Part shown: positions 1-32,000 of the stretch, piece after piece
How positions within the stretch are numbered: the stretch's first letter is position 1
Layout of the letters: each line of letters begins with the position of its first letter
Source: Xylanibacter ruminicola 23
Lineage (GTDB): Bacteria > Bacteroidota > Bacteroidia > Bacteroidales > Bacteroidaceae
Direction of reading: 5' to 3'
DNA: 32,000 nt
NCBI RefSeq assembly: GCF_000025925.1
Contig: NC_014033.1
Coordinates: 2,370,001-2,402,000, forward strand
Position numbers and translations under genes: made by a program
The notes under the pieces: generated by a model
Databases searched by the model: none
The model's input: only the letters and a program-made list of their open reading frames with translations
Told to the model about the DNA's origin: nothing

Positions 1-172
1 GTTTATCGTATCTCTCCATATCCTTAAGAAAACTGAGAATCCTCGGGTCGTGCGTCTCGATATAATCGGTTATACGCTGCTCAAGGGCAGCCTTTCCAGT
101 CTGCCATCCACAAATCCTGAATACATCCTCGATGCCTTCAAGATTAATGCCTTGTGTATTCGTTGTCGCCAC
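1..172 (-). CDS. possible N-terminal part of an uncharacterised protein, running off the left edge
   Basis: The minus-strand frame is open from GTG at 172 to position 1 (VATTNTQGINLEGIEDVFRICGWQTGKAALEQRITDYIETHDPRILSFLKDMERYDK...). It begins 2 nt after the stop of the 175-810 gene and is too short for the ORF track. No family recognised. Confidence 0.25.
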   Translation of the reverse strand, partial: MATTNTQGINLEGIEDVFRICGWQTGKAALEQRITDYIETHDPRILSFLKDMERYDK

Positions 173-174
173 GC

Positions 175-810
175 CTATAGGTTCTCTACAAATCCTTCTG
201 CCGTTGATGATTCGGGAGTGTATTTAATCTTTATAACGTGGTCGTATAAGTCCTCCCAGTACTCACGTTCCTCAGTCAGACGTTTGCCCAATTCTTCAAG
301 CGTTGGCTCAATGTGGTGTAGATTCAGGATTGTCAACTCCATGAGCTGTGCAAAGTAGCCGTCACTACAACCGCCAACTTCGATGCCAACCTCGACAACC
401 GGTTCTTTCGACTTGAAGCCGATGCCATATTCGCGCAGTTTCTCTTTCAGCGGTTCGGCCTCTTCGGCAGAATTTTCCCAGGCTTCGTATCCCCAAGGAT
501 CGTCACCATCCGCGTTTGCTTTCTGTGTTGCGCGTTGGATGCACAGCAGGAAGAACTTCTGCACGTCTATGCGCATGTCGTCCTCGCTGCAAAGCACTTC
601 GCAGTCGGTCAGTTCCGCACGGTTCCACACCACACCTTTTGCGCCATGCTTGTACTGCACAATCGGATGACTGTGCGTTTCCAACGTATATTTGCCGTCC
701 TCACCGATGCGGCTTTCGCCCACAATGTACGTAGCTATATGCTTGCCCACCTCGCCATTACAATAGATGTAGTCGAAGGGCGCTTCCAGTTTTAAAATCT
801 GAGTTTCCAT
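175..810 (-). CDS. hypothetical acidic cytoplasmic protein (211 aa), family not recognised
   Basis: ORF track. The ATG at 810 lies 33 nt downstream of a TAnnTTTG box. No signal peptide or TM segment is visible. Confidence 0.6.
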   Translation of the reverse strand: METQILKLEAPFDYIYCNGEVGKHIATYIVGESRIGEDGKYTLETHSHPIVQYKHGAKGVVWNRAELTDCEVLCSEDDMRIDVQKFFLLCIQRATQKANADGDDPWGYEAWENSAEEAEPLKEKLREYGIGFKSKEPVVEVGIEVGGCSDGYFAQLMELTILNLHHIEPTLEELGKRLTEEREYWEDLYDHVIKIKYTPESSTAEGFVENL

Positions 811-842
811 AAAATCCTGTATAGTAACATTCTTTTCGGTTG

Positions 843-850
843 CAAAAATA
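843..850 (-). promoter_or_regulatory. Bacteroidota -7 promoter box (TATTTTTG on minus strand)
   Basis: Matches the TAnnTTTG consensus and sits upstream of the 175-810 gene. The -33 element is not canonical. Confidence 0.45.
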
Positions 851-991
851 ATACTTTTCTATCAATAAAGCATGCAAAAAATCAAAAATGTTACACAAAC
901 GGTTCCATATTACCTGATGCCACAGAACCGTCCCCTGACAGGTTTCGGCACGGCTCTCGTTTTGCGATTTTTTATTTTCTGATTGAAAAAC

Positions 992-1022
992 TTGCACGTT
1001 TCAAAAATACTTCGTATCTTTG
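992..1022 (+). promoter_or_regulatory. Bacteroidota promoter: TTG (992-994), 20 nt, TATCTTTG (1015-1022)
   Basis: Exact TTG-N20-TAnnTTTG geometry, 27 nt upstream of the ATG at 1049. Confidence 0.65.
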
Positions 1023-1048
1023 CAACCGTAAGACAAATTTATCGCATT

Positions 1049-1273
1049 ATGACAGCAATTACTATCAACATTCCCAATCACGAAGTCAGCTTCTTTAAGA
1101 AGATGATGGCGAAGATGGGGTGGACGTACAGCGAAACCGATGTTGTGCGGTCAGCTGCCACACCCAAGGAGAAGACACTCGCCAAGGTTGACCACGCTTT
1201 CAAACAGTTGCGTCAAATGAAAGACGGCCAGTTGGAAGGTGTTAATGCGGAGGATTTGCTTAATGAACTGTAA
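1049..1273 (+). CDS. putative antitoxin of a RelE/ParE-type TA pair (74 aa)
   Basis: The internal ATG at 1049 (MTAITINIPNHEV...) follows the promoter; the TTG at 983 given by the ORF track lies upstream of that promoter. The ORF ends ...AEDLLNEL and overlaps the toxin start by 11 nt. Small size and position are typical of Bacteroidales antitoxins. Confidence 0.6.
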   Translation: MTAITINIPNHEVSFFKKMMAKMGWTYSETDVVRSAATPKEKTLAKVDHAFKQLRQMKDGQLEGVNAEDLLNEL

Positions 1274-1604
1274 GATTGAAGCAACCCCAGACTTTGCCCG
1301 CGAACTCAAACAACTCGCCAAGCGCTATCCCTCGATGAAGGACGACTATCGTAACTTCATCGATGCACTACGCAAGTCACCCCTCATGGGCGAGCCGCTT
1401 GGCAAACACCTACGCAAGGTCCGTTTCTCAATTGCATCAAAGGCCAGGGGGAAGAGTGGTGGCGCTAGGGTTATCACTCATACTGTGCTTGTGGAGTCTG
1501 ATGGTGCAGACATCAAGCTTGTTACTATCTACGACAAGTCTGACCAAGTCAACATAACAGACAAGGAACTGAAGCAACTGATGAAGAAGAATGGTCTCGA
1601 ATAG
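1263..1604 (+). CDS. RelE/ParE-superfamily toxin (113 aa)
   Basis: Start taken at ATG 1263 (MNCKIEATPDF...). The motif KVRFSIASKARGKSGGARVITH...LVTIYDKSD resembles the GKSGG(A/Y)RVI core of RelE/HigB-like mRNA interferases. The gene is translationally coupled to the upstream ORF. Confidence 0.7.
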   Translation: MNCKIEATPDFARELKQLAKRYPSMKDDYRNFIDALRKSPLMGEPLGKHLRKVRFSIASKARGKSGGARVITHTVLVESDGADIKLVTIYDKSDQVNITDKELKQLMKKNGLE

Positions 1605-1673
1605 TATATTACGCCAGCACTGTGATACCATTTATATATGAGGTTATCGCCATCCAAGCGTAGCAAAAAATAC

Positions 1674-1709
1674 AGAGAGCCATGCCCCAGCGGCACGGCT
1701 CTCTTTTTG
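1674..1709 (+). terminator. rho-independent terminator after the TA pair
   Basis: AGAGAGCCATGCC-CCAGC-GGCACGGCTCTCT forms a 13-bp stem with one mismatch, followed by TTTTT. Confidence 0.7.
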
Positions 1710-1748
1710 CGATGCGATAACTCTGCGAAAGGGATTTTTATATCTGTT

Positions 1749-1787
1749 CGGGTATAATTTTGTTATAATTACTTAAAATTATACCCG
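1749..1787. promoter_or_regulatory. 13-bp perfect inverted repeat (CGGGTATAATTTT / AAAATTATACCCG), candidate operator of the hip-like operon
   Basis: The arms at 1749-1761 and 1775-1787 are exact reverse complements separated by 13 nt. A third GGTATAAT copy at 1834-1841 overlaps the first ATG. Confidence 0.5.
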
Positions 1788-1815
1788 TATTGATATAATC
1801 AAACGATTTAATACT

Positions 1816-1823
1816 TATCTTTG
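1816..1823 (+). promoter_or_regulatory. Bacteroidota -7 promoter box TATCTTTG
   Basis: TAnnTTTG match 17 nt upstream of the ATG at 1840. Confidence 0.6.
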
Positions 1824-1839
1824 TACCCGTTAAGGTATA

Positions 1840-2046
1840 ATGATAATGACTTTATCGGAGTATATTAAGCAAAAAAGGAAAGAAAACGGCCTTTCTCAGG
1901 TTGAATTAGCAGAGAGGGCCGGAGTAGGTCTCAGGTTTGTGAGAGACTTGGAACAGGGGAAGCAGACCTTGCGAATGGACAAGGTTAACGACGTGCTGGC
2001 CCTGTTTGGCGAATGTCTCGGACCAGTAAAAACTAACGTTGTATGA
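1840..2046 (+). CDS. XRE-family HTH regulator, HipB-like (68 aa)
   Basis: The motif LSQVELAERAGVGLRFVRDLEQGK is a classic XRE helix-turn-helix. Its stop overlaps the next start (ATGA at 2043-2046). Confidence 0.85.
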   Translation: MIMTLSEYIKQKRKENGLSQVELAERAGVGLRFVRDLEQGKQTLRMDKVNDVLALFGECLGPVKTNVV

Positions 2047-2366
2047 AACAGGCAGGTATTTTTGTAAACGACGTCTTTTGTGGTATATTGACAGAGGACG
2101 AAGAAGGGTTTCATTTTGCTTACGACAAATCGTATCTTGAACGTAAGGATGCAGCCCCAGTAAGTCCCACTATGCCTCTTACGCAACGGCAATACGACAA
2201 GGAAATGATGTTCCCTGTTTTCGACGGACTCATACCTGAGGGATGGCTGCTGGATATTGCCTCTTCGTCGTGGAAGATTAATCCACGCGACAGGATGTCG
2301 CTCTTAATGGCATGTTGCAAGGATTGTATTGGAAACATCAGTGTAAAACCAATGAGCCATGAGTAA
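2043..2366 (+). CDS. stand-alone HipA N-terminal subdomain protein (HipS-like, 107 aa)
   Basis: The sequence GIL...FHFAYDKSYL...VSPTMPL...MFPVFDGLIPEGW matches the HipA N-terminal (coupling) subdomain pattern. The gene overlaps the next one by 8 nt. Confidence 0.8.
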   Translation: MKQAGIFVNDVFCGILTEDEEGFHFAYDKSYLERKDAAPVSPTMPLTQRQYDKEMMFPVFDGLIPEGWLLDIASSSWKINPRDRMSLLMACCKDCIGNISVKPMSHE

Positions 2367-3303
2367 GTGCCTGTTTTGTTATAAAGAACTGGAAGAAGGC
2401 CAGATTGACGTTCATCCTGCATGCGCCAGAAAGTTTTTCGGCAGTACTGATGTGCCCATCATTCCTTATACTCGTGATAACATGTCGGAACTGGCCCGAC
2501 AGGTTATTCGTACCAGTGCATCTGTTACGGGTGTGCAGGCAAAAATGTCGCTCGACGTGAATCGTGGCAGCAGAAAAGAACCGGCCAAGTTCACCATTGT
2601 CGGACTTTGGGGTAAGTATATCTTCAAGCCGCAAAGCGGGCATTATCCCTGTCTGCCTGAATTAGAAGACCTGACGATGAAGATGGCCGAAGCTGCCCGT
2701 ATCCGTACAGCCCGACATACACTGATCCGACTGGCTGATGGCGAACTGGGCTATCTGACGCTCCGTATGGACCGTGGGCGGAAAGGCGAGAAGATTTCGA
2801 TGCTTGATATGTGCCAACTTACCAACCGGCTTACAGAACATAAGTATTACGGCACCTACCAGCAATTGGCCGATACCATCAAGAAATATTCATCAGCCCC
2901 CATGCTCGACGTACAGCGGTTTTGGGAAGTGGTGTTATTCTCTTGGATAACAGGCAACTCAGACATGCACTGCAAGAACTTCTCGCTGATAGATACAGGA
3001 GGCGGTAAGTATGCTTTGGCTCCAGCTTACGACCTGCTTGCCGTGTTGCTGGCCGACCCTGCGGATACCGACGAGATGGCAATGACATTTACGGTGGGTG
3101 GCCAGAAAATAGGGTTCGACCGCAATACCTTCATGACTGCTTTTACCCAGAGTGGTATTCCTGTTGCCGTTGCATCTAAAATGATAGATCGCATGAAGCG
3201 CAATCTCCCCGTATGGGAAGAGCTTGTCAGCCAATCCTTCTTGCCAGATAAGATGAAGGCAGCCTATTGTGATTTGCTACGAAAACGAATAAGCAAATTA
3301 TAG
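2359..3303 (+). CDS. HipA-family Ser/Thr kinase core lacking N-subdomain 1 (HipT-like, 314 aa)
   Basis: Gly-rich loop SASVTGVQAKMSL, catalytic GNSDMHCKNFSL and Mg-binding APAYDLL are present. The N-terminus has a CxxC...HPxC cluster (CLFCYKELEEGQIDVHPAC). Confidence 0.85.
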   Translation: MSKCLFCYKELEEGQIDVHPACARKFFGSTDVPIIPYTRDNMSELARQVIRTSASVTGVQAKMSLDVNRGSRKEPAKFTIVGLWGKYIFKPQSGHYPCLPELEDLTMKMAEAARIRTARHTLIRLADGELGYLTLRMDRGRKGEKISMLDMCQLTNRLTEHKYYGTYQQLADTIKKYSSAPMLDVQRFWEVVLFSWITGNSDMHCKNFSLIDTGGGKYALAPAYDLLAVLLADPADTDEMAMTFTVGGQKIGFDRNTFMTAFTQSGIPVAVASKMIDRMKRNLPVWEELVSQSFLPDKMKAAYCDLLRKRISKL

Positions 3304-3383
3304 CACAAAAAACAACCGCCAGTTCAGGCGGATTCCCCGCTAAAACCGGGCAGTGTCGCGAATCGCGACGGCACCCCCCCAAA

Positions 3384-3413
3384 CCACTGCCCTGATTCAG
3401 GGCACTGGTTTTT
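3384..3413 (+). terminator. rho-independent terminator downstream of the hip-like operon
   Basis: CCACTGCCCTG-ATT-CAGGGCACTGG forms an 11-bp stem with one mismatch, followed by TTTTT. Confidence 0.7.
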
Positions 3414-3465
3414 ATCCGTCAGAAAGCGATCAGCCGTTTTATGTACAAAAAAGTCGCCCACACAC

Positions 3466-3498
3466 AAAAAGTGCCCGCGCCATCGCGGCGCAGAGCAC
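3466..3498 (-). terminator. probable terminator of the lipoprotein gene
   Basis: On the minus strand, the GC-rich hairpin GTGCTCTGCGCCGCG-ATGG-CGCGGGCAC is followed by TTTTT. Confidence 0.55.
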
Positions 3499-3535
3499 TT
3501 GAACTTAAAATTACGATAACGTTCTTATTGTGACT

Positions 3536-4945
3536 TTAATAGCCTACTCTTACGTATTTTGTAGTTGGTGTGGTAGCTGCAGTGTACTCTGTCCAAGATG
3601 TACCATCGTCGCAGGTCTCAATCTTGCCGGATGTGTAGCCGGCATCCTTGGTGAGGGTGACTTGGTTAAAAGCTTTACCCCCGGCACATTCAGCCCACAG
3701 CTTGCCGCCATGGACGGTGACGTTTGAATTGGTGCCGCCCGTAATTCCTTTGCTGTTTCCCTTACCTACGGCCTTGACATCGCCTCCGTAGATATTCATT
3801 GAGCCATTGGAAGCCAGATGAATTCCGTAACCGTAATTAGAACCTGTGTATGTGTATTCGGCATCAATCGACCCGCCATATACGTTAAATGTATCTATAC
3901 CATAGAAGCCGCCACAATTTCCAGAAGAAGTAGTTGATTTTACCTGGCAGCCGTGAACTTCCAATGTGGTTATGTACTTAATGGCATCACCATTTTGGCA
4001 ATTAACAACCAATTGGCCTGTCTTATTGGCTTGGCCATAAATGCTGAGACTGTAGCTTTGGCCGCCATTAATCAGGTTGGCAGTCAACTTGGCGCCGTCC
4101 TTGATAATCAGTTCGACATTACCCTTTAATGTGATATTTCCGTTGATGGTGACATTGCCTTCCACCACATAGGTGCCAGCTGCCCAATTGACATTCCCGC
4201 TAGCATTCTCCACCGTGGTATAAGTATCCGGCATCAGTGTTGCCACCAGTTCCTTCATCGTGTTATCCCACTTCAGATAGATCGCTTTCACGGTCACCTT
4301 GATGGCTGTGGCTGCAATCTCGCTGTCGGCGTGCTGGGCATCGGCCTTGGCGTAGTACCATATATAGTAGGTGCCTGCTGCCAGTGTTGCTGCCGTGGGC
4401 ACTGTGGCGTTGAAGCCATCGGTAGTGGTGGGCTGCGTGTTAGTCTCAGTCACCTGATACATCATCGTGCCGCCGTCGGCCTCGCCTGCTGTAACAAGGG
4501 CTGTGGCTGAGCCTGCGAGGATGTCGCCCGCTGTTGCTACAGGATCAGTAGTGATAGTAGCAGCTGGGAGGGTGGCTGGTTTAACTGTTACCACGTAGGA
4601 TTTCGAATCGGTGAGGAAGATTTTCTTGCCGCCGGTGCTGTAGCCAGTAGCGGTAGCGGTGATGGTAGTTGTGCCCTCAGCTTTGGCGGTTACAAGGCCC
4701 TCGTTGTCAACCGTAGCCACATCGGTTTTGCTTGATGTGTACTCTACCACGGCTGTGGTCACCGATATAGCTTTGCGCCTATAGGTATCGCCAACCTTGA
4801 GGGTTACGGGCTTGTCGCTCATTGAGAGGTAAGCCGGTATGGGATTGTCTTCGCTGGCGAAGATGTCGTCGCAAGCCGTAAAGAGCACAGCCAAGCAGCA
4901 CATCAGCGATGCCTGCAGCAGTCTTGAAATACTTTTCTTTGTCAT
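3536..4945 (-). CDS. surface lipoprotein with Big_2 Ig-like domain and C-terminal parallel beta-helix-like repeats (469 aa)
   Basis: Lipoprotein signal peptide ...LAVLFTAC. The segment VTLKVGDTY...TSSKTDVATVDNEGLVTAKAEGTTTITATA is Big_2-like. The C-terminal half has GNVTINGNITLKGNVELII-type turns and many G/N/T residues. Confidence 0.7.
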   Translation of the reverse strand: MTKKSISRLLQASLMCCLAVLFTACDDIFASEDNPIPAYLSMSDKPVTLKVGDTYRRKAISVTTAVVEYTSSKTDVATVDNEGLVTAKAEGTTTITATATGYSTGGKKIFLTDSKSYVVTVKPATLPAATITTDPVATAGDILAGSATALVTAGEADGGTMMYQVTETNTQPTTTDGFNATVPTAATLAAGTYYIWYYAKADAQHADSEIAATAIKVTVKAIYLKWDNTMKELVATLMPDTYTTVENASGNVNWAAGTYVVEGNVTINGNITLKGNVELIIKDGAKLTANLINGGQSYSLSIYGQANKTGQLVVNCQNGDAIKYITTLEVHGCQVKSTTSSGNCGGFYGIDTFNVYGGSIDAEYTYTGSNYGYGIHLASNGSMNIYGGDVKAVGKGNSKGITGGTNSNVTVHGGKLWAECAGGKAFNQVTLTKDAGYTSGKIETCDDGTSWTEYTAATTPTTKYVRVGY

Positions 4946-5009
4946 GATTAGATCGTTTAAATATTAAAATTGTTATTTCGGTAAAAATATGTCGTTGGGT
5001 TCTCTGCTG

Positions 5010-5017
5010 CAAAGGTA
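5010..5017 (-). promoter_or_regulatory. Bacteroidota -7 promoter box TACCTTTG (minus strand) of the lipoprotein gene
   Basis: TAnnTTTG match about 65 nt upstream of the ATG at 4945. Confidence 0.6.
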
Positions 5018-5039
5018 AAAAATTTTTCGGCTGCATTCA

Positions 5040-5048
5040 CCCCCCCCC
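5040..5048. repeat. homopolymer C9 (G9 on the coding strand of the lipoprotein gene)
   Basis: Counted directly. The tract ends 2 nt from the position where the -33 TTG would be expected (GGGGGGGGGTG, then 20 nt, then TACCTTTG). Confidence 0.9.
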
Positions 5049-5156
5049 GAGTTAAATTTTGTTAATCTAATAGATATTTCTAAGTTTCGTAGCACAAAAC
5101 ACCGCCGACATCCCTTTAAAATAAGCAGATATCGGAGAGAGGGGTTATGATTGCTC

Positions 5157-5308
5157 GGTGGTCATGGTGGTCAAGGTCAAAGTGGTCATTTTCGTTTTCG
5201 GAAACGCGGTCATTGCTCACTATATATAAATAGAATATTTATATTATAGTGGCGGAATTTGACAGTTGGTTTTCGATTTTGACCAAAATGACTTTGACCA
5301 TCGCGACC
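5157..5308. repeat. iteron-like repeat field: GGTGGTCA/GGTCA direct repeats, AT-rich palindrome, inverted TGACC repeats
   Basis: GGTCA occurs at 5160, 5169, 5175, 5184 and 5208. A near-perfect 34-bp AT palindrome spans 5218-5251. TGAC(C/A/T) occurs at 5259, 5280, 5288 and 5295, and CGACC at 5304. Confidence 0.8.
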
Positions 5309-5314
5309 GCGATG

Positions 5315-5370
5315 CGACATTAAACATGAAACATTAAACATTAAACATTAAAGATTAAACATTAAATATT
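5315..5370. repeat. tandem heptamer array, 8 units of AAACATT type
   Basis: Units in order: CGACATT, AAACATG, AAACATT x3, AAAGATT, AAACATT, AAATATT. The array ends 23 nt upstream of the -7 box at 5394. Confidence 0.9.
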
Positions 5371-5393
5371 CGTGAACCGCAATGGTAATGTTG

Positions 5394-5401
5394 TACCTTT
5401 G
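5394..5401 (+). promoter_or_regulatory. Bacteroidota -7 promoter box TACCTTTG for the HU gene
   Basis: TAnnTTTG match. It implies a leader of roughly 175 nt before the ATG at 5583. Confidence 0.5.
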
Positions 5402-5494
5402 CATCGTTGATTTGAGAGAGATAATTTGCGCGCCCACGAGAAAAAATTTACGGGCCCACGGGGGAGGCGATTTTTCGATTGAAATGAGACAGCG

Positions 5495-5515
5495 AGAGAT
5501 TAAACATTAAACATT
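5495..5515. repeat. tandem heptamer array (AGAGATT AAACATT AAACATT) inside the HU leader
   Basis: Read directly from the sequence. Confidence 0.85.
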
Positions 5516-5561
5516 CTTGCGTCCCTTCGGTAGCAAGCGCCACCCTACGGGATGTCGAGCG

Positions 5562-5582
5562 AAACATTAAACATTAAAGATT
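5562..5582. repeat. tandem heptamer array (AAACATT AAACATT AAAGATT) ending exactly at the HU start codon
   Basis: Read directly; the ATG at 5583 follows with no gap. Confidence 0.9.
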
Positions 5583-6134
5583 ATGGCATTGAAAGTAAAA
5601 GCTAAGGAACAGTTGCAGAACATCGGCAAGTATGCTGGTAAGTATCGTTACGTGATGATGCCGGAGCTGTACACGGCTCTGACTCAGGACAAGGTGATTA
5701 AGGAGGCTGCTCTGCGCAGCGGCGTGAGCAAGGGTGTGATGCAGGCCTGCTGGGATGCGGCTGGCGAGGTGATTAAGGCATGGGCCACCGAAGGTCACTC
5801 GGTTGCGCTGCCCGGACTGGGTACCATGCGATTCGGCTTGCGCGCCAAGAGCGTTGAGAAGGTGGACGAGGTGAAGGCCGGACTGATTTCGAGTCGCCGC
5901 ATTATCTTTACCCCCGACACCGATCTGAAGGAGGAGCTGTCGAAGACGGCCGTGCAGATTACCTGCTTTGACCGCGACGGCAAGGAGGTGAAGCGCGTGA
6001 CCAGTACCGACGATGGTAACGTGGAGGACCCCGACCAGCCTACCAATGGCGACAACGGTGGAAACACCGGAGGCGGAAACCAGGGCGGTAACACCGGAGG
6101 CGGCGGTCACAGCAATGAACCAATCGGCGATTAG
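5583..6134 (+). CDS. Bacteroidales-type HU-family DNA-binding protein with Gly/Asn-rich tail (183 aa)
   Basis: The N-terminal ~110 aa (…LTQDKVIKEAALRSGVSKGVMQACWDAAGEVIKAWATEGHSVALPGLGTMRFGL…) fit the HU-like fold family common in Bacteroidales (HU_HIG-like, from memory). The C-terminus is GDNGGNTGGGNQGGNTGGGG. Confidence 0.7.
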   Translation: MALKVKAKEQLQNIGKYAGKYRYVMMPELYTALTQDKVIKEAALRSGVSKGVMQACWDAAGEVIKAWATEGHSVALPGLGTMRFGLRAKSVEKVDEVKAGLISSRRIIFTPDTDLKEELSKTAVQITCFDRDGKEVKRVTSTDDGNVEDPDQPTNGDNGGNTGGGNQGGNTGGGGHSNEPIGD

Positions 6135-6140
6135 TTTTTA

Positions 6141-6235
6141 GGCACGGATTAACACGGCCTTTTTAAAAAAGGACACGGCTGTTATCAACGAAAAAAAGCA
6201 GCGTTTCTCTAAAAGAGAGCCGTGTAATCCGTGCC
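6141..6235 (+). other. long-range stem (17 bp with a 1-nt bulge) enclosing 60 nt between the HU gene and the small ORF
   Basis: GGCACGGATTAACACGGC (6141-6158) pairs with GCCGTGTAATCCGTGCC (6219-6235). The interior contains the CCTTTTTAAAAAAGG and TCTCTAAAAGAGA palindromes. Confidence 0.6.
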
Positions 6236-6243
6236 AAATTATT

Positions 6244-6264
6244 AACCATCAAACATTAAACATT
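6244..6264. repeat. heptamer array (AACCATC AAACATT AAACATT) ending exactly at the small-ORF start codon
   Basis: Read directly; the ATG at 6265 follows with no gap. Confidence 0.8.
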
Positions 6265-6366
6265 ATGAGTAAGAGAGAAACCATCAAGTTTATCGTGCAA
6301 ATGATTGCAAGTATCGCTACGGCGATAGTAACGGCGCTGGGCACGACCAGCTGCATGAGCATGTGA
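6265..6366 (+). CDS. 33-aa single-TM small protein (MSKRETIKFIVQMIASIATAIVTALGTTSCMSM), resembles the Bacteroidales 'smalltalk' small-protein family
   Basis: The ATG sits in the same ATT-ATG heptamer context as neighbouring genes. The peptide has a charged N-terminus, about 20 hydrophobic residues and a C-terminal TSC motif, and a terminator follows. Family name recalled from memory. The ORF is below the track's length cut-off. Confidence 0.5.
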   Translation: MSKRETIKFIVQMIASIATAIVTALGTTSCMSM

Positions 6367-6392
6367 ACGGAGCTGCATGAGCATGTGAACGG
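6349..6392. repeat. perfect 22-bp tandem duplication (AGCTGCATGAGCATGTGAACGG x2)
   Basis: 6349-6370 equals 6371-6392. The first copy holds the last five codons and the stop of the small ORF. Confidence 0.95.
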
Positions 6393-6395
6393 AGC

Positions 6396-6428
6396 GGCCA
6401 TCAATCAATGTGATTGGTGGCCGTTTTT
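6396..6428 (+). terminator. rho-independent terminator
   Basis: GGCCATCAATCA-ATG-TGATTGGTGGCC forms a 12-bp stem with one G-U pair, followed by GTTTTTG. Confidence 0.75.
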
Positions 6429-6513
6429 GTTTTAATCTGTAAGCAAAATAAAAGCGATTGCTTTCAGGTTGATAGTTGGAGCCAAAATGAAGATTTAAAA
6501 TTATGCCCTAATA

Positions 6514-6544
6514 TTGACTGGAAACGGGAAAATGCTTACCTTTG
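6514..6544 (+). promoter_or_regulatory. Bacteroidota promoter: TTG (6514-6516), 20 nt, TACCTTTG (6537-6544)
   Basis: Exact TTG-N20-TAnnTTTG geometry, 26 nt upstream of ATG 6571. Confidence 0.65.
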
Positions 6545-6570
6545 CAGTCCATAAAAAGGATAAGGTTTTT

Positions 6571-8166
6571 ATGGAAACAAAGTACATTTTCGTAACAGGT
6601 GGTGTGGTTTCCTCATTAGGCAAGGGAATTATATCGGCCAGCATTGGAAAGTTGCTGCAGGCACGCGGCTACAAAGTAACTATACAGAAATTCGACCCGT
6701 ACATTAACATCGACCCGGGCACGCTGAACCCCTACGAGCACGGCGAGTGCTACGTAACAGCCGACGGCTTTGAGACCGACCTGGACCTGGGACACTACGA
6801 GCGATTTACAGGCATACACACAACACGAAACAACAGCATAACAACAGGACGCATTTACAAAACGGTAATCGACCGTGAGCGTCGCGGCGACTACCTGGGT
6901 AAAACGATCCAGGTAGTGCCACATATCACAGACGAGATTAAGCACCGCATGCTGCGCGAGGGCCTTGACGAAGGCTTCGACTTTATCATTACCGAGGTGG
7001 GCGGCACCATCGGCGACATTGAGAGTGCCCCATTTATGGAGGCTATCCGACAGCTGCGTTACCAGCTGGGCCGCAATGCCGTATGCGTACACCTTACGTA
7101 TGTACCTTACTTAAAAGCCGCCGACGAGTTGAAGACCAAACCCACACAGCACAGCGTGAAGGAACTGCAGGGTATGGGTATTCAGCCCGATATCCTGGTA
7201 CTGCGCACCGAGCGCCATCTTGACGACGGCATGCGCATGAAGGTGGCATCGTTCTGCAACGTGGATCTGGAGTGCGTGGTGCAGAGCGAGGACCTGCCCA
7301 GCATTTACGAGGTGCCCGTGAACATGCAGCACCAGGGACTTGACGCAGCCATTATGCGTAAGATTGGTATTCCCGTAGGCGAGACACCTGCCATGAAGCC
7401 CTGGCGCGATTTCCTTGACAAGCAGCGCCGTGCCACCAACGAGGTACACATCGGACTGGTAGGAAAATACGACCTGCAGGATGCTTACAAGAGTATTCGC
7501 GAGAGCCTGAATCTGGCTGGTATCTACAACGATGTGAAGGTAAAAATGCACTTTGTGAACAGCGAGGAGATTACCAAAGCCAATGTGGCCGAGAAGCTGA
7601 AGGGTCTGGCTGGAATCGTGGTTTGTCCGGGATTCGGACAGCGCGGTATCGAGGGTAAGATCATTGCCGCCGAATACACCCGCACCAACGATATCCCCAC
7701 ATTCGGTATCTGCTTGGGTATGCAGATGATGGTGATTGAGTTTGCCCGCAACGTGCTGGGCTACAAGGATGCCAACAGCATGGAGATGGACGAGAACACG
7801 CCACACAACGTGATAGACATTATGGAGGAGCAGAAGAATATTACCGAGATGGGCGGCACCATGCGCCTGGGCGCTTACGAGTGTGAGCTGGTAAAGGGCA
7901 GCCGCGTGTACGAGGCCTACGGCGAGGAGACACTCATCAAGGAGCGCCACCGCCACCGCTACGAGTTTAACAACAAGTACCAGGAGGAGTACGAGGCCAA
8001 GGGCATGAAGTGCGTAGGTATCAACCCCGATGCCAACCTGGTAGAAATCGTAGAGATACCCGAGAAGCGCTGGTACATCGGTACCCAGTTCCACCCCGAA
8101 TACTCATCTACGGTACTGAACCCACACCCACTGTTTATGAGCTTCATTGCAGAATGCAAACATTAA
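6571..8166 (+). CDS. pyrG: CTP synthase (glutamine-hydrolysing)
   Basis: METKYIFVTGGVVSSLGKGI... is the canonical PyrG N-terminus, with GATase motifs GICLGMQ and HRHRYE. Start moved from 6514 to 6571 because the promoter lies inside the longer ORF. Confidence 0.95.
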   Translation: METKYIFVTGGVVSSLGKGIISASIGKLLQARGYKVTIQKFDPYINIDPGTLNPYEHGECYVTADGFETDLDLGHYERFTGIHTTRNNSITTGRIYKTVIDRERRGDYLGKTIQVVPHITDEIKHRMLREGLDEGFDFIITEVGGTIGDIESAPFMEAIRQLRYQLGRNAVCVHLTYVPYLKAADELKTKPTQHSVKELQGMGIQPDILVLRTERHLDDGMRMKVASFCNVDLECVVQSEDLPSIYEVPVNMQHQGLDAAIMRKIGIPVGETPAMKPWRDFLDKQRRATNEVHIGLVGKYDLQDAYKSIRESLNLAGIYNDVKVKMHFVNSEEITKANVAEKLKGLAGIVVCPGFGQRGIEGKIIAAEYTRTNDIPTFGICLGMQMMVIEFARNVLGYKDANSMEMDENTPHNVIDIMEEQKNITEMGGTMRLGAYECELVKGSRVYEAYGEETLIKERHRHRYEFNNKYQEEYEAKGMKCVGINPDANLVEIVEIPEKRWYIGTQFHPEYSSTVLNPHPLFMSFIAECKH

Positions 8167-8206
8167 ACATTAAAGATTAAACATTAAACATTAAAGAGTA
8201 AACATT
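8158..8206. repeat. tandem heptamer array, 7 units (AAACATT x2, AAAGATT, AAACATT x2, AAAGAGT, AAACATT)
   Basis: Read directly. The first units encode K-H-stop of pyrG, and the array ends 1 nt before ATG 8208. Confidence 0.95.
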
Positions 8207-8207
8207 A

Positions 8208-9956
8208 ATGGAGCAACTGAAGCATGAGTGCGGAGTGGCGATGATTCGCCTACTGAAGCCGCTGGATTACTACGAGAAGAAATACGGTACCTGGGCCTAT
8301 GGTTTTAACAAGCTGTACCTGATGATGGAGAAACAGCACAACCGCGGACAGGAGGGCGCCGGTATAGCCAGCGTAAACCTGAACAACAAGCCCGGCACCG
8401 AGTATATGTTCCGCGAAAAGGCGGAGGGCAAGAATGCCATTACCGAGATATTCAGTCGCGTTACCGAGGAGATGAAGGGCGAGCTGTTGATGGGCCACCT
8501 GCGCTACTCGACTACCGGCAAGAGCGGACTGACGTTTGTTCACCCCTTCCTTCGCCGAAACAACTGGCGCGCCAAGAACCTGTGCCTTTGCGGTAACTTT
8601 AACATGACCAACATCGACGAGGTGTTCGACTTCCTGACCGCCCAGGGACAGAGTCCACGTATCTACGGCGACTCGTACATCACCCTGGAACTGATGGGAC
8701 ACCGACTGGACCGCGAGGTGGAGCGCCTGTATCAGGAGGCCACCGCACAGGGTCTGACGGGCATCGACATTACCAACTATATCGACAACCACATTGAGAT
8801 GGCCAACGTACTGCGCACCACCATGCAGCACTACGACGGCGGTTTTGTGATGTGCGGACTCACGGGTAGTGGCGAGATGTTCAGCGTGCGCGACCCCTGG
8901 GGCATACGACCCGCCTTCTACTACCGCGACGACGAGATTATAGCCCTGGCCAGCGAGCGCCCCGTGCTGCAAACCACATTTGATATTGATAGTAACGACG
9001 TGCATGAGCTGCTGCCAGGTCAGGCACTGATAGTACATAAAAACGGCGAAAGCCGACTGGAGCAGATTATGCCTGCCCAGAAACTGAGCGCCTGCTCGTT
9101 CGAGCGCATCTACTTTAGTCGCGGTTCCGACTGCGACATCTACCAGGAGCGCAAACGACTGGGCGAACAGCTGACTCAACCCATCTTAAAGGCCATCGAC
9201 GGCGATGTAACCCATTCAGTTTTTTCCTATATCCCTAACACCGCCGAGGTGGCCTTTTATGGGATGACAGACGGATTCCGTAAGCTGCACGGCGACGTGC
9301 GTACCGAGAAGGTGGTGTGGAAGGATATTAAACTGCGCACCTTTATTACCGACAACAGCGAGCGCAACGATCTGGCTGCCCACGTTTACGACATCAGCTA
9401 CGGCAGCTTGCAGGCCGGTGTGGATAACCTGGTGATTATCGACGACTCGATTGTGCGCGGCACCACCCTGAAGGAGAGCATCTTTAAGATTCTGGACCGT
9501 CTGCACCCCAAGAAGATTGTGATGGTATCGAGCTCGCCACAGATCCGTTACCCCGACTACTATGGTATCGACATGGCCCGACTGGAGGAGTTCTGCGCCT
9601 TCCGTGCCACCATGGCCCTGATTGAGGAGCGCGGCATGTGGCAGCTGGTAAACGACACTTACCTGGCCTGCAAACGCGAGCTGGAGAAACCCAAGGAGGA
9701 GATGCAAAACTGCGTGCGCGCCGTGTACGAGCCGTTTACAGTAGATGAGATTAATAAGAAAATTGTTGAGATGTTGCGACCAGCCGACATGCAGGCACCC
9801 ATCGAACTGGTTTTCCAGAGTATCGAGGGCCTGCACAAGGCTTGCCCCAACCACCCAGGCGACTGGTACTTTACAGGCCACTACCCCACTCCGGGTGGCG
9901 TAAGACTGGTAAACCAGGCGTTTATAAACTATGTAGACAAGGTAACAAAAAAATAG
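8208..9956 (+). CDS. purF: class II glutamine amidotransferase / amidophosphoribosyltransferase, long Bacteroidales form (582 aa)
   Basis: A short propeptide (MEQLKHE) precedes the catalytic Cys in CGVAMI, followed by NRGQEGAGIA. The PRTase motif is VIIDDSIVRGTTLK. Confidence 0.8.
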   Translation: MEQLKHECGVAMIRLLKPLDYYEKKYGTWAYGFNKLYLMMEKQHNRGQEGAGIASVNLNNKPGTEYMFREKAEGKNAITEIFSRVTEEMKGELLMGHLRYSTTGKSGLTFVHPFLRRNNWRAKNLCLCGNFNMTNIDEVFDFLTAQGQSPRIYGDSYITLELMGHRLDREVERLYQEATAQGLTGIDITNYIDNHIEMANVLRTTMQHYDGGFVMCGLTGSGEMFSVRDPWGIRPAFYYRDDEIIALASERPVLQTTFDIDSNDVHELLPGQALIVHKNGESRLEQIMPAQKLSACSFERIYFSRGSDCDIYQERKRLGEQLTQPILKAIDGDVTHSVFSYIPNTAEVAFYGMTDGFRKLHGDVRTEKVVWKDIKLRTFITDNSERNDLAAHVYDISYGSLQAGVDNLVIIDDSIVRGTTLKESIFKILDRLHPKKIVMVSSSPQIRYPDYYGIDMARLEEFCAFRATMALIEERGMWQLVNDTYLACKRELEKPKEEMQNCVRAVYEPFTVDEINKKIVEMLRPADMQAPIELVFQSIEGLHKACPNHPGDWYFTGHYPTPGGVRLVNQAFINYVDKVTKK

Positions 9957-9981
9957 GTTCCGATTGGAACCTATTTTTTTC
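9946..9981. terminator. bidirectional rho-independent terminator between purF-like and dapL
   Basis: AAAAAAA-TAGGTTCC-GATT-GGAACCTA-TTTTTTT; the TAG stop of the upstream gene lies in the stem. Confidence 0.8.
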
Positions 9982-9986
9982 GTTCT

Positions 9987-11219
9987 TTACTTCTTTAACC
10001 AGTTCTCGATGCGGTGCAGCGCCTCGTCGGTTTGTTCGTGACTGCCGAAGGCCGTGAATCGTACGTAACCTTCGCCCGATGGACCGAAGCCCACACCTGG
10101 CGTACAAACCACATGGGCACCGTACAGCATCTCTTCGAAGAACTTCCAAGAACTTGAGGTTTCGGGGGTCTTAGCCCAGATGTAAGGGGCATTCTCGCCA
10201 CCGTAACACTCAAAGCCTAAGCCACGCAGGGTGGTAAGCATCTTCTTGGCATTTTGCATGTAGTAGTTGATAGTTTCCTTAACCTGCTGCTTACCCTCGG
10301 GGGTATAGATGGCCTCGGCAGCACGCTGCGAAATGTAGCTGGTACCATTAAACTTGGTACACTGGCGACGGTTCCACAGGGGGTTAAGAGGGATGCGCTC
10401 GCCATCGAGCGTGGCAGCCGTAACCTCCTTAGGCACGATGGTGTAGCCGCAGCGCACACCGGTAAAGCCTGCCGTCTTGGAGTACGAATGGAACTCGATA
10501 GCGCACTTGCGGGCACCACGAATCTCGTAGATGCTATGAGGAATCTCATCGTCCTGGATGTAAGCCTGATAAGCAGCATCGTAGAAGATGAGGGTATCGT
10601 TCTTAAGCGCGTAGTTTACCCACTTGCGCAGCTCGGCCTTAGAGATAACGGTACCTGTGGGGTTGTTAGGATAGCACAGGTAGATCACATCAACGCGGCG
10701 GTCGGGCAGCTGGGGTACAAAACCGTTCTCGGCATTACAAGGCATATACAGCACATTAGACCAACGACCATTCTCCTGAACTCCCGCACGACCAATCATC
10801 ACGTTCGAATCGATGTAAACAGGATAGATAGGATCGGTAACGCCGATAGAGTTATCCCAGCGCACCAGTTCCTGAATGTTACCCGTATCGCTCTTGGCTC
10901 CATCGTTGATAAACACCTCGTCGCGATCCAGATGGATACCACGTGGCAGGAAATCGTTCTTCAAGATAGCATCGCGCAAGAAATCGTAGCCCTGCTCAGG
11001 TCCGTAGCCACGGAACCCTTGACGGGTGGCCATTTCGTCGGCAGCCTTGTGGATAGCCTCGATAACGGCTGGTGCCAGTGGTTGCGTTACATCGCCTATG
11101 CCCAGTGAGATGACATCCACCTTGGGATGCATGGCCTTAAAGGCGTTTACCTTTTTTGCAATGTCGGCGAACAGATAATTGTTCGGCAGCTTCAAGAAGT
11201 GGTCGTTTACTAATGCCAT
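9987..11219 (-). CDS. dapL: LL-diaminopimelate aminotransferase
   Basis: MALVNDHFLKLPNNYLFADIAKKV...ISLGIGDVTQPL is the characteristic DapL N-terminus. The size is 410 aa and SYSKTAGFTG carries the PLP lysine. Confidence 0.9.
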   Translation of the reverse strand: MALVNDHFLKLPNNYLFADIAKKVNAFKAMHPKVDVISLGIGDVTQPLAPAVIEAIHKAADEMATRQGFRGYGPEQGYDFLRDAILKNDFLPRGIHLDRDEVFINDGAKSDTGNIQELVRWDNSIGVTDPIYPVYIDSNVMIGRAGVQENGRWSNVLYMPCNAENGFVPQLPDRRVDVIYLCYPNNPTGTVISKAELRKWVNYALKNDTLIFYDAAYQAYIQDDEIPHSIYEIRGARKCAIEFHSYSKTAGFTGVRCGYTIVPKEVTAATLDGERIPLNPLWNRRQCTKFNGTSYISQRAAEAIYTPEGKQQVKETINYYMQNAKKMLTTLRGLGFECYGGENAPYIWAKTPETSSSWKFFEEMLYGAHVVCTPGVGFGPSGEGYVRFTAFGSHEQTDEALHRIENWLKK

Positions 11220-11247
11220 ATAATATAAACCTATTTAATTTCGGGTG

Positions 11248-11278
11248 CAAAGGTAGCACTTTTTGGAAGAAAATTCAA
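11248..11278 (-). promoter_or_regulatory. Bacteroidota promoter (minus): TTG, 20 nt, TACCTTTG
   Basis: Exact geometry, 28 nt upstream of the dapL ATG at 11219. Confidence 0.65.
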
Positions 11279-11456
11279 AAAATACTTAGCATAATCACCT
11301 TCGATTTAATGAAAAGTAACAATTTGTAAGCATTAATAGTTGTTTTGCTTACAATTTAAAAGTAAAACACTGTTAACGCTAACAAAAAGATAACGACACA
11401 AAATCTTTTATAACAAAATGAAACAAAAAGCACTTGTTTTACTTACAAAATGCATT

Positions 11457-11464
11457 AACTTTGC
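11457..11464 (+). promoter_or_regulatory. Bacteroidota -7 box TAACTTTG for the glnK operon
   Basis: TAnnTTTG match with TTG 19 nt upstream. No further -7 box was found before asnB. Confidence 0.55.
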
Positions 11465-11473
11465 ACCCAAGAA

Positions 11474-11488
11474 ATGACAAAGTGTCAT
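11474..11488. promoter_or_regulatory. perfect 6-3-6 palindrome ATGACA-AAG-TGTCAT just downstream of the glnK promoter
   Basis: Read directly. It is positioned at about +3 to +20 of the predicted transcript. Confidence 0.45.
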
Positions 11489-11533
11489 CAATTTAACAAT
11501 TTATTATAATAATTAGGTAAAAGTTTAAGAGGT

Positions 11534-11881
11534 ATGAAAAAGATTGAAGCGATTATCCGAAAGACTAAGTTCGAGGAGGTGAAAGCTGCTTTGCTATCAT
11601 CCGACATCGACTGGTTTGAGTACCACGACGTTCACGGCATTGGTCAGAGCCGTCAGGAGCGCATCTATCGTGGTGTACAGTACAGTACCGACGTGATCGA
11701 GCGTGTGGCCATCACCATTGTGTGCCGCGACATATTCCTCGATCCAACCGTAAAGGTTATTCTGCAGGTAGCTCACACAGGTGAAATCGGCGACGGTCGT
11801 ATCTTTGTAAGCGATGTGATTGACACTTGGAGCATTCGCACAGGCGAGAACGGCGACACCGTATTGAGAGATAAGAAATAG
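11534..11881 (+). CDS. glnK: P-II nitrogen regulatory protein
   Basis: MKKIEAIIRKTKFEEVK..., a T-loop-like IYRGVQY and GDGRIFV are present. The gene lies directly upstream of amtB. Confidence 0.9.
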   Translation: MKKIEAIIRKTKFEEVKAALLSSDIDWFEYHDVHGIGQSRQERIYRGVQYSTDVIERVAITIVCRDIFLDPTVKVILQVAHTGEIGDGRIFVSDVIDTWSIRTGENGDTVLRDKK

Positions 11882-11883
11882 TT

Positions 11884-11953
11884 CAATATTAAACATTAAA
11901 CATTAAACATTAAACATTAAATATTGAACATTAAAAATTAAACATTAAACATT
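11884..11953. repeat. tandem heptamer array, 10 units (CAATATT, AAACATT x4, AAATATT, GAACATT, AAAAATT, AAACATT x2)
   Basis: Read directly. It fills the glnK-amtB spacer and is followed by TTCAGGATT and then ATG. Confidence 0.95.
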
Positions 11954-11962
11954 TTCAGGATT

Positions 11963-13219
11963 ATGAACGAAATTGGAATTTCACTCGATACCGTATGGAT
12001 GCTATTGGCAGCTATGTTGGTTTTCTGGATGCAGCCAGGTTTTGCGCTGTGTGAAGCTGGATTTACACGCAGTAAGAACACCGCTAACATCCTGATGAAG
12101 AACTTTGTAGATTTTATGTTCGGCTCGCTGCTGTTCTTCTTCCTTGGCTTCGGCTTTATGTTTGGTGGCGACGTGCTGGGCGGTTTTATCGGTATGCCTA
12201 ACTGGGGCGACCTGAGCTTTTACGAGAGCGACCTGCCTGTAGAGGGTTTCCTGATTTTCGAAACCGTATTCTGTGCCACTGCCGCAACCATCGTTAGTGG
12301 TGCTATGGCCGAGCGCACAAAGTTCTCGATGTATCTGGTTTACAGTGCAGTTATCTCACTGATTATCTACCCTGTAGAGGGTCACTGGACATGGGGTGGC
12401 GGCTGGCTTTGCAACGATGCTGCCGATAGCTTTATGATGACTACCTTTGGTGATGTGTTCCACGACTTTGCCGGTTCGGCTATCGTACACAGCGTAGGTG
12501 GTGTGCTGGCCCTGGTAGGTGCTATCGCCCTTGGTCCCCGTGTAGGCAAGTATGATGAGGACGGTAAGAGCCGCGCTATTCCTGGTCACAACCTGGCCAT
12601 GGCTGCTCTGGGCGTATTCATCCTGTGGTTGGGATGGTTCGGATTCAACCCCGGTTCACAGCTGGCTGCCAGCGGCGAGGTTAACCGCATTGCCATCAGC
12701 CACGTATTCCTTACCACTAACCTGGCTGCTGTAGCAGGTGGAACTGCTACCATGTTCCTTACCTATATCAAGTATGGCAAACCATCACTCTCACTCACCC
12801 TTAACGGTGTGCTGGCAGGATTGGTTGGTATCACCGCCGGTTGCGACCTGGTATCACCCTTCGGCGCAGTTATCATCGGTCTTGTTTGCGGTATCGTACT
12901 GGTTTACGCCATCGAGTTTATCGATCACAAGCTGCACATCGACGACCCTGTAGGTGCTTCGTCAGTACACGGTGTTTGCGGTATCCTGGGTACCCTGATG
13001 ACCGGTCTGCTGTCAACCTCAAACGGTGCTTTCTACGGTCACGGTTTCGGTTTCTTCGGTGCTGAGCTGTTCGGTGTTCTGGTTATCGACCTCTGGGCTG
13101 CTGCCTGTGGTGTAGTATTGTTCTACAGCATTAAGAAGATTCACGGTCTGCGCGTTAGCAAGCGTATCGAGGAAGAGGGCTTGGATATCTACGAGCACGG
13201 AGAAATGTGCTATAACTGA
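11963..13219 (+). CDS. amtB: ammonium transporter
   Basis: FWMQPGFALCEAG, AIVHSVGG and GVHGVCG are Amt-family signatures. The protein has about 11 TM segments. Confidence 0.95.
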   Translation: MNEIGISLDTVWMLLAAMLVFWMQPGFALCEAGFTRSKNTANILMKNFVDFMFGSLLFFFLGFGFMFGGDVLGGFIGMPNWGDLSFYESDLPVEGFLIFETVFCATAATIVSGAMAERTKFSMYLVYSAVISLIIYPVEGHWTWGGGWLCNDAADSFMMTTFGDVFHDFAGSAIVHSVGGVLALVGAIALGPRVGKYDEDGKSRAIPGHNLAMAALGVFILWLGWFGFNPGSQLAASGEVNRIAISHVFLTTNLAAVAGGTATMFLTYIKYGKPSLSLTLNGVLAGLVGITAGCDLVSPFGAVIIGLVCGIVLVYAIEFIDHKLHIDDPVGASSVHGVCGILGTLMTGLLSTSNGAFYGHGFGFFGAELFGVLVIDLWAAACGVVLFYSIKKIHGLRVSKRIEEEGLDIYEHGEMCYN

Positions 13220-13289
13220 TTGAAGATTGAAAATTGAAAATTAAAGAGAGAGATTTTACCATTAGTTAAAAATTAAAAGTGAACGAATT
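13220..13289. repeat. 70-nt (10 x 7) A/T-rich spacer starting with TTGAAGA TTGAAAA TTGAAAA TTAAAGA, degenerating toward the start codon
   Basis: Read directly. It begins right after the amtB TGA and ends at ATG 13290 (…GAATT ATG). Confidence 0.8.
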
Positions 13290-14027
13290 ATGAAAAAGAT
13301 TGTTTTAATGGCGCTTATGTTCGCCGCAGGAATGGGTGCTTCGGCACAGGATGAAGTTGAAAGGCTACGGGTAGGCGAGCGCAGCTCGGGAATGACAACA
13401 GTAGCTGCAGATGTAGTAAGCTCGTATATCTGGCGTGGCCAGGATTGCGGAAGTGCAGCCATCCAGCCTACACTGGGCATTGGCTACAAAGGCCTCTCGC
13501 TCACAGCATGGGGCAGCTACGGACTGGTTGACACCAACGATGCCAAGGAGTTCGACCTGACACTGGCCTACACTGCAGGTGGTTTCAACATCGGCTTGAC
13601 CGACTACTGGTTCAACGCCGGACTGGATCCTGAGGGTCGCTACTTTAAGTACGATGCCCATGGCACCAACCATATCTTCGAGGCAAACATCGGTTACGAC
13701 TTTGGTGCCGCCAGCATCCAGTGGTTTACCAACCTCTCGGGTAACGACGGTGTAAACAAGGATGGTAAGCGTGCCTACAGTTCGTACGTAGAGCTGGGCG
13801 TGCCCTTCAAAGTAGCCGCAGTAGATTGGAGCGCAACCGTAGGTGCTGTGCCTTACGCCACCAGTTTCTATGGTACCGATGGCTTTGCCATCACCAACCT
13901 GGCACTCAAAGCTACAAAGGATATTAAAGTAACCGATTCGTTTAGCATCCCAGTGTTCGCCCAGGTGGCTGCTAACCCCTGTGCCCAAAAGGCATACTTC
14001 GTCTTTGGATTCACGCTTCAGCCGTGA
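13290..14027 (+). CDS. outer-membrane beta-barrel protein, TorF/Gcw_chp-like putative porin (245 aa)
   Basis: Signal peptide MKKIVLMALMFAAGMGASAQ. The motif SSYIWRGQDCG..AIQPTLGIGYKGLSLTAWGSYG resembles the (S/D)Y.(F/W)RG...A.QP motif. Alternating beta-strand pattern with a C-terminal aromatic (…FGFTLQP). Confidence 0.55.
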   Translation: MKKIVLMALMFAAGMGASAQDEVERLRVGERSSGMTTVAADVVSSYIWRGQDCGSAAIQPTLGIGYKGLSLTAWGSYGLVDTNDAKEFDLTLAYTAGGFNIGLTDYWFNAGLDPEGRYFKYDAHGTNHIFEANIGYDFGAASIQWFTNLSGNDGVNKDGKRAYSSYVELGVPFKVAAVDWSATVGAVPYATSFYGTDGFAITNLALKATKDIKVTDSFSIPVFAQVAANPCAQKAYFVFGFTLQP

Positions 14028-14085
14028 GTCCAAGGACTCTTTTAAAAAAGCAAACATTCAAACAACTATAAAAAAATAAAATATT

Positions 14086-15750
14086 ATGTGTGGAATAGTA
14101 GGTATTTTCAACGTAAAAGAGCAGTCGCAGCAAATGCGACAGAAGGCTTTGAAGATGAGTCAGAAAATTCGCCATCGTGGTCCCGATTGGAGTGGTATCT
14201 ACTGTGGCGGCTCGGCTATCTTAGCCCACGAGCGATTAAGTATTGTTGATCCAGAGTCGGGTGGTCAGCCCCTGTTCTCGCCCGACCACAAACAGGTGCT
14301 TGCCGTTAACGGCGAGATTTACAACCATCAGGAGATACGTCGCCGCTATGCCGGTAAGTACGATTTCCAGACGGGTAGCGACTGCGAGGTAATCCTGGCC
14401 CTGTACCGCGAAAAAGGTATCGATTTCCTGGAAGACCTGAGCGGTATCTTTGCCTTTGCCCTTTACGACCAAGAAGCCGACGAATTCCTGATTGCTCGCG
14501 ACCCTATTGGCGTTATCCCACTGTACATTGGTTGCGATGCCGACGGAAAGGTGTACGTAGCCTCGGAGCTGAAAGCCCTCGAGGGCCAGTGCGAGCACTA
14601 CGAGCCTTTCTTGCCCGGCCATTACTACTGGAGTGCCGACCCAGGACAGAAGCGTTACTACAAGCGCGACTGGATGGAGTACGATGCCGTGAAGGACAAC
14701 CCCGCATCGGTAGAGGCTATCCACGACGCACTCGAAGGTGCCGTTAAGCGCCAGCTGATGAGCGACGTGCCTTACGGTGTACTGCTGTCGGGCGGACTCG
14801 ACTCGAGTGTAATCTCGGCCATCGCCGAGAAATACAGCGAGATGCGTATCGAGGACGACTCGAAAACCAAAGCCTACTGGCCCCGCCTGCACTCGTTTGC
14901 CGTAGGACTGAAGGGTGCACCCGATCTGGCCAAGGCCAAGCTGGTGGCCGACCACATCGGTACCGTTCACCACGAAATCAACTACACCATACAGGAAGGT
15001 CTGGATGCCATCCGCGACGTAATCTACTTTATCGAGACCTACGACGTGACCACCGTACGTGCCTCAACACCTATGTATCTGCTGGCGCGTGTCATCAAGT
15101 CGATGGGTATCAAGATGGTGCTGAGCGGCGAAGGTGCCGACGAGATTTTCGGTGGCTACCTGTACTTCCACAAAGCCCCAACGGCCAAGGACTTCCACGA
15201 GGAAACCGTCCGTAAACTCTCTAAGCTGCACCTCTACGACTGCCTGCGTGCCAACAAGAGTCTTTCGGCATGGGGTGTTGAGGGTCGTGTGCCATTCCTC
15301 GACAAGGAGTTCCTGGATGTGGCCATGCGCACCAACCCCGAAGCTAAGATGTGCCCAGGCAAAACCGTTGAGAAGAAGATTGTACGCGAGGCCTTTGCCG
15401 ACATGCTGCCCGAAGCCGTAGCCTGGCGCCAGAAGGAGCAGTTCAGCGATGGTGTAGGCTACTCGTGGATCGACACCCTGAAGCAGATTACATCCGAGGC
15501 CGTTACCGACGAGCAGATGGCCCACGCCGCCGAACGATTCCCAATCAACCCACCAAAAAATAAAGAGGAGTATTACTACCGCTCTATCTTTGCCGAGCAC
15601 TTCCCCAGCGATTCAGCTGCCCTGAGTGTGCCCAGCGAGGCCAGCGTAGCATGCTCTACCGCCATCGCCCTGGAATGGGACGAGGCCTTCAAGAATATGA
15701 ACGATCCTTCGGGACGTGCCGTTAAAGGCGTGCATGAGCAGGCCTATTAA
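14086..15750 (+). CDS. asnB: asparagine synthase (glutamine-hydrolysing)
   Basis: MCGIVGIF has the N-terminal Cys nucleophile, and SGGLDSS is the PP-loop. Size is 554 aa. Confidence 0.95.
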   Translation: MCGIVGIFNVKEQSQQMRQKALKMSQKIRHRGPDWSGIYCGGSAILAHERLSIVDPESGGQPLFSPDHKQVLAVNGEIYNHQEIRRRYAGKYDFQTGSDCEVILALYREKGIDFLEDLSGIFAFALYDQEADEFLIARDPIGVIPLYIGCDADGKVYVASELKALEGQCEHYEPFLPGHYYWSADPGQKRYYKRDWMEYDAVKDNPASVEAIHDALEGAVKRQLMSDVPYGVLLSGGLDSSVISAIAEKYSEMRIEDDSKTKAYWPRLHSFAVGLKGAPDLAKAKLVADHIGTVHHEINYTIQEGLDAIRDVIYFIETYDVTTVRASTPMYLLARVIKSMGIKMVLSGEGADEIFGGYLYFHKAPTAKDFHEETVRKLSKLHLYDCLRANKSLSAWGVEGRVPFLDKEFLDVAMRTNPEAKMCPGKTVEKKIVREAFADMLPEAVAWRQKEQFSDGVGYSWIDTLKQITSEAVTDEQMAHAAERFPINPPKNKEEYYYRSIFAEHFPSDSAALSVPSEASVACSTAIALEWDEAFKNMNDPSGRAVKGVHEQAY

Positions 15751-15769
15751 CGGAACGCCTTCACGTTCC

Positions 15770-15796
15770 AAAGGCGTGCATGAACAAGCATACTAA
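15770..15796 (+). repeat. relic second copy of the asnB 3' end (AAAGGCGTGCATGAACAAGCATACTAA = KGVHEQAY-stop)
   Basis: It matches 15724-15750 at 23 of 27 positions. All four differences fall at third codon positions and are synonymous. Confidence 0.85.
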
Positions 15797-15801
15797 AAAA
15801 A

Positions 15802-15835
15802 GCGGCCCTTCCTTTTCGGAGGAAGGGTCGTTTTT
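15802..15835. terminator. bidirectional rho-independent terminator (asnB / ABC ATPase gene)
   Basis: The GC-rich stem CGGCCCTTCCT / GGAGGAAGGGTCG closes a TTCG tetraloop and is flanked by AAAAAAA and TTTTT. Confidence 0.85.
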
Positions 15836-15855
15836 CTGTTATGACAATGCGGCGC

Positions 15856-16530
15856 TTACAGCGTAACCTCAGGCACTACCTGACCGTCGAGCAGGTTGAT
15901 GGTGCGCTGGGCATAACCGGCATCGCGCTCCGAGTGGGTTACCATTACCACGGTGGTACCCTCCTGATTCAGCTGGGTAAGAAGCTGCATCACCTCAAGT
16001 CCGTTCTTTGAGTCGAGGTTACCAGTGGGCTCATCGGCGAGGATAATCTTAGGATTCATCACTACGGCACGGGCGATGGCCACACGCTGTTGCTGACCTC
16101 CTGACAACTGCTGGGGGAAGTGGTGGGCACGATGACTGATGGCCATGCGGCGCAGTACCTCCTCTACCCTTGCCTTGCGTTCCTTCTTGGGCACACCCAG
16201 ATAAGTAAGAGGCAACTCTACATTCTCTTCAACATTCAATTCATCAATCAGGTTAAAGCTCTGGAACACGAAACCAATCTGGCCCTTGCGAACCTTGGTA
16301 CGCTGACTCTCCTTGAGCGAGCCCACATCCTGACCATCCAGCAGATACTGACCACTGGTAGGATTATCGAGCAAACCCAGAATGTTAAGTAAGGTTGATT
16401 TACCACAGCCCGATGGACCCATGATGGCCACGAACTCGCCTTTCTTTACTTCGAGCGATACACCGCCCAATGCAACGGTCTCCACCTCTTCGGTACGGAA
16501 CACCTTCTGAATGTTTTCTAACTTAATCAT
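15856..16530 (-). CDS. ABC transporter ATP-binding protein, MacB/LolD-type (224 aa)
   Basis: Walker [10 protein letters not shown], signature LSGGQQQR and Walker B ILADEPT are present. Confidence 0.95.
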
Positions 16531-16541
16531 AAGCTTATTGT

Positions 16542-16571
16542 ACTATTTGACTATTTACTATTTCACTATTT
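16542..16571. repeat. four copies of ACTATTT (AAATAGT on the coding strand) at 8-7-8 nt spacing
   Basis: Read directly. They fill the permease-ATPase spacer, and the last copy overlaps the permease stop codon. Confidence 0.9.
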
Positions 16572-18927
16572 ATTCGTTCTTAAGATAATCTACCGGGTTG
16601 CTGCTGGCCACACGATAACAGCCGATGCAAACTACCGAGAGGATAACCACCACTACTGCCAGGGCACAAAGACCGAAGAGTACTGGCAACAGGACAGCCT
16701 TTTCGCTGAATTGCTCTAACCACAAGCGCGACACATACCAGCCACCGATGGCACCGATAACCACTGCAGGCAAGGCCAGGCGCAGAATATCGCGGATAAA
16801 GAGCTGCAACACATCGATGATATGCGCGCCGTTCACCTTGCGCACGGCAATCTCCTTCTGTCGGCGAGCCAACTCACCAGCCAGATAACCAATCAGTCCG
16901 ATCAGGGCAATAATCAAAGCTACCATTCCACCAATCATCACGGTACTGCGGAAACGGTGGGCGTCGGTATAAAGCTGCGTCATTAACATGGTATAGGGGC
17001 GCATGACTACATCGGGATTCTCGGGAATCAGCTCGTGCAAACGCTTGTTGGCGGCATCGAGCGCACCCATATCGTGGAAACGCACGGTGATATGGTGGGT
17101 GTATCTCATGTTCTGGTCGTAGAAACAGATGCTGGGACGCGTGTCGGGATGGGTGATACTACCGATACGGGGATCGTCGAACACACCCACGATGGTGTAA
17201 GGACCTTCGTAAGAGGTACAGATTACCTGCTTGCCAACAGCCTGATCCCAACCAGCCAACTGCTTCATCTTCTCCTCGAACTTACGACTTACCATCGCCT
17301 CGCGCATGGTGTCGGTCTGCTGCGTAAAGGTACGACCAGCAATCACGGGTATGCCCATCACCTCGAAGTAATCATCGCCTACATCAAACAGGTCGGCCAC
17401 ATTCATGTATTCCTTGTCATCGCCTGGCAGGAAGATGTTATCGCCACTCTGCATCTCAGGCAGGTAGGCATAAGATGTGGTAACACCTTTCACACCCGAC
17501 AGCTTTTTGAGCTCACTAACCACCAGTCGTTTCTGTGTCAACGAGAGCTCGTCGGTATTGAGATCGGCCAGGGTTGAATAGTCGTAACCTGGATTATCGT
17601 TCACCATCAGCTGATACTGGCGACCTACCACTAGCAGTAGTACAAAGAGGAAGGTGGCCGAACCGAACTGCAATCCCAGCAACAGCATTTTCCACGCACG
17701 GTGCGAATGGTTGTAATGCTTAAAGGCGGCAGTCATGGGGATGTGGGTGTAAGCCCAACCGGGCACCAGACCTGTGATAACCAGCACCACCAGACAAGTA
17801 AGGGCGATGAACCCAATGTTATGACCTGTAGTAAGGATGACCGGTAGTGGCGTGCCCGTAAGTTCCTGGATGGTATCCTGGAAGACGAACAGCAAGCCTG
17901 CGGCCAGCGCTAACGATAACAGCAGGTGCAGCACACTCTCGATCATCACGCGACCATAGATATTTCGCACCTCGGCACCATAGCAACGGTGTACAGCCAT
18001 CTCACGAGCGCGGCGACTAATGCCACCAATCACCAGCAACAGATAGTTCATCACCGCACAGCCAATCAGCACCATGGCCAGCAACGAGATAATCCATATC
18101 ATACGACGTGTAGCATCGTCCTGTGTATGATAGTCGGCCAACGGGCGCAGCGAGTAATCGAGATCCACACCGGCCTTCTTCAGTTCGTCGGCAGGCAGGT
18201 TGTCGCGTCGCATCTTCGCAATCTGTGCTTTCAAATCGTCGGGAGTGATTCCCTCGGCCAATCGCACATAGCCAAAGTAGCGATCGTTACCCACCCAGTT
18301 GTCGCGACCATCCCAGGTTATCTGGGGCAGTGTAGGCATCGATACCAGCACCTCCAAGTCGTGCAGTCGGGTGTTCAGGGGGATATCCTCGTAGATACCG
18401 CCAATAGTGAGTGCCAGATTGCCACGCTTATTATAATACACCTTCTTACCAATCACGTCGCCCCCCAGTTTCTCGGCTATCGACTGCGGAATCATGCAGT
18501 AGTTGGGCTGACTGAGCGTTTTCTTTGGATTACCTGCCAGAATACGGTAGGGAAACACATCGAAGAAACAGCTATCGGTAAAGAAAAAATTGGTACGTAT
18601 GCGCTTATCGTCTTCGGTAACCAGTGGCAGGTCCCAACCAAAGCCTGTATAGCGGGTAGCGGCCTCAACCTGCGGGCAGTAGCGCTTCAAGCCGTGAGCG
18701 ATAGCACCCGATGTTTGTGAGTAATGCTGATATTCACCATCGCGGATGATATCCTCATAGAGCACATAGATGCGGTCGCTCGTATCGAAGTCTTTATCCC
18801 ACGACTGTTCGAAACCAGCCTTACCTATTAATACAATACCAGTAGCCAGACCAACAGCCAGACAGAGAATCTTAATCCAGTTGTGCTGACCACGCTGATT
18901 GAGAGATTTGATAACGTTCATATGCAT
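16570..18927 (-). CDS. ABC transporter permease, double FtsX/MacB_PCD type (785 aa)
   Basis: The protein has two blocks, each with a large periplasmic loop followed by FtsX-type TM helices. Start moved to ATG 18927 (MHMNVIK...) because a promoter lies inside the longer ORF. Confidence 0.85.
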   Translation of the reverse strand: MHMNVIKSLNQRGQHNWIKILCLAVGLATGIVLIGKAGFEQSWDKDFDTSDRIYVLYEDIIRDGEYQHYSQTSGAIAHGLKRYCPQVEAATRYTGFGWDLPLVTEDDKRIRTNFFFTDSCFFDVFPYRILAGNPKKTLSQPNYCMIPQSIAEKLGGDVIGKKVYYNKRGNLALTIGGIYEDIPLNTRLHDLEVLVSMPTLPQITWDGRDNWVGNDRYFGYVRLAEGITPDDLKAQIAKMRRDNLPADELKKAGVDLDYSLRPLADYHTQDDATRRMIWIISLLAMVLIGCAVMNYLLLVIGGISRRAREMAVHRCYGAEVRNIYGRVMIESVLHLLLSLALAAGLLFVFQDTIQELTGTPLPVILTTGHNIGFIALTCLVVLVITGLVPGWAYTHIPMTAAFKHYNHSHRAWKMLLLGLQFGSATFLFVLLLVVGRQYQLMVNDNPGYDYSTLADLNTDELSLTQKRLVVSELKKLSGVKGVTTSYAYLPEMQSGDNIFLPGDDKEYMNVADLFDVGDDYFEVMGIPVIAGRTFTQQTDTMREAMVSRKFEEKMKQLAGWDQAVGKQVICTSYEGPYTIVGVFDDPRIGSITHPDTRPSICFYDQNMRYTHHITVRFHDMGALDAANKRLHELIPENPDVVMRPYTMLMTQLYTDAHRFRSTVMIGGMVALIIALIGLIGYLAGELARRQKEIAVRKVNGAHIIDVLQLFIRDILRLALPAVVIGAIGGWYVSRLWLEQFSEKAVLLPVLFGLCALAVVVVILSVVCIGCYRVASSNPVDYLKNE

Positions 18928-18948
18928 TATTTGTTGATGTTTACGCTG

Positions 18949-18979
18949 CAAAGATACGGCTATTAACCAATATCTGCAA
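18949..18979 (-). promoter_or_regulatory. Bacteroidota promoter (minus): TTG, 20 nt, TATCTTTG
   Basis: Exact geometry, 21 nt upstream of ATG 18927. Confidence 0.65.
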
Positions 18980-19006
18980 GCTTTTTGCACGGCCCGTAGG
19001 CGGTAT

Positions 19007-19044
19007 GTCTAAACATTATACGGTTCACTGTATGATTTTTATAC
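19007..19044. promoter_or_regulatory. bipartite palindromic motif, copy A: GTCTAAACATTATAC-N8-GTATGATTTTTATAC
   Basis: One of three copies in the window. It lies 27 nt from the -33 TTG. Confidence 0.7.
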
Positions 19045-19056
19045 ACTTGCCACCAG

Positions 19057-21408
19057 TTACTCGGTTTTAATGCTCTCAACCGGGTTGGTACGCACGGCTT
19101 TGATAATCTGGATGCTAACCGAGAGTACAGCTACCAGCAGGGCAAAAGCACAGGTAACGGCGAATATCCATGGGCTCAAGCTGATGCGATAGCTGAAGTT
19201 GCTCAACCAGTCGGTCATCACGTACCACGACAGCGGGATAGCGATGACAAACGATACCAGCAATGGTGCACAGAAGGTGCGCAGCATGAGTGCCATCACC
19301 TCGTGCGAGGTTGAACCCATAATCTTGCGGATACCAATCTCCTTCTGTCGCTGACGGATAAAGAAAAGCGACATACCGATGAAGCCCATCACCGAAATTA
19401 CAATCGCCACAATGGTAAAGAGCGAGATAATCTTGAGCGTATTCTTTTGATCGGCGAAGGTTTCGGCGATACTCTCCTCCAGCGACTGCACAGACCATTC
19501 CATATCGGCCTCGGGCACACCTTGTTCCTTCAGCATGGCTGTGAAAGTCGCCTTGGCCTGCTTGTCGCCATTGGTCTTCACCAGGAACGAAGGATAGTTG
19601 AACGAATCCTTGAATTGGATGACAAAAGGCTCAACACCTTGCAACACATTGATACGATGGATATCGTTAAGCACACCAGCGATAGGTTTATTCCAAACAG
19701 TCTGTGTGGTGGTGTCGGTATATTCCATCTGGCGCATAGCCTCCTCCGTCAGATAGTAACCATCACTGGTTTGTCCATAGTCTTTCTTTTTCTTAAACCC
19801 ATAAAGGTCGTAGGCCGTTTTGTCAAGGTCTAATAAGTAGAGAGTCACCAATTTATCGTTACGCGTCACACTTTGCATGCTACAGCTACCAGTAGCCAGC
19901 GAGGTTTTCTCGAACCTACCTATTTTCTCCACAAAAGGCATCTTCTCCAAGAGGTTTCTCACAGTTTGATGTTTGCCATCGGGAGCGTCGATAACAAACA
20001 GATGCTCTGTGTTGTAGCCCAGCGGCGCATGAATCAGATGATTCAGTTGCAACCAGATAACGAGGGCCGACGTAAGCATCACCACGGTTACCACATTCTG
20101 CAGAATGATAAAGATCTTGCTCAGCACCATCTTGGAGCGATAGCGGAAACTGCCCTTGACGATGTCGATAGGCTGGAAACGTGAAATCTGCCACGAAGGC
20201 ATGATGCCCGAGATGATACCCACCAACAGGATGAAAGCGATGCTAACACTAACGGTACCCAGACTGATATCGCCAGCAAGGTCGATCTTGCCCTTAAACA
20301 AATCGATAGCCTCATCCTGCAAGGCAAAGGCTAAAGCCAGACCGATGGCAAACGATACAGCTACCATCAGGGTTGATTCGGCAATCAACTTCAACGAGAT
20401 ATCCTTCTGACTACTACCGAAGAGTTTTCGGGTGGCCATCTCCTTGGCACGGAAGCCTGTGTTGGCAACCGTCAGGTTGATGTAGTTGCTGATGGCAAAG
20501 AAGAGGATGGCCAGCACAGCAGCCAACAGGATGCGAAGTCGCGACTTATCACCTTTCTGCATACCGGCTCCACTATTCTGTGGCGCAAACATAATGTCTT
20601 TGAGTGACGTAAAGGTCAGCTCCGTAGCCTCCCACTTACCATAGTAATTCTTATCCAGATAATCGGCAATAACAGACTTCTTGCTATCGAGACTGGTGCC
20701 TGGGTGCAGCATGAAGAATACCTTACTAACACCATTGGGGCCATAGGCCGCTGTGTAATTCTCGAGCTGATAGCCCATCACCTGCGGATAGCGCTGCATG
20801 CTCACGATAATCTGCGTCTCGTTAGGCAGTACGGTATGATCAAAGTCCTTTGCTATCGCACTAACGGTATAGACCAGCGTACTGTCGTAAGGGTCGTCGT
20901 GCCCGATACGCACGTGGCGCTCGCCAGTAATCTGAACCGACTCACCAATGGGGTTCTTATCACCAAACAAGCGCTTAGCCAGTCGCTCTGTAATCACGCA
21001 CTTATCGGGTTTATCAAGTGCATAACGCTTGTTACCCTGCGTCAACTCATAGTCGAAGAAGTTGAAGAAAGTAGAGTCGGCCAGCATGATCGTACTCTTG
21101 TCGTCGCCATCTTCCACCACGCGGTCGCCATATTTGATTTTTCCACTCTGACTCATCACACAGCAAGTCTGCTCCACCTCAGGGCACATCGCTTTGATAT
21201 CGGTGGCAGCCTGAGGCCACATAAAGAAATTATCCTGACTACCTATCAGAACAATCTGGTCGGCATGCTTGTGCCACGAGTCGATAGTAAACTGGCGCCA
21301 GGTGTAGTCGCCCAGCAGGATGATAAACATGAGTGACACTACAAGCCCTACCACATTGATTAATGTGTAGAGCTTGTTGCGTGAGAGAAAACGGAAATAA
21401 CTCTTCAT
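19057..21408 (-). CDS. ABC transporter permease, double FtsX/MacB_PCD type (783 aa)
   Basis: MKSYFRFLSRNKLYTLINVVGL... is a typical FtsX-family N-terminus. The C-terminal FtsX block ends ...AVRTNPVESIKTE. Confidence 0.9.
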   Translation of the reverse strand: MKSYFRFLSRNKLYTLINVVGLVVSLMFIILLGDYTWRQFTIDSWHKHADQIVLIGSQDNFFMWPQAATDIKAMCPEVEQTCCVMSQSGKIKYGDRVVEDGDDKSTIMLADSTFFNFFDYELTQGNKRYALDKPDKCVITERLAKRLFGDKNPIGESVQITGERHVRIGHDDPYDSTLVYTVSAIAKDFDHTVLPNETQIIVSMQRYPQVMGYQLENYTAAYGPNGVSKVFFMLHPGTSLDSKKSVIADYLDKNYYGKWEATELTFTSLKDIMFAPQNSGAGMQKGDKSRLRILLAAVLAILFFAISNYINLTVANTGFRAKEMATRKLFGSSQKDISLKLIAESTLMVAVSFAIGLALAFALQDEAIDLFKGKIDLAGDISLGTVSVSIAFILLVGIISGIMPSWQISRFQPIDIVKGSFRYRSKMVLSKIFIILQNVVTVVMLTSALVIWLQLNHLIHAPLGYNTEHLFVIDAPDGKHQTVRNLLEKMPFVEKIGRFEKTSLATGSCSMQSVTRNDKLVTLYLLDLDKTAYDLYGFKKKKDYGQTSDGYYLTEEAMRQMEYTDTTTQTVWNKPIAGVLNDIHRINVLQGVEPFVIQFKDSFNYPSFLVKTNGDKQAKATFTAMLKEQGVPEADMEWSVQSLEESIAETFADQKNTLKIISLFTIVAIVISVMGFIGMSLFFIRQRQKEIGIRKIMGSTSHEVMALMLRTFCAPLLVSFVIAIPLSWYVMTDWLSNFSYRISLSPWIFAVTCAFALLVAVLSVSIQIIKAVRTNPVESIKTE

Positions 21409-21426
21409 TTTTTATTCTTTATTTTT

Positions 21427-21981
21427 TTATTTCTGTGTAAGATAATAATCCATGTTCAGTGTATGGCTCTCAACAGGTGCCTGCCACTCCAGTTGCAAAT
21501 CGGTTTTGCTACGCTGACGGGTGTAACAAGCCACGCTGGCGATGCTTTCATCGGGCATCAGGGTATAGGTAATCTTACCTACGGGCTCGTCGAAGTCGGC
21601 CTTCTTCTTGTTCCAGCGACTATAAGTGGCGGTGTAGAATCCGGCATCCAGCGAGTAGCTGTGGCGACCTGCGCACTGCCACTGGTTCTTGCGCCATACG
21701 TACTTAGTACGACTGGTAAGCATGCCATCGGCAGCATAGTTGTACTGGTAGCGGTAGATGGGCTTCAGGGTGAAGTTACCCTTGCGCTGGGGCTGTTCCT
21801 GATATACCACCATCGTAGCAATCTTACCATCGGCATCACGATCAGCATTGTAAACAAACTCTGCGTCGGAGGCTTGAGAGACTGTGTCGAAAATCTTATC
21901 GACTGTTGCAGATGTCATTACTTGTGCATTTGAGGTCAGAGCCATCAGGCACATCATCGAGCTAATCATAAACTTTTTCAT
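21427..21981 (-). CDS. small secreted/periplasmic protein of unknown function (184 aa), possibly DUF3836-like
   Basis: Signal peptide MKKFMISSMMCLMALTSNAQ. The Tyr-rich beta-type sequence includes YRYQYNYAADGMLTSRTKYVW. The family call is a weak recollection. Confidence 0.6.
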   Translation of the reverse strand: MKKFMISSMMCLMALTSNAQVMTSATVDKIFDTVSQASDAEFVYNADRDADGKIATMVVYQEQPQRKGNFTLKPIYRYQYNYAADGMLTSRTKYVWRKNQWQCAGRHSYSLDAGFYTATYSRWNKKKADFDEPVGKITYTLMPDESIASVACYTRQRSKTDLQLEWQAPVESHTLNMDYYLTQK

Positions 21982-22031
21982 AATCGTACTTATTTAAAAT
22001 GTTACTACTTTGTTTTTTTCTTTTCACATTG

Positions 22032-22062
22032 CAAAGTTACGATCATTTCATATTATATGCAA
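22032..22062 (-). promoter_or_regulatory. Bacteroidota promoter (minus): TTG, 20 nt, TAACTTTG
   Basis: Exact geometry, 50 nt upstream of ATG 21981. Confidence 0.65.
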
Positions 22063-22089
22063 GCTTTTTTGAGTGCCCGGAGGGCGTTC

Positions 22090-22127
22090 GTCTAATCTTT
22101 ATACACACTATCGTATGATTTATTTAC
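22090..22127. promoter_or_regulatory. bipartite palindromic motif, copy B: GTCTAATCTTTATAC-N8-GTATGATTTATTTAC
   Basis: It lies 27 nt from the -33 TTG, as in copies A and C. Confidence 0.7.
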
Positions 22128-22137
22128 ACTACCCTGA

Positions 22138-24491
22138 TTATTCGGTTTTGATACTCTCAACAGGATTGGTACGCACAGCCTTCATAATCTGAATGCTGAC
22201 AGAAAGGACAGCCACCAAAAGGGAGAAAGCACAAGTGGCGACGAATATCCATGGACTGAGACTGATGCGATAACTGAAGTTCGAGAGCCAATCGTTCATC
22301 ACATACCACGACAGGGGGATGGCCATCACAAACGATACCAGCAACGGCACACAGAAAGTGCGCAGCATCAGCATCATAACCTCGCTTGAGGTGCTACCCA
22401 TAATTTTACGAATACCTATATCCTTCTGTCGCTGACGGATGAAGAAGAGCGACATGCCGATAAAGCCCAAGACAGACACCACGATGGCAATGAGCGTAAA
22501 GAGCGTGATGAGCTTCAGCGTATGTTGTTGATCCTTGAATGTCTCAGCAATGCTTTCCTCAATACTCTGCACGCTATTTTCTGCAGATCCATTCAGTTTT
22601 TTCATCATCTCATCAAAGGCAGCCTTTGCCTGCTTATCACCATTTGTTTTTACCAGAAACATTGGGAACTCTTTGTCCTTCTGTACTCGGATAGCAAATG
22701 GTTGTATAGGCGAAAGAACATTGACAGAATGGAACTCTTCGAGTACTCCAGCAACCGGTTCTTTTCCCCCATCATACCAACCTAATTCTCGGGCATCGAT
22801 TTTATTGTCTAACTGCCGTAGTGCCTCTTCATTCAGATAAATACCGTCATTACTGGTTCCATGATTATGCTTGATTTGCAGTCCCAACAATTCGAAAGTA
22901 GTCTTGTCCATATCCGTCTCAAACATAGATACAAACTTGTCGTCACGGACAATGATATAAACACCTGTATGAAACTGATTGAATGTGCACCCGTTAAAGG
23001 TCCTATTCTCTCTACAAAAGGCATCTTTCTCAGCTTACTTCTGACAACCTGCTCCTTCCCTTCGGGACTGATGATATAGAAGAGATTTTCTGTATTAAAG
23101 CCAAGGGGGGCATGGATAAGATGGTGCAACTGAAGCCAGATAACCAAACTGGCCGTGAGCATCGTAACAGTAATAACATTCTGTAGGATGATGAACACCT
23201 TACCAAGTACCATTTTGGAACGAAAGCGGAAATTACCTTTCACGATATCGATGGGCTGATAGCGGGTCATCTGCCATGAGGGCAAAAGACCTGAAACAAT
23301 ACCAACCAGGAAGATACCTCCAAGACAGAGGCTCACACTCACAATATTGATATCATCTGTGATGGCTATCTTACCTTTAAACAGACTGATGGCATCATCC
23401 TGGAAGCACAGCGCCAAAGCCAATCCTATAGCAAAAGCAAGTGCTACCATCAATGTCGATTCGGCTATCAGCTTCCACGCAATCATTCGTTGACTACTAC
23501 CGAAAAGCCGTCGGGTAGCCATTTCTTTGGATCGGAATCCCGTATTGGCTACAGTTAGATTGATATAGTTGGTGATGGCAAAGAATAGCAGAGCAAGCAC
23601 GGCTGTAATCAAAATATGCAGGCGTGTTTTGTCGCCTTTCTGCAGACCCTTTCCATCATTCTGAGGTGCAAACATCACTTCTTTGAGCGGCGTTACACTC
23701 ACCTTATATTCTCCGAAAGGAATGAAATAGTTATTGACTATATAGTTATCAATGGTTTTCTTCTTGTTATCGAGAGTCATCCCTGGACGGAGCATGAAGA
23801 ACACCTTGCAGGCACCTGCATTACTGAATGCATAGGAGTAGCTAGGAAACTCTGCACTCAGCATCTGTGGATAGCGTTTCATATTAGCGATGATCTGCGT
23901 CTCGTTAGGCAGCACTGTATGGTCGAAGTCCTTTGCAACGGCACTGACGGTATATACCAACGTGCTGTCGTAAACGGTATTGCCAGGCTCCACATCATAC
24001 TCGCCTACAATCTGTACTGATTCGCCAATAGGATTCTTATCTCCAAACAGTCGGTGAGCCAGTCGTTCTGTGATGACACATTTATCTGGGGAGTTTAAGG
24101 CTGTTTGACGACTTCCTGTCTCCAACTCAAAGTCGAAGAACTGGAAAAAAGTGGAGTCTGCCACCATGATGATGCCATTTTCGTTTTCGCCGTCCTTCAC
24201 CTCCTGCCGACCATACTTGATTTTTCCCCTCACACTCATCACACAGCATTTCTGCTCTATCTCAGGACACATCTCCTTAATCCTATCTCCAGCCTGAGGC
24301 CACATGGAGAAACTTGTCTGGTCCCCCACCAGATAAATACGATCGGCATTCTTGTGCCACGAGTCGATGCTGTACTGGCGCCAGGTGTAGTCGCCCAGCA
24401 GGATGATAAACATTAACGACACGACAAGCCCTACCACATTGATTAATGTGTAGAGCTTGTTGCGCGATAGGAAGCGAAAGTAACTTTTCAT
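22138..24491 (-). pseudogene. frameshifted double-FtsX ABC permease, paralog of 19057-21408
   Basis: ORFs 22833-24491 and 22138-22926 are collinear with the 783-aa paralog. Homology switches frame after ...MPFVERIG, near 23000-23010 on the plus strand. The downstream frame is open from there to 22138. Confidence 0.75.
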
Positions 24492-24504
24492 GCGGTTTTA
24501 TGGT

Positions 24505-26883
24505 TTATTCGTTCTTAATGTTGTTGATAGGATTTTCGGTTGCGGCGCGCCATCCCTGCAGGGCGGCAGTAAGCACATTTACTACCAGCACGATGATCAG
24601 CGAGAGTACCAACGGCGTGAACTGCATCTCTACATGCAAACCTGATATACTGCCTGCCGTAGGTGCCAGCCAGTAAGCCAACGGGATAGCAATGATGGCG
24701 GCTACCAGCGACTGTACAAACACCGTTCGTAACAAGTGCAGGGTGATACTGCTTACTTCGGCACCAAACACACGGCGCACAGCAATCTCACGCCTACGCT
24801 GACCTACAAAGTAACTGTTCATCGCCATCAGTCCCAGGATAGCTATCAGCAAGGCCACAAACGTAAACACGGTAAGCACACTCAGGAATCGCTCGTAATC
24901 CTCGTACCATTCCTGATGCTTCTGACTCAGCGAATGAACCTCGGAAGCCTCATGACCAGTCAGCTCCTGGAACAAGGTTTTCATCTTTGCCTCTACCCGC
25001 TCGCGATCGCCATGATATTTCACAATCGTCATACGTGGCGAGCCGTACATACGCTGCACAAAACTGGTGGTGTCGTTAACATATTCATCCGTTTTCAACA
25101 TCATGATAGGTGTGGGATGCATCTCCTCGTTCATCACGGTCTGATAGATAATATCGGGATAAACAGCCGAAATAGTCATATTGAAGTGACCACTGGTGCT
25201 CACTATCTCTCGGGTATCATCACTCTTACCAAACTGGCGCAGTAACTGGTGGTTCACACCTACTCCATTATCCGAATAAGTCTTCTCAGGATGCAGGTTC
25301 AAGATATTGAAGAAACAGCTGTCGCCCATCAGGTAGCGCATACTTACCACTGTACCATCGTCGGCCTGGGTGGTGTTGTTCTCCAAGAAATCGAGCGGCG
25401 TACCATAGCCATAGCCCACGCCATCAACCTCGGGCATCTGCAACAACTTCTGACGATAGGTCTGACGCTGTGTCAAACTCAGGTTATGAAGTCCCCAGGT
25501 TTCCAGAATATTCTCGTAATCGTAACCTAAGGGCTGATGCATCTTTTCGCGGATATTGCTACTGAGCAACAAGGTTACAGTGAGCATCACGATGGCAAAC
25601 ACAGCCTGAATCACCATCAGCACATGACTCCAGCGCTGGCGCACACGGCGACGGAAGGTGCCACGAACGATATCGATAGGCTGGTAGCCGCTAAGTATCG
25701 AGGCGGGCACAAAACCTGCCAACGCCCCCACCAAAGCTATCATCACCACAAAACCAATGATGGTAACAATACCAGTATCTTTGAGCAGATCTATCTGACA
25801 AGCAGCCATCTCGATAGCCTTATCCTGCAGGGCAAGGGCAACCAGATAGGCCACAGCAAAGGCGATGGCGGTGAAGAAGATGCTCTCGCCTATCAGCTTC
25901 AGGAACACCTGCAGGCGCGAGAGACCTAACAATCGGCGTGTGGCCATCTCCTTCGAGCGCTCGGTAGTGAGCGACACACTCAGGTTGACATAATTAAAAA
26001 TAGCGAACACCAGCACCAGCAGGGCTATCACCACATAGAGGTGAGCCATATCGCGATTGCCATGGTTCAGGTCGCCCGACTGGAATGAGCATTCCTTGGC
26101 GTCGTAATACAGATTGGTCAGCGATGTAAGCACCACCTTCTTAACAGCCTCCATGCGATAGAGCCAGAAGAAGGTCTTCATATACTCGCGCATGGCATCG
26201 GCCTTACTGCGCAGGTCGCAACCCTCTTTCTCCATCAGAAACAGTACCGTACTGCCGGCATTGGTCATCTCCTCGGTATAAGCCGAATAGTTAAAATGCT
26301 TATGACTCTCGAGGTTCACCACGCACTCGTGACTGCTGGGGATGACAGAGCGGTCGAAATCGTCCATCACACCGCTGATGGTATAGGTGACATGCCCGTC
26401 GGGATCGTTCTTATCACCCAGCACCACCTCCTTGCCTACTGCATCGCCCTCGGGCCAATAGCGTTCGGCAAACTTCTTGCTCACCACCATCTGGTTGGGG
26501 GCTTCGAGCACTTTATGCTTGTCGCCAGTCAGCAACTGGTAGTCGAAGAACTCAAAGAAGTTAGGTGCCACCACCAGGATTTTGGTTTTGGCCTCCATGC
26601 CTCGGATATCGAAGGAGGCATCATAACCAGAGACAGAGCACCACGCCTCTATTTCAGGGAAACGGTCCTGCAATTTCTGACCCACACGGAAGTGCGACAT
26701 GGTGAACTCCTCGTTACCCAATGCGAAGATACGCTCGCCACGGGTCTGGTAGTTCTCTACTGATGTCTGACGGTAGATGAGGTCGCCCAACAGCAACAGG
26801 AAGGCCATCGACAGGCACAGGCCCACAATATTAATAATGGTAAACAGGCGATGGCGACCCAGGAACTTAAAATAGCTTTTCAT
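24505..26883 (-). CDS. ABC transporter permease, double FtsX/MacB_PCD type (792 aa)
   Basis: MKSYFKFLGRHRLFTIINIVGL...; two FtsX blocks; C-terminus ...ATENPINNIKNE. Confidence 0.9.
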   Translation of the reverse strand: MKSYFKFLGRHRLFTIINIVGLCLSMAFLLLLGDLIYRQTSVENYQTRGERIFALGNEEFTMSHFRVGQKLQDRFPEIEAWCSVSGYDASFDIRGMEAKTKILVVAPNFFEFFDYQLLTGDKHKVLEAPNQMVVSKKFAERYWPEGDAVGKEVVLGDKNDPDGHVTYTISGVMDDFDRSVIPSSHECVVNLESHKHFNYSAYTEEMTNAGSTVLFLMEKEGCDLRSKADAMREYMKTFFWLYRMEAVKKVVLTSLTNLYYDAKECSFQSGDLNHGNRDMAHLYVVIALLVLVFAIFNYVNLSVSLTTERSKEMATRRLLGLSRLQVFLKLIGESIFFTAIAFAVAYLVALALQDKAIEMAACQIDLLKDTGIVTIIGFVVMIALVGALAGFVPASILSGYQPIDIVRGTFRRRVRQRWSHVLMVIQAVFAIVMLTVTLLLSSNIREKMHQPLGYDYENILETWGLHNLSLTQRQTYRQKLLQMPEVDGVGYGYGTPLDFLENNTTQADDGTVVSMRYLMGDSCFFNILNLHPEKTYSDNGVGVNHQLLRQFGKSDDTREIVSTSGHFNMTISAVYPDIIYQTVMNEEMHPTPIMMLKTDEYVNDTTSFVQRMYGSPRMTIVKYHGDRERVEAKMKTLFQELTGHEASEVHSLSQKHQEWYEDYERFLSVLTVFTFVALLIAILGLMAMNSYFVGQRRREIAVRRVFGAEVSSITLHLLRTVFVQSLVAAIIAIPLAYWLAPTAGSISGLHVEMQFTPLVLSLIIVLVVNVLTAALQGWRAATENPINNIKNE

Positions 26884-26889
26884 AACGCT

Positions 26890-28143
26890 TTACTTAATCA
26901 CTAACACTTCGTTATCCTTAAATGCTTCGTAACCACTGGTAACCACGCGCTCGCCTGGCTCCAGACCTTCGAGAATCTCGTAGTACTGAGGGTTCTGGCG
27001 ACCTACACGGATGTTACGACGATAAGCCTTAGAGCCACTCTTGTCGAGTACAAATATCCACTGTCCACCTGTGGTCTGGAAGAAGGTACCACGAGGGATG
27101 ATGATGGCCTGCTCGGGCTGACCCAGTTCCAGGTCGATATAATAGGTCTGACCAGAACGGATGTTCTCAGGGCGCTCGCCTTTGAATACGAAATCACAAC
27201 GGAACTTACCATCGCGCACCTCGGGGTACACCTTGTGCACCTGCAACTGGTACTGCTTGTCGCCACGGGTAAAGGTAGCCGAAAGACCTGGACGAACGCG
27301 GTCGATATAATGCTCGTCGATGCTGGCCTGCACCTTGTAGTCAGAGAGGTCGTTCAACTGACCAATCTTCTGTCCAGGCTGAATGCTCTGTCCTAACTCC
27401 ACATCCAGCAATCCCAGTTCGCCATCGATAGCCGAACGTATCTCGAGCTTATCCTTACGCTGGCGAACCAATACCACGTTCTTACGCATGTTCTGCAGAT
27501 TGTCCTCCATCTGGTCCATCTGCACGGTGCGATAGATAGAGTCCTGCTTCAGGCGCTTGGTAATGAGCGAGCGCTTCTTGGCAGAGAGCTGGTAATCCTC
27601 CTGCGACTTGATGTAATCCTCCTTGCTAATCAGCTTCTCGGCATACAGGCGCTTGTTCTGATCGTAGGTGCGCTGTTTGCGATGGGTGTCCATATCCAAC
27701 TGAGCCTGCTCAGTCTGGTTGTTCAAACGGTCCTGTTGCATAGCCACCTGGGTGTTACGCAGCAGGTTCTGCTTCTCGGCCAGTTCGGCCTCGGCATTCA
27801 GAATCTGCAGGTCGAGGTTCGAGTTGCTCAATCGAACAATCACATCGCCCTTGTGCACCATCGTACCTTCTTCAACCACCTTCTCCATCACGATACCACC
27901 TTCTTCGGGCGAAATCTGTACTATCTGGATGGGCAGCACCTGTCCGTTGGTACGTACATAGTCCTTAAACTCAGCACGCTGTGCTTCGCTGATGGTCATC
28001 TCGTCCTTGCTCACCTTGAGCGTCGAGGCATGGTTGCCAAAAATCAGCCAAGCTAACATAACTAACAACAAGCTACCGCCTGCTGCGTATGGCCAATACT
28101 TCTTCAGTTGCTGACTCTTAGTTTTTTCGATTACTCTGTCCAT
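26890..28143 (-). CDS. efflux periplasmic adaptor (membrane-fusion protein, HlyD/MacA family, 417 aa)
   Basis: The protein has an N-terminal TM anchor, a lipoyl-like segment (GGIVMEKVVEEGTMVHKGDVIVRL), a long coiled-coil region and a beta-barrel C-terminus. Confidence 0.85.
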   Translation of the reverse strand: MDRVIEKTKSQQLKKYWPYAAGGSLLLVMLAWLIFGNHASTLKVSKDEMTISEAQRAEFKDYVRTNGQVLPIQIVQISPEEGGIVMEKVVEEGTMVHKGDVIVRLSNSNLDLQILNAEAELAEKQNLLRNTQVAMQQDRLNNQTEQAQLDMDTHRKQRTYDQNKRLYAEKLISKEDYIKSQEDYQLSAKKRSLITKRLKQDSIYRTVQMDQMEDNLQNMRKNVVLVRQRKDKLEIRSAIDGELGLLDVELGQSIQPGQKIGQLNDLSDYKVQASIDEHYIDRVRPGLSATFTRGDKQYQLQVHKVYPEVRDGKFRCDFVFKGERPENIRSGQTYYIDLELGQPEQAIIIPRGTFFQTTGGQWIFVLDKSGSKAYRRNIRVGRQNPQYYEILEGLEPGERVVTSGYEAFKDNEVLVIK

Positions 28144-29510
28144 ATTGTTTCTCCTTTATAATATCTTACTAATTGTTCCTTTACCATAGCCATGAGCTGA
28201 CATTGCAGCAGGGTGGCTTTTGAGTTGAGTAGCTGTGCCGATGTGGTGTGCAGATCGATGGCTGTTGCAAGTCCCTCTTCGAACTGTCGACGGGTAAGCT
28301 GATAGGCGATGCTATCGGCCTCAACCTTCTTCTCCATCTGTATGGTCTGCTTCTGATAGCCCTGCCAGTCCTGCCAAGCCTCGCTACTCAGTTTGGCCAG
28401 TTCCAGTTGTTTCTGGTCGTAAGCCTCCTGGGCAATCTTGTAGTTGTTCTTGGCCTTGCGGATGCTGGTAAGGGTTTGCAAACGGTTGAACAGGGGGATG
28501 TTGACTGATACGCCAAAGTATTCACCCATATTATTCTTCATCTGATTGCGGAATGTCTCCGCAGCATCGTTATGTAGCGTTTTGTAATAAGTGGTGCTCA
28601 GACCCGCACTGAGAGAGAGTGATGGGTAAAGAGAAGCGCGAGCCTGATGCCACTCATGTTTCGATGCCTGCATGCGATAACGGGCCACCTGCAGTTCTGG
28701 ATGGCGCTCGTTATCCAGATTTTTTTCTTGCGTCCCGTTGGTAGCAAGCGGCGAGCCGATTACCCACGTTGGGAATGAATTGTTCCCACACTGGGAATCA
28801 AACATTCCCACGTTGGGAATATATTCCAGGCTCAGACTATCACCCAAGGGATAGTTCATGGCCTTTTTCAGTTCCAATATAGCCGAGGCATAAAGGTTCT
28901 GCTGGCGTGTCAGTTCGTAATCGGCCTCAGCCTGTTGCGATTCCACCTGAGCCACATCAGCAGCACTCTTTCGCCCCACCTCTTCAAGCACTTTTACCTG
29001 CTTGAGCAACAACAACGTTTCTTCTACTTTCTCCTCGGCCATTTTTACCAAACCATCGTAGTAAGCCACGCTGGTATAGGCCTGCAGTACGTCGAGTGCC
29101 GTCTGATCCTGACGCTGGCGCAGACTGGCGCGTCCCATCAACTCGCTGGCCTTAGCGGCCTTGAGGGCATGCAGACGACTGAATCCGTCGAATACTGGCA
29201 ACGACGCCGAGAGTTGATAGCCATTATAAAAGGTACTCACATCGGTATAGCCGTTGGTCTCTGGGTCGATGGCACGTCCAAAGTTATACTGGGCACCGAT
29301 GCCAGCATCCACAGAAGGCAGGAAATTACCGATAGCACCGGTCTTCGATGCCTTATAGTTGTCGAGTTCCAACTCGGCCTGTTTCACCTCGTGGTTATGC
29401 TGCACCGCATACTGCATGCATTGCTGCATGGTCCAATCGCTCTGAGCCGAGGCTTGCTGGACGGCCATTGCCAAACATATCTTCAATAATGCTTTCATAC
29501 GCTTTATCAT
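28131..29510 (-). CDS. TolC-family outer membrane efflux protein
   Basis: Signal peptide ...LAMAVQQASAQ, followed by two repeats of the OEP coiled-coil/beta pattern. Start set at ATG 29510 (alternative 29498) because the track's TTG at 29525 lies inside the -7 box. Confidence 0.85.
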   Translation of the reverse strand: MIKRMKALLKICLAMAVQQASAQSDWTMQQCMQYAVQHNHEVKQAELELDNYKASKTGAIGNFLPSVDAGIGAQYNFGRAIDPETNGYTDVSTFYNGYQLSASLPVFDGFSRLHALKAAKASELMGRASLRQRQDQTALDVLQAYTSVAYYDGLVKMAEEKVEETLLLLKQVKVLEEVGRKSAADVAQVESQQAEADYELTRQQNLYASAILELKKAMNYPLGDSLSLEYIPNVGMFDSQCGNNSFPTWVIGSPLATNGTQEKNLDNERHPELQVARYRMQASKHEWHQARASLYPSLSLSAGLSTTYYKTLHNDAAETFRNQMKNNMGEYFGVSVNIPLFNRLQTLTSIRKAKNNYKIAQEAYDQKQLELAKLSSEAWQDWQGYQKQTIQMEKKVEADSIAYQLTRRQFEEGLATAIDLHTTSAQLLNSKATLLQCQLMAMVKEQLVRYYKGETIWTE

Positions 29511-29522
29511 TTTTTTCTGATG

Positions 29523-29553
29523 CAAAGATAGGGTAATAAATATTACCTGCCAA
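29523..29553 (-). promoter_or_regulatory. Bacteroidota promoter (minus): TTG, 20 nt, TATCTTTG
   Basis: Exact geometry, immediately upstream of the tolC-like start. Confidence 0.65.
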
Positions 29554-29580
29554 GCAAAAATAGGGCTCCAAAGGCTGATT

Positions 29581-29618
29581 GTCTAAAATTTATACACCCT
29601 TTTGTATGACTTTTATAC
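29581..29618. promoter_or_regulatory. bipartite palindromic motif, copy C: GTCTAAAATTTATAC-N8-GTATGACTTTTATAC
   Basis: It lies 27 nt from the -33 TTG of the tolC-operon promoter and 60 nt from the -33 TTG of the divergent regulator promoter. Confidence 0.7.
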
Positions 29619-29678
29619 AATTCTTCGTATCTCTGGCTTCGCCGAAGATACTTTCGTTCGAAAAAGCTCAAATAAAAT

Positions 29679-29709
29679 TTGGCTTTTTGCTCACTTATTC
29701 GTATCTTTG
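29679..29709 (+). promoter_or_regulatory. Bacteroidota promoter: TTG, 20 nt, TATCTTTG
   Basis: Exact geometry, 17 nt upstream of ATG 29727. Confidence 0.65.
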
Positions 29710-29726
29710 CACACAAAAATTACATT

Positions 29727-30254
29727 ATGAACAAGTACGGAACCATATTAATCGTTGATGATAACGCGGCCATCCTTACCGCTATGCGTTATCTGCTTGA
29801 CGGCACTTTCGAACAGGTGCTGACCTCGACCAACCCCGATGACATTCTGAAACTGATGGCCCAGCAAACCATCGACATCGTAGTACTCGACATGAACTTT
29901 ACCCTTGGTGTAAACAATGGTAACGAGGGCCTTTTCTGGCTTCGCACCATCCGCAAACAGCACCCCGAAACACCTGTGGTACTGCTCACAGCCTATGCCG
30001 ACATTAACCTGGCGGTAAAGGGACTGAAGAACGGCGCCGCCGATTTTATCACCAAGCCTTGGGATAACGACGAACTGCTACGCAAACTGAAAGATGTGCT
30101 GGATATGCAGAACGAAATCGTCAGTCTCGACGAAGTGGAACAGGAGCATATCCGTCGCACCATCGACCACTGTCATGGTAATCTCACTCAAGCCGCCCAG
30201 TTGTTGGGTATCACCCGTCAGACTCTTTACAACAAGATGAAGCGACTTAGTTAG
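29727..30254 (+). CDS. response regulator, receiver domain plus Fis-type HTH, no AAA+ domain (175 aa)
   Basis: ILIVDDN and VVLDMNF (phospho-acceptor Asp) and ITKPW mark the receiver domain. The C-terminal GNLTQAAQLLGITRQTLYNKMKRL is a Fis/HTH_8 motif. Start moved to 29727, downstream of the promoter. Confidence 0.9.
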   Translation: MNKYGTILIVDDNAAILTAMRYLLDGTFEQVLTSTNPDDILKLMAQQTIDIVVLDMNFTLGVNNGNEGLFWLRTIRKQHPETPVVLLTAYADINLAVKGLKNGAADFITKPWDNDELLRKLKDVLDMQNEIVSLDEVEQEHIRRTIDHCHGNLTQAAQLLGITRQTLYNKMKRLS

Positions 30255-30275
30255 TTGATAGTTGACAGTTGATAG
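30255..30275. repeat. tandem heptamers TTGATAG TTGACAG TTGATAG between the regulator stop and the kinase start
   Basis: Read directly. The array is preceded by TTAG TTAG, which contains the TAG stop, and followed by TT and then ATG 30278. Confidence 0.9.
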
Positions 30276-30277
30276 TT

Positions 30278-31156
30278 ATGGTTACCTTGTGTATTATTAT
30301 AGGTGTGGTACTGGTAGTGTTGGTGATAGCCATTGTGCACCACCAGCATAAGTTGCGATTGCGTGCCCACCTGATGAAAGAGGCCATACGCAATCAAGAC
30401 TTCTCGTTTCGCCTGCCCACCAACAATCTGTTACCTGGCGAGCGTGCCATGCAGGAAGCGCTCAACGAGCTGGGCGAGAATATCCGTCAACAGATGAACA
30501 AGAACGAGGTAGAATCGTGGGAGCGATTAACCCGTGTGCTTACCCACGAGATGATGAACGCCACTGCACCTATCACCAGCATCAGTCAGTCGTTACTGAG
30601 CCGTCCCGACGTAAAGGGCACACTCCTCGAAGATGGTATCAAAGCCATCTACGACACCTCGCGCCATCTGAGCGATTTCGTAACCAATTATCGTAAGATG
30701 TCGGAGCTCGAAAAGCCTGTCCTTTCCGAAGTGCCCTTGCACCCTATGCTCGACGAGCTTTGCAAAACCTATCAGCAGTTGGCTTGGACCATCGATGTGC
30801 CTGCCGATACTATCTTAAAAGCCGATAAGGGCATGCTGCGACAGATATTGATGAACCTCATCAAGAACGCCATCGAGGCCGAAGCCACCAAGATTATCAT
30901 TGAACTCACCAACCAGCCATCACCTAACACCCAACACCCATCACCTATCACCCTACTTATCGGCAACGATGGCAGTCCTATCCCTGCCGAAAACCGCCAG
31001 TCGCTGTTTGTGCCATTCTTTACCACCAAGCGCACAGGTAGCGGTATCGGCTTGTCGTTAAGCCGACGAATGATGATACAACAAGGTGGCATGCTGGATC
31101 TGGCAGAAAAGAATCTACCAGGTTGTCATGTTACGTTTGTACTCTCCTCTATCTGA
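30278..31156 (+). CDS. sensor histidine kinase, one N-terminal TM helix and no obvious sensor domain (292 aa)
   Basis: H-box LTHEMMNATAPI, N-box LMNLIKNAIEA, G1 GNDGSPIP and G2 GSGIGLSL are present. ATG 30278 is preferred over TTG 30269. Confidence 0.9.
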   Translation: MVTLCIIIGVVLVVLVIAIVHHQHKLRLRAHLMKEAIRNQDFSFRLPTNNLLPGERAMQEALNELGENIRQQMNKNEVESWERLTRVLTHEMMNATAPITSISQSLLSRPDVKGTLLEDGIKAIYDTSRHLSDFVTNYRKMSELEKPVLSEVPLHPMLDELCKTYQQLAWTIDVPADTILKADKGMLRQILMNLIKNAIEAEATKIIIELTNQPSPNTQHPSPITLLIGNDGSPIPAENRQSLFVPFFTTKRTGSGIGLSLSRRMMIQQGGMLDLAEKNLPGCHVTFVLSSI

Positions 31157-32000
31157 GTGGTAGGCCAGTTTACCAAAAACAGTTTTTCGGTAGCACGTGT
31201 AAAAGCGGTGTAAAGCCAGTGGATATAGTCGGGCGTCAACATATCGTCCGTCATATAACCTTGGTCGATATACACATGCGCCCATTGTCCGCCCTGCGCC
31301 TTATGACAGGTAACGGCATAAGCAAACTTTATCTGCAGGGCATTAAAGTATTTATCTTTCTTCAGTTGCTTAATGCGGTCGGCCTTCAGGGGAATATCGG
31401 CATAATCTTCCATTACCGCATTATACAGTTGTTCCTGTTGTTCGCGCGACAGAGCAGGCGATTCGGTAGTCAGCGAATCGAGAATCACGGTAGCCGTGAG
31501 TTCGTAGTTATCGTAATCGGGTAGCGTCATCGTCACATCAGCAAAGCGGAACCCGAACAGTTCGTGAACATTGCGCACACGCTGCACCACAGCGATATCG
31601 CCGTTGGCCAGGAACGATATCTCCTTGGATTGTTCAGTCCAGTAATAGTTGTTCTTCACAATCATCAGTTGGTCGCCACGACACAGTTCGTCTTCGCGAT
31701 CCAGCACCGTGTTTCGGATACCCTGATTGTAGATGTTAGCGCGCTTGTTACTACGGGTAATCACCATCGTCTCGTCCATCCCCACCCTACTGTAGCTGGT
31801 GGCCAGCGATTCTATCAGCTCATCGCCTGGCACACGCACAATATCAGCAAAGCCCTGGAATCGGATTTTGGGCAGAATCCAATCGTCAATCAGCGTTCTG
31901 ATACGGGTAGCATTCCAAAGTATACCCGAATCCTCTGATTGTCTCAGCACCTGGTTCAGGTCGCACTCGTACACTTTCAGACCGTAGGCACGTAGCACAT
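31126..32000 (-). CDS. SF1 RecD/Pif1-like ATP-dependent DNA helicase, C-terminal part (continues beyond the window)
   Basis: YAVTCHKAQGGQWAHVYID and LYTAFTRATEKLFLV are the C-terminal helicase motifs. The frame is open to position 32000. Its last 31 nt overlap the convergent kinase gene. Confidence 0.8.
   Translation of the reverse strand, partial: VLRAYGLKVYECDLNQVLRQSEDSGILWNATRIRTLIDDWILPKIRFQGFADIVRVPGDELIESLATSYSRVGMDETMVITRSNKRANIYNQGIRNTVLDREDELCRGDQLMIVKNNYYWTEQSKEISFLANGDIAVVQRVRNVHELFGFRFADVTMTLPDYDNYELTATVILDSLTTESPALSREQQEQLYNAVMEDYADIPLKADRIKQLKKDKYFNALQIKFAYAVTCHKAQGGQWAHVYIDQGYMTDDMLTPDYIHWLYTAFTRATEKLFLVNWPTTQIEESTNVT

Follow-up and report, generated by a model that had tools for sequence, protein, structure and literature searches.

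STRR heptanucleotide repeats of Calothrix and Nostoc are tandem arrays that are dispersed in non-coding DNA of these cyanobacteria. Direct repeats of another heptamer, TAACTGA, lie in intergenic regions of marine Beggiatoaceae, Cyanobacteria and some Bacteroidetes (MacGregor 2015, PMC4679880). More generally, bacterial intergenic regions contain an excess of heptameric SSRs, which vary among close relatives and have been attributed to polymerase slippage (PMC4692102, PMC4679880); over-representation of long heptameric SSRs in prokaryotes is credited to Mrazek et al. 2007, as cited in PMC4679880 and PMC4692102. Examples are GGGAATC in Xanthomonas and GGGGATT in Nostoc (Rehm et al. 2015, PMC4692102), and three tandem heptanucleotides are mentioned in Calothrix PCC 7601 (PMC4692102).

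In this study, we examined arrays of AAACATT units in a window of 32,000 nt of the rumen bacterium Xylanibacter (Prevotella) ruminicola, i.e., the whole stretch of DNA analyzed, with a focus on the array between pyrG and a purF-like gene (the focal array). Like the TAACTGA repeats, these arrays consist of head-to-tail 7-nt units with stop codons, differ between strains in 7-nt steps and are intergenic, often a few nucleotides from starts without a Shine-Dalgarno (SD) sequence, and the downstream genes share no function. Also, in both cases the closest relatives often have no array, other heptamers are mixed in and Bacteroidetes are among the hosts. In contrast, the unit here is AAACATT and not TAACTGA, and the window also harbors TAGTTGA and GATTGAA arrays. 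While the TAACTGA repeats of the BOGUAY genome are mostly in forward orientation beside starts, AAACATT arrays are balanced in orientation and have no register preference among the loci listed in our census. Furthermore, AAACATT arrays, unlike TAACTGA repeats, come with a documented series of alleles within one species and with a tight junction as the ancestral state.

The AAACATT arrays are tandem beyond chance, vary between strains by whole units, are located in non-coding DNA and lie in loci in which period 7 is over-represented, and in these respects they are heptanucleotide SSRs. With such prokaryotic SSRs they also share the dominance of period 7 among the longer repeats, an intergenic location that includes positions within operons (as in pecE-pecF), and extensive variation of length and sequence among close relatives, for which slippage has been proposed. 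The GGGAATC and GGGGATT units are G-rich and can form G-quadruplexes, whereas AAACATT is essentially G-free and unstructured, and its host phylum makes no use of SD sequences. STRR and AAACATT repeats are both tandem heptanucleotide arrays in non-coding DNA, a likeness drawn without sequence comparison, and differ in unit and phylum. A preliminary description of this DNA had known of no account of the arrays as a defined element. Our literature search found nothing specific on the AAACATT unit or on heptamer repeats in Prevotella or Bacteroidales; publications already describe intergenic heptamers, among them heptamers close to starts in SD-poor genomes and in Bacteroidetes (PMC4679880, PMC4692102), and this claim of novelty was given up.

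Two further systems invite comparison. Phase-variation SSRs of host-adapted pathogens resemble AAACATT arrays in their slippage-driven change of copy number close to a gene, but their units mostly have 1 to 5 nt, they are located in ORFs or separate the elements of a promoter, and the genes they control are surface or virulence genes. The focal array is unlike such a contingency locus in that its 7-nt units lie between the stop and the start of housekeeping genes in an operon, and therefore no on/off frame logic is possible. The SD-less initiation regions of Bacteroidota (Accetto & Avgustin 2011, PMC3155529; Baez et al. 2019, PMC6847099) are matched by forward arrays, which are equally A-rich, low in GC and unstructured. 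However, native leaders are not repeats, the arrays have no register preference, the focal array has no A at -3, and reverse arrays break the AUG depletion that was reported for Bacteroidetes initiation regions (PMC6847099).

The pyrG-purF-like junction and other heptamer arrays of the window

Direct reading and TRF confirmed the earlier observation that seven AAACATT units fill the spacer, provide the pyrG stop codon and end 1 nt before the next ATG (Table 1). The units are, in order, AAACATT twice, AAAGATT, AAACATT twice, AAAGAGT and AAACATT, i.e., five perfect units, one with a single mismatch and one with two; a single A at 8207 completes the spacer. AAA CAT TAA (8158-8166) represents the final two pyrG codons and the stop (8164-8166). 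TRF reported the array at 8158-8208 with period 7, 7.3 copies, 86% matches and a score of 81, and gave a second call with a 21-nt super-period (2.4 copies, 96% matches). The array is shifted by 1 nt from the ATT|ATG register, which places T at -3 of the purF-like start; position -12 is G.

Table 1. Heptamer arrays of the window and the two genes flanking the focal array
Feature	Position	Strand	Remarks
AAACATT array, ~8 units	5315..5370	+	upstream of a TAccTTTG (-7-like) motif at 5394-5401
AAACATT array, 3 units	5495..5515	+	within presumed 5' UTR of HU-HIG gene
AAACATT array, 3 units	5562..5582	+	ends exactly on ATT|ATG of HU-HIG gene (start 5583)
AAACATT array, 2 perfect units and 1 degenerate unit	6244..6264	+	ends on ATT|ATG of 33-aa "smalltalk" gene (6265-6366); perfect part 6251-6264
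pyrG (CTP synthase)	6571..8166	+	NCBIfam CTP synthase, 811 bits
AAACATT focal array, 7 units	8158..8206	+	direct read, TRF, pattern scan, allele comparison
purF-like amidophosphoribosyltransferase gene	8208..9956	+	ATG 1 nt past focal array
AAACATT-type array, 10 units	11884..11953	+	glnK-amtB spacer; begins 3 nt past glnK stop, ends 9 nt before amtB ATG (11963)
GATTGAA array, 4.3 copies	13218..13247	+	overlaps amtB TGA stop (13217-13219); spacer before 245-aa gene
Period 7-8 array, AAATAGT-like on gene strand	16536..16572	-	spacer between two minus-strand ABC-transporter genes
Period 7-8 A-rich array, ATAAAGA/ATAAAAA on gene strand	21402..21432	-	directly upstream of minus-strand gene start
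TAGTTGA array, 3.7 copies	30252..30277	+	response-regulator TAG stop to histidine-kinase ATG (30278)

The earlier naming of the two flanking genes holds in part. pyrG, the probable true start of which is position 6571 (METKYIFVTGGV), is identified as CTP synthase by NCBIfam, while the downstream gene is only purF-like: its product is identical to Xylanibacter ruminicola accessions and reaches 149.9 bits against TIGR01134, under the cut-off of 350 bits. A terminator scan revealed no terminator-like site in the array spacers. No sigma-70-like site was detected in the focal spacer by a scan without a Bacteroidota promoter model, and no Rfam family reached its gathering score across the whole 32,000-nt window.

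The AAACATT unit recurs at five more nearby sites, as had been described, all of them on the plus strand, so that six array sites lie within 7 kb. In the window, a two-unit AAACATT pattern with up to two mismatches gave 27 matches, compared to 0.30 expected, and none of 100 shuffles reached 27. Three of the six arrays are located at most 1 nt from a start codon, and the two that had been reported to end exactly on ATT|ATG, in front of the HU-HIG and smalltalk genes, indeed do so. The array at 5315..5370 probably sits upstream of a predicted HU-HIG promoter and not in the leader, judging from the -7-like motif. Four of the sites are within or next to an insertion upstream of pyrG that is strain-specific and resembles a mobile element; the HU-HIG protein was found only in this assembly, so that it led to no further alleles of the upstream arrays. 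With the other units included, about ten heptamer arrays occur in the 32 kb, which is a high density.

Alleles among strains and array placement in other genomes

Comparison of conspecific assemblies (purF ~98% identical) revealed pyrG-purF junctions with 4, 6, 7, 8, 8 (GAACATT-type) or 9 units, as well as alleles with an AAAAATG-like repeat or with a spacer of only 3 nt (TAAcctATG). In more distant relatives, the two genes are separated by 1 nt or overlap. The natural allele series thus runs from overlap through 1, 3, 20, 34, 41 and 48 to 55 nt. Alleles differ by whole units or by multi-unit blocks (14 or 21 nt), the ATG-proximal end is constant, and changes of 7 nt leave both flanking ORFs intact. 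Distant metagenome loci were left out, as their ungapped purF identities of 34-64% are not meaningful owing to indels. These data bear out the notion of an expandable copy number, with arrays that grow and shrink by whole units between strains, and the arrays are present, in varying copy number, in independent isolate and metagenome assemblies. Because conspecifics vary or have 3 nt, and because in distant relatives the genes are 1 nt apart or overlap, the focal array is, by this comparison, a derived and dispensable VNTR, presumably driven by slippage. The same alleles speak against any need for an initiation spacer at this junction.

The glnK-amtB array varies as well and comprises about 6-10 units among assemblies with ~98% identical flanking genes. 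Its dominant unit variant differs by strain, being either AACATTA or ATTGAAC (the latter in 3-6 copies), a pattern suggestive of concerted evolution that we count in favor of a slippage origin. At the pyrG-purF junction of locus L009, a different repeat is built from the local pyrG 3' sequence, which indicates a putative local birth of the repeat. Strains with and without the array also differ at the 3' end of pyrG.

The census covers 120 loci listed from other genomes, which were found by an exact three-unit match and annotated by crude ORF-based gene calls, and it includes some orthologous, non-independent loci. Among the loci listed, 38 co-directional arrays are forward and 35 reverse relative to the flanking genes. 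The idea that array ends are phased with start codons was not borne out: in the 21 forward arrays adjoining a start, all seven registers are evenly represented (chi-square p = 0.92, among the loci listed), and A is found at -3 in 8 of these 21, compared to a background of 48%. Reverse arrays, (TTTAATG)n, occur right beside genuine starts, where they place several AUGs just upstream. Both this and the balanced orientation speak against a purpose-built initiation spacer. We also considered reverse arrays as a relay of TAATG-coupled 4-codon mini-ORFs with two-unit hops; this was rejected, as the required parity is present in only two of the seven whole-spacer reverse arrays.

About a quarter to a third of the arrays listed are start-adjacent. 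Compared with uniform placement in their own gaps, more of the listed arrays are found at starts (31 vs 19.2) and at stops (34 vs 22.7), and heptamer arrays that abut a start have their A-rich strand as sense in 24 cases and as antisense in 12 (two-sided p ~0.07, our own binomial estimate). Furthermore, perfect arrays persist at orthologous sites across species (L014/L093/L107 and, in Chryseobacterium, L047/L113/L124). This boundary excess, the strand skew, the orthologous persistence and the array density allow for some selective retention or biased tolerance. None of 122 arrays lies inside an ORF, a count that is uninformative, as at least four units close all six frames by construction. The genes adjoining arrays elsewhere are unrelated and include those for SPFH, purM-like, LytTR regulator, peptidase, aminotransferase, nucleosidase, POR, PPK2, MazG, alanine racemase and CoaD-like proteins.

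Apart from AAACATT-like repeats, period 7 accounts for 27 of 61 tandem repeats at the Prevotellaceae loci and for 81 of 189 overall, and the units are of many kinds; since the loci were ascertained on one array, these tallies are no whole-genome figure. In viral contigs, (AAACATT)3 was found in 86 stretches, compared to 95, 62 and 37 for three composition-matched control heptamers. A globally privileged role of the AAACATT unit was rejected on this basis, the controls being about as frequent.

Translation context and origin of the arrays

In the window, ATT directly precedes the ATG in 6 of 20 genes, and it is the commonest triplet at this position in Prevotellaceae (17 of 160 genes). Prevotellaceae leaders have an A content of 0.4-0.5, contain little G or C between -15 and -3, carry T at -1 and show no G peak; together with the essentially G-free array units, this agrees with the reported lack of an SD-like run at array starts. 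Unstructured leaders are needed for translation in Prevotella (PMC3155529), and A at -3, -6, -12 and -13 are positive determinants of initiation in F. johnsoniae (PMC6847099). The HU-HIG and smalltalk starts have A at all four positions and amtB at three, compared to two of four at the focal purF start (T, A, G, A). The Kozak-like placement of A suggested in the preliminary description is thus found in register 0, as for HU-HIG and smalltalk, and only in part at the focal array. Likewise, array RNA has no predicted structure, as suggested (MFE 0 kcal/mol), because it is almost G-free, but this is a purely compositional property, and shuffles behave alike. Opening the purF start is predicted to cost 6.6-9.5 kcal/mol when the array is present, compared to 3.1-6.3 kcal/mol in its absence; better accessibility of the start site through the array was rejected, the predicted energy not being lower.

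We consider it likely that the AAACATT arrays are heptanucleotide SSRs (VNTRs) that replication slippage creates and resizes in a lineage dominated by 7-nt repeats, and that they are no purpose-built translation signal. Both the slippage mechanism and near-neutrality are what we infer. At least four units put TAA in all three frames of both strands, and arrays are therefore confined to sites outside genes. There, an array may reach right up to a gene, and an upstream ORF reading into it is terminated, which is the source of the pyrG stop. Sense array RNA, being A-rich, almost G-free, AUG-free and unstructured, resembles the SD-less initiation regions of Bacteroidota, and the repeat may therefore be tolerated even right before a start codon. 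At the focal junction, the array would have replaced an ancestrally tight, translationally coupled arrangement with a variable spacer of 20-55 nt, and translation of purF would begin either with ribosomes that re-initiate once pyrG has terminated or de novo on the unstructured spacer.

Alternatively, the arrays could be selected, modular initiation or insulator spacers, i.e., an unstructured, A-phased, Kozak-like landing pad that uncouples the downstream cistron. The MFE of 0 kcal/mol, the composition of native Prevotellaceae leaders, the need for unstructured leaders in Prevotella (PMC3155529), the match of register-0 arrays to the F. johnsoniae determinants (PMC6847099) and a weak, non-significant 2:1 preference for the A-rich sense strand beside starts are all in line with this reading. 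We nevertheless regard it as unlikely, given the uniform register and the low share of A at -3 among the loci listed, T at -3 and G at -12 at the focal start, and the near-equal numbers of forward and reverse arrays among the loci listed, with multi-AUG reverse arrays abutting genuine starts. Furthermore, the array is absent in 98% identical conspecifics, the ancestral junction has 1-3 nt or overlapping genes, the opening energy is not lowered, at least one array lies upstream of a predicted promoter, and control heptamers are equally common. A related view, in which heptamer arrays at SD-less operon junctions are evolvable "tuning knobs" whose unit number sets the purF:pyrG or amtB:glnK protein ratio, appears improbable to us as well. 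An array would then turn an overlapping or 1-3 nt coupled junction into an adjustable, unstructured, AUG-free spacer, which slippage could quickly re-tune in populations. If copy number does tune translational coupling, the finding would be considerably more interesting.

Binding sites for a sequence-specific DNA or RNA regulator, either a nitrogen regulator or S1-/Csp-type RNA binders as proposed by MacGregor for TAACTGA repeats (PMC4679880), would fit the clustering of the window arrays near nitrogen and amidotransferase genes (pyrG, purF, asnB and glnK-amtB all use glutamine or ammonium) and the retention of some arrays at orthologous sites. The array-adjoining genes in other genomes are unrelated, however, both orientations occur, copy number and dominant unit variant differ by strain, conspecifics lack the array, and many different heptamer units are used alike, which makes this explanation very unlikely; a nitrogen or other regulon was rejected because of the functional diversity of the adjoining genes. 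We give still less credence to mobile-element remnants or cargo (MITE-/REP-like) or to recombination hotspots that mark junctions of exchanged DNA. The crowding of six sites in 7 kb, four of them in or beside the mobile-element-like insertion, the divergent pyrG 3' ends and the rearrangement role raised by MacGregor for long arrays (PMC4679880) point in this direction. Yet neither inverted repeats nor duplications flank the focal array, arrays gain or lose whole units in place while their flanks stay constant, and the L009 repeat seems to have been born locally. A MITE/REP-type element was likewise rejected, as there are no inverted repeats, array RNA and DNA are unstructured and the flanks differ between sites. 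Finally, short tandem repeats are prone to mis-assembly, but an assembly or sequencing artifact is practically out of the question, as the same junction carries arrays with ordered unit-level differences in several independent assemblies.

With a slippage-derived repeat as the preferred explanation, rumen Prevotellaceae can be added to the lineages in which intergenic heptamers abound, next to Cyanobacteria, Xanthomonas and Beggiatoaceae, and whole operon spacers, stop and start codons included, can be built from heptamer repeats. The arrays offer ready-made VNTR markers for typing X. ruminicola strains in metagenomes and are also spots at which short-read assemblies and gene callers can err on stop and start calls. 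The pyrG-purF allele series suits the study of internal-cistron initiation where ribosomes ignore SD sequences.

Elsewhere in the window, the TAGTTGA array between the response-regulator and histidine-kinase genes shows the same whole-spacer architecture as the focal junction, built from a different unit.

Heptamer array of the pyrG-purF junction and its alleles

Closer examination of the junction agreed with the preliminary description: a run of seven AAACATT-type units (8158-8206) contains the last pyrG codons, AAA CAT, together with the TAA stop, and a single A separates its end from the ATG at 8208. Tandem Repeats Finder (TRF) assigned it a period of 7 with 7.3 copies and 86% matches, as well as a 21-nt super-period with 96% matches, indicating that a three-unit block was copied in the last expansion. 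The upstream open reading frame (ORF) encodes CTP synthase (NCBIfam, 811 bits). The window matches assembly GCA_019973335.1. The downstream protein of 582 amino acids has the same sequence as accessions from Xylanibacter (Prevotella) ruminicola and matches PurF best, at 149.9 bits against an equivalog cut-off of 350, and is therefore named purF-like. The public pyrG call (544 aa, start equivalent to 6532) is probably too early: the conserved N terminus METKYIFVTGGV begins at 6571, which is probably the true start and corresponds to the 531-aa call of other strains. TAccTTTG, a Bacteroidota -7-like promoter motif, lies at 6537-6544 within the longer call. Rfam gave no match anywhere in the window, and a terminator scan placed terminators after purF and after the smalltalk gene (33 aa) and yielded no terminator-like candidate in either the pyrG-purF or the glnK-amtB spacer. 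In a predicted fold of 8128-8240, the entire array is extruded as a loop by pairing between GAGCUUCAUUGC, at the 3' end of pyrG, and GCAACUGAAGC, in the 5' coding region of purF, with a nonsignificant z-score of only -1.33.

Alleles were collected from contigs encoding an identical AmtB and by scanning metagenomes with the 5' end of purF as the anchor. Among comparison loci with about 98% identical purF, the junction carries 4 (L421), 6 (L004), 8 (L006), or 9 (L005) units, next to 7 in the window. L415 and L418, of the same purF identity, have 8 units, mostly GAACATT, and their PyrG extends two units into the array to end at an array-borne TGA. L008, also about 98% identical, has no array and a 3-nt spacer, TAAcctATG, which recurs in L007 (purF 95.4 to 96.8% identical) and L422 (87%, ungapped). 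More distant relatives have a 17-nt nonrepeat spacer (L010), a 1-nt spacer (L414, L416, L417, and L419), or overlapping genes (L420 and L423). Next to the ATG the sequence (...AAACATTA ATG) is invariant; the alleles differ by point variants, by whole units, or by blocks of 14 or 21 nt. The glnK-amtB spacer holds about 6 to 10 units, with a dominant unit variant that differs by strain, and its array is absent from L010 and L011. Together, these two series, with whole-unit variation in several assemblies, show a real array that is hypervariable, derived, and dispensable. The proposal that it is expandable by slippage fits the range of 4 to 9 units, with slippage as the probable mechanism. Judged by the alleles, the ancestral pyrG-purF junction was tight, presumably with translational coupling, and would have been widened by heptamer expansion.

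L009, with about 98% identical purF, carries a different, AAAAATG-like repeat; this 7- to 8-nt repeat (AAAAATG/GTAAAAAT, L009 positions 2617-2648) resembles the coding sequence at the 3' end of that strain's own pyrG, an apparent local birth of a new array. Across all contigs amtB (11963-13219 in the window) has at least 98.5% nucleotide identity, yet L010 reaches only about 80% in purF, and L011 has other neighbors, with glutamate synthase genes immediately upstream of glnK; the stretch from glnK to amtB looks recently exchanged or swept between lineages.

AAACATT arrays in other genomes

A search for exact (AAACATT)3 matches, with each species represented by one genome, returned at least 120 stretches; by our own estimate, fewer than 1 is expected for a random 21-mer. 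The matches listed lie mostly in Prevotellaceae and other Bacteroidota and also in Cyanobacteria; they were ascertained on exact three-unit matches, gene calls were crude (greedy long ORFs), and some loci are orthologous and hence nonindependent. The arrays had been proposed to be phased with start codons. Among the matches listed, the 21 forward start-adjacent arrays spread evenly over ATG registers 0 to 6 (3, 4, 3, 1, 3, 4, and 3; chi-square P = 0.92), with A at -3 in 8 of 21, which speaks against phasing. Of the arrays with codirectional neighbors, 38 run forward and 35 in reverse (Prevotellaceae, 11 and 14); 13 more lie between convergent and 9 between divergent genes, and the downstream genes have unrelated functions, all among the matches listed. 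Whole-spacer arrays number 14 in this set; Prevotellaceae contribute 10, and both orientations occur. The reverse unit, TTTAATG, supplies an upstream TAA and a downstream ATG and sets several AUGs immediately ahead of genuine starts; in six Prevotellaceae loci (L014, L030, L093, L103, L107, and L116), entire operon spacers consist of (TTTAATG)n, with stop and start joined as TAATG.

Some signs of nonrandomness were observed. Arrays adjoin starts in 31 cases and stops in 34, versus 19 and 23 expected from uniform placement in their own gaps (matches listed), and the A-rich strand shows a weak, nonsignificant 24:12 preference for being the sense strand next to starts. Arrays also persist at orthologous sites across species, which is unusual for a presumably neutral repeat: three Chryseobacterium species (L047, L113, and L124) have perfect arrays of 6 to 7 units at the same intergenic site near a PPK2 gene, and L061 and L074 form a second orthologous pair near a MazG gene. 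The lack of arrays within ORFs is uninformative, being true by construction because four or more units close all six reading frames.

Leader properties and probable origin of the array

In 160 Prevotellaceae genes not preceded by an array, native leaders have 0.4 to 0.5 A and are G/C poor between -15 and -3, T is favored at -1, and ATT is the top pre-ATG triplet; a forward array is accordingly leader-like. This profile agrees with reports that Bacteroidota, with no functional Shine-Dalgarno (SD) interactions, depend on unstructured leaders (PMC3155529) and that A at -3, -6, -12, and -13 enhances initiation, with AUG depleted around starts (PMC6847099). A forward array in register 0 offers all four favorable adenines; the focal array, in register 1, has T at -3 and G at -12. 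The claim that the arrays are structure free is borne out by prediction (minimum free energy of 0 kcal/mol for the array RNA alone), as a matter of composition, since there is almost no G and dinucleotide shuffles score nearly the same. Predicted opening energies of -20 to +12 at the purF start are 6.6 to 9.5 kcal/mol for array alleles versus 3.1 to 6.3 for arrayless ones, so no accessibility benefit is predicted. With balanced orientation (38:35 among the matches listed) and arrayless strains, this argues against the dedicated initiation function that had been suggested.

The evidence best fits a heptanucleotide variable-number tandem repeat generated by slippage. It would be tolerated at gene junctions because read-through is impossible and because the sense orientation looks like an ordinary Bacteroidota leader. 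With AAACATT-like arrays removed, period 7 still leads TRF arrays of at least three copies, both in Prevotellaceae loci (27/61) and in all fetched loci (81/189, many different units), the loci having been ascertained on one array. Viral contigs contain 86 stretches of (AAACATT)3 versus 95, 62, and 37 for three composition-matched, TAA-containing control heptamers, frequencies comparable enough that the unit is not privileged. Nor are such arrays new as a class. MacGregor (2015) described intergenic TAACTGA repeats just upstream of SD-less starts in Beggiatoaceae, Cyanobacteria, and five Bacteroidetes, with 7-nt indels between strains and no functional pattern downstream, and proposed a translational role (PMC4679880); Rehm et al. 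(2015) found operon-internal heptamer arrays whose lengths vary among close relatives (PMC4692102). As cited in both papers, Mrazek et al. (2007) found heptanucleotides to be the commonest longer simple sequence repeats in many prokaryotes, intergenic and possibly favored by polymerase slippage. Our literature search found no description of the AAACATT unit or of heptamer repeats in Prevotella/Bacteroidales. Less probably, in view of the signs of nonrandomness above, the array would be a modest tuner of translational coupling, a role made directly testable by the natural pyrG-purF allele series.

Other repeats in the window

The two-unit AAACATT pattern matches 27 times in the window versus 0.3 expected.

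AAACATT arrays in the window
Array	Position	Strand	Remark
Focal, pyrG-purF	8158-8206	+	Units by direct reading: AAACATT, third AAAGATT, sixth AAAGAGT
AAACATT array	5315-5370	+	
AAACATT array	5495-5515	+	
AAACATT array	5562-5582	+	Ends exactly on ATT/ATG; HU-HIG gene start 5583
AAACATT array	6244-6264	+	Ends exactly on ATT/ATG; 33-aa smalltalk gene start 6265
AAACATT array	11884-11953	+	

Other units also occur: TAGTTGA (3.7 copies) leads from the response-regulator TAG stop to the histidine-kinase ATG, and GATTGAA (4.3 copies) overlaps the amtB stop. A TCACCCA-like repeat of period 7/21 (30906-30953, 48 nt) lies within the histidine-kinase ORF; a length divisible by three and the lack of in-frame stops allow it to be tolerated there.

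Upstream of pyrG, positions 1-6430 (1-8200 in locus L001) encode DUF3987, Bro-N/ANT, RelE, HTH, HipBA, Big_2, HU-HIG, and smalltalk proteins; other strains, unlike this one, have gltB directly upstream of pyrG. The region has the appearance of a mobile-element insertion specific to this strain, and it contains or borders four of the six AAACATT arrays. Positions 5516-5561 and 28725-28762 share a hairpin-like element, CTTGCGTCCC(T/G)T(C/T)GGTAGCAAGCG, which may represent a small family of dispersed repeats; both copies lie near repeats of 22-nt period (5416-5460 and 28763-28820, with AAACATT in the second). A perfect 22-nt tandem duplication (AGCTGCATGAGCATGTGAACGG, 2.1 copies, 6349-6395) spans the end of the smalltalk ORF and is followed immediately by a terminator-like hairpin at 6391-6427.

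What the first reader, a model, noticed from the sequence alone, without database searches (positions are those of the whole stretch)
29523..29709. A 38-bp bipartite palindromic operator sits at an identical distance from three promoters of the efflux locus (copy C lies in the divergent tolC / two-component control region)
GTCTAAAATTTATAC-N8-GTATGACTTTTATAC (29581-29618) recurs at 19007-19044 and 22090-22127. Each 15-mer is an imperfect 6-3-6 palindrome (consensus roughly GTMTRA-N3-TTATAC), and the two 15-mers are always 8 nt apart.

Read on the minus strand, every copy is followed by exactly 27 nt, then TTG, then exactly 20 nt, then a TAnnTTTG -7 box. The 8-nt and 27-nt spacers have diverged in sequence while the half-sites and all distances are kept. 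That pattern argues for selection on a protein-binding architecture rather than mere shared ancestry of duplicated DNA.

The position, upstream of -33, fits an activator site. The obvious candidate binder is the adjacent REC-Fis-HTH regulator (29727-30254). Its own promoter lies 60 nt on the other side of copy C, so autoregulation is possible. I know of no description of this motif.
Basis: partly seen in the sequence, partly recalled or inferred. Interest (0 to 1): 0.72.

Follow-up and report, generated by a model that had tools for sequence, protein, structure and literature searches.

The report
Operator for a Prevotella efflux regulator
A 38-base double palindrome placed exactly 50 bases ahead of three promoters of a rumen Prevotella efflux-pump gene cluster is very probably the docking site of the neighbouring two-component regulator; that regulator looks like a sigma-54 activator lacking its ATPase motor, and the same layout recurs in hundreds of related bacteria.

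Summary
GTCTAA-N3-TTAKAC-N8-GTATGA-N3-TTAKAC occurs three times in the window and never in shuffles. Each copy lies 27 nt from a TTG (-33) and 50 nt from a TAnnTTTG (-7) box on the minus strand.

It generalises. Of 80 loci fetched through the regulator protein, 73 carry the site just upstream of the regulator gene. In 116 of 119 sites the -7 box starts 49-51 nt from the site (50 nt in 109). A separate, motif-anchored metagenome scan gave 127 of 132 sites at exactly 50 nt. Every recognisable downstream gene there was TolC, HlyD, an FtsX/MacB permease, DUF3836 or the ABC ATPase, apart from one regulator gene. Half-sites and the -7 box are conserved (about 1.7 bits per position); the spacers are not (0.35-0.62).

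The regulator (REC + Fis-type HTH, 175 aa) aligns in two collinear blocks with Phocaeicola REC-AAA+-HTH sigma-54 activators. Those activators sit at the same TolC-MFP-FtsX locus, with the same tandem dyads (N7) 54-55 nt from a TGGCAC-type -24/-12 promoter.

Best reading: the phosphorylated regulator binds each 15-bp dyad as a dimer (centres about -70 and -93) and activates sigma-A promoters. No binding or transcript data exist and I found no publication. I rate it a new variant of a known kind, of moderate to high interest.

The parts
29581..29618 (-). Operator copy C: two 15-bp dyads 8 nt apart, in the divergent tolC / regulator control region
   Evidence: PWM 50.9 bits
22090..22127 (-). Operator copy B, upstream of DUF3836 and permease 3
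   Evidence: 44.5 bits
19007..19044 (-). Operator copy A, upstream of permease 4 and the ABC ATPase
   Evidence: 50.7 bits
29523..29553 (-). tolC promoter: TTG (-33) 29551-29553, N20, TATCTTTG (-7) 29523-29530. Predicted TSS about 29518.
   Evidence: -7 box position from PMC9723704
22032..22062 (-). Promoter B: TTG 22060-22062, N20, TAACTTTG 22032-22039. Predicted TSS about 22027.
18949..18979 (-). Promoter A: TTG 18977-18979, N20, TATCTTTG 18949-18956. Predicted TSS about 18944.
29678..29709 (+). Regulator promoter: TTTG 29678-29681, N20, TATCTTTG 29702-29709. Predicted TSS about 29714.
29633..29706 (+). About 74-bp insertion (65 nt plus the second copy of the direct repeat TTCGTATCT; first copy at 29624-29632). 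It moves the regulator -7 box from 9-10 nt to 83 nt from the operator and brings a new -33.
29727..30254 (+). Response regulator, 175 aa: REC + HTH_8 (Fis type), no AAA+ domain. Phospho-acceptor Asp55. Recognition helix ITRQTLYNKMKRL.
30269..31156 (+). Histidine kinase with one N-terminal membrane helix, no extracytoplasmic domain, an H-box (THEMMN) and HATPase_c
   Evidence: follows the regulator in 78 of 78 loci
28131..29510 (-). TolC-like outer membrane factor (OEP)
26890..28143 (-). HlyD-type membrane fusion protein
24505..26883 (-). FtsX/MacB-type permease 1
22138..24491 (-). FtsX/MacB-type permease 2, frameshifted near 22833-22926
21427..21981 (-). DUF3836 protein with signal peptide, first gene behind promoter B
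19057..21408 (-). FtsX/MacB-type permease 3
16570..18927 (-). FtsX/MacB-type permease 4, first gene behind promoter A
15856..16530 (-). ABC transporter ATPase

Best explanation
The 38-bp element is the operator of the adjacent two-component response regulator (REC + Fis-type HTH).

Inferred mechanism:
- The membrane-anchored kinase, which has no sensor domain, phosphorylates Asp55 of the regulator.
- One regulator dimer then binds each 15-bp dyad. The dyads have G/C at positions +/-7, T-A steps at +/-3/4 and an A/T-rich centre.
- The dyad centres are 23 bp apart and lie near -70 and -93 of three sigma-A promoters.
- From that fixed position the bound tetramer contacts RNA polymerase and switches on three units: tolC-hlyD-permease1-permease2, DUF3836-permease3, and permease4-ATPase.

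Probable origin: the regulator looks like a sigma-54 enhancer-binding protein that lost its AAA+ module. It kept the ancestral tandem-dyad upstream activator sequence, while the target promoters are of the -33/-7 type rather than the -24/-12 type.

Shown here: the sequence anatomy, the invariant geometry, the restriction of the motif to this locus type, the linkage to the regulator, and the domain relationship to the sigma-54 cousins.

Inferred, not shown: binding by this regulator, activation rather than repression, the inducing signal, the transcription start sites, and the direction of the evolutionary change.
For: Anatomy and statistics in the window.

Geometry across genomes:
- 119 sites in 80 regulator-anchored loci plus the window, none in shuffles.
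- The -7 box starts at 50 nt in 109 sites and at 49 or 51 nt in 7. TTG lies at 27 nt with an N20 spacer in 82 sites.
- In the motif-anchored metagenome scan, 127 of 132 sites have the -7 box at exactly 50 nt.

Regulon specificity:
- Regulator-anchored set: TolC 64, HlyD 7, FtsX permeases 18, DUF3836 12, ABC ATPase 1.
- Motif-anchored set: TolC 50, permeases 37 plus 6 more N-terminal permease fragments, DUF3836 13, ATPase 4, HlyD 2.

Selective constraint: half-sites 1.74 bits per position and -7 box 1.72, against N8 spacer 0.62 and N20 spacer 0.35.

Linkage to the regulator and kinase.

Fit to the regulator's DNA-binding domain:
- HTH_8 domain.
- Fis-type 15-bp core features (PMC4784862).
- The recognition helix TRQTLYNKMK goes with GT[CA][TA]AA-N3-TT[AT]GAC dyads in Prevotella, Phocaeicola and locus L202. 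Cousins with TRTALYRRLGK (L207) or SRKTLYQKIDK (L203) have different palindromes.

Activator role:
- Position upstream of -33, given the -7 box at -12 to -5.
- Phocaeicola cousins (REC-AAA+-HTH_8; 59% identity in REC and 63% in HTH, collinear) have the same locus layout.
- They have tandem dyads 54-55 nt from TGGCACGATATTTG and no -7 box on the TolC side.
- None of 488 flanks of Prevotella-type sites holds a sigma-54-like box.
Against: - There are no experimental data: no mapped TSS, no binding assay, no expression data. The library search found no paper.
- Most of the promoters have a near-consensus -7 box and a TTG at -33, so basal, regulator-independent activity cannot be excluded.
- In most relatives the same site overlaps the -33 region of the regulator's own promoter. 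That geometry is more typical of repression, so the protein may act in both directions.
- The sigma-54 comparison rests on three lineages (Phocaeicola sp./Bacteroides sp. An269, P. coprocola, and one gliding Bacteroidota contig). Two other cousins, L202 and L203, do not show the same geometry.
- Whether the AAA+ domain was lost or gained has not been polarised by a phylogeny.
- The AlphaFold model of the regulator was of low confidence (pLDDT 63.6).
A whole-genome scan of a single isolate could not be run, so extra regulon members elsewhere in the genome are not excluded.
Confidence: 0.72

Rival explanations
1. The site is a repressor operator. The regulator, or another protein, binds it to keep the efflux genes off, for example by looping between copies or by blocking polymerase recruitment.
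For: In 51 compact relatives the right dyad lies 9-10 nt from the regulator's own -7 box and so covers its -33 region, which is a typical repressor position. The efflux promoters have good -7 boxes and mostly a TTG at -33. Multiple copies 3-7 kb apart could in principle loop.
Against: At the efflux promoters the site ends 27 nt upstream of -33, outside the core promoter, and at a distance that is invariant to the base in more than 230 cases. Its homologue in sigma-54-type cousins sits where an upstream activator sequence normally lies, 53-55 nt from a -24/-12-type box.
Confidence: 0.1
2. Another DNA-binding protein, not encoded in the locus, binds the dyads (for example a nucleoid-associated or global regulator with a Fis-like site preference). 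On this view the adjacent regulator is only a bystander.
For: There is no direct binding evidence for any protein. The dyads are A/T-rich and resemble generic Fis-type sites.
Against: In an unbiased motif scan every recognisable gene at the sites belonged to this locus type, so no other gene family was found. The motif is next to the regulator gene in 73 of 80 loci. It changes when the regulator's recognition helix changes.
Confidence: 0.07
3. The repeats are just copies of one duplicated promoter cassette, and their similarity reflects recent common descent with no dedicated binding function.
For: Copies A and B lie in a 3083-bp tandem duplication of permease genes that are 72-84% identical. 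Many internal modules in other genomes are near-identical over about 100 nt.
Against: Copy C shares no flanking homology with A or B, yet it keeps 22-24 of 24 half-site bases and all distances, while the spacers are 4-8/14 and 11/27 identical. The same pattern holds across genomes whose regulators are only 64-70% identical.
Confidence: 0.03
4. The element acts at the RNA level, as small hairpins in read-through transcripts that serve as a processing or termination signal between permease genes.
For: Copies A and B lie 12-13 nt after permease stop codons and would be transcribed by read-through. Each 15-mer is a palindrome. In other genomes a strong terminator-like hairpin follows internal copies.
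Against: Copy C and its many counterparts lie between divergent promoters and are not predicted to be transcribed. The 6-bp A/T-rich stems are weak. The window's A, B and C flanks do not fold better than shuffles (z = -0.8, -1.6 and +0.4). There is no Rfam match.
Confidence: 0.02

Closest known systems
NtrC-type sigma-54 enhancer-binding response regulators with tandem dyad upstream activator sequences (here: the Phocaeicola / Bacteroides sp. An269 and P. coprocola regulators P0131 and P0294)
   Same: REC and HTH_8 domains are collinear and 59% / 63% identical, with the same recognition helix. The locus is the same: a divergent TolC-MFP-FtsX permease cluster and a kinase directly downstream. 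The operator has the same type of 15-bp dyads in tandem, at a fixed distance from the target promoter.
   Different: The window's regulator lacks the roughly 290-residue AAA+ sigma-54-interaction module. Its target promoters are sigma-A type (-33 TTG / -7 TAnnTTTG) rather than TGGCAC-N5-TTG. The dyad spacer is 8 nt rather than 7. The operator-promoter module has multiplied to three copies. The kinase has lost the PAS-containing N-terminal part.
ActR/PrrA/RegA family response regulators (REC + Fis-type HTH, no AAA+ domain)
   Same: The domain architecture and length are identical. The full-length alignment to NCBIfam NF033791 covers 6-168 of the protein against 3-164 of 173 model positions, and the protein also aligns to PDB 3rqi.
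   Different: The score of 75.7 bits is far below the model cut-off of 250. The nearest relatives are Bacteroidota sigma-54 activators, not RegA. The kinase has one membrane helix. From my own knowledge, RegB is a multi-pass, redox-sensing kinase, the RegA/PrrA operators are G/C-rich (GCG..CGC type), and the regulon is redox and photosynthesis genes rather than an efflux pump.
Fis and its 15-bp core binding site
   Same: The HTH family is the same (PF02954). Each dyad is 15 bp with G at -7 and C at +7, pyrimidine-purine (T-A) steps at +/-3/4, an A/T-rich centre and T/A at +/-8. These are the features listed for high-affinity Fis sites (PMC4784862; logo).
   Different: Fis has no receiver domain and binds very degenerate sites. 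Here positions 1-6 and 10-15 are nearly invariant (1.7 bits per position), which implies base-specific reading. Two dyads at a fixed 8-nt spacing are required.
Two-component-controlled efflux modules with a divergent regulator gene (AdeRS-AdeABC, BaeSR-MdtABC; BceRS-BceAB for FtsX-type ABC transporters). This comparison rests on my own knowledge.
   Same: The logic is shared: a regulator-kinase pair beside the pump genes, an operator in the shared intergenic region, and probable autoregulation. As with BceS, the kinase has no extracytoplasmic sensor domain and sits beside an FtsX-type ABC transporter.
   Different: Those regulators are OmpR-type winged-helix proteins that read direct repeats. 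The pumps are RND pumps or Firmicute BceAB. Bce-type kinases have two membrane helices. No signalling link between transporter and kinase has been tested here.
Class I (upstream, CRP-type) activation of sigma-70-type promoters. This comparison rests on my own knowledge.
   Same: The site lies upstream of the -35 equivalent, on a fixed helical face. Its centres near -70 and -93 are close to the classical -71.5 and -92.5 positions.
   Different: The polymerase is the Bacteroidota sigma-A holoenzyme with -33/-7 elements. Contacts with the polymerase are unknown. Positions are inferred from the -7 box, not from mapped start sites.

Membership tests
ActR/PrrA/RegA response regulators | REC domain followed directly by a Fis-type HTH, with no AAA+ module | tested here: met
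   Pfam: Response_reg 7-121 and HTH_8 134-174, nothing else
ActR/PrrA/RegA response regulators | Score above the curated cut-off of the equivalog model NF033791 | tested here: not met
   75.7 bits against a cut-off of 250
ActR/PrrA/RegA response regulators | Partner kinase of RegB/PrrB type (multi-pass membrane, redox box) | tested here: not met
   The kinase has a single N-terminal hydrophobic helix and no NCBIfam model scores above its cut-off. The RegB features are taken from my own knowledge.
Sigma-54 enhancer-binding proteins and their upstream activator sequences | Central AAA+ Sigma54_activat domain | tested here: not met
   Absent from the window's regulator. Present in cousins P0131, P0144, P0150 and P0157.
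Sigma-54 enhancer-binding proteins and their upstream activator sequences | -24/-12 promoter (TGGCAC-N5-TTGC-like) downstream of the binding sites | tested here: not met
   0 of 488 flanks of Prevotella-type sites contain one. It is present 53-55 nt from the dyads in L201, L204-L206 and L207.
Sigma-54 enhancer-binding proteins and their upstream activator sequences | Homology of the REC and HTH_8 domains, and of the operator, to bona fide members | tested here: met
   59% / 63% identity in collinear blocks. The same GTCAAA/GTCTAA-N3-TTAGAC dyads occur in tandem.
Bacteroidota sigma-A promoter | -7 box TAnnTTTG with a TTG about 19-21 nt upstream | tested here: met
   All three efflux promoters and the regulator promoter read TTG-N20-TAnnTTTG. 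Consensus and position are from PMC9723704.
Bacteroidota sigma-A promoter | Transcription start about 5 nt after the -7 box | not testable with these tools
   No transcript data are available.
Fis-type 15-bp dyad site | G/C at +/-7, Y-R steps at +/-3/4, A/T-rich centre | tested here: met
   GTCTAAAAATTAGAC consensus compared with PMC4784862.
Class I transcription activator site | Site upstream of the -35 equivalent at a fixed distance and helical phase from the core promoter | tested here: met
   50 nt to the -7 box in 109 of 119 and 127 of 132 sites.
Class I transcription activator site | Activator-dependent transcription and contact with RNA polymerase | not testable with these tools
   Needs genetics or in vitro transcription.
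Bce-like transporter-coupled two-component module | Kinase without an extracytoplasmic sensor domain, encoded beside an FtsX-type ABC transporter | tested here: met
   One membrane helix at residues about 2-22, then the cytoplasmic H-box. The kinase follows the regulator in 78 of 78 loci, and permease and ATPase genes are adjacent even in the distant loci examined.
Bce-like transporter-coupled two-component module | OmpR-type regulator, two-helix kinase, and signalling that depends on the transporter | tested here: not met
   The regulator is a Fis-type HTH protein and the kinase has one helix. The signalling dependence was not testable.

The most novel reading that the evidence does not exclude
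The Prevotella system may be a natural rewiring from sigma-54 to sigma-A. On this reading an enhancer-binding response regulator lost its AAA+ motor and kept its HTH and its tandem-dyad enhancer. All target promoters were then replaced by -33/-7 promoters locked at 50 nt, and the module multiplied inside the operon. Comparing it with the Phocaeicola sigma-54 version of the same locus would give a matched pair for asking how an ATP-driven activator becomes a recruitment-type activator. A further possibility is that the kinase, which has no sensor domain, takes its signal from the MacB-type transporter itself, as in Bce-like flux sensing.
Probability: 0.45. Interest if true: 0.72.

Novelty: new variant of a known kind. 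Interest (0 to 1): 0.6.

Why it matters
- It supplies a precise, testable cis-regulatory code for an uncharacterised two-component system: site, spacing, promoters and candidate binder. The system controls a multi-permease MacB/FtsX-TolC efflux locus that is widespread in rumen and gut Prevotellaceae. At least 571 genome hits encode the regulator.
- Almost no response-regulator operators have been defined in Bacteroidota. Activation of the unusual -33/-7 sigma-A promoters by upstream-bound factors is poorly understood.
- The base-exact 50-nt geometry is an unusually clean handle for studying that mechanism.
- The pairing with a sigma-54-dependent version of the same locus in Phocaeicola offers a natural experiment on loss of the AAA+ module.
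- The operator and promoter could also serve as an inducible expression part for Prevotella genetics once the inducer is known.

Tried and rejected
- **Sigma-54 promoter in the window.** I suspected one at first from TTGCA-like strings near the -33. It is rejected: the spacing does not fit, the regulator has no AAA+ domain, and none of 488 flanks matches.
- **Known RNA family.** There is no Rfam hit in 15500-32000.
- **Literature.** Ten full-text searches covered Prevotella/FtsX/TolC, Bacteroides/MacB, DUF3836, HTH_8/PrrA, monensin, TAnnTTTG plus activator, and the motif strings. None describes this motif or regulator. Two papers were used only for the promoter and Fis consensus.
- **Structure.** The AlphaFold2 model from a shallow alignment gave pLDDT 63.6. 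That is too low for a meaningful fold search, so none was run. Its secondary structure agrees with REC plus three C-terminal helices.
- **Insertion as a mobile element.** The roughly 74-bp insertion was found only at this position, plus one 37-nt partial match in L051. Its mobility is unproven.
- **Regulator helix versus operator covariation inside Prevotellaceae.** The helix is invariant there, so this is uninformative. Covariation appears only with the distant sigma-54 cousins.
- **Cousins L202 and L203.** L202 has only degenerate dyads (N6 spacer) and a doubtful promoter. L203 has a different palindrome. Neither was used as support.
- **rpoN in the held loci.** No RpoN box was found in 2.07 Mb. 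This is uninformative about whole genomes.
- **Sites in seven regulator-anchored loci.** Only two, L053 and L079, have a relaxed match, and it lies elsewhere in the locus.
Full report
**Observation.** Allowing up to three mismatches, the bipartite pattern hits only these three places in the 32-kb window, against 0.00 expected from dinucleotide-preserving shuffles. Single 15-mers at up to two mismatches occur only inside the three sites, apart from one chance hit. On the minus strand each copy is followed by 27 nt, TTG, 20 nt and TAnnTTTG. The half-sites are 22-24/24 identical between copies, while the remaining site positions are 4-8/14 identical. The 27-nt spacer is 11/27 identical between C and A or B. 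A and B belong to a 3083-bp tandem duplication of permease genes. C has unrelated flanks.

**Context.** On the minus strand the locus reads as follows:
- promoter C, then tolC (28131-29510), hlyD, FtsX/MacB permease 1, and permease 2 (frameshifted);
- promoter B, then DUF3836 and permease 3;
- promoter A, then permease 4 and the ABC ATPase.

Divergently, on the plus strand, lie a 175-aa response regulator and a histidine kinase. The regulator has a receiver domain and a Fis-type HTH and no AAA+ domain. The kinase has a single N-terminal membrane helix and no extracytoplasmic domain. The organism is a rumen Prevotella. The regulator is 95% identical to that of Prevotella sp. P6B1.

**Comparative test anchored on the protein.** I fetched 80 loci through the regulator sequence (64-95% identity; the motif played no part in the selection), and 73 of them have the site within 300 nt upstream of the regulator gene. 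A PWM scan of these loci plus the window (1.17 Mb) found 119 sites and none in shuffled sequence. The -7 box begins exactly 50 nt from the GTCTAA end in 109 sites and at 49 or 51 nt in 7. TTG lies at 27 nt with a 20-nt spacer in 82 sites. The first gene behind these promoters is TolC (64), HlyD (7), an FtsX permease (18), DUF3836 (12) or the ABC ATPase (1). The kinase follows the regulator in all 78 loci that have room for it.

**Comparative test anchored on the motif.** Of 132 sites with enough flank, 127 have the -7 box at exactly 50 nt. Downstream genes are TolC (50), permeases (37, plus six more N-terminal permease fragments), DUF3836 (13), ABC ATPase (4) and HlyD (2). The regulator gene lies on the other side in 51 cases. 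No other gene family appears. The motif is therefore not a dispersed repeat; it is specific to this locus type and locked to promoters.

**Conservation profile.** In 79 non-redundant modules, read in the direction of efflux transcription, the logo is GTCtAAAAATCATAC-N8-GTCTAATTTTTAGAC-AATCTGC...cTTG-N20-TAnnTTTGCA. Information per position:

| Element | Bits per position |
|---|---|
| Half-sites | 1.74 |
| -7 box | 1.72 |
| Three central bases of each dyad | 1.11 |
| N8 spacer | 0.62 |
| N20 spacer | 0.35 |

**What binds.** Each dyad is 15 bp with G at -7, C at +7, T-A steps at +/-3/4 and an A/T-rich centre. These are the features of high-affinity Fis sites (PMC4784862). The adjacent regulator carries that HTH type (PF02954). 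Its recognition helix, ITRQTLYNKMKRL, is essentially invariant across all orthologues.

**Where it sits.** The Bacteroidota sigma-A -7 box occupies -12 to -5 (PMC9723704). The site therefore spans -63 to -100, with dyad centres near -70 and -93 and the TTG at -35 to -33. That is an upstream-activator position, not a repressor position.

**The sigma-54 cousins.** A search of 1.84 billion cluster representatives showed that, beyond a few 175-aa clusters, the nearest relatives are proteins of about 450 aa with REC, Sigma54_activat and HTH_8 domains. The window's regulator aligns to the closest of these, P0131 (Phocaeicola sp. / Bacteroides sp. An269; named), in two collinear blocks: residues 1-124 to 1-124 (59% identity) and 133-173 to 415-455 (63%, same recognition helix). 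In effect it is that protein minus its AAA+ module.

The P0131 and P. coprocola loci have the same layout: a divergent TolC-MFP-FtsX permease cluster, with a kinase directly downstream of the regulator. TolC is 43% identical to the window's. Their intergenic regions hold GTCAAAAAATTAGAC-N7-GTCAAAAAATTAGAC, or GTCTAATTTTTTGTC as the second dyad. On the TolC side, 54-55 nt away, lies TGGCACGATATTTG, a -24/-12-type box, and there is no sigma-A -7 box.

A more distant cousin, L207, has a different recognition helix (ITRTALYRRLGK). It has different dyads, GTCCGCTTATATTAC-N7-GTCCGGTTTTGATAC, 53 nt from TGGCACGATTCTTTC. Another cousin, L203 (SRKTLYQKIDK), has an unrelated palindrome. None of 488 flanks of Prevotella-type sites has a sigma-54-like box.

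Three conclusions follow:
- The dyads go with this regulator's HTH.
- The homologous site lies where an upstream activator sequence is expected in the sigma-54-type relatives, which supports an activator role here.
- The Prevotella system is a variant in which the regulator lacks the ATPase module and the promoters are sigma-A type.

**Autoregulation.** In 51 relatives the right dyad ends 9-10 nt before the regulator's own -7 box, so it covers the -33 region. In 33 of these the -7 box ends 4-5 nt before the ATG, which predicts a leaderless mRNA. In this window, as in Prevotella sp. P6B1 and a few others, a roughly 74-bp insertion flanked by the direct repeat TTCGTATCT separates the site from the -7 box. 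The insertion supplies a TTTG exactly 20 nt upstream of that box. Autoregulation is therefore plausible in the family but doubtful, or at least altered, in this genome.

**Rivals.** I considered four alternatives:
- a repressor operator: the position argues against it at the efflux promoters, though it remains possible at the regulator promoter;
- binding by an unlinked protein: locus specificity and helix-operator covariation argue against it;
- mere duplication: spacer divergence and the unrelated flanks of copy C argue against it;
- an RNA-level element: copy C is not transcribed, the stems are weak, and there is no Rfam hit.

**Limits.** Nothing here is experimental. Transcription starts are inferred from the -7 box. 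The sigma-54 comparison rests on three lineages. The direction of the domain change has not been polarised. The structure model was poor. No complete genome could be scanned for extra sites.

**Verdict.** The element is the operator of an undescribed Bacteroidota response regulator with REC-Fis architecture, working as an upstream activator site of sigma-A promoters at a base-exact distance. I rate it a new variant of a known kind (NtrC-type tandem-dyad enhancers and PrrA-type regulators), with interest about 0.6.

Noticed in passing
window 29624-29706: A roughly 74-bp insertion lies between operator C and the regulator's -7 box. It consists of 65 nt plus a second copy of the direct repeat TTCGTATCT. 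It carries two hairpins (DNA fold z = -3.2) and a TTTG exactly 20 nt from the -7 box, which gives the regulator gene a complete promoter of its own. It is shared with Prevotella sp. P6B1 and a few MAGs and is absent from most relatives.
   Followed up: partly
L006, L010, L055 and 30 other compact loci (e.g. L055 9979-10003): In compact relatives the regulator's -7 box ends 4-5 nt before the ATG. The regulator-kinase mRNA is therefore predicted to be leaderless. The window has 17 nt between the box and the ATG.
   Followed up: partly
window 22138-24491 (around 22833-22926): FtsX/MacB permease 2 is split into two overlapping ORFs by a frameshift. This is either a pseudogene or an assembly error.
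   Followed up: partly
internal modules of many loci, e.g. L057 1695, L047 1627, L025 6207: Between the operator and the -7 box of internal promoters there is a conserved hairpin with an 11-bp stem (ATCCGCCAGGG-loop-CCTTGGCGGAT, -22 kcal/mol) followed by a T-tract. Its 3' arm contains the -33 TTG. This looks like a terminator overlapping a promoter. It is not present at the window's copies A and B.
   Followed up: partly
window 29574-29580 and the equivalent position in other loci: The seven bases next to the promoter-proximal dyad (consensus AATCTGC; AATCAGC in copy C) are conserved at about 1.1-1.2 bits per position. They lie outside the dyads and their role is unknown.
   Followed up: no
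window 21427-21981: The DUF3836 protein has a signal peptide and sits first behind its own operator-promoter in 25 loci. It is a regular but uncharacterised member of the regulon.
   Followed up: partly
L201 about 7912-7985 (same in L206): The leader of the sigma-54-type regulator gene in Phocaeicola contains long inverted repeats (aacgcagattaacgcagatt ... ttaatccgcgttaatctgcgtt). These are unexplained.
   Followed up: no
L047 2473, L085 10647, L087 1252: A few operator copies have no -7 box at 50 nt. They are probably decayed copies of the module.
   Followed up: no
window 11963-15750 and 31126-31998: The neighbours are unrelated housekeeping genes: an ammonium transporter (11963-13219), asparagine synthase B (14086-15750) and a RecD2-like helicase C-terminus on the minus strand (31126-31998).
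   Followed up: partly
L165 about 1981: In one metagenome locus the layout is reversed. The regulator gene lies on the GTCTAA side, with its -7 box at 72 nt, and a gene for a 360-aa protein lies 51 nt from the other end.
   Followed up: no
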